From contig CAYULJ010000001.1 of the NCBI GenBank assembly GCA_964445715.1, positions 1 to 52,621 on the forward strand: 52,621 nucleotides of DNA. Direction: 5' to 3'. Source of the DNA: an uncultured Planctomycetia bacterium. Lineage in GTDB: Bacteria > Omnitrophota > Gorgyraeia > Gorgyraeales > Gorgyraeaceae. Position numbers and translations under genes: made by a program. A model generated the notes under the pieces. It was not told the origin of the DNA. It did no database searches and saw nothing but the letters and a program-made list of their open reading frames with translations. Positions 1-52,621 of the stretch are shown here, one piece after another (the stretch's first letter is position 1; the number at the start of each line of letters is the position of its first letter).

Positions 1-1
1 C

Positions 2-545
2 ATAAAAGATGACCTGGATAGCTATAAAGATCTATATGGCTTTGTCTCTTACCTGAAGAAAGTAAACTCTCTTGATTCTGCAAAGCTCTTTAATGAGATA
101 GAAGAACTGACTTATGAGACAAAAGACCTTATCGCGGATAATGAAAATCAAAAACTCCTCACAAAATCCTTCAGACATATAAGATTCTTGGAAAATTTCT
201 TTAATCTTAAAGTTTCAAACGAAGATTTGGATTACTATCTTAAAAATCCAGAAGACTTCAAGGTAGGCTTTTTCGAGGGTTTCTTGAAGCGCAATTTGAA
301 AGAATACAAGATAGGCTCTTTCATAGACTTTAATCCTGACCTGATAGATAAATACCTGCCAGAGCTCGAATCCTTCTACAGAATAGCCCACAAAAGAGAC
401 GTGGCAATGTTCAACAACGCCATAAAAGAAATAGAAAAGCGCAAGGTCAAGACCTCTGCCCTGATAGCAGGAGGGTTCCACACCAGAGGCATAACAGAGC
501 TTTTGAAAGAAAAAGGTTATTCCTATGCAGTTGTCTCTCCATATT
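2..545 (+). other. Domain in giant ORF: C-terminal half of a Tiki/TraB/ChaN(GumN)-like fold, cut by the window edge
   Basis: AHKRDVAMF (R-D-x-x-M, nt 386-412) is followed by LIAGGFHTRG (G-x-x-H, nt 461-490). This matches the second-half signature of the Tiki/TraB/PrgY/ChaN superfamily. The first-half motifs would lie upstream of the window. Confidence 0.4.
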
Positions 546-3500
546 CAAAGACAGAGATAGATGAAGAGAATTATAGAGATCTATTGTCAGGCAAGAGAAA
601 GCCGCTGTCAGAATTGCTTACGAGCTTAAATTTTAAAAGCAAACTAAGGGGGATAATGGGCTATGCTGCAACAGATTTTATTGATAGATTTAATGTTAAT
701 GCCAACGTTGCTGAGAGATTAGGTATATTTATTGATGAAATACGTCCTATTTCGGGTAGATTCACTGCTGTTGTATCTGCATTTGGACTAGAGGTAGTCG
801 GACAAGATATAGATAGCGTAGGATTTATGTTTACTCTTGAATTCAGAGAATATCTTGAATCCGATATCGTGATCAAAAAAGATGCTGCTGGGAATATATA
901 TATTGGATATGGAAAGCAGTGTGCAAGGGTGAGAACCAGTGGCGCTCAATATGAAGTGATTAGTCATAACCTTTTTGCTAGAGTTCCAGCAGCTGAGACA
1001 ATAACGATTACAAAGAAAGATGTTACGGTAGAGACCGCTGATGTTGCCGCAGCTTCCGAAGAAGTTATCCAACCAACTGTTGCTGAGTCTGAGGATGATT
1101 TAGAAGCTGATACGAGCACAGGCGGATCGGTTATACCAGAATTAGAATACATAGAAAAAGTAGCATGGCTTGAGACACCAGTTGCATATTTAGCTGGCTT
1201 TATTTACTTATGGCTGTCTGATATAAGTTTATATGCCCTGCCATTGGTTGGTCTTGGTCTCTGGATTTCACACTTTATAGGGGCCTTTGGCTATAAGAAA
1301 TACATAGAGGGCGGTACTTATAAAGAAGCGTTTAAGGCAGGCTTGCGCGCGTTGTTTAGGATAGATGTAACAACGCTTTCGTTTTTGACTTCTGTTATTG
1401 GTGTTGGGTTTTTTATAGCTGGACCGCTTGGGTTTGTTGTTGCAAATGCTATTTTAATATTGTGGCATTTTATCGTAAATAAATTTAGAGCTAAAGACAT
1501 AAAAGAGGAAGAAGAAGGGCGGCCTAGATTTGCCAGTCTGATAAACGGCATTGCCCGCCGTGGTTGGGCCAGCCTTTCTTCTTTCTTTAAATCTTATTTT
1601 TCTAAACATGAGGCGAGAAAAAGAAGCGCTGCAAAGATAGTGCGGATCCTTATGGATACAGGCGCGTTTGATCTTGATGATCATGCAGAGGATTATTTAT
1701 TCGATGAGCTTCTTGGAAAGCCAAGCCATGAAGTCGACTTTGCAACGTTACGCAGAATACAGCTGGCCTTGGAGCAGGAAGGCATAGAGGCCCTGAAAAG
1801 AAAAGCCCAGAAGAAGGATAAGTTTGAATTCTCAGAAGACGAAGCTGCGTATGAACAGGTAAAAGATTTGGCTGCAAGGGCTTTTAAGGGCGCTCTATCA
1901 ATACCTTTATATATGCCTAAAAACTTTATCTGGCAGCCAATCGCCCCTCATGTGCAATACCGCTATTCCAGGAAGAGTCGCCAAGGTTTACTTAGCAAGG
2001 ATGATATAGCGAGGGTTATAAAAGGCACAGAAGGCCTGGAAGAGAAAACAGCGCCTTCTACAAATACCCTGGTCATAGCTTTCAGGTATTTCTGGGATCA
2101 TGCAGGAGTGATTATCTTCGAGCTCTTAAAATTTTCCTTAAAGTTCGCAATCATATCTCAGTTTACCGTATTTATAGCACCTTTTATACTTGCACTTTTG
2201 CCTGTGGGGATTGCCACATTTTCAGTTGCCGGCATGCCTATTTTTGGCATGACATTTTTCGCATGGTCAGCCGAATATATATTGGACAGGCTTTTGACAA
2301 ATACGCTGTTGAATTCCTTATCTATAGTAAAGCAGAGAAAGCAGCAGCTTGCAGAGGAAAAGCTTGCCTATAAACTTTCAGACCTTCCTAAGATAGAGGG
2401 CGTAGAGATTCCAAAGGCAGGAGATTTCAATGCATTGTCAGCGTATCTAGAGGCAGCACAGGAAACCACAACCCGTCTTTCGAAACCTGATATCGCAGCC
2501 GTAGAAGAACGATTGAGTTTTTATCCTGATTGGCAGAGATCATATCTTATATCATTACTGAATGATATAACTTCCAGCACAGAAAGAGGTGTTCCTAGGG
2601 CGAGAGAGCCTCCGACCAAGATATCTAAGAAAGAATCTTTTGTATTGTATTTACAGGCCATAGTCCTAAGTATCCCGGTCTTCGAAGGCTGGACTGTCAG
2701 GATCTTCCTAAAGAATTATAAAGGCTCACAATTAAAAGGCTGGAATAAAGCAGCACATATTGTACAGCTATCCTTATTCGCGCTTGGTTCTTCCCTGACA
2801 TTTAGCATAATAAAATCTACGCTTTCCCATATGTTTATTACAGGCGCGATAAATCAGTTTAGCCAGGGTGCATTATCTCAGATTCCGGTTGTCGCGCCCA
2901 TTGTAAACTATGTTACGAATTCAGGAGATATGTTAGTAGATAGCGCTCTTACTAACGATATTACTACTTCTGTGTACCATGCTTTTGGCGGAGACCTGCC
3001 AACGCTTAAGCACTTTATCTTAGAACCAAGGGCAGATTGGCTATATGACCAAGATGCTGGATTTATTGCAAGCTCGTTAGCCTCGGATAGCAACGCAAGA
3101 GAAGTCTTTGGATTGATAGATATGAGAGATGAAACTCTTGGCCTCCAGGTCCATGCTGAGATGATAATGAATGCTTATGAATCAGCTGAACCTGAATATC
3201 AAGGAGAGGCCGGCAAAGCTGTGCTAGAGAGCATGTTATATGAGAGTATGTTATTTGCAGAAGGCGAATTCATGTTAATAGTTGCAACAATGGACAGACT
3301 TGACCAGCTGCAGGAACAAGGCCTTATCTCAGAAGAAATCGCTTCAGAGATCATGCAGGCCATGTCGTACTATGAGACAGCCGCGAGTGTGTTTAGTGGG
3401 TTAATGGAAGATGTTTTTCAGGCTGAGCCACAACAGGAACAAGAGCCTGATCGCATACCTCTCCCTGTAGAATACTTTATTCCAAACCCGTCAGCATCAG

Positions 3501-6500
3501 ATGAATACTTTCTTGATTTGAACAATGCTTTTCTAGACAGTTATGACTTAACCGGCTACGAGCTTCATATAACATTCTCAGGAGGAGAAGGGAAAACTGT
3601 CCAGCTTTTTTATAAGGACGGTGACTGGAGAAATCTCTATTCATCTCGACAAACAATCCCAGCTAGCGGACTTATTACATTTAACCCGGAATCTGACCCT
3701 GCAGATATAAGAGGTGCGGATCTTAGCAATGCCCGCGCAGTTGGGGCAAAGATATTCGGAGGCTTGGGCGACGTTACAATAGTAGATGCAGCTTTGGTGC
3801 GTATAGGAAGTGCTGAGGTAGTAGAAGCGCCAGCACCCACGCCTACTTTGGTGCCGACAATAGAGCCCACAGAGACTCTCACTGCATTAGAAATACCGCT
3901 CTTCGAATACCAAACTCAAGACTGGATAGACAGCCAGGCAATAGATGAAGTCAGGCACAACGCCGACGGTACATTGGATTTACATGTGCATTTAGCAAGT
4001 GAGGCAAATATAAAAGAACAGGTAATAGAGTTTCTAGAGACACATCCTGAACTGAATGTAGATATTAGCGGAAAAGGCATAGATGAGTTAGCAGTGCTAG
4101 TAGCGGATGCGATAGACTCGAGCGGAAACTATCAAGATCCAGAATATCAACGTATAAGAGAATTAGTTGGCCAGAGTAAAGGCGAAGCTTTTATAGACCT
4201 CCGTTATGCAGACATCGGCTATCCAGATCATGAACCTGGGCAGACTCTCGATCTCACAAATTATAGACTCGTAGTGACAGTGGACATTCCTCAGCAATTA
4301 GTTGCTCCAGAAGGCGCTCCTAATGGCATTCAGCTCTTCTTTAAGAGCGGCCCAGAATGGTCAGCTGTATATGCCAACTGGACTAATGTCTCACAGGGAG
4401 GTCAAATCACATTAGCTGTGGATATTGGTGCAGTAACTGAGAACTATAATTGGATTTCAAGAGATCCAAATGGCGAGGTATTATTTGACCCGACTGATAT
4501 CAATGCCTTAGGCATAAAGATCGGTTCAGGAGGCATAGCCCTCTCAAACTATGAGACAGATGCATGGTTAAAGGCGACCTCAGTTGAATTGGTACCAGTA
4601 GAAGAAGCAATAGATACAATCCCATATCCACGCCCGATAACACATGGCGAATTTTCACCTGTAGACGTAGAGAGCTTTGTATCCCACAGTGGCCGTAACG
4701 GCATCTGGGGAGAAGAGACGCCCTATGGAACAGCCATGCAGCTTGAAGGTGGATATCTAGATATTGTAGGACACACAGAAGATGGGAGGCCTATAACAAG
4801 GATAGAGCAATTTCTGTTGAATGTAAAAGAAGATGGCGGCAATGAAGCTCGAGTATGGCTATTTAATGACATACGCAATCCAGATGAGATATTCATAATG
4901 AAAGATGGGGCACCTATAGCATTAAGAGGAGGAGTATATGAAGTAACCAAAGCCATTATAGACGCGCAAGAGAGAACAGAAGTCAGGGTAATACCGGTAT
5001 TATTCGACTTCCATATCTTAAATAGCATAAGAGAGGAAGGCGGGGAACTGACAGGAGAGCATCCTGAATTTTTCACAGAAGAAGGAAGAGAGGCTCTTGT
5101 AGAGATTTTTAAGCCGTGGATACAGGGATATGCTTCTCAATTTGAATTAATAGATTTATTTAATGAGCCAGAGAATGTCGCGCCAGAGCCAGATGCTGGA
5201 GTATTGTATAACCCGCATGTATTAACATTCTTGCAATCATTCAGCGATTTAGTTCATGAATACCAAGGCAATGTAACAGTAGGTATAAATAAACCGGAGA
5301 ATGTGTATCGCTATCAAGATATTATACGGTATGACTTGGGAGATGAGTTTTCAGTGCATTTCTATAATGTCTCACCCGGAGACTTGCCATATGCAGGTGA
5401 ACTTGGCGTAGGAACTTCCCCAGTAAGGATTACTGAGATAGGTGCAGATTCTAGGGAAGAGGTAATAGCTTTCATACAAGAGGCATGGGAGAAAGGCTAC
5501 ACTGGAATATCATTCTGGCCACAGGACGGGTTTACATCTGAAGGCCTCCAGGAGGCACTGGATAGTCTTAGGGAAGAATCAGCTAGCTTCAAGGTACAGC
5601 CAAGGCCTGTCGTCTTTGCAATTCCTGCACTAGCTGCACTGGGAACAAGTGTAGCCGGCTTTATGGATCTTATAGCTGATATAGTGCCATCTCTGGATGA
5701 TTTTGATGTTTGGGATGTCGTTAAGGTGCTGGCGGTTGTTACTGTTGGTGGTATTGTCTTGAGCACTGCCGGGCCTGTTGGCTTGTTAGCGGTTGGTTTA
5801 GTCGTTTTTAGTGTTAGTGCCTGTACCACCCCGCCAACGCCTACTCCTGCACCAGCTCCGGATACAAGAACAGAGGTTTTTCTGGAAGCCATGGATAGAG
5901 CAATTCTGGAACTAAGACAGGAAGGCGCGCCTTATATTGAAGAGCTCAGAGAGATGAGGCGCATGTTCGACACAGGCAGGGCTGGTTTTGTATCTATGCC
6001 TGGATTGTGGATGGGTTTGGGAATCCCTTCGCCTGGAGAAGAAGGGGAGATACTTTTCAGTGTTAATTATGAACTTATGGCTCCTTTGTTAGAAAGGGCT
6101 GCGTATGACAATAGATATAATATTTTCCTGAAAGCGATGTTGATTAAAGAGGCAGCTTCTTTGAGTTTTATCCAGGATCATCCTCAAGAGATACAAGACA
6201 TATTTCTGTATAGCGAAGAGTATTACAGATTAAGATCTGATCCAGACAATGATCTCAATACGCCTGAATTAGTACAGGCAGCGCAGAATTATTTCAACAG
6301 TATAGTTACCAGGGAGGCATTTGGCTGGAAGTCCCATATGGAATATTTGGCTGATAATGACATGACAATAGAATCGCTTGTAGCGATGAGAGATGAAGCA
6401 GAGGCGCAGGGATTGTCGCAACTGTCCAGTCTTTTTCACAGTCACGCGATTTACACTTTAGTTGGCGCTCCTGATGGCAGGGTGGACTGGATAAATTTAA

Positions 6501-9500
6501 AACTCGTCCTCTCCAGCGCAATGCAGGTATTAGATGAGAATATCTATAGAGATATAATGACCATAGAGGAGAACAAAGGGACAGTGCGTTATGATGATTC
6601 TATAAATGACTGGGAACTGATTGGCGGCTTTGTCGATGAAAACGATAGATTTCATTATCCGGATAACTTTTTAGAATTCCTCAGGGAGGATAATATAGAC
6701 TCAGGCGCACAAGACCCTGCTACTGTGCCTGAACAGCCGGCAGTTACAGAAGAGGCGGCTGCGCAATTGTTGAGTGCGCTTCTTGAGGAAATCCATAGCG
6801 ATATGCTCGGAGGGAGAGATGCTGCATTATCTGGGTTACCTTATTCTGAAGAAGCTTATAATAACCTAAAAGATATATTGACTAGCGGAAGAGTTACGGT
6901 AGAAGACAGCACAGGGTTCTTTACGATTTTAGTCCCACAGGCTGATGGCCGCACAATAGATCGCGTAATCATAAGCAGCTCAATATTAAGTCCCGAATAC
7001 TATGCGATATTGAAAGATGCCTTGAGGCATGAACTCGTGCATTTTGCTGACAACACATTAGAGAGAAAGATGTTGTTGGCAGAGGAGTTTGGCGAGACTG
7101 TCCAGCTAGAGATCCTGAATTTGTTTTCCAGCGATGATTTTAAGCAAAACGGCTTAAATCTTTCTCAATACCTGGAACATAAACTCAGAGAAGATCCAGG
7201 GTTTGTAGAATTGATCAAACGGTTAACAGCTTTATATATACAGGATGAATACGTGGCATTTGATAGAGTACCTGGCAGTATACCTTTCGAGGTATACGCC
7301 AACTTGCTTGATCTTGACGGAGAAGGCAGGGCTACAGGGATCAGAGATGAGACGGGATTTAGATTATGGTTGTTTGAGGGCTATTTAAGAAGGCAGAATC
7401 CGCTTCTCTATATCCTGGCAGCAGAAGTAGAACGGATCGAAGGCCGCGGGATTTATCATCCAGTATATAATTGGGATAACGGGACAGCTATGCAGTATTA
7501 CCGCGTGCCTATATCCATAACAGAGACTGATGTGCAGTTTTTCGATCTTTCCTATCCGATGCTTATTCCCAGGGCATTTGCCTATGATGTAAATGGAAAT
7601 CCCAGAGCAGTGCCATCTCCTGCAGATGATATTTCTTTATACGTTACGCTGGAAGATTACAGAAGAGATTACCTCCCCTACATTATGGATCCTGGCTATT
7701 ATAGGGCAGAGACAACAGGAGGAGGCAAGATGTTTAAGATAATGCCACCTACTATTGCGCAGTATGATGCTGTCCAGGACCAGATAATAGAAGGCTTTCC
7801 AGAGGCCACCGAAGCCGACATCCGCGCCTCTATCCGCACCCAACTTCAGCCTATAGTCACAAACATCGATGACGTAGACACATATACCAGGGAATACTGG
7901 ATGGTATGGAACTCCTTTGCTCACCCATGGGTAAAGGAAGAGTTATCCAGCTTACTACTTGACTCTGGTAATAGAGGTAACCATGTCCTTGAGATAGTAG
8001 AAGCAATAGGCTTTGACCCAGAAGTAGACCAGACTGCAAAAGTCATCTGGGCTGATGATCTAAAAGATATATTCACTAATACCATCTCTGCGGATTATGT
8101 AAGGGGCACGTGGGCATTGTGGGGACTTGTACAGATAACAGGAGATGAGGCTTCAGACGCTGTAAGCGTAGAAGGCATATCCTCAGCTGTAAGAATAAAA
8201 TTAAACGAGTTGCTCGATGATCCTGCAACTGACTGGACCAGTTACCAGGCAATAATCCCTGCCTTAGACGGAGGAGAGTGGCCGGCTGATGTAAGGCTTG
8301 ACTCATTTGAGGTATTCGAAGGAGTTGTAAATAATCCAGGCGTATCTGATACTGAAAAGATAGAAATAGGAAATACAGTCCTTCGCGCGTTAGAAGCTAT
8401 CCACGCAGCAGGCAGCTACGGTATGTATGAACAATACATAATAGTAGCAGGAGCAAAGGTCCTTGCAGGAATAGGAAGGGATGAGACAATACCGGATTCA
8501 GATAAAGAAGCATTCTTTGATAGATTAAGCGCCTTACCTCTTCGTGGATTTACTGATCCTGAAAACAATGACGAGATATTCATACAAGAAGTGGATGAGG
8601 ACTTCTTGGTCATAAATCAATATTATCATATACCTGATGAGACCCTTGAAGCTTTAATGAGCCTGGACGCAGAAGCGCTGATTAATGGAGATGCCTTCAG
8701 GTCAGAAGATGACCCATTCGTAAGAGAATCTATCTATGGTAGTGAATGGGATAGGACAGTCGGCGACAGCGAGAAGCTTGCCCTATCACAGGCTGCGAGG
8801 ATTTTATTAGAAGGTTATAATCTTGAAAACTACGACACCTTGCCTCCAGAAGACCAGATCGCAATTAGAGCAGCCTTAGAGATAGCAGAAGCTGCATGCC
8901 ATGACGCAACACTCTCTATAGATGAAAAGAAGACCTGGGCAACATACCTTATAGATATATACACGAACACCTCTATACCTTATACAGTAAGGGCAAGAGC
9001 AAGCTGGGCTCCTTATGAGGTATCAAGAGACCCGCGTATAGACATTGCATCCAAGATAGATGAAATAGCCACACCTCTGATAGCATTTTTAAATCTAAAT
9101 ATAGATAACCTCACAAACTACGAGGCTGTCGCAGCATTAGACTGGGATACATACCCAGCCGGCGAGCAATTTGATTCCTTACGCATATTAAAGGAGATAG
9201 CAAGGTCCCCTGACTTTGAAACTCTTCCTGAATCAAACGTAACGCCTATAGTTGATGCTACAGTATCGGTTTTAAACAACATTAATCTGGATTCTCCTGA
9301 CGCGCACGATCTAGAGGCAATAGCGCACGGGACAGAGACATTAAACATAATCTTCTCGACTACAAACGCAATATCAGGAACCAGCATGCAAGCCGCATAT
9401 GATCTCTTGCTCAGCCTCTCGGTCAATGAGAATATCTACCACGAGATATATGTCAAGGATGTTGATGAAGACTCAAATACCGTAGAGATCTACTATAACA

Positions 9501-12500
9501 TAGCTGATGAGGTGAACAAGGCACTGGGGGTGGTGATGCAAACCCAACTCTCTCAAGGCCTCTCTGAAGCCGACATCCGCGCCTCTATCCGCACCCAACT
9601 TCAGCCTATAGTCACAAACATCGATGACGTAGACACATATACCAGGGAATACTGGATGGTATGGAACTCCTTTGCTCACCCATGGGTAAAGGAAGAGTTA
9701 TCCAGCTTACTACTTGACTCTGGTAATAGAGGTAACCATGTCCTTGAGATAGTAGAAGCAATAGGCTTTGACCCAGAAGTAGACCAGACTGCAAAAGTCA
9801 TCTGGGCTGATGATCTAAAAGATATATTCACTAATACCATCTCTGCGGATTATGTAAGGGGCACGTGGGCATTGTGGGGACTTGTACAGATAACAGGAGA
9901 TGAGGCTTCAGACGCTGTAAGCGTAGAAGGCATATCCTCAGCTGTAAGAATAAAATTAAACGAGTTGCTCGATGATCCTGCAACTGACTGGACCAGTTAC
10001 CAGGCAATAATCCCTGCCTTAGACGGAGGAGAGTGGCCGGCTGATGTAAGGCTTGACTCATTTGAGGTATTCGAAGGAGTTGTAAATAATCCAGGCGTAT
10101 CTGATACTGAAAAGATAGAAATAGGAAATACAGTCCTTCGCGCGTTAGAAGCTATCCACGCAGCAGGCAGCTACGGTATGTATGAACAATACATAATAGT
10201 AGCAGGAGCAAAGGTCCTTGCAGGAATAGGAAGGGATGAGACAATACCGGATTCAGATAAAGAAGCATTCTTTGATAGATTAAGCGCCTTACCTCTTCGT
10301 GGATTTACTGATCCTGAAAACAATGACGAGATATTCATACAAGAAGTGGATGAGGACTTCTTGGTCATAAATCAATATTATCATATACCTGATGAGACCC
10401 TTGAAGCTTTAATGAGCCTGGACGCAGAAGCGCTGATTAATGGAGATGCCTTCAGGTCAGAAGATGACCCATTCGTAAGAGAATCTATCTATGGTAGTGA
10501 ATGGGATAGGACAGTCGGCGACAGCGAGAAGCTTGCCCTATCACAGGCTGCGAGGATTTTATTAGAAGGTTATAATCTTGAAAACTACGACACCTTGCCT
10601 CCAGAAGACCAGATCGCAATTAGAGCAGCCTTAGAGATAGCAGAAGCTGCATGCCATGACGCAACACTCTCTATAGATGAAAAGAAGACCTGGGCAACAT
10701 ACCTTATAGATATATACACGAACACCTCTATACCTTATACAGTAAGGGCAAGAGCAAGCTGGGCTCCTTATGAGGTATCAAGAGACCCGCGTATAGACAT
10801 TGCATCCAAGATAGATGAAATAGCCACACCTCTGATAGCATTTTTAAATCTAAATATAGATAACCTCACAAACTACGAGGCTGTCGCAGCATTAGACTGG
10901 GATACATACCCAGCCGGCGAGCAATTTGATTCCTTACGCATATTAAAGGAGATAGCAAGGTCCCCTGACTTTGAAACTCTTCCTGAATCAAACGTAACGC
11001 CTATAGTTGATGCTACAGTATCGGTTTTAAACAACATTAATCTGGATTCTCCTGACGCGCACGATCTAGAGGCAATAGCGCACGGGACAGAGACATTAAA
11101 CATAATCTTCTCGACTACAAACGCAATATCAGGAACCAGCATGCAAGCCGCATATGATCTCTTGCTCAGCCTCTCGGTCAATGAGAATATCTACCACGAG
11201 ATATATGTCAAGGATGTTGATGAAGACTCAAATACCGTAGAGATCTACTATAACATAGCTGATGAGGTGAACAAGGCACTGGGGGTGGTGATGCAGGCTA
11301 TGGGAGCCAGTGGCATAGCTTTTGATTTAGAACCAGTTCGGGTGAGCGATTCAGAAGCAGCACAAGAGCAACCCGCAGCGCCGCAGCCAGCAGCAGCACT
11401 CCAGCAGCAACAAGATACTATAACACTGCTTCCTTATGAACCCGTTACTGATATTGGCCGAGACGGACAAGAATATATACTTAATTCAAGGTTACTATGG
11501 CAGGGAATATATGAATATGGCTATCTTGCTCACCAGGAGATAGTTGATGCAGACTGGAATTATCGTTTCGCAGAGTTAAATGGACAGCCTGTTCTCGCGC
11601 GCTGGGGTAGGCAGGATTATAATGCTGGAGCATTAGAGGTATTTAGCTGGACATATGCAGATGCTACTTTTGCCACAATCAGTATTGAAGAATTCAATAA
11701 TGATATAATCGTCCTTGATAATCAGGTGTCATTGTCCATGGATCAGCAGACTCTGTTCCTGGATACCTTGGGAGTGGGCGTAGCAGGCATCGGAGGCGGA
11801 GATATAGTCGATCTGCCATTGGAACCAGGCCCTGAGGGATTTGTTGTAGAGGGCATGCTCTATCGTCAGACCCTTGGTGGCCAGGTAGAATATGTGGATG
11901 CTGAGTTTAGATATTGGTTTGCCCAGCGCACAAGCGACAACGCTTATTTTCTCATAAGACAAGGCAGGTATTATTCGGAGCATAAAGATAAAATCGAGAT
12001 GTTTGAGATCTCGCCTGATCTTATTTCAGGAGAGACTCCGAGTTTCAACGATATGACCAGAGATGTGTTCAGGGACATTGTATCACAAGAACCAAGCGTA
12101 CCTACTACTTATGATGTTGAAGAGACAGTCTTGGTCGGCCTGGCTGAAATGCCTGCAGAAGCCCAGGTATATCCTGACGCACAAACATTCGAGTACGAAG
12201 GCCTTATAGAAGGCGTAATAAGCGGCAACAAGAAAGAGATCATGAGAGGGGATGCATTGCTGCAATATCTGGAAGGTCTGGCAATAAGTTATGAGTTGCC
12301 GTTAGAGATAAAACCATATGAGAACTATCCGGTTTTCACGAACTTCTACGAAGATGAGTCTGGGAACGCGCTTGGATATGATGTTTCAGTCTTTTTCTCT
12401 GAACTGGCGAGAGAAGGACATGAATATGACCCAGAAGCGTGGCGCCCTGCTGGCAGCACCCGGCCTCCTGATTTCACAGTTGTGCGCACTGACTTTATTG

Positions 12501-15500
12501 AAGAGCGCACAGATGAGATGAACAACGTAATATCGACTATCCAGGCCGAGATTCTTGCAGAAGCGACCAGGGATGAGTTGGCGGGTAAGACATATCCTGA
12601 GCAGCATACGACATACCAGATCCAATGGAATGATGGCCAGATCATACTTTTTGATCTTAGTTATTGGGTTGCAAACCAAACTCCCTATGCGCAGGAAGTG
12701 GCAATAATAAATCCAGTCACAGCTGAGGTTATAAAGGTAGGCCCGATCTATGGCGAGAGATTGAATTTCGCAGGTAATGTATATACCCTGCCAGAGGGTA
12801 GTTCATATGCGGATGGCGAGAATGAAGCTGGCCAGTACTTTACATGGAGGATATCAGAAGCAAGTGCAGATTCTATAACAGCAGAACTTGTGCGTGAATT
12901 TGAAGTGGCTTTATCTATAGTCCCGCAGGAAGCTCTTGATATTGCAAGCGGTTTAGGAGTTACGGTTACCAAGGCGCACACCAAGGAATACGGCACCTTG
13001 ATCCTTACTCCCGGCACAGACGGCATTTTAGGGAATGGTGATGATGTCTCTATCCCGGACTGGAAGAGAGAAGATTTCTTTATATATGGCGAGCCCGAAG
13101 AGCTTGGAAGCGGCCTGATAAAGATCGCGGCTATACCAGGAGATGATTCTATAGAGCCATACGTTGTGTATCAGGAAAGAACGGTTATAAATGGTATTGA
13201 ATATTTCACTACATATAGAGAGATGCCGGATGGGACGGGTTGGCTTGTTACGCCAGGCAGGTGGCCAGAGGCGACTATGAAGGTCGTCTTGCCGGATGGA
13301 ATGGACATCGCTCATCCAGATGTCCTCAGTGAACTGAAGAAACCAGAAAATGTAGTGGAGTATTATGGGCTTTCAAAACCAATCGGCGAAGGTGGCCTTA
13401 TGGAGATAGAGATCATAACAGGCCCGAATGACCCGAATAGATTCGAGGGTGAGAAGCGCACTATCTACCGCGATGCAGAGATGAATACATATACGCTGGC
13501 AGAGGATGGAATCGGTTGGAATGTTACACTGCGTGGTGCATTGGACGTGTCTATGTATATAGTTTTGGATGAGGGTAAAGACATCTCTGATATCACTCCA
13601 GTAGCAGGCCAGACTATTATGGATGCATTACAAGAGAATGCAGTGGAGAGACATTTGTATAATTATGACGCAGGGTATGTAGTAGATGGCAGATTACAAG
13701 TAATCGGAATTACAAAAGAAAAAAGAGACGTTCCTGCAGATCCATGGGTGGAAGATGAAGTATTTGTAATGTATAGAGACAAAGAAGATGATACTACTTA
13801 TAGACAGGAAGAAGATGGCCCTGGTTGGTATGTTACACCTAAGGGAACAGATGATGCCTCGATGTATATTGTTTTGGAAGAAGGGAAAGATATTTCTGGT
13901 ATCGCTCCAGTAGCAGGCCAGACCATTCCGGAAGCATTAGAAGAGAGTGCTATAGAGATAGACACATATAATTATGGAGCACTTGTAGCAGGAGAGAGGT
14001 TGCGAGAAATTAATGTTATAGAAAAAGAACGCAGCGCCCTTGGCGATAGCTGGCAGCGAGAGGAAAGTTTCACTATATATAGAGATGCAGATGGCGTTAC
14101 TTACAGAGAGGCAGAAGACGGTATTGGCTGGTATGTTACGCCTCGTGGCGGATTAGACGCCTTGATGTATATTGTCTTGGCTGGAGGCCAGAGCATCGTT
14201 GATATTGTCCCAGCAGCAGATCAGACTGTTCTTCTAGCGCTGGAAGAGAATGTTATAGAAAGACATTTGTATAATTATGACGGAGGATATGTTGCAGGCG
14301 GCAAGCTGCAGGTAATCGAGGTTACAATAGAAAAACTAGGTATTCCTGATGAAGCATTTACTATATATAGAGATGAGGATCGTAATACCTATAGAGAGGC
14401 AGAAGACGGCACTGGATGGTATCGCACTCCGACTAACGGACTGGTACATCAAGCAGACGCAAAGATAACCTTACCTGATGGAGTAGATATTAACGATGAA
14501 GGTGCGTTGGAAGAATTAAGGAAAGAGAGCAATCTAATAGTCAAGTATGGTTCTTGGGTGAGTTTATCCGATGAATTAGCTGTGCAGAGAAACACTTGGG
14601 GGCCTAGCGCGCCAGCAGGAAAGGCGCCTGGTGAGATTGAAGCGCTTTATAGGCTTAGCGTAATAGGCAAGTACATAACTGTAAAAAGCCCTGAGCAACA
14701 GTCGCATCAGATCAGCTCACCATATTATGGATTATGGGAGATAGTTTTATCAGGCGATGACCCATTCGAATATACCTCATATTTTATCCCGGCTTCGAAT
14801 GTGGATATAGAAGCGATAACTGATTTTAAGGCGTTGTTTATGGCCATGGATGATTACGCCGAGAAGCGCATGGAATGGATAAATGGCGAAATTACAGACG
14901 ATGAGATTCTCGCTGCGTTTGACTTGTTTAAAGAGACATTGCTGGATATAGGAGGGATTACATTCCCGGCAGATTTTGACAATGTAGCTGATGTTGCTGA
15001 AGACAGCAGATTAGTGCCGCGGGTAGGCAAAAAGGAAATTACAAGTATCACAGAAGGCGTTATCCCCTCCAGGGAAGAGCCAGAACCAGAACCTCAGGAA
15101 GTTATTGAACCTATTACAATTGACGAGGCCATCGGAGTAGCAAGGCAGACTCTGGGTATCACGCTCGCTCTTGACCAGGCAAAGGAAGAAGATGGATGGC
15201 TTGTATGGGATTTTCCCAGGACTTTTAGAAAGGATATTGAACTTAGGCTTAGCCTTAACTCCTCTGATGATGGGATTATTTATGGTCAATTAATTACATG
15301 GGATTATTTGCATCAAAACAGTAAAATGTTGGTGGCCCAGATTCGGCCGGATGGGGTTATGTATATTGATGCTGGAATATCGTGGATGCCGGCATATACA
15401 TTAGGCATTATGACAGCCCTTGATGTCCAGCAGGATGATATTTCAGATACGGGTTGGGATATCAGGTATGACGCTTTTTCTGACGAGCTTAGATGGCTTC

Positions 15501-18500
15501 ATGGGATAGGTGAAGTTGTGTCTGTGACTCAGGATGTTTTCGACGGGCCTTATGAGCTCCATTTAACTACGCGCTGGTTCAAAGAAGCTACTATTACGAT
15601 GGACAATGACCCTCGCATAGCAGGTTTTATACCTATAATATATGCGCTCCGGGACCATGGCGTAGAAGAAGCTACCCTGGCTCTAGAGGAAGGGGAAGGC
15701 AGTATTAAAGTAGATCAAGGTGGGACCTTGACCATACAAGGCGGCAATGTCATTAAAATTGCGCCGACTGAGAACGAAGGCGAGTATCTAGCTACTGTAA
15801 ACGATAGAGAGTATAAGGTTATAGTAGAAGGCGACGGCACAATCACAATCGAGGGAGAAGCGGCTATAGAAGAAGGCGCGTTTATGCCAGACTCTTTCGG
15901 AGTAGGTCTTGGCGCAGGCCTGAATTTTACCCTGCCGGCCTTTTTAGGATTTATTGAGTTGCTGCAGGATGTATTGCAGCCAGAAGAGCCGGAATATATA
16001 CCGCTGACAGGTTTTATAGAGAATCCGTCAGCCTCGGATGAATTCTTTCTTGATCTGCGCTTTCTGGACCTGGGCATTCCACAAAATGATGACGGAAGCT
16101 ATGATTTAAGTCAATATGATCTTGTTATAACATTCGAAGGGGGGTCGGGCAGGAAGGTGCAGTTTTTCTATAAGGATATTGACTGGGGGAATCTTTATTC
16201 ATCCAGAAAACAAATTAGAAGCGGAGAACCTCTTATATTTAATACAGAATCTGATTTTACAGAGGTAAGAGGAGCGGATCTCACGCATGTAGCTGCAGTT
16301 GGCGCAAAGCTATTCGGTAATCTAGGCCTGAGGGGTGTGACTATTGAGAATGCCGGGTTAATGCTTAGGAGGATCGATGATGAGGTTCCGGTAGAAGATG
16401 TGTCAGAACCGGATATAAATATAGGAGATTTTATTAGTGAGCATCCATTGTATACAGCAGGCAGTGCTGCTCTGGGAGTCCTTGCTGGCATTGGCGCAGG
16501 GATCGGTGCCGCAGCCCTGTTTACTTCAGCGCCTATATGGGTGCCTGTTGCTGCAGGAATACTTGTGGGCGCAGGAGTTATTGCCGGCAGTTATCTTATA
16601 GGTCAGGCGATATTCAAAGCAGAAGACCTGGAACCAGAGGGGGCTACATTCAAAGTACAACCAAGACTTGTCATTGCGAGGAGCGTAAGCGATGAAGCAA
16701 TCTCTTCTTCTGTCCTGGCAATGTCAGGAGCAGGGATTTTTGCAGGAGCAGGTTTTACTGAAACGCTCGCAGGCGCATATGATATAGTGAGCGGCTATAT
16801 CTTCTCCAAGCCTCAAGAGGAACCAGAGCCTCCTACAGGCACTCATGATATCCCGTTGGATGGTTGGCGTATTGGAAATCCTGGCTTTGGGACAGCTATT
16901 ACTAATGTAGCGCGTGAAGGCGATACACTCCGTCTGACAGTGGCGAGGTCTTCTGATAAGAAAGGTGAGATCTGGATACCGGCTGATATATTATGGGAGG
17001 CCATGGGAATTGAAGGGCCAGTGGATCTAAGTGGGATAGAAGTGAATATGGATGTTCAATCTCAAGGCTCAGGACAGTATGGGCTGCAGGTAGCGTTTCA
17101 CAATGGAACCCTTGGATTTAAAGCGCATAACTATTTTGGGTGGCAGGTTACAGGAGGCAATCAGGAAAGCGTATGGAGAGGATACGAAGATCTCCGCGAT
17201 TGGGTGGATCTTTCTACCTATGATCCTGACAATGTAACATATTTATCCATCAAAGTCGATAACACCAAGGGCTTTACAGGAGACATTGTGCTGAGTAATC
17301 TTCAGATTACATTCCCGGAGGAAGGGATTGCGCTGCCAGAGCTGGAACCGCGTCTCACTGACACAGAGGTTATAGATCCGTTTGAAGGAGAACTCTCTCA
17401 AAATATAGGTGTAAATTTAGGCAATACAGGTGGCCACGATATAGGTATTTGGTCCGGGACACATGAGGGCTTCTCTTCGACAACTGGTGAGGCTAGATTG
17501 CGTAATTTGGTCGCAGATCTTCCGGAGGGCACTGCGGTGCGTGTGTTCTTAAGTCTGGATGGCAGGGCGCGATTTGTAAACGCAGACGGACAATTGACAG
17601 ATGTTGCCCGAGCTGACTTAGATACATTAATACAAGTCTTTCGGGACAATAATTTAAAATTGATCCCTGTTTTGATGAGTTTTGATGTTGCAAATAGTAG
17701 CGGAGTAGCAGACCATCCTGAATGGTTTGAAGATCAAAAAGAGCGCCAAAATATGATAGCTAATTATGCTAAGATGGTAGAATACTTGGCTAATCTGGAT
17801 CCTCAGCATGAAGTAATCGCGGCATGGGAGCTTATTAACGAGCCTGAAGGCATGAAGGTGAATCCGCAAGACATAGCTGTTACGCTTATTGAGCTTACCA
17901 ATATGATCCGCGAGATCGATCCTGAGATACCTATAACAGTAGGTATGCGCAATGTAGCTACGTTATTGCAGGAAGGCTCGGTGCTTACTGAAACTGTATT
18001 AACTGTGTCTGACTTCCTGCAGGTGCATCATTACGAAAATCCGAGTGAACTGCGATCCTATGATTTAGGAGAAGAAATTGGTTTCCCTGAGAGAGATACA
18101 TGGATAGAACGATTGACTGCTTTGGCAGAGGCGCATTCAACATTGCGGATTTATGTCGGGGAGTTGGATCCCTGGATCTCTCCAGAAGAGGTAGCCCATG
18201 TTCTGGAGATGGCAGGAGTGGATGGCGTGGCTGTCTGGGGACTGCATAGCTTCGCGGAGGGAGACGGACGCTATTCGCAGCGTCTTGCTGAGCGCGGAGG
18301 CTTTATTGGTTGGCAACAAGAGGTTCTGCAAGGGCTGTCCGAAGCCGAACAAGTTATTCCAGTTGAAGAAGAGATCCTTTCTCCTCCTATTAGTGTACTA
18401 CCCGAGCTTAAGATAGACAGTAATTTCCGGCTTATGAAAGGAGAAGAAATAGGCATTGTCTCTTTATCCAGCGAAGAGGACTATTTTATAACAGATGAAT

Positions 18501-21500
18501 ACGGGAATATATACTCACCCAGAGGGAATTACATCGATGTTATAAGTCCACGTGACGAGCGAATTTCTCTGACCTATATTTTCGAAGATGCAATAGATGT
18601 CGAGGGACTTGCCCTTTCAGAGCTCGGAGATATTATAAGCGATAACATAGGATACTTTATTTACGCCTATGATAGATCAGCTGTGCTTCCCGAGGGAACT
18701 GTCGTAGTTACAAGGATAGAGTATGATGTCGAGGGCGACCAGGTTGGTGAATCTACATGGTATCTTTTCAGCAAAGATTTATTAGGTCAGTTTGAACGAA
18801 GAGCGGAAGAATTCTTTGGTCAGGATTTAGACATTAATAATCCTGAGCACGAAAACATGCTCAATGCATTTACGGCATTCGCTATCAATGTAGGCGATGA
18901 GCGTTTGAGCACCGCCTTGACAAGTGCCCGAATTCTAAGGCCGTTCTTTAACGAAATCTGGAGCGCTAGCTTAGAAGGCTTTGATTTTGGTGATGAAGAT
19001 AGACTTTCCACGCTGTTTTACTGGACAACAGAATTGGCCTTTGACAAGGATGTTGCGCGTGAGCCAGAGGAAATCGAGGCGATCCTTGTCCGCGCTAGAG
19101 AGCTAAGGCCTATTATTGTCGAGCGTCTATCAGGGTTATGTAATGAGTATGGCCTTGATAAAGCAATAGACGCGATCGAACAGCTTGATACATCAACGCA
19201 TGCTGGCAAATATGCTTTTTCATTGATCATGTACCACGCTTCTAATGAGACCGAGATCAACACAATACTCACTAGCAACATAGAAAGGCTGCTTGCCCTA
19301 AAGTCTATAGTAAGTCCAGAAGACTATGAGACCATAGAAGCGCAGGAGCTTGACAGAATCACGCAGGAAAATATAGATGGGCTTACGCAGGAGGTAGGCA
19401 GGTTTAGTGGACCGCTTAGTGTGACTGAGACATTCGAAGGATTTGTCTATGGAGAAGTCAATAATCTCCAAAAGGCTGTTAGTGAAGGGGGTCTTACTGA
19501 TCCTGTTACGATAGAAACGTGGCAGAAAGTTATCTACGCATACATTCAGGCATATACTGTTGTCTCTAGAAGTAAATCTATGGGGCAGGAATTTACAGGG
19601 AGCCCTGAAAGACTTATAAGCGGAGTCCTTTCTATCCTTGAGAATACACAGGTATCTGGCGAACCACATAATCTCATGACCCTTACGAATTTAATCTTTG
19701 AAGGCAGAGACATCGAAGGCGTATCTTTTGAAGATCTGATAGAGCTAGATGCAGATAATCCTGTTTGGATATATGAGTTTGATGAGCCTATGGACTTAAG
19801 CGGAGCAGGTTTAGTCCTGCCGATGAGGATTGAAAATCAGGGCTCAGCCTATGCACGCATAACTGTATTTGACGAGACAGGAGGCGTTGCCTACGCAGAT
19901 GTGTTCCAGATCCTTCCCGCAGGTTCTAAACTGCCTGAAACTGCAGAAGAGGTGTATTTCAGGTTTTTTGCACCTAGCGCAAGCGGGTTAAATGCATTGG
20001 CAGCTCGCATACAGATAGAGGTATTGGACGGGTATGCGGATGTGATTGATGAACAGACTAACTTTGCGCAATTAGAGTATATCCAGGGGTGGATTTCGAA
20101 TAATTCTGACATAACCCTTGCAACCGTAGTTCCATTAGGACAGATCCGGCCAACAATAGAAGTCGCAGGAGAGGGTTTCAGGAGAGACCTTGACGGAGAT
20201 GGCGCCTTAGAAGACTGGTTTATCATAGGAGGCAACTGGAGGCCGCTTGGCTATGGGAATATTTCCGAAGTCGTAGATTATGAGGATATTATTGATGATG
20301 CAATAGCTGAAAAGGCGCAGGACGGCTACAGCGTACTCAGGGTAGGATTATTAGATGACGGCCGGGCTTTTTTTGACGGCGACAGGGACAAGATCATAGA
20401 GAGCGCTCTCTCGCTTTTAAGGCTGGCTAACAAGAACGGCGTAATGATAGAGTTTACACTCGCAGATTTTCTTATGTTCGCAGAGCATCCAGAGGCTATA
20501 AGCAATGCTGAAGTAAGTGACTTTTTAGAGGAATTACTTGAGAGGATAAATAAAGACCCAGAGGCAAAAGCAGCCTTGTTTGGATTTGACCTCTTAAATG
20601 AACCAGAGTGGCTTATAGATGATGAGGATTCAATAATAGTAAATGATGAAGACGGAATAATAACACAGGAAGAAATCGAAGTCTATGTAACGAATAACTC
20701 AGCTGTTATTAGAAGCTTAATACCCGAGGCATTCGTAACTGTAGGCATATCAGCGGATAAAGCGGATCTCTTGAATAATGTGCAGAATCTCCTTGATTAT
20801 AACGCAGTGCAATACTACGCCTATATGGGTGATTTCTCCGGACTTATAGGTGCCCTTCCGCAGGATAAACCATGGATCTTAGAAGAGTATCCTACAAGAG
20901 ATGAAGGTCGTCCTATTGATCCTTCATTCTATCTTGATATGGTCAGAGACACTAGTGGTGCAGGCGCATTTGTATGGCAATTGGAGCCGGCACGCAGGCC
21001 TTTAACCCCGGATACCAGAGTAATGATACAGAACTTCCGTCTCCGTGAAGTTGACCGGGTTGAAGGAGTGATACAGGATGAATTTAATATTTCTCTGAAT
21101 AGAGATCTACAGATCAATGATACCCCAGAGCTATTGACTCATGACCCAGGCTACGGCCGATTATTCTATAGGCTGAATAAAGAAGGAGAACTAGTTAATC
21201 TGATAGATAGGCTTCTTAATATCACAGGCATTGCGCCGAGGCAGGCTGATTTAACAGAGCCTTTAGAGATATACTTGATAGACGAATGGGGCAAAGAGCA
21301 TCTTATAGGAAAAGCAGAAGCTAACCCTGACGGCACTTTCTCTCTCGAAGATACGCAAACATGGCTTGCAGATTCAAGGATCCAGAATATCCAGATGATA
21401 GAGCTCAGGTTTACCTATAAATCTGTAATGCCATCAGCCTGGTGGGCTTATGGGTCTATCTTTACAGCTTTCATTATAAATCTCATCGGTACCTTTCTAA

Positions 21501-24500
21501 GGGTTTTATCCCAGTATCTAAAGTATCTTGAAAGAACTAAAGATTATCCTGGTAAGCCAAAGACGCTAAGAGCCAGGATATCGAAGTTATTAAAGGCCCT
21601 TATTTTTAAAGTAGCAAAAAAGCCTGATAAGCCAAAACCTGCAATAGATCTACCATTGCCAGATGAGGTTCAACCAGTTACTCTAAAGCCGAAAGACATA
21701 GATGACAATGTGCTTATCGATCGTGTGCGCGAGGCAGCCAAGGCTATCTGGGACTGGGTAGATGAGATGCATGTGGACTTCCGTGCGATAGGACATCAGC
21801 AGGAGGATGAAAATAAGTTCTTGCCATGGATGCGTAGCCCGGAGATCTGGCAGACTGCTGACCACAAGATCGCGCCTCGCTATTCGCTTCGTCCTGCCCG
21901 CAATGTAGTCCTGCTCGCCTTGATAGCAAGTCTATTGGCATTAAATGACTATTCTGGCGCATTGACCTGGATCTTTCCAATACTTGTACTTTTAACAGCA
22001 TCAGGTTGGTTCAACTGGCGTAAATTCAGGGACTGGACAGTGTATGGAGGCCTGACATTTACCGTATTACATCAACTCTTGCCTTTATTCGGCGTAGGCC
22101 ATGAGATGATAAGCCTGGCTTTTACAGTAGCTGCGCTTTTCTTATATGCGGCATCACCATTTTTTAGATACATAGATACTATCCGAAGGCCTCAGGTGTA
22201 TGTCGAAAACCAGCGCGATAGGCTCGAGACGCTCCACAGCATCCTGCATATTATACAGAATGGAAGCGAGGAACTTGAACAATTAGCTGTATTAATACCT
22301 GATGATGTCAAGCCTAGTGGTTTGGAAGGAAAGATGTTAGCAATAGTGAGAGGAGAGGTTCCTGTTAGACTGGATACGTTGCCTGCGGGTATCGAATTTC
22401 CTGAGAATATAATTTATAAGGGTAGATATCTTATTCTTGAAGGCGTGATGACCCGCGAGCAATACAAGATCTTAAAATCATACTCTTCTGACGATATGTC
22501 TTATCAGAAGGCAGTTGACAGGTTACTTGCATTCTCCAATGCCAAGAGATATATGAAGGCCAGGGCGTATTGGTATGGAGAAGGAAGAGGAGGAAGTAGA
22601 TGGAAATGCTGGAAATTCACGGGTAAACAGGCAAAACAACACCTTGCAGCTGTTGCAAAAAATCCTGACCTTTTACTTCCCTATACCAATGACCTCAGGC
22701 GATGGAGACGCTCCCATGCGTTTGGCAGGCAAGAGGTATTTGCCATACTTAGAGTACTGCCGTCTGAAATAGATACTGATGCTGGTCGTCGTCTTCTTCA
22801 CGCATCAGGTGTCTGGCATGATGCCGACAGGGGCCAACTCATGACATTTGGTCCAATGACAGAAGCTCAGCGTGATGACTTATTAGCTCTTTCAGCCGAT
22901 GCAGATTACCAGGATGCGATTCGAGAGATTTTTGATACGTTGCAGAGACAAGACCGAGGTCCAGAGGGACATTATCTGCTCGGCGGTGGCATAGAACAGG
23001 CAGAGCCATTCTCTGCTACCCTTGATCGAGCTATTACAGAACTTGAAGGCGCTGGAGATGCAGAGGGTCTGCTTGATCGCCGTGTTGGAGAAGTCAGCAT
23101 AACTAGACCATTATTAACGTCTTTAGGCTGGACTATTCCTGTAATAGTTGTAGGAATAGTAGGTATGATCTTCGCCCCAGCCATATTAGGAGCAAGTACA
23201 GTTATTATTATACCGGCAGCTACACTGCTTGTATCAATAATGGTATTTACAAGGACGCTCAGTCGCGAGATAGAAAAACAAATGCTCATCAGGCCTGCAT
23301 TGGATATGCGCAAGATCCTGGTGGAGAACTTCAGGATCATCTATAACAATGAGACTGGCTCAGGGTTGGTGGCCTTTGATGCCTGGCGTACGCTTATGGA
23401 AATCGCAGCAGCCATGAACCGCAGTAAGAAAGATATTAGAGACAAGGCAGGTCCTGCTGGCTATAAAGAAAAAGATGTGAAAAAGATAGTGCAGGAGAGC
23501 CTTAATGATATAAGGATAGCAATGACAAGCGTGAGAGACTCTGCGATTGCGCGCTGGTTCATTGATTCCTTTCATCTATCAAGGTACCAGGGCTTTATTG
23601 GCCGCACACGCGCTATACTGCGCAATGCGTTCTGGCTTTTTGTGTTTGGCTCAGCTGTTTATGTGACAGGGTTGCTGGGTATTTACGCAATAACAGAACT
23701 CTCTGCATTCTTGAATCTTGGTCACTTGCTGCCATTTGAGGAGATATTTGCCCGTCCTTTTGCAGTATTAGAGATAGCAAAGCTTTTAATACAAAATGTC
23801 CCTCATGCCATAGTTGATAGAAATCTGGGGATCATTTTTAATGACATGGCGCCGTGGCTTGTGTTTGCCTTTAGTCAGACATTTCTGGGCATGGTGATAT
23901 TTGGCGCCCTTACCCTTACCATGGGGAAATTTACATTCTACTTTCTTGGAAGCTTTGCAAAGCTATATCCTGATGAGGAAAATGTAACAGAAGGGCATTT
24001 TGTGAGGCTTGGCGCTATGGCATTGATAGCAGCAGGGGTCTTAATAATCCCAGGAGCCGGATGGATCTTGCTTCTAACAAAGACATTTGCCGGATTTGCG
24101 TTGCTTGCTTCTTTATACATGTTCCCTATACTTTTAAAAGCGCGTAGCAGATTTAAAGGCATTGGCCAGGATGATAAGCTTCAGAGTACAAAGGCTTCAT
24201 TTGAAGACTTTGTGAGGACAGTGTTGCAGCGCTATGATTCAAAAGAGATAGATGCTATTCTTAAAACCGGGGATCTGAGCCACTCTGAGCGCAGGCGCTA
24301 TGAAAGAGCATTAGGTAAAGGTGCAGTTCCATCAGGAGTAGAGTATAGAATGGATATCCCATTAAGGGATGCGATTAATGAGGCATTTGGACAATTGACT
24401 GCAGAACAAATCCTTACACGTATGTCAGGAGCTGGTTTTAGAGAACTTAAAGACTATTTGCGAAAACAAGGTACTGAGATAGATAATGAAGCAGAGCTAT

Positions 24501-27500
24501 GGCATGTCCAGCAAGGTCAGTACACTCTAGATGTCGATGCTAATACGCTTCGCACTTTCCTCCGTGAAGAGTCGCCCAACGAACATCGCATAGTAATGAT
24601 GTACGACTTTCTGCCAAAGTTCACTCCGTGGCTTGTAATAGTAAAAGGAGAAGAGACTACTTTTAAGCTGATGCACGCCATGACAGGGCTTCGTTATCCA
24701 TTAGAGCGCTTGCGATTCATCGCTGCAGGCGAAACCTGGGATGTTGAGACCGAACAGTTAATTATTGAAAACGTTGAAAAAGGCATCATGCCGCCAAACC
24801 TTGAGTTTAGAGGCATGGCTGTCCGTGAAGAGAATATAACCCAGGCAGATATAGAGGCATTGCCTACGGAAGACCGCAGATGGCGCCTGCGCAGGGCAGT
24901 CTGGAGCCAGTCATCACAGCCATATACCAAACCTGGTGCAAACACAGCAGTCTTAGGCTTCTCTGATGGTACGCACGGCATTATCTATGACAACGAGAAT
25001 CTGCCGCAAGAGAATCAAACCTTACAGTTTGTCTTAGCGACAATGGATGGCGTCGCGACAGTGCGTAGCCTTGCAGATGGAGCGTTTAAGGAATCTCTTG
25101 AAGCAATGTCAGACATATCAGATGTTGATGTATTAGTGCGTACCTATATGGGTAAATTAACGTCGGAAGAACGGCAAAACCACTATCGCTTTAACCTGAA
25201 GCAGGGTCGTATCCTCAGGCGCCACCTCAGGTATTTTGTGAACCACACACTTCCGACACTATTACGTGAGACAGAAACAAACCAAAAGCTTTTCTCAACA
25301 GCGCTCCTTTTTGAAGAGATAAAACAGGAAATGCGACAGCCAAGAAGCAAGAATCCGTTTGAGAATCAGAGCAGAGAAAACCGTATAAGGGACCTCATAA
25401 ACTTATACATTGTGCTGGCCAATATGCCTGGATATGGCGAGGCAGCAACTGAATATATTAAAGGAGAGATAGGTAAAGATGAATTTATAAAGAGACTCCT
25501 TATAGGAGAATTTAGAAGAATTAATGAACCTAAGAATGGCCAGGGACGGCTTGCCAAGATTAACACCGCGCTTCAAACCACTGACCCGGACAGGTCCAAG
25601 GGGTCACAGGGCCAGGTAGCAGCATTTATGCATGGTGAATATGCAAGCTGGTACACTGCTGGTTGGGATGGTTTTCATGCTGCCCAGGATACGTTTAAGC
25701 CGCTTGGAGGCACCACTGGATACTTCTGCGTAGAGCCAGTAGAGGAGATTGACTGGGAAGATGATGAAGTTATCGATAAATTAAAATTAAAGGAAGATGC
25801 AGAGTACGAAGGCGTTGATCCAGGCGCTACGTATGCTGATATAATCAGCGGACATTATGTACAAAAGAACAAACTGCTCACCTTAGGTGCCTGGGATGAA
25901 TTCCAGGTCGCAGAAGACTACATGCTTGGTATGATGTTGTGGTGGTATGGATTTAATGTCGCAGCATTCTATAGCGTTACCCCTGAAGATCCAGGTGGCT
26001 TTGAGTCAGAGTTTGGATTCAAGTTCAGGCCAAAACAGATGTCCCGCTGGGTCAAGGGATACATTATTGGGTGGGTCATTGCAACCGAAAGCCCTAAGAA
26101 CATGCGTGAGCTCTGGGAACGTAAGGGGCTCTGGGGTTATATAGTATTCTTTATCCCTACCCTAGCCAGTACCCTAAATCCGCTGTTATTTAGTGTTGCC
26201 CGCGCAGTGGCGCACGTATGGTGGCTCTTCTTTGTGCCTATCGCATGGATAATCAAATACGCCAGTAACAACGCAAATCTTCATGCCCTGCTCCACCAGA
26301 CCCAGCTCGGGGACCTGTTGCTTAATATACAGGAGGTTGCCCAGAGCTTTATACCAGACAGCCTTAACTTTATGCCGTCTTCAACCGCATGGATCCTCGG
26401 AGCTGGGATTGTCTTTGTCCCATTTATGTTGCATACTTACTTTACAATCCGGGGCATCTTTAAAGGTGTAGCTGATTATCTTGGCAGGGAAGTAATGCTT
26501 GCTGAATATGATGAGTTGCTCGAGAAGGCGCTTGGAAAGACGATTTCGCCTGACATTGAAGAAAAAAATACCCTGGCAGATCCCAATAGAAGAGCTATTG
26601 TTGAAATGTTTCTGGATCAAGAAAAGAAGATCGACCGACTTTTAGAGCAGCATGATTTATATACTATGTTGCCGCATATGAATGCGCTCATGTCTTCTGA
26701 ATTGCCCCAGGCTAAGGAGCTTCAGGAGCTTTTGACAAGAGTTAGGTCTGGGGAGATACTTACCTTAGACGAAACGCGTACGCTCAATCAATTGTTGCTC
26801 AGTGCTGTTTATGTCCAGAGTGATAGTTACTATGTACCTGTCTTAAGAGAAGTCCTGTCGCGCCGGGATATTATTGCGACTGGTAAGCTAATAGAATCCC
26901 CGGGCATTATCTCGCATACAAAATGGTACAGACGCGCTAGTATTCTAGTGGCTGGCTTGATTGCCACAGTCATAAGTCCGGGCATGGGTATATGGTGGCT
27001 GACCATTGGCCTATGGGCTGGTGTTACAGCAGTGATTGCATTTGTGTTATATCTGGGCATTATGTTTATGGGCAACCGCTATATAAATGAAGCAGACAAT
27101 GATATCGAAGAGCGCAGTGTCCGCGCAATGCGCTTCAGGATGGCAGCGCCCAACCTATTCATAGGATTTTATCATACCTTATATATACTTGGGAATGCAA
27201 TTGCCTGGCAAGAGATATTGAGTGGGGCGCGAGTTGGCTACTGGTGGCGAACGCCTCGTACGATAGGGATTCTTGAGGACATAGAAACCCGCCACCTCAA
27301 GAAGAAGTCAGATGACGTGGAAGAGGAAGAGAAGGAATTCTTAACAAAAAGCAAGTGGTCATTGCGAGCCAAGGTTTATGACAATAAAGAAATGGAGATG
27401 AATCTTGAGCAGGAACGGCTTACTGTTAAATTGTTATATAACTGGGGTTTTGTAGGAGCAATGCTGCTTTTGACAACCCTTGGCTTGCGTTGGGACATGC

Positions 27501-30500
27501 GGGATTACCTGCTCTCGGCAGATGTGTCTTCGGTTCTTGTAAATATGAAGGCACCGTTCCCATGGCTTATGACTGGTGCATTGTCGTTGGTAGCTGTGGC
27601 TGGAGCTATCTGGGCTATTCGAGCATTGCGAACTCGTCGTGAAAAGCCAACTACAAGCCATGTCTCTGTCCGAGGCTCATTAGTAGCTGGGGCAGTTTCC
27701 AGTGTAGGCGTCCTTGCAACAGCCAGTGCAGCTATAATAGGGCTGCCTGTTGTGTTGGTAATCGGTCTTGGTGCAATATTAGGACTGCCATCATTTGCTG
27801 CAGCGTTGTTCTACTCTGCTCAAGGCATATTGATATTTATTGCAAGGCATGGTCTAATAAGAGGGCCTGACAGGTTGAGCGAGAGATTTAGCAGTGTCTC
27901 CTATCGCCTCGATCCTACCTCAAAAGACCCTGCCTATGTAAGAAATAACATCCTCTATATAAATGAAGACATAATGAAACTCCTCCCAATCTGGCTGCAG
28001 GAATCTATATTAGGACATGAGCTTGATCACCTTACGGGAAAAGGTGAGGTAGGTGCTTATATCGGACAAGTATTGAGATTACTTCGCACCTTTAGCGCTC
28101 GCAATGACAAGGAATATATCCTTAATTTAACCCAAGGGAATCTCAGAAATCATACTAGGAGAGTCGCGCAGATAGCGGTTTTACTCGGTCGCCATATGGG
28201 GTTGTCGCGGGAAGAGATCAATGTCATTGAATATCTTGCATTGGTCCATGATTTAGGTGCTTCTCAGGATGTATTTACGCCAGAAGAACTCGATGCGCTG
28301 AAGAAAAAACTTGAAACTCTTGGAATACCCCATGAGGATTACAAAGGTTTTGCGCCTCGGGGCCGATATGAAGAATTTAGAACCCGAGTAAGTGACTTAC
28401 CCGAAGGCACTTTCACAGATAAAGAACAGAGGAATATAATAGGCAGGTTCTATCCTGCAGATAGCACTTTGGCTTTCCTCCGCGAACATGGCCTTCCTGT
28501 AACTCCTGAAGCAGAGCTTATAGTTGGATATCATCATATGTACGATAGGCTTTCACAAGATCCAAGGCTAACGCCTACGAACACTGGATTTGTAAAAATG
28601 GCCCTAGCTATTCTTATTACTGCTGATGTATTTGAAAATGGTAACAATGTGGTTAAGAGAACAACCTGGTTTGACAAGGGGCCTGAATCCCCTGAAGAAA
28701 CACTCGAATTCCTAGAGCAGACATATGCTCAACAAGGGATAGAAGATAGACGTTCCCTGGAGGCATTAAACCAATTAATCGCAGCAGAAAATGAAGAACT
28801 GTTTGATATCGTCCGTGATGCAAGAGATCTTTCTTTGCCAGGCCGACAGGTCAAATATCCTGCTCTTCGAGCCACGCTTACGCGTCCGACAACGCAGGTA
28901 ACATTTGTCATTGAGCTGGCAGATGGTTCTCGCAGGTATTTTTCCCAACGCATAGATCCCGTCATTCTAGATAACGATGAGTCTTTCCAGAGAGCAGTCG
29001 CGGATCTATCCAGAGAATTACAGAGTATTCTTTGGGGCATAGGAGGAGAAAGGGTATGGGTATATTCTTCCAGCAACGCGCCTCAGATAGTTGGACTTAT
29101 AGACGGAGTCATAGGAGAATTCTCTCCTGGTGGCCGCCACCATGATGTAGTCAAGGCGCTTTCCTGGATGTATGGCCGTGAGCGTAAAGACATTACCTTT
29201 CATGTAGATAAGCCTTCCAGAAGACAGACACGTTTCTTTAGAATAGAAAGAGTTATTAATTTCTTAAAGAGGGCTTTCCGCAGGATATTCAGTTTTTATA
29301 TAAGGCGTAAAGAGACAGAAGAGCTTGAAAAACTTTCTAAGGCAAGAGATGTAAGGAACAATATCTCTTCTATAGACGTAGGAGGTTCTGATATAAAGAT
29401 AGCCGCCTATAATAATAGAGGGGAACTAGTGTTCCTGAAGATACATAAAGGAGGCTGGAAGCCTCATACATTTACTCGCGCAGCACAGCATGAAAAAGTA
29501 GTTTTGTCGCTTTTGAGATTGACCCGGCTTGCTATAAGTTTATCCCTTATTCCAGAATCAGAGAGGGATAATGACGTGGATGTTATTATGGCCAGACTGA
29601 AAGAAATAGAGCGCGATAGCAGTGTCGATATAGTAAGTGAAAGCGGTATAAAAAATTTCGTAGAAAGCGCTGAAGAGATCTTGGCTCAGAGAATGGCGCG
29701 CTTGGACGCTATATCTATAAGCTGGCCTGACGTAGTTGTAGATGGACTAGCTGTAGGCGGAGATACATCAAAGACCAGAAATCTTTCCGGACGCAGAGAC
29801 GAAAGGACTAGTCGACCAAAAGACATATATCTCGACGATGAATATTGGGATGAATTCGAAAAACTCATGCCGCTTGCCCAGACCGTATCTCAAAACTTTG
29901 AGAATATACCTGTAACGATACTCAATGATGGCCGCGTAGGTCCTTTTGGAGCAGGAGTTATACTGGGTAGATCAGATATATTAGGCATTGCCCTGGGCAC
30001 AAGCGTTGGTTCTGGAATTTTCACTATAAAAGAATTACCCGATTCCCCTACATATATAGGCCGTATGGATCTACCAGAAGCACCTGTGCCTGACGATGTC
30101 TGGCCGACCGGGCCGATAAGACCTGCTGCGCTTTACATCTCGCAGAAAGGAGTAGCGCGCCTAGCGCCCAGTAAAGGTATTGACCTGGATAGATTTGGAA
30201 ACGATAACCGGGCCAAACTGGAATACGTGCAAGGGTTGGTTGATGAGAACCATCAAGGGGCAATTGAGATATTCGAGCAGATGGGCGAATGGTTGGCAGA
30301 TACAGTGACAAGGGCGCGTTATTACTGGAGTGAAGACGGCATAAAGACTGTTGTGCTATTTGGAAAGGTTACGCAGGGCGCATCAGGAAGGATTATGAGA
30401 GATGTTGCTCAGGGAATAGTAGCCTCCCATGGCATAGAACTCCTTTTCGCCTTTGATCTTACTGATGACAGCGTGGCGAAAAATCTGTCTCATCTGCGTC

Positions 30501-33500
30501 CTGAGATCGAGACCATGAGTAATTTAGCAGAGAAAGAGGAAATGACCAATGACCTCACGCAGGACTTTTTCCAGGCCATTGCCGGTTGCTGGCTGGCTAA
30601 TTATAATCTGGGAGCGGGAGATAGAGCTCCTGAACAGACCTCGTTTTCACTTCCTTCTAATGTAGTAGCGGCATTGCAGACACTTTTGCCTGGCGAAAGG
30701 ATCGACGACACAACCCAGGCAAGACAGATATTAATGGGTACTTTCAGGGCATGGGTTGAGGGTATGGCAGGAGTGGAAGATTTGATCGCTTCTCAGAAGA
30801 GAGGCCATGAGCAGGCGCAGGAACTTTGTGAAAGGTTCCTGGCAGTAGTGTCTGTTGGTTTAGCCAATGAATATCAACGCCCTCTTGATGAAATAACCGA
30901 GTCTGAGTTTGACAGAATGTATGGGGCAATACCGATCATCCTCGCAGGCGGTTTTGGAGAAAGATATTCTCGTAATGGCCTGATGCATAAGTCTATGGGG
31001 CATACGATGCAGGGCGAGACAAACTATCGTTTTGCGCTTTACGGTGGACACTTCTCGCCAAGGGCGCGCCCTGTAGTGACGATAAGTGACTTATCAATCC
31101 GGGCAGTCTTAAAGGATGAGGTATTGTACAGGCTTGACAGAGGCGAGGTGACATTCGATGACCTTATGCCTGTTGAAAAATATAAGATAGCCATCATATC
31201 GGAAGAATTCCTTGACCGCGAAAAGCTGGCGCGTTACTTTACCGAAGATTCTGTAATAGTGCGTTGCAACGGAGATGGTTATGGCGGAGAGTTCATGGAT
31301 GTCATAAGAGAGACCCAGAAAGAGAGCCAGGATGGATTTGCGTATTACATCCGCTTGGATGACGGAAGCGCCCCCAGCATCGATCCCGAACTCCCATGTA
31401 TTCATCTGGTTGCGTGGATGGAAGCAGTGGCCTCCCAGAATCTTATTACCGTAGGACTTAAAAATGATACAGTAATAGCGGGTAAAGGCAATCCTGTCTA
31501 TGATGAGAACGGAATGGTCAAGAACCTGATAGACTGGCGCAATATCTCTTTCGCGGAAAGAAAAGACCTCTTGCTTCAGCTTGTGAAAGATATCCCTGAA
31601 AACAGAGACCTCAGGGTAAGGCTTGAGTTATTCGAAGAACTGGCACCTGAGGAAAGGGCATTGTTGATAGACGAGATACACAATAATATTCCTCTGGACA
31701 GCCGTAATCAGATGCTTATAAACGCCAACTGCGTGGTGCTGCACCGTGGCGCAATACCTTATTTTGCCGAAGTAAAAGAGCATCCGGCGCTGCAGGGCCA
31801 GGTTGATGATCGCAAAGGTATAGCGGAATTCTCTCCCAGGGACGCGATGGTCGTTATCCATTCAGAGTATAAGGAAGGGCGTATTCCATTGGGCCATGTA
31901 GAATTCGAGAGAGGCGTAGACAGCGTGAAGAACGTATGGATACAGAGCGAGTTGTCTCGTTTATGGCAGTCTCAGATTAAAGAGGCCTTAGCAGAGTTTC
32001 CCGGTGTGGATACGGACAGATTAGATTATCTCTTGATTTATGGCGGACCTGGTGGGGCCAGGAATCCTATTGATGTATTAGGGGAGATATTCGGTTCTAA
32101 CCCGGAAGGCATATCGCTGCGCGGGAGAGTTATGCTGGATGCCAACGTGCGGATAGATTCCGGAGTAACGATAGAGGATAGCGTTCTTTTGGGCTCGACT
32201 GCAGTAGCTGAAAGAGCTAATATCAGTAACAGTACATTGCGTAATAGGCAAGTAGGTTCCGGAGATACGGTTGAAAGCGAAATACATTTGCCTGAAGCAG
32301 AAGATACATTATTGAATGATTCTTACTATGAGCGTGGAGGTTCAGGTGTTCCAGAAGAACTATGGGATATCCTGCACGGCGAACCCCTGTTTAGTCCTTT
32401 GACTTCACCTGCCCATAAGACCAACGGACAGATATTAGAAGATATCAGGTATTTGCGTTCCATCGCGCTAGGCGAGGAAGATGATGTCATTGATATAGAT
32501 CGCTCAGAAGACCCTGCTTACGTAACCAATATCATACTTTCCCATATAGGTTTATTTAGCAATCTCTGGACCCAGGATCCTCCGGTTGCAGGGCAGCCAG
32601 TAGTTTCGCCTGTACCTATAGAGGATATACCTTTTGAATTCCCAGAGCCTGAACAGGATAGCCTGGTAAGGGTTTTTGGCAAGCTTGTCTTTGACCCGGT
32701 CAGCAAGTTGATGACGCGCGTTATAGACCAGATAATCATGGCTGGCCCGGTCAGGCTCGCTAATAGTTCGGTCAAGATCGGCAATGGTACATACCTGGAT
32801 GAGGTAGATGTGAACAGCGCTGCTTATATCGGAGATGGATGGGCTATTGTCTCCAGCGAATTAGGACAGAGAGAGCAGGAAGGATTGGTGATTTTAGGTG
32901 ATCATCCTCTGGTGATCGACAAGCGTTCGCGTCGTTATTGGCATCGTTCGCCAGACAGCGGCAGACTAAATAATCCTACTATTATGCAGGATGTCGATAT
33001 ACGGGCAAAAAGGACATACATAGGCCCGGGCGCAGGTGTCGATGTTCCTCATGAAAGGGGCCGTGTACTTAAAGGAGCGGTCCTGAGCGGAGAATACGTG
33101 ATAATCCCTGAAGGCAGAGAGATCACTTCTGATATAGACGGGTTAATGCAGGAGGAAATAGACCTTATCCAGACGCTTTCCTCTGAAACGGTATATAATG
33201 CATCCCACGTCCTGTTGGATGTATTGCAAGGCGAAGATGTCGGAAGGTTTACTTCTGCGGCCACTGCATTGTCTGTATTGATCGCCCAGGATAAGAGGGC
33301 ATTTGTAGAGGACATCCTATCCTGGCTTAGAGCCGAGCACCCTGAATTGAACAATGTCTTGATGCTTAAGATGGTGGCTATATCCCGTATAGTCGATGAG
33401 CAAAAAGTCTTCCGTGGGTTTATATTAGAGCAAGACATTGCGCCTCGTTCTCCTCCTCGGTTTACCAGTTATGATAACATCAGGGCTTCATTGGACATGC

Positions 33501-36500
33501 CTGGGTTAGAAGTTTTACAAAGAGTCATAGGTGAGGCTGTTAATGTCGGACTTGACCCGCAGATAATGGGTAAGGTGAAAAAAGGCAGGGTTTATGTATC
33601 ACAGATGACAAACCTTTCCAGCTATCCCACTGCCGAGGAATTAGGTATGGCTATTGCCGCCAATAGCACTCTTAAAAATGTCCAGGATATAACTGTATTA
33701 TTTCAGGCGCGCGCTGATATAAAAAGAGATGGTACTGTCAATCAGGCAGTTGCTCAGGCATTTAGCGAGCGTTTTGGCGTTGAACCGGACCCGGGTTTCA
33801 TTATAGATCTATACCAGGCCTTATTCGGGCCATTGGATGATATTGGATTGCCGGAAGATGAAGAATTCAGCTTCGTGTGCTTCAGGGGGGGCAGGGGCGC
33901 TGCATGGTTTTTAAAGGAGATGCGTTCTCAGCTGGCTGCAATGGGAGTTGAGCCTGATATGATTATGTTGCCTGGAGCTACGGATGACGGCAGGAGCTGG
34001 TTATTGTGCAGCCTTCTCTTCCGAGCCAGCGGCATGCCTGATATAGGTAAGTCAAATCTCGATATCGCCAGAGATATAAAACTGGCAGAGGTCATAAGCG
34101 GGGGCAACAAGGCACAGCGTATAAACAGGATAAGTGACCTAAGGGTTTGGGAGAATGAAAGACACCCTCTATGGATCGCCTTGACTGAATATGCCGCTGA
34201 AACAGGACATCGGGATAAAGTAGATACTATACTGGGATATTTTGATAATTTCTGGAACGAACTCCAGAGGATAAGGAAAGAGATTAATCCTGAGGAGGCA
34301 AAGGAGACTGCTATCCATACCCTGACAGAGCTCAGGGAAGCTATGCTGATAGGCGAAGTAGTTGTCGGCTCAAGGAAGATCTGGGGAAATTTTGTCAGTA
34401 ATATTGGTCGCTATGCATCTTTAAACGGATATAAGTTTAGTGCAGATGAAAGCCGTCAGCTTGAGAGAATATATGATGTCTTAAGACATCCAGTAGAAGA
34501 ATTTAGCCGCGCTGATCTCGAAGATTCACTGGATGAATATATCTCAGCCCTGTCTGATACAGCCAGAAGAGAACTTCTCTATGCGCTCTTCTGCGCTAAC
34601 ATGGAAATCCCTGACTTCGGTATCCCTGCGCGTAGTATAATCCTTGTTGGCTCTTTTGTTGGCGTTATGCAAGAGAGCGGGTATGGCGCGGAAGAGCGTC
34701 ATTTAGCCTGGCAGGAAGCCATTGACGAAATAGGTAACCTCCTGGAAATCCAGGGCAAGGTAATACCTGCTACTTCCTCAAGATACCATCTCTCAGGATT
34801 GTGTTTCCCCGACCAGGAAATCCTCTCAGAAGACGCTTATAACGAGGTTCCTAAAAAAGGTAACTATTATTACACAAGACTAATGCCTCACCCGTTGAGA
34901 TTAGAAGATAAGCGCAGGATGCGCACTGCTGACCTTGAAGAGAAAAGGATAATCCTCGATGAAGTGGGAGGGCCGATTTCTGAGATTACTACAAATCCAG
35001 AGGCAGTCGAGGCTATAGAAAAAGCTCCTCTGGTTTTATTCTTCCCTACTACATTGGTTTCCAATATAGGCTCTGCCCTGATCGCTCCTGGTATTGGCGA
35101 TGCGATAGAATCTTCCGATGGCTTAGGTATCTATATCCCCAATGCCCGTCTCGAGAATGATCCACCAGGGACGACTGCCTCTGTTATGCTTGATGACTTG
35201 ATCAGGATGATGTCCTTGCAATTTCGGGCAGATCTTTCAGAAAATGGACTTGCTAATGCCCCTGACTATTTAGATTATGTCCTTTTAAGGGTTCCGTGCC
35301 TATATAATGCCTACAGGGCCTGGGTTAAGGGAGAAACAGGTGAGATAGTCGAGACAGGTTATGTTGCTGATGCTATGGACGAGATAAAATCCACAGGGGT
35401 TTCAGTGGTAGGGTTGGATATAGAGGACCCAAAGATGACCTCTAAGGGTAAGTTCCTTGCCCCACCTTTGACCAGGACAATATTACAACTTTATCGTCTT
35501 AGACAGTTGGGCGTTGATATAGAAGGAGACGCTCTTGTCTTTGGGCCAGATGATGGCCGGTCTCCTTCTGCTGTTAGTCTTAGCAGTACTCACATGGAGG
35601 CTATGGAGAGCCGGTTGCAACAGATAGGCATTCCTCCTCAGGTGCCTCAGGAAATCATTGCGCGCCTAAGAAAAGGATTACAGAGCCCTGCGGACTATTG
35701 GTTCTATGAGCGCGCAAAGAGGGCTTTGCAGCTAGGCTGGGATACAGATGTCTTGTCCAGAGAGGAATGGCTTAGTCGCATAGAGCGGCCAGAAGAGGGT
35801 TTGAGCGAAGAGGATTCTAGGTTAGTCAATGTCATTACGCCTGTAGATGCCTATGATAAGGACGGAAATCTAGACCCTAAAAATACCAGCACAAGAGAAG
35901 AAACAGCCAGGCGTTTGGCTTTGAGAATGGCTATCGGCAGAAAACAAGCAATTATTACTGCTAAGGCCTTAGATGAACTTGTGAATAAAGATCTCGAGAT
36001 ATATGGGCCAATAAGAGGGGCAGTGATTGGACTCATGATAGAAGAAGGCTGGCCTGAGCCAGAGAGGATGGCAGATGACTTATTGCTTGATTTATTCGAA
36101 GTTTACTTGGATAGCGGAGCTACTCGTTTCCTGCCCCAGAGAGAAGTAGTTAATCAAACCGAATTATTATTAGATACAGACTATGCAAGAGGCTTTGATG
36201 ACAGAATAATCGAGCATATTAATAGTGTTATCTTTGGAGAAGGGTCAGTTAGTGAAGGTATTAGGACTGAAAGAGCGAGTTTACCTGAGGCGGAAGATAG
36301 CATAGTCAATCTATTTAGGATTCAAAACGGAGACAGTTTAATTGTTACTAAGATACAAGTCTGCCCTCTTGGCAAAGTCAAGACTGATAGACGGATTAGA
36401 GAAAGATTAGCTGTTCTTATGAATGATGCGTTTGATGATTTAGGCATAGGGCCTAACTCCGAAAATGGTAAGATGAGAGTAAAGGCTACTGCTACTGGAA

Positions 36501-39500
36501 CTACTTCCACTGATATAACATTAATAATGCCTGATGGGAGCACTATCGAGAAAGATAGGGCTATCCTAAATATATTCTCCCAAGATCATATTCGGGTAGA
36601 ATTTTATGGCGATGAAGTGATGAGCGGTAATGATAAATCTGTAACAGATCTTAAAGCAAGATCTCCAGAACTCGATCTAGAAGTGGTAAGCGTAGATAAA
36701 GGCTTGAACGAAGGAGATATTATTAAATTAGAGCAGAGAGGCGTGAAGCTGGTAAGAGATGAAGATGGCAATGTTATCTCTGGGCATGAGGCTGTTGCAT
36801 ATCAGCTGGATAGAGAACTCGAGATCTTAGTTGGAGAGTTTGATGAGGAGAATATTCTTAAGAGGATATATAAGCGTCAGGAAAAAGAGAAATCAAGTCG
36901 TATCAATGCAATGATAGATACTGGCGTTACTACATCAGGCGCACCTGGTGACCCAGTGATCGGCGTAAGGTTTAAGCTAGACCATGAAAATGGAGAGATT
37001 AAAGATAAGAGGTTAGAGCTCCATCCATTGTTAGAAGAAAGACTTTCGCAGATAGAAGACAACGAGAATTATAGAATTATACTAACCGCTTTGCTGCTGA
37101 AAGAATTGGGTCATTTTGATGAGTGGAATTATGCAGACTTACTTCCGTTGGCATTCCTGACCCAACAATATATAACTAATCCGGATGATCCAGAGATTGC
37201 AAGAAGATTAGCTGAGCTGCAGCTTGCCTTTGAGGCCCCGAAATATCAAATCCTATATGACTATTTAGTTCAGAATCTTGGTGCAGGTGAGCATGCCCGC
37301 GCAATTCAAGTCTTGACTGAAATGATTGAAGCAGAGACTGACGAATTCTTGCAAGACATGCTCAAAGGCCTCAGGACTTTCATGCTAAATGTCGGAGAAC
37401 AGGGCATAAAGAAAGCCGCGGCTTATGACCTTAGTCAGGGCATTGGTCCGATTGCAAAAGCAATAGAGATGAGTCTGGATAAACTCAATGATGAATTAGT
37501 AGATAGAGCCGTAGATGAAGCGATAGTGCCTGAGCAGTCCACAGACGAAGTCCTGCTCGGCGCGACTGTGCCGATTATCAGACGAGCACATCGCGCTAAA
37601 CTTGCCTTGCTATTAATAAGCGCTTTTGGATTAACCCAGATATCCGCAAGCCCGATGAGCCCAGGGATCCTGACTGATTGGTTGCCTTACATAGGTGGCT
37701 TGGTAGCTCTTGGAATACTAATTGTGAGATTTGGGATTTTACAAGTTGGCAGAGTGAAATTAAAAAATCAAATTAATGGAGATATACAGATTCTTAAAAG
37801 CCATCATGCCAAAAAAGGATATGCTAAGCGCGGAGTTGCTGCTGCAAAGGGAGCAAGCGAGACAGAATCATGGAGAGTTACTCAAGTCGATAGAGCCCGA
37901 AGAGAGGCCAGAAGCTTGCGAGAACAAGCTCTTAGCTCAGAAGGTGATGCTGTATGGGACGGGAAGCAATGGCTTCCTCTTGTTGGCTCGGAGCAGAAAC
38001 AACAAGACTTGCTAACACGAGCTGAAGAGGCATATTGGACGGCAGAGGGTAAAGGCCTGAGACACGGACAGAGAATACATGAACTAGAAAAAATAATTAA
38101 AGAACGGGAGAGAGAATTAAAACAGACTTTGTCAGATTTAAATAGAGCACGCATACGCCTAAAGATAGATCTAAAGCGTTTAAAGAAAGAACATAATCAT
38201 CTAAAGATAGCTTTAATATCTATTAAGGATATGATTATAGGCATGATCCCAGTCTCGGGCATTCTTGTAGCAATCGGATGGGCTGTAAATTTCTTAAACA
38301 ATCGCCTAAATGTAATTAAAAGATCTTCTGATGTACTAATTAAAGCGACCCAGACACCTGAGGTAATAGCTCCTGTAACTCATGTAACTCAAATCCCAGA
38401 TTGGGCTGTAATTCCTATTATAATTGGTGTTGTAGTTGTTGGTGCTGCACTTGCTGTTGGAATTCCTGTTGGGGCAAGCCTTATTGGTGACAAAATCCAT
38501 GGATCTTCTGATAAAGACAATAAAGAAGGCAAAGACATTTCTTCTTCTGATACCTTGAAGTCTCTCGGCATAACTGCTTTAATTACTGCAACAACAGTTA
38601 CAGCAAGCTGCCTGACCCGCTCAATGCCTGTATTTGCCGCAGGCCTTGTTCTTCTTCTGCCTCTATACATGTTCACAAACCTTTTCTTAAAACTCAAGAG
38701 GACAGAGGAAAGACTTGCCTCCCAGGAGACAAGGGCAGGTCCATATGAAGCCACAGGGCTATTCGAAAATAATGCAACCGCTGACAATAACTTAACCCAC
38801 CTTGCAACTACGATAGATGATATAATTTACTACCACCCGATAGAAATCACAAACTACCACCCAATAGAGCAATACCAGATATTCATACATGAATTGACGC
38901 ACCGGGTATTTGGAGCTAATGAAGGAATCGCATATTTTGTGCAGGGTGTAGCAGGTACACTTGTCTTGGTCCCGTTCGAGCTAATCCTACGTACAATAGG
39001 AACAGGTAGAAATCTCATACAGCGAATAGGAAATTACGGCAGGACTGTCCTTAGATTAGTTTCCACAGGAAATCTTTCCCAAAATCTTTTTTTTGACTTA
39101 CTTAAGAAAGCGTTTTCAAAAGTCCGAGGCCTTGCTCCCGAAGAGGAGCTAGAACTGCATTTGCAAAACTTGCGTGATAAAAATGCATGGGTACGAAGCA
39201 CTGCAGTAAAGGTATTAAGAGAGACTAAAGACCGCCGGGTCATTGATGGAATATTGGAAATCGTAGAGGATGAGGATGAGAATATAGAAATACGTTCTGA
39301 AGCAGCAACGCTCCTGGGAGAGATCAGGAATCGTCGACCGGTAGATGGATTAGTAGAACTTTTACTGGATAGCGCTAAAGAGGAAAAGCTGCTTTCTAAA
39401 AAGCCAGTTCCCAGGGAAGATATAGATCTGGCAATAGCATTAAAAAATATGCGCTGTGCTATAGCAGAGGCCTTAGGAAAAATTGGAGGCCGTAGTGCGA

Positions 39501-42500
39501 GAGACGGCCTATTAAAGGCCTCAAGAGACAACAATCCGTCAATACGTTTTCATGTAGCAAGGGCATTGGGAGAGACAGGAGACCATGAAGCAGAGGAAGG
39601 ATTATTGAGGCTATTAGATGATGAAAAGGCATTTGTACGTGATGCTGCAGCAGAGGTATTGGGAAAGATTGGGAATTCTGGAGACTCTAGAATAGAAGAG
39701 AAGTTAATGAGATTATTAACTGATGAAGATGAACATGTACGTTTTTCTACAGTTAAAGGTATTGGAAATTTAGAATTTGTAGATGGATTGATAACAGCAT
39801 TGGCAGTTGATGATCGATTCGTCCGTAGAATAGCTACGCAACTGTTAAGAGAGCTGGGAGAAAAACAAGTCATAAGGACCGGTGATAGACGTGTTGTAGG
39901 GTCATTGATAGAACACGTAGATGACGTAGATGGAGTTGTTAGGAAAAATGCTCTAGATGCATTGGTAGTGCTAGGAGATGAGGATACCATATTTCTTTTA
40001 TGTCAAGTTTTATCAGGTGTTCCTGAAACAGAGGTCGTTTCTATTGCTGACGATCACGACTCAATAGTCGAATACTATCAGCCGTTAGTTTATGACAGGT
40101 TTAGTATGGCAAGTGTTACGTTGCTTGGCGAAGAAACAAGAGTTAGTCCACTAAAACAAAGAATTCCTGATGCGATAGATACAATTTTTGAGAGACTCAG
40201 GAAGCAAAGAGCAGAGAGAAAATTTAATATGGGACAGCTCAATAATCAGAGATTAGGTGAGTTTTTGCATTGGTTAGAAGAGATACCTTTAGATGATGGC
40301 ACATGTCTAGGCGATCATATAGTAGCTTTTGGTGGTGCACCGAGGGATGCATATATAGAGAAGAAACTTGTTGATATAGATGTAACGGTCAAAATTCCTT
40401 TGACAGACCAAGAGAGGGTCGCTTTCTTAGGGACTCGTAGTATGGTTAATGAAAGAGTATATTCATATGCTAAGGAGAAGCTACAACTATTAGCAGAGGC
40501 ATTAGGAGTAGATTGCGAGCTATTTCTTCAGCCTCCAAGTGCAGAAAATAGAATAATGTGGCGGGGAGAATCTGGAGAAATAGAGATACAATATTCTGGT
40601 CCAACAGTTCCTACGGCTGCGCTTAGAGAAAACCAAGAAGAGAAAGTATATTTAAAGAGGGCGTTTGTTGATACAAACACAGGGATTTTATATTCGTCAA
40701 GAACAGGCCCAGCCTTATCACAGATGGCGTTAGACTATAAAGGAAATGTATATGGGCGCGTTCATGCGTTAGATGATTTTGATAATGGAATAGTGAGTAT
40801 AGCAGGAGATGGGCATAATTTTACCATAGGGCTTATACTGCGACTATTACGGTTAAAACATGAATTCGAATTTAGAGTCTTAAAGAATGATTACCAATTA
40901 GTTATTGATACGCTTAAGAGAATGAGCTTGTCAAAGGGAGATGGGGCAATGCCTTCCTATGTTAAAAAGGCTACAAGTGATCAGGTAGATAAACTAATTA
41001 GAGTGGCACAGGATCCGCAGGCTACCCATGAGGAATTAATCGCATTAGGGATATATGAGTTATTGAAGGATATATGGGATATTGATATGCAAGGGGATAT
41101 AGAAGCAATGATTGACAGCGAAGGCCCGGCCAATTCTATTTGGCTGCAGGCCCTTTCTTCTATTGTTTATGTCACCTTACCTTACCTTGCATATTTGTCC
41201 CAGTGGGCTGTGCTACTTCTCCCATTTCTTTTTTATTTTCTTGGCCATGAAGACCTCCCCCTCCCTGTTTTAGGTCATGGCGCGCTGGCGATGTCTATCA
41301 TGGGCATAGGCCTTGATGTAAATCCCCAAGCAGTGGTAGAGTTCCCTAAAAAACTCGCCGGACAAAAGAAGTATAAAATTGTTGTTTTATGTGAGTCAAA
41401 TGCATTCCGCAGTCCTATCTTAGAAGATAGGTTGCTTGAGAGCATAGAAAAAAGAGGATGGGAAGAGTTCTATGATGTTATATCTCGCGGAATGCACCAT
41501 CTAGCTGAAGGCCAGAGCGAACGCTTAAAAAGAGATATTCGCGCTACCTTAAGAGCAAATTGGGAATATTCTGAACGCGTTAGAATGCTCATGGATATAA
41601 CTATTCCTCAACAAATATCTGAGGAAGATGTCAAAGACGCAAGTCTTATCCTGGTAGCGACTCACGGAGAAAAAGAAAGCATTTTAAATATGTATCCTCA
41701 TATGGAAGGAAGAGTTATTTTAATAACTCAGTTTATATCAGAAAAGGACCCTGTCTATGGAAAATTATTACATGGCGAGGATGTGCCAGATTTAAGAGAG
41801 AACATTCCTGGCTTAGGAAAGATCGGAGCGGAAGAACTTTGGAGAATATATAATAAGGTCCTGACAGGACTTAGCGGGTATCTGAAAACGGCGCGCCATC
41901 ATGAATTTATGGCAAACACTAGCGTACATATCATTCGGAAAAATAATCAAGCTTTCATTTATCACTGGGATACTGGAGAGATCGTTTACTTTGACTGGGG
42001 AGAAGGAAGGGGGCTTACCGAAGAGGAGTTTTCAAGCTTGGACAGGGTTACGATAGGGCATATTAGAGCAGCAAGCAAGCTCAACATAGGCGGGAGACCC
42101 AGATTTAATTTAATAAAACACAGAGGCAAGGAGATAGAATTTGATGTTATTCAGGGACAGGTAACAGAGATTAGAATTACAGAGTCCATAGGTGGACCCG
42201 AAGTCATAAGACCACTTCTTATATATATTATCGAAGATGACGGCGGATTAAAACTCGTAGATTCTCGCGGCAAGTTAAGCAAGAGCGTGATGATGGAATT
42301 CAAAGGCCATAGAATATTAGTAAGAGGGGAGAGAGTCTGTGTTGGTAAGGATGGAACTGTGGCTTTAGGCTTGGACCGAACGTACAAAAACAGAAAAGGT
42401 AAAGATGCAGTGTCGAATAAGTGGGTTGAACTTGGGGATAAAAGATTGCATGGGGCAAGATTTGAAGCAGAGTTCGATTGGACAAGTACACGGAACAATA

Positions 42501-45500
42501 CGCACGCAGACTATTATATGTCGAGGATGCGATTTGCAGACGAGGACGGAAAGCCGACTCTGGATTATAGAGGCAATCCTATTGTGAATTATCAGGGAAA
42601 TCCTCTTACGCTTGAGATAATGCCTGCTTTAGAGAGGCATCAGTGGGATGTAAGAAGGCAGATAGCCAGATTATATCCTATACGAGAAAGGGATTTGGAT
42701 GAAAAGACAAAAGGCGGAAGATTTAGATATGCTATTTTCGATAATATTACAGGCAGGTGGAAAGGCCAGGCCAAAGGCGATAAAGAGGATACCCGTTACC
42801 TATGGTCTGAGATCAATCTTGATGTATTGGATGGGACTGCGGATAGTCATCTTTTCGGGCCAAGACTTAATCAAGATGCAAATCTGTTAATACTTCGGGA
42901 GCATTTAACATACTTTGAGCCGCGCAATGAAGCTGCAGGCTTGCCTGTTAAGGTCCGTTATCTATACAGAGAGCCTGTTAGCGCTACAATTGTAGACGAA
43001 GACGACAAGGTTGTTTATAAGGAAGGCACGCCATGGTCAAGGAAAATCAGATTTGGTAAATTAAGCAAAAAACCTGAATCCTACCGTCCAGCCGATGCCA
43101 ATGACCGGAAACTCCTTGTTGATGCTTGTGAGGCAATATTAGATTTTAATATGTTAGTTGCGCTCGAAAAATTGGACACATTCTGGCAGAGAAAAATTCC
43201 AGATGAAAATCACGGACTGGCAGAGAAGTTGGCAGAAGCAGTTAAATTTAAGATAAATAGTAATGATGCAGGAACGGATGTGGCTGATTTAATTGAAGCG
43301 TGGGAAAATAACAGAATAGGCCATAGTTATGAAGACGTTGTGGATAAAATTCTTTTTTATAAATCAGGACAGGGAGAAGTTAGAAAATTAGAAGGCAGCA
43401 TGTTCTTATACCTTTTTGTCGTATGGGCAAGGGCTTTACAGGGACAGGCAGATTTTGGATACAGGCAAGAAGATATTCATAGAGCATTTAAAAGAGCCTT
43501 GATTTATACTTATACGAGCTCACATGAATTGAATCAGGCTAGAGAAAGCGGATTGGTCGATCTTGATTTTGCGCTGTTAAGGTTATTTCTAGGCCCTCCT
43601 CAGCTTAATCCGAGAGAAAAAGAAACGCTGACTCGTATACCTCAACTGTTATTAGAAAAAGGTGTTAATGAGGCTCTTAATGCGAGATATTATATTAGTG
43701 CCATAAAAAAGCTGGGAGGGCGTCCCGTGAGAGACGAAGGTTACGCTGCTAAGCTCGAACAGTGCCTCTATGTTGTTGGGATAGCTGGCAAAGTAGGCCT
43801 TATCAAAAAAGCCGATGTCAGGTTGCTGAAAACTATTGTAAATGGATCCAGGATTCTTAGTTATAAGATTCAAGGTTTATCAAATAGAGAGATCGGTCGT
43901 AAGCTTTCTATGGGTCGCTCTGTAGTCAGTAGAACTTATAATAGATTCAGAGAACTCATTGGCCTGGGTCATATGTTAGAAGGTCTAATTCGCAGTCAAA
44001 GTCTAGATCTTGAAATGCACCTTGAAGCTGCGGAGATAGCTAAAAAGAGAGACCTTATGGAAGACGATCTTAGTTCAGTTAGAGAAAGGCTCTCGGCCCT
44101 TAAAGAAGCAACTAGCAATATCTCCTCCTCTGATACCAAAATAGCCAGTATAGCCGCTACCCTGATATCTATCTCGACAATAACAGCAGGATACCTGACC
44201 CGCTCTGTGCCTCTATTGGCTATAGGCCTTGTGCTTCTTCTGCCTGCAGCCATGTTCATCTGGTTTTTCTTTAAACTCAGAGCAACTGAGACTAGGCTCG
44301 CCTCTGGTGAAATCAGGGCAGGCCCGTACGAACCCATAGGACTTTTCCAAAACAACGCAAGCCCTGACGAAGACCTACGTTACCTTGCAACTACTATAGA
44401 CGGGATCATCTACTACCATCCAATTGAGCTTACAAATTACCACCCGATAGAACAATACCTTATATATATACATGAATGGGCGCATAAGAAATTTGCCTGC
44501 ACAGGATTTAAGATGTTGGATGAATTCCTTGCGTATGGCTTTCAGTGGTTGTGCATAGTGGCCGTACCGGTTGCACTAGTTCTTTTATTACAACAGTCCG
44601 GGCAAGGCTTGTCTAGAAACACCCTCACTGTGCCCCGTACGCAAATCGTAGATTTCGTACGGGGCGTGGCTGGTGGGGCTTCTGGCTTTGCCTGGGCTGA
44701 GCTATTGGGATTTATAGGTATGTGTGCGATGGGAAAAGGACCTAGGCAATTGAACATGTTCGGTGACCAGGGCGATGATTCAGGGCCTGACAGCGATGAA
44801 TCAGATGATTCACAATCTGAATACAATGAGATAAAAGAAAGAATTTTGGAAGCTCTAGCTAGTCTAATAGAATCTGCCAATGCTGAAGCTGTGAAATGGA
44901 CAAAAGAGTTAGAAAGTTTACCAAAAGGCCATACGTCAACATATACTTACTTAGGCGAGATAAGCCGTCAGGAAGCGATTGCCAGAAAAGCTCAAGAGGC
45001 AAAGGATGCCTTGGAGAATAAAGGCGCAAAAGGCCTCATCAGGTATCTGAATAAAAAAGACCGCAGCCGGACGATAAGAGATAGAGGTCGAGGGGTGTCG
45101 CCTTATACTAAGGCGAAGAGTGATATTAGGCAAGCCATACTGGAAGATGCTCAAGAGCTACGCAGTAAAGAGATAAAGCTAGAAGGAAGTTCACGAGGAC
45201 AAGGCCTTGTATTATTTAATATTATCTTTGCTGTAGTCCTAGGGTTAGCCGCGTTGTTATTTGGAGATTTTCTTATAGACCTGATTTTTACAGGAGCGTG
45301 GGATACGCCAGCAGTTCCTAAGGTGTTACTGGCCAGTTCTCTTGGCGGTTTTGGCCTGTTGCAGAAAGCCCTTGGGATTATTGATGGCACCCAAATATAC
45401 GAAGATATTCGAGAAGAATATGGCACTGAATTAAGTGAAGCGCAGGAAAGGATTGCGTTCTGGAGAGACAAGATATCCGAAGTCGCTCCAGATGATAGCG

Positions 45501-48500
45501 AATTATTGACTACGCTCGAATTTCATTTAAGACTGGATACATTTATTGCGCGTATGAATACAGAGATATTGGAATTATTAAGCTCTGTTAATCTTTCTGA
45601 CTTATGGAAACTTCTGGAATTAAACTATAGGATTAGTAGTAGTCTTGCTGCAATCGTAGATAGCGAAGACATTGATCAGCTATCCAGATTAGAGAAAGAG
45701 TGGGAGTCAAAAAAACTTTCTATCTCAATGCAAGTGGTGCAGCGTTCTATCGAGTCTTCCACCTCTTCTCCTAATTCCATCGCCTACCGCATCGCAAGGC
45801 TTTTCTCAGTCGATGAAGAAGTTACCAAACGTATCGGGATCGCTGGTTTATGGCTTGAGATCCCATTACTACTCTGGGCTTCAGTGACTCAGCCTTTTGA
45901 ATTACTTGCGCCAGCTCTGTTGGGTTTTGTAGCACTTCACATAGTTTTAGAGGCAATAGAGGAGTATCGTGCCCGAGGGCAGCTTGATTGGGATAGAGGA
46001 GATGTTATAAGGCGTTTTATTACCCAGTCTGCTGTTTTTGCACCATATGCACTTATTCCACTTGCCATTACAATTAGCTCACCTCTATTATTAGTCGGCC
46101 TCATGCTATTTGCAGCCTTTACGCATATTATTTATGATTTGAAGAAATTTGATACTGCTGTAGAGGGCCTATCTTTTGATGAGATTATCGAAGAGATAGA
46201 AAAGTCAGTTGCGGCGCATGATACAGCTAGGGCAGATCGACTGATAGATGAACTCGACAAGAGACTTGATCTCTTACTTGGAGATCCTTTTGCTGGACAA
46301 CCTTCCAAGGTGACCAATGCCTTAGTATATCTTTTAGAGAATGTCTATAATTCCGATAACATCGAATATTTTTTTAGAATCGCTGCTATTATACTGAAAT
46401 GGCAAATTAAGAAGCCATTGGTTTTTAAGTATCTAAGAGCTTGTCTACAAGACCAACCAGTTTCTGTAATAGTTGAGGCTGGTTCTCTTCTTCTGGGGCA
46501 TACGTCTGCAACCCCGGATAATATAAAAGCAATGAGGGCTTTGACATCTGTGCTAGGAGGCTATTACTCAACCAATGACGAATCCCTTAAACTCAGGGTG
46601 AAAGATATTTTATTAGCAGAACGCAGGAAAGATAAAGTCTGCTCTGCGCTTTTATATGTGTTTCAGGATGCGACACCTGAGGGAAAGCAAGAGTTATGTT
46701 CTGTGCTTGGAGAATTAAAGAATAGAGAAAGCGTCGAGCCTTTACTTAATATGGCAAGAGAAGAATCTAATCCAGCTCTTAGATCTATTATGGCGCAAAC
46801 TATAACTGAAATACTTGAACTTCCTATAGAGCCCGAGTTAATTTTAGAGAGTGATTTCGAAGGTCTTAGAGAAAGAGTTTCGCAGTATATAAATGACGGT
46901 ACCTATGGAGAAAAAGCACAAGAGGTTTTGATAGGCTTGGATATGGGAGAGCCACATGAATTATTGTCTATGTTAGATAAATATACAATAGAGGTTGTGG
47001 GTAGGGATTTGGCTGCAAAAGATGCCATTAAAAAGAAAGCCCTTCAGGTATTAGCATTGGCAGAAGAAAAGGTGGTAAATTTTGGTGAGGTTATAGAAGA
47101 TGTTCTGCCAGCGGTCATACTTCTGGATGGCTTGGGTTCGACTGATATTTTAGATGCGCTTCTTGTTTTCTTTATTGCGCTGCACGAATCTGCGCCAGGA
47201 GGGAGAAAAGTCTTTTTAGACCGCGCTGAGTTTCTTCCGGGCGTTAATCCTAATCGGCAGATACGACATAATGGTAGTAGAACTCCTGTTAGAATGTCAG
47301 ACCGCGTTAAAGATGCAAAACCTCAAGAAATCATTTCTCACTTTGCAAGCATGACAGAGAAAGTGAAGATTAGACGCTGGGATACTTCTTCTATGAGACT
47401 TTCTTCTGAGCGCCAGGTGGCTTTGCGTGACGGTGATTTTATTCTTGAAGATGACCTTAGAAGGATAGGAGATTTCTTGGAGCCTATAGAGATCAGAGAC
47501 GGGAGAGAAGTTTACGACTTGAAAGAAATAACGCCGCGCAAGGGCGTTAAAGTAGTTGCTAACAATAGATGGGCAGGGGGGCATACTAAGTCCACGGAGC
47601 TGCTTCTGCTTAGCCCAGTCGGACTAGACGGTATTGGGACTATTTGCGAAGATGTTCTTTTTGTAAGACACAAGGTATCTAGCGGAGATACACAGGAGAA
47701 CGTGTATCTTTTGTATTCTATATACGCAAATATGCTTCCGAGCATTCTTAAAGAAGGAGTTGAGAAGGGTGAAGTAACCCAGAAGGATATTCGCAGGGCT
47801 TTAAGAGATCGACCTGTAGCAGGTGTTCATATAGGGTTAGATGGAATGATTGTTATCCAGCCCTATTATTGCTGCACGGGTTGGGCGCAATATTCTTTTG
47901 ATCCGGTTAGCAACCTAACAGTAGGAGGAGAGTGGGTATTTCGTAGTTTTATCAAGAGACTGGAGGGATTAGGCTATGGCCCTTATGAGGTTGAATATAC
48001 TCCTTCCGGTATTATTTACGATTCAGAAGGTTTGGTAGTATCTTTAGTCAGCGCAACTGCAGAAAATCCAAAAATGAAATCTCCTTTAAGAGATTATTTA
48101 ACCATGAGAGATGCTGACCCAGGGACACCTTTTTCGGAACACCAGCTAGAGATTATTAGAAAATATGGCCTGGAAGGTGTGGACTGGTTAGCGTTTATGA
48201 CATCGACTGTTCCAGATGATACTCCTGGAGATATAAGAGAGGCGGCTAAGAGCGTAGTAGCGAGAATAAGAGAAGGAGAAGAATATAGGGACATAAGAGA
48301 TTCCTTTGCCGATAGAATGCGCCTTGCTTTAGATACGATATTTTTTGGCATTGGCAATAGATCAGCAGCAATCGGTTCAGATGTGACAGGCGCAAACTTT
48401 AACTTTGACGGCATGTTTGGCAGAGGGAAACTTTCTGAAATGGATGTTCTCCTAATAACTGCTGACATACAGCGATCTGTTGAGCTGCGAAAGAAATTGA

Positions 48501-51500
48501 AGGATAACCGAAAATTAGGTTACAGGCTTCTACCTGACTTGGATGAAGCAGTGATTAGCGACATAGAGAGTTTTGTTATAGATAGAATAAGGGCAGGTGT
48601 TAGGGATTTGGTCTTGCTGGGCATAGGTGGTCAGGCCTTAGGAAACATTACACTTCAGGAGACATTGGTTTCCACTCTCTATAACAGATTTCCGCAGTTA
48701 AGAGGCAGTTATCCAAGGATACATATCCTTGATAATGCTGACGCGCAAGACCTGAGCAGATATTTAAAAGAGAACAGACTCGATCCCAATACGACAGATA
48801 TATATATCAGCTCTAAGTCAGGCGGGACTGTAGAGACGCTGTCTAATGCGTACTTCTTCCTTAATTGGCTAGAAGGGTCTGTAGGCGAAAAAGAGGCGAT
48901 CAAACATATTGTAGTTACTACCAATGATGCAGAGAAGGGGTTACTTTATGGCTTTGCGAAGGAGAAAGGTATAAAGATGTGGTTTATACCCACTGAACAG
49001 GATGAAGATGTCCCTGGCAGGTACTCAGTGCTTTCAGTGAGTGGATTGCTCTCTGCTGCGTATGCAGGCGTTGATGTGCGTAAACTTCTTGAAGGCGCAA
49101 AGTCAATGCATAGTAAGCTGGAATCAGATGACCCCAGGGAAAATCCTGCGTTCCGCGCAGCGATCTTAGCCTATCTTGCTTATTTGGATGGGAAAGATAT
49201 TTTTATTCTAGGCACATATTCGGAAAAACTGCGCTCATTCGCTGATTGGTTAAGACAGTTATTCGGAGAGAGTTTAGCAAAAGACGGAAAAGGTATATTT
49301 GCCGGAGTAGCATCTGGTGTTGATTCTATAGAGGCATTAATAAATAGCCCTGATGACAAGCTTTTTATTCTTTTAGACTATTTACCCGAAGGGATCGTGC
49401 CTCCGGAATTTCGCGATAGATATAGTATCAATTTAGAAATAGAGCATTTGGATGAATATACCGCAGGTCAACTTCTTTACTTCTTCGAGGAATTTACAGT
49501 TAGGTTTGCCAGCCTTTTAGGGATCAATCCTGTTATTCAACCTAAGGTTGGCCTATTGAAGACAGTATTCCAGGACCTTGCTAGAGAGCCCCTGAGTAGA
49601 AAAATAAAGACCCGTCTATTTCTCGATGATAGTTTTGCCTTTGGAGAAGGAGGCATAGATGGGGATGAGTTACGATCGAAAGAACTAGAGGCCAGGGAGA
49701 TTTTAGATGCAACTACAGTTACAGAACCCAAAGAATTATTAACCTGTTTACGAGGATACTTTAAAGAGGTTAGCGCCCAGATAAACAGAGAAAAAATAGA
49801 GCACCTTATTATTATTGGCAAGCGGGCGCACACGTTAAAGGCGCGTGCCCTAAGCATGGCTTTTAGTGACATAAAAGTCCATGTATTTGATGAGACTAAG
49901 TCTGAGACAGTCGAAGATCTATTGCGACTGATCGGGCCTAAAAGTACATTGGTTCAGGTGATGACTGAGCCAGGAGATAAGAGGGAAGATTTTATTCACT
50001 ACAGAGCAGTATATACGTGGGTAAGGAGGCATTATCCAAATCACATAATCGCCACAACAAATGATCCAGAAGGTAGATTTCCTGAGTTTGTAGATGAGGA
50101 TAATGTTGTTAAATTAGGCTTGCCGCAAGAAATTCAAGAAGCATGTTCAGTCAAAGGGATTTCAACAAATGAGATCTTGCCAGCGTATATATTAGGAGTG
50201 GATTTAGAAGAATTGCATAAGGGTATCTTGGGCGTCTCTACGGAATTAGCTGCTCGAATTTTAGCTATACAGTATTTAGCATCTAAAGAAGGGAGAAAGA
50301 TAAATGTAGTATTTACCTATTCTAATGCCCTAAAAGGATTTAACTCCTGGCTAAAGGCAAGGTTTAGACAAGCTTTGGCAGGACTATATAGTCATCCTTA
50401 TGTAGAGACTGCGATTGGTACGACAGATAATCATTCTATCATCGAAGGCATACTCAATGGCCCTAATAATGTCTTCACTATTTTTATAGGGCTATTAGAA
50501 GACCCGGCTTATACAGATGTGCTTAGAGAGGGTGAATTTGCCAGTCCTTTGGTGCCAGATTATCTTTTAGGGAATAGTATGACGGATATATCCACTAAAT
50601 TCCGATTAGGCGCGAGTGAGACTTTTACCAGAGAAGCCAGGTCGAATGTTACTGTAGAGGTACCCCGCCTAGATGCCCGCTCATTGGGAGAGCTGTTTGG
50701 GTTGTTTGAGATGGCAGCGGTCGGGCTTAGAGGGTTGATTATTAATGATGAAGCTGATGAAAGTCCTCATGAAAGATTCAAGATAGCTAGCGAATCGCTT
50801 AGTCAAACAAGTGCCTTGGAATGGGTGGGACCTGACTTACTTGATAAGTTAAAGGAGATAAATGAAGGCAAAGAGCCAATAGCGATAGACCTTAATATTA
50901 ATACACTGCCAGAAGTCTGGGAGATGGATATCCAGGATTTATCGGAAAAGTATAATGTAGATCCTGGCCAGTTTGTCGTATTAAAGCTTGTCTCGACTGA
51001 TTTTGAGGGGAATATAGTTATCCATATAGTGGCTGATAGGCTCGAGCGGATCAATATCAGTAATCTTGGTACCGTATTTTCCCCTATACAGGATACGTAT
51101 CTTTATAATTTGCGAATAATATTGGATTATAAACAAAATTCTGTTATTAGCGAGGAGCGTTATATAAGTAAGGAGATCAGAGGAAAAGGCCTGGGGCATG
51201 AAATACACGTTAATCTAAAAAGGTTATTAGTCAAGTACGGATTTGCAGGATTTTCAATACAAACGTCAGCAGTTAATTTTTACACAGCAAGGACATTCTT
51301 TTCTCTTTACAATGCAGAGATTGACTGGTCAGATCCTTTGAATTTTATAGGTAGGAGGCAAGGGAGATGGAGAGGAATTTTTTCTCGCCTTGGCATTACG
51401 ACATCTACAGATACTGAAAACTTACCTATAAAAGAACTAATGCCAGACCTTTCATTTTTCTATTTAAGAGATTTTCTTAATAGGGCTAAGACAGAGGATG

Positions 51501-52105: not shown

Positions 52106-52139
52106 CTTTACACTTCAACAATGTTAAAGTGTATACTTA
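52103..52139 (+). repeat. Palindromic element E1 (degraded copy), starts at the stop codon of the giant ORF
   Basis: The sequence is TAACTTTACAC-TTCAACAATGTTAAA-GTGTATACTTA. The 11-nt arms pair at 9 of 11 positions around a 15-nt loop. It shares about 29 of 34 positions with E2. An alternative inner fold is TACACTT/AAGTGTA (52109-52133). Confidence 0.7.
52107..52137 (+). promoter_or_regulatory. Weak sigma-70-like promoter candidate embedded in E1
   Basis: TTTACA (52107-52112) and TATACT (52132-52137) are separated by 19 nt. The same geometry exists in E2 (TTTACA 52561-52566, TAAAGT 52586-52591). The promoter consensus of the host is unknown. Confidence 0.2.
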
Positions 52140-52158
52140 TTTCAGTAGGTAGACATTA

Positions 52159-52163
52159 AAGGA
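52159..52163 (+). promoter_or_regulatory. Shine-Dalgarno-like AAGGA for the 129-aa ORF
   Basis: AAGGA lies 6 nt upstream of the GTG at 52170. Confidence 0.4.
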
Positions 52164-52169
52164 TACTTA

Positions 52170-52559
52170 GTGAATAAGATCAAATATGGCGTCAAAAATG
52201 TTGCTCAGGTTGTATCGGGTTTTGGCGAAGTTTACCCTTGCGTATGCACAGATGATGGGATCTTGTTTGCGGATAAGATAGATGCACTGAATAAAAAAGA
52301 GAGGGCGAGGCATATCTATGACGTTATCTTTATGCTTTCTAACAAATATCCTATAGATAGAGTTTTTTTGAAACGTCTTGGCATAAAGAAAGAGCCTTTC
52401 GAGGTTATTTCTGATAGGATAAAAAGCTTTTCAAAAAAGGATTTGAGAAAACAGGACGAGACATTAAGGCCTTTTCTCTTTGATGAGAGCGAAGCGGATC
52501 TAGTAGCAAATGCTGATGAAGTAATACCGAAATTATTGGAAAGATATATGGAGTCTTAA
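52170..52559 (+). CDS. Small ORF (129 aa), possible C-terminal remnant of an AbiEii/DUF1814-like nucleotidyltransferase toxin
   Basis: GTG at 52170 is preceded by AAGGA (52159-52163) with a 6-nt spacer; TAA at 52557-52559. KIDALNKKERARHIYDVIFML resembles the conserved C-terminal K..AL..R...RD.YD motif of AbiEii-type proteins. The N-terminal nucleotidyltransferase half is absent. The family call is from motif memory only. Confidence 0.5.
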   Translation: MNKIKYGVKNVAQVVSGFGEVYPCVCTDDGILFADKIDALNKKERARHIYDVIFMLSNKYPIDRVFLKRLGIKKEPFEVISDRIKSFSKKDLRKQDETLRPFLFDESEADLVANADEVIPKLLERYMES

Positions 52560-52595
52560 CTTTACACGTTAACATTGTTAAAGTGTAAAGTTAAG
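52555..52595 (+). repeat. Palindromic element E2 (perfect 13-bp arms), starts at the stop codon of the 129-aa ORF
   Basis: CTTAACTTTACAC (52555-52567) and GTGTAAAGTTAAG (52583-52595) are exact reverse complements around the 15-nt loop GTTAACATTGTTAAA. E2 lies 454 nt downstream of E1 in the same orientation. Confidence 0.8.
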
Positions 52596-52621
52596 GGGCC
52601 AGGCACGGTGCGTGGCACGAG

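Follow-up and report, generated by a model that had tools for sequence, protein, structure and literature searches.

The active site of PGI is shared between two subunits: Ser, Lys, Thr, Gln, Glu, and Lys come from one protomer and a His comes from the other, and the C-terminal domain touches helix 405-423 of the partner (PMC9436075). The premise of a preliminary description of the locus studied here, that the His is donated by the partner subunit, is borne out by that work. Domains of this family have also been noted in very large proteins, as giant Omnitrophota proteins named Archaeovorins carry a 'glucose-phosphate isomerase' domain according to the accessible portions of the reports on them (West-Roberts et al. 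2023, bioRxiv 10.1101/2023.11.21.568195; 10.64898/2026.06.07.730766). As far as those portions describe them, Archaeovorins resemble the protein that hosts the locus in exceeding 10,000 aa and in having many transmembrane (TM) segments, HEAT repeats, and sugar-phosphate enzyme domains. In the window (the whole stretch of DNA analysed, 52,621 nucleotides), this host is encoded by one giant open reading frame (ORF), in which a hydropathy scan predicted approximately 36 TM segments, the last cluster ending near aa 15320. HEAT, CofD-like, HD, LMWPc, and PGI were the only domains found by Pfam over the giant ORF. Set against the features by which Omnitrophota giant proteins are recognized, the ORF thus has the length (>10,000 aa), the TM candidates, and both HEAT and PGI domains. 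Pfam searches with the flanks of the PGI-like module and with putative kinase and nucleotidyltransferase regions yielded nothing significant except HEAT and CofD, and ROK-like, GlmU-like, and GNAT-like stretches picked out by eye in the giant ORF were dropped, as Pfam gave them no support. A 129-aa ORF lies downstream of the giant ORF, and a 1,731-nt near-perfect in-frame repeat is present elsewhere in the window.

The module comprises two complete short-PGI-like units, D1 and D2, fused head to tail (Table 1). Its start had been put at position 48515 in the preliminary description; homology places it ~45 residues further upstream, at aa ~16064 to 16070. All motifs named in that description were recovered in frame and at the positions given for them. 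D1 scored 79.4 bits against Pfam PF00342 (gathering cut-off, 22) and therefore belongs to the family. All eight NCBIfam PGI equivalog models scored far below their cut-offs (best, NF010697, with 235.5 bits versus 443). D2 begins ~15 to 20 residues past QPKVGLLK of D1, with essentially no linker. When the halves were compared directly by BLASTP, they matched at an E value of 1e-15 with 24% identity across 322 aa, a result that marks them as true paralogues rather than sequences alike by chance. A Pfam search with D2 gave no match. With phmmer, D2 matched 973 proteins at E ≤ 1e-3 (E values down to 6e-24); the matches listed past the top three were proteins of 400 to 470 aa that aligned over almost all of their length, and PGI motifs were present in every match that was read (P0124 to P0126) or aligned. 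Since Pfam detects only D1, routine annotation does not reveal the tandem.

Table 1. Positions of the giant ORF, the tandem-PGI module, and its retained and lost elements in the window
Feature	Position (nt)	Strand	Residues (aa)	Basis or remark
Giant ORF	188..52105	+	17,305 aa	TTG start; contains the tandem-PGI module
Tandem-PGI module	48395..50767	+	~16070-16860	Local BLASTP and alignment; ~780 aa, portable; from nt 48377 (aa ~16064) if counted from the D1 start
D1, first PGI-like unit	48377..49606	+	~16064-16473	Pfam PF00342, E=2.8e-22; PDB phmmer matches 2q8n, 3ifs, 1b0z
D1 GIGGQ, first SIS phosphate loop	48620..48634	+	in GIGGQALG, 16145	Motif check, alignments
D1 SKSGGTVET, phosphate-binding motif	48812..48838	+	16209	Retained; equivalent to mammalian S209, K210, T211, T214
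D1 PGRYSVLS	49013..49036	+	GRYSVLS at 16277 (nt 49016)	Retained; Gly271-Arg272 equivalent
D1 QLFGES	49256..49273	+	16357	Retained; Gln353 equivalent and catalytic base Glu16361 (nt 49268-49270)
D1 degenerate His loop, SGVDSIE	49313..49333	+	VDSIE at 16378	Alignments; Ile16381 at nt 49328-49330
D1 deletion site, between GIVPP and EFRD	49391..49417	+		~42 columns; takes in the equivalent of wheat plastid PGI alpha32
D1 QPKVGLLK, C-terminal domain start	49538..49561	+		Retained; Gln511...Lys518 equivalents
D2, second PGI-like unit	49607..50767	+	~16474-16860	Complete PGI-fold paralogue, own pocket degenerate
D2 IIIGKRAHTL, at GIGGS position	49808..49837	+		Phosphate loop lost (alignments)
D2 MTEPGDKRED, at SKSGxTxET position	49961..49990	+		Lost (alignments)
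D2 QEACSVKGIS, at GGRFS position	50135..50164	+		Arg lost (alignment)
D2 ARFRQALAG, at QLWAES position	50357..50383	+	RQALAG at 16727	Gln and Glu lost
D2 His loop, AIGTTDNHSIIE	50411..50446	+	TTDNHS at 16745	Retained; His16749 at nt 50432-50434
D2 post-His helix, NSMTDISTKFRLGASETFTRE	50573..50635	+		Retained; alpha32 equivalent, model helix 704-721
D2 end, GLFEMAAVGLRGLI...	50699..50767	+		Alignments

The residues lost from the two halves are complementary. In mammalian numbering, D1 retains Lys210, Thr211, Thr214, Arg272, Gln353, Glu357, Gln511, and Lys518 and is without His388, whereas D2 lacks the equivalents of all of the former and keeps that of His388. In an 82-sequence alignment, D1 matched 17/17 invariant columns (K116, G118, T120, E122, R184, Q263, E267, Q357, V360, and K364 are invariant in the 82 sequences); among the nearly invariant columns it departed at D-Q-H, where it is gapped, and at the SIS Ser. 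This Ser (Ser159 in mammalian numbering), nearly invariant in PGIs, is Gln in D1 of 6/6 tandems. The C-terminal signature of D1 differs at four positions from what we take to be the PROSITE pattern. Alignment with 15 to 79 PGIs placed the SIS motifs and the Glu of D1 in agreement with the preliminary description, in which both had been called retained. Its assertion that Ile replaces the His of D1 stood in part: a His was found in this loop in 0/6 tandem D1s, but the Ile substitution as such depends on the alignment, the multiple alignment having a 4-column gap at T-D-x-H. For D2, the loss of the SIS motifs and of the Glu and the retention of the His of TTDNHS were confirmed column by column. 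A conserved Asp in D2 occupies the former phosphate-loop position. The retained His loop was the top-ranked conserved 12-mer of D2 and was also picked automatically as the most conserved pattern, and its His was invariant in 7/7 D2 sequences.

A second complementary pair lies further downstream in each half: the post-His helix survives only in D2, having been deleted from D1, and the C-terminal Lys segment survives only in D1. The helix lost through the D1 deletion is the equivalent of alpha32 (residues 405 to 423) of wheat plastid PGI, and the segment N-P-F-D-Q-P-G-V-E-x-G-K, expected next after the end of D2, is missing from all D2s. Because in solved PGIs the His comes from the other subunit and the helix rests against the C-terminal domain of that subunit, the retained parts all belong to one composite site and the lost parts to the other. 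Two fused PGI copies with complementary losses thus appear to retain one complete active site, a conclusion that is supported, not proven. A standard G6P isomerase is a homodimer with two equivalent sites; the module, in contrast, has nonequivalent paralogous halves, and its second site is degenerate.

Structure prediction (AF2) gave a pLDDT of 87.8 and a pTM of 0.89 for the module in the window and a pLDDT of 83.4 and a pTM of 0.88 for the module of P0123, a related protein. The input alignment consisted of the window sequence, P0122, P0123, and 79 PGIs, and MAFFT placed all PGIs on D1, so that only three rows covered D2. Across D2, the pLDDT was 80 to 93, and the order of its secondary-structure elements paralleled that of D1 in the model; the least confident internal part was the loop just before the His (module residues 641 to 660; pLDDT, 33 to 64). 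As two domains of ~390 aa with uncertain mutual orientation could not give pTM values of 0.89 and 0.88, the models imply that the packing of D1 against D2 is fixed and that the module would form one compact unit. When the model was searched with Foldseek, 50/50 listed matches were PGIs, the aligned half not being specified, and short bacterial PGIs reached target-normalized TM scores of 0.70 to 0.76. From the pTM values and the complementary losses, we infer that the packing follows canonical PGI dimer geometry and that the His of D2 extends into the pocket of D1.

The same ~780-aa module was found, collinear and with 36 to 60% identity, in five otherwise unrelated proteins (L001, L002, L003, P0122, and P0123) from five independent assemblies of Omnitrophota and Planctomycetota. 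The closest relative (60% identity) is that of L001, from an Omnitrophota metagenome-assembled genome (MAG); P0122 (NCBI MBI3320906.1) is also from Omnitrophota, and L002 and L003 are from Planctomycetia and Planctomycetales MAGs. By local BLASTP, the module was the only segment common to the giant ORF and these five proteins. The complementary residue pattern was shared by all five, and P0121, a D2 fragment, agreed for D2. Trees of D1 and D2 had identical topologies, with a long branch setting the D1 clade apart from ordinary PGIs; D2 evolved faster than D1 (mean identity, 0.32 versus 0.49). The top conserved windows of D1 include active-site motifs. In the relatives, the module neighbours ROK kinase, SIS, HPr, starch-synthase (GT5), and DUF89 sugar-phosphatase domains, a context that fits hexose-phosphate chemistry. 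By eye, the N termini of P0123 and of the L002 protein resemble signal peptides. A genome scan also returned L004 and L005, which were rejected as plain PGIs and not tandems, and a metagenome-contig scan with the D2 alignment yielded only two ordinary 552-aa PGIs of cyanobacterial type (L006 and L007) and no tandem. Among the matches listed in a protein homology search with the whole tandem, whose 8,000 candidates were dominated by words from the canonical D1, there were only ordinary PGIs, at ≤54% query coverage, and the query itself was not among them. The protein homology search with the D2 alignment found two plain PGIs only and missed P0121 to P0123, although these were in the collection.

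The residue pattern, the five further tandems, the congruent trees, and the pTM values together support the proposal, made in the preliminary description, of a fused heterodimer with one complete site. We estimate a probability of roughly two in three that the module is a single-chain PGI-family pseudo-dimer with one composite site that isomerizes aldose-6-phosphates and ketose-6-phosphates. Under this reading, an ancestral short PGI (~400 to 450 aa), obligately homodimeric and with both of its active sites at the interface, would have been duplicated and then fused head to tail, and D1 and D2 would be arranged as the subunits are in a PGI dimer, with only one interface site kept. D1 would contribute to this site the phosphate loops, the Arg, the Gln, the catalytic base Glu16361, and the Gln and Lys16458 of the C-terminal segment; D2 would deliver on its loop His16749 as the ring-opening acid, and its post-His helix would buttress the C-terminal segment of D1. 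The reciprocal site, made up of the pocket and C-terminal segment of D2 and the His loop and helix of D1, has been lost by decay or deletion in all of its elements. The most likely function would be aldose-6-phosphate/ketose-6-phosphate isomerization, by default G6P/F6P, at one site per chain.

A pseudo-dimer of the same architecture might act on mannose-6-phosphate, another sugar phosphate, or a differently substituted sugar, or catalyze another reaction. The Ser-to-Gln change in the first phosphate loop, invariant in six tandems, would fit such a shift, as would the wide margin by which the NCBIfam equivalog cut-offs were missed, the long branch of the D1 clade outside ordinary PGIs, and the existence in the PGI family of PGI/PMI dual-specificity enzymes. 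We consider this unlikely, because neither the SKSGxT loop nor any of the catalytic residues (Glu, Arg, Lys, Gln, and His) departs from the canonical state and because the nearest matches in both sequence and structure are genuine G6P isomerases. That the module is a noncatalytic pseudoenzyme, serving in sugar-phosphate binding, sensing, or scaffolding with D2 as a decayed duplicate, seems distinctly improbable: binding needs no invariant Glu, Arg, Lys, and cross-domain His across relatives of 36 to 60% identity while the other site decays. On the side of a pseudoenzyme are the clear degeneration of D2, the lack of recognizable enzymology across most of the giant ORF, and cellular location. 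According to the accessible portions of the reports, some predictions assign an extracellular position to domains of this kind in giant Omnitrophota proteins (10.1101/2023.11.21.568195; 10.64898/2026.06.07.730766), which counts against a PGI role and would leave the enzyme without substrate, since an extracellular enzyme would not obviously meet sugar phosphates.

The two halves might also not pair with each other at all, D1:D1 and D2:D2 contacts forming across two copies of the protein or each half joining another SIS protein, in which case the residue pattern would be incidental. PGIs are normally homodimers, and the L002 operon does encode a separate SIS-domain protein. A D1:D1 dimer, however, would be without any His, and the conserved His of D2 would have no site to serve; with D1 lacking the partner-holding helix and D2 lacking the C-terminal domain, homotypic pairs would lose the canonical contacts. 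As the pTM values indicate one compact unit and as neither D1 nor D2 of a tandem occurs alone and the two diverge in step, we regard such an arrangement as very improbable. The 1,731-nt repeat makes assembly trouble conceivable, and the module might then be chimeric through misassembly, or it might be a pseudogene in decay within a spurious long ORF; the chance of this appears negligible, as no stop interrupts the 17,305 codons of the giant ORF, five independent assemblies from two phyla carry the module in collinear form, and its conservation pattern shows purifying selection.

The fused pseudo-dimer with a single composite site would spare two giant membrane-threaded polypeptides from having to meet and would yield a portable cassette of ~780 aa. 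Among complete Omnitrophota genomes, G6P isomerase was recorded in only 67/176 in the accessible portion of a 2026 preprint (10.64898/2026.06.07.730766). A tentative and rather doubtful extension is that the module is an active one-site PGI cassette, evolved so as to let a glycolytic enzyme that is an obligate dimer work in giant membrane-anchored polypeptides, and that it might supply the G6P/F6P step of central carbon metabolism in Omnitrophota without a stand-alone pgi. The question bears on whether metabolic domains embedded in the giant proteins of Omnitrophota and relatives can be active, as a domain with a built-in partner can be. If the proposal is true, giant proteins may meet the oligomerization needs of their enzyme domains by including the partner subunit in one polypeptide, here in a compact module, and Pfam-style annotation overlooks one half of what functions as a unit. 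Obligate homodimerization is a textbook property of PGI, and a natural fused one-site pseudo-heterodimer would be a clean new case of an interface enzyme turning asymmetric after duplication.

The presence of PGI-like domains in giant proteins of Omnitrophota was already on record, as far as the accessible portions of the Archaeovorin reports go; a tandem with complementary losses was not found reported. In those portions we found neither a composite site nor a second, degenerate PGI unit mentioned, whereas the module has the latter and is proposed to have the former, and literature searches for tandem, fused, or pseudo-dimeric PGI returned nothing relevant. Complementary motif loss after duplication or fusion, leaving a single composite site, occurs in herpesvirus monomeric dUTPases and in ABC transporters with one degenerate nucleotide-binding site; their folds differ from that of the module, and they serve as mechanistic analogies only. 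Mammalian membrane adenylyl cyclases form a C1-C2 pseudo-heterodimer and have a homodimeric class III ancestor (PMC9433096). They follow the same logic as the module, from a two-site homodimer to one chain with one catalytic and one degenerate site. Their fold and chemistry are unrelated to those of the module, and their degenerate site, the forskolin site, gained a regulatory ligand, whereas the dead D2 pocket shows no evident new function. Among the closest described systems are the short PGIs of bacterial and archaeal type (PF00342), such as those of Thermotoga maritima (2q8n), Bacillus (1b0z/3ifs), and Thermus (1zzg), which have the fold of the module and of which each half has the complete size. 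Their catalytic and phosphate-binding residues are common to D1 and their His loop is common to D2. Unlike in short PGIs, the His loop and post-His helix are absent from D1, the pocket and C-terminal Lys segment are absent from D2, and the SIS Ser is Gln. Short PGIs are homodimers with two sites, whereas the module is one chain with one predicted composite site.

The stretch at 48515-50766, in which the preliminary description had seen tandem PGI-like domains with complementary active-site losses, corresponds in frame to aa 16110-16860 of the giant ORF. Elsewhere in this reading frame, which nearly fills the window, Pfam recognized little (HEAT repeats and CofD-like, HD, and low-molecular-weight phosphatase [LMWPc] domains). 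Hydropathy scanning gave ~36 transmembrane candidates, the final cluster of which reaches to about aa 15320; this places the module (D1 plus D2, ~780 aa) within a C-terminal soluble stretch of ~2,000 aa. In length (17,305 aa), predicted transmembrane segments (~36), and scarcity of Pfam matches, the protein resembles the giant Omnitrophota proteins of recent preprints. A direct repeat of 1,731 nt with a single mismatch (window 7811-9541 and 9566-11296), in frame so that aa 2542-3118 equal aa 3127-3703, reflects a duplication within the ORF that is very recent, or else an artefact of assembly. Two HExxH motifs at window ~38886 and ~44469 (aa 12901 and 14762) have near-duplicate contexts (YHPIE[IL]TNYHPIEQY.I.IHE..H), each with a similar transmembrane segment upstream (aa ~12808 and ~14667), and look, by sequence, like internal paralogous metalloprotease-like modules; further HExxH motifs occur at aa 2281 and aa 9277.

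Features of the window and relatives carrying the module or part of it
Feature	Position	Description
Giant ORF	188..52105 (+)	17,305 codons, TTG start, no internal stops
D1, first PGI-like unit	aa ~16064-16473	Limits from comparison with full-length PGIs
D2, second PGI-like unit	aa ~16474-16860	Limits from comparison with full-length PGIs
First SIS loop of D1	48620-48634	Ser of GIGGS is Gln
Glu16361 (QLFGES, D1)	49268-49270	Glu357 column
Ile16381 (VDSIE, D1)	49328-49330	D1 loop
His16749 (TTDNHS, D2)	50432-50434	His388 loop
Small ORF	52170-52559	129 aa, GTG start, downstream of giant gene; no exact match in the public protein collection
P0121		491-aa fragment, carries D2 pattern
P0122		2,625 aa, NCBI MBI3320906.1, "DUF89 family protein," Candidatus Omnitrophota
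P0123		2,174 aa
L001		Omnitrophota MAG, 2.5-kb contig, open frame throughout
L002	CAZOMD010000026.1, 394-16262	Planctomycetia MAG, tandem in 1,015-aa ORF
L003	CAYJWO010000011.1, 1-12077	Planctomycetales MAG, 12-kb contig, 68% GC, single open frame of at least 4,025 aa

Pfam PF00342 matched D1 alone (E=2.8e-22; 79 bits, cut-off 22). With phmmer against the PDB, D1 aligned to bacterial PGIs of the short type (2q8n, 3ifs, 1b0z, 3ff1, and 1zzg), and D2 gave a marginal match confined to the His-loop region. D1 and D2 are nonetheless clearly paralogous as judged by BLASTP (E=1e-15, 24% identity over 322 residues). An exhaustive phmmer search with D2 alone across 1.84 billion cluster representatives gave 973 matches at E<=1e-3; those listed after the top three were proteins of 400-470 aa aligned almost end to end, with PGI motifs in those that were read or aligned. 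The tandem PGI-like domains of the preliminary description are therefore real, and by comparison with full-length PGIs each one is a complete short-PGI unit. The N-terminal strand of D2 starts within ~15-20 residues of the Lys motif of D1, leaving essentially no linker.

The PGI active site combines Gly, Ser, Ser, Lys, Thr, Thr, Gln, Glu, and Lys of one protomer with a His of the other, Glu357 being the base and His388 the ring-opening acid (PMC9436075), which bears out the partner-supplied His invoked earlier. We aligned six D1s and seven D2s with 15-16 reference PGIs (mammalian numbering). SKSGxTxE (Lys210, Thr211, Thr214), G-R-[YF]-S (Arg272), and Q-L-x-x-E-S (Gln353, Glu357) were kept in D1 and lost from D2, and Q-P-x-V-x-L-x-K (Gln511, Lys518) was kept in D1, with the whole C-terminal N-P-F-D-Q-P-G-V-E-x-G-K segment missing from D2. 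The His388 loop (D-Q-H) was kept in D2 as A-[IV]-G-[TS]-x-x-[QN]-H-[SD]-I and carried a 4-column gap in D1. One D2, that of L002, shows a presumably coincidental Glu in the Glu357 column, with all other pocket residues missing. In a second alignment of 82 sequences, whose 79 PGI rows align to D1 so that column scoring covers D1, all 17 invariant columns were kept in D1. GIGGS (Ser159) is lost from D2, and its nearly invariant Ser is Gln in D1 of 6/6 tandems, a signature of the family.

The motifs GIGGQALG, SKSGGTVET, GRYSVLS, and RQALAG, as well as QLFGES and TTDNHS, were all located where first reported, and alignment of both domains to PGIs placed the SIS motifs and Glu in D1 and the His in D2. 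The reported replacement of His by Ile in D1 held in part: VDSIE is in place and none of the six D1 loops contains a His, but the match of Ile to His depends on the alignment across the gap.

A second complementary pair concerns a helix and the C-terminal segment. Directly past the His-loop strand, D1 has a deletion of ~42 columns, a segment present in D2 and all PGIs. When mapped to wheat plastid PGI 7e76 through a plain cyanobacterial-type PGI (L006) as bridge, with the identity of chain and published numbering checked by Lys193, the missing segment contained helix alpha32 (residues 405-423). This helix is touched by the C-terminal domain, in contacts described as being with the partner protomer (PMC9436075); the catalytic Lys at the start of that domain is retained in D1 and missing from D2. 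All elements expected of composite site 1 (D1 pocket, D1 C-terminal segment, D2 His loop, and D2 helix) are thus retained, and all those of the reciprocal site 2 (D2 pocket, D2 C-terminal segment, D1 His loop, and D1 helix) are lost. At the sequence level, this is the pattern that a canonical two-fold PGI dimer would predict if one of its two sites were kept.

The top three D2 matches (P0121, P0122, and P0123) differ from ordinary PGIs, and a pattern scan of GTDB genomes gave three further relatives (L001, L002, and L003). In 5/5 full-length relatives the two units were present, with their order and their complementary losses unchanged. The sole region shared by these proteins and the giant ORF was the module (collinear, 36-60% identity by local BLASTP), which is rare (3 of the 1.84 billion representatives at E<=1e-30 in the D2 search). 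By neighbour-joining, D1s and D2s were each monophyletic with identical internal topology, ((window, L001),(P0122, L003)),(P0123, L002), pointing to a single ancient fusion, after which the two units diverged together. D2 evolved faster (mean pairwise identity, 0.32 versus 0.49 for D1). The most conserved 12-mer of D2 was AIGTTDNHSIIE, followed by the adjoining ILNGPNNVFTIF, and 4/6 of the top conserved 12-mers of D1 were active-site motifs.

AF2 predicted the window module with mean pLDDT 87.8 and pTM 0.89 from an alignment of three tandems (window, P0122, and P0123) and 79 PGIs, all of the latter on D1; a replicate run that targeted the P0123 module reached 83.4 and 0.88. D2 reached pLDDT 80-93 with three alignment rows covering it. 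For two domains of equal size in a chain of 786 residues, a pTM of ~0.9 implies that their mutual arrangement is confidently fixed, and packing in the models is compact. We infer the canonical geometry for the interface. The least confident internal stretch was the loop directly before the His (pLDDT <50 at module residues 647-652). PGIs made up all 50 PDB matches listed by Foldseek, the short bacterial ones with target-normalised TM of 0.70-0.76 and E down to 7e-23.

The complementary tandem is thus confirmed, and its interpretation as a pseudo-dimer supported: most likely, D1 and D2 form a PGI-family pseudo-dimer within one chain and share a single composite active site. The D1 pocket would receive the substrate, with Glu16361 as base, assisted by Arg16278 and Lys16458, and His16749 delivered from D2 for ring opening; the D1 C-terminal segment would be braced by the D2 helix. 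The reciprocal site is dead. Fusion would render assembly independent of concentration, which suits a domain built into a very large polypeptide threaded through the membrane, and would account for the movement of the unit between proteins as a cassette. Pairing of like domains between molecules is very improbable, as such pairs would have neither the His nor the helix-to-C-terminal-domain contacts, and an artefact is scarcely credible.

PGI activity on the PGI substrate is what we would expect of this pseudo-dimer. Because the Ser-to-Gln change is invariant and equivalog scores are not reached, there is room for another sugar phosphate as substrate of the same architecture, a rather unlikely variant. 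A non-catalytic binding or scaffold module is less probable again, given that selection acts on all of the catalytic residues, among them the His that the other domain supplies. Sugar-related domains combined with or beside the module in relatives (ROK-family kinase, SIS-domain protein, HPr-domain protein, starch-synthase [GT5] domain, and DUF89/ARMT1 phosphatase domain) are compatible with hexose-phosphate chemistry.

The L002 tandem protein is encoded by one of five large ORFs that follow one another on one strand (by Pfam: NHL repeats; ROK kinase plus Fe-ADH_2; SIS; tandem PGI; and a 1,628-aa HPr-domain protein). Its N terminus and that of P0123 look signal-peptide-like by eye. The L003 contig starts with the C-terminal part of another PGI-like unit, besides the tandem, and has a run of Ns immediately past D2 with a duplicated "ELSGRSIGALAGLFDRTTLLLEGSG" on both sides, probably a scaffolding artefact.

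Full-text literature searches found no report of a tandem, fused, or pseudo-dimeric PGI, and in the parts consulted of two preprints on such giants (10.1101/2023.11.21.568195 and 10.64898/2026.06.07.730766) no mention of the tandem or composite site was found; a conserved tandem with reciprocal losses appears undescribed. PGI domains as such are known in giant Omnitrophota proteins: West-Roberts et al. (bioRxiv 10.1101/2023.11.21.568195) count domains resembling glucose-phosphate isomerase with the rarer ones of "Archaeovorins" and discuss the localisation of such domains as uncertain. Giants of a "multi-enzyme metabolic cluster" type are described in the 2026 preprint (10.64898/2026.06.07.730766), which reports a recognisable G6P isomerase in only 67/176 complete Omnitrophota genomes. 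The tandem is a neat case of an enzyme turned asymmetric after fusion and bears on whether metabolic domains embedded in giant proteins are functional.
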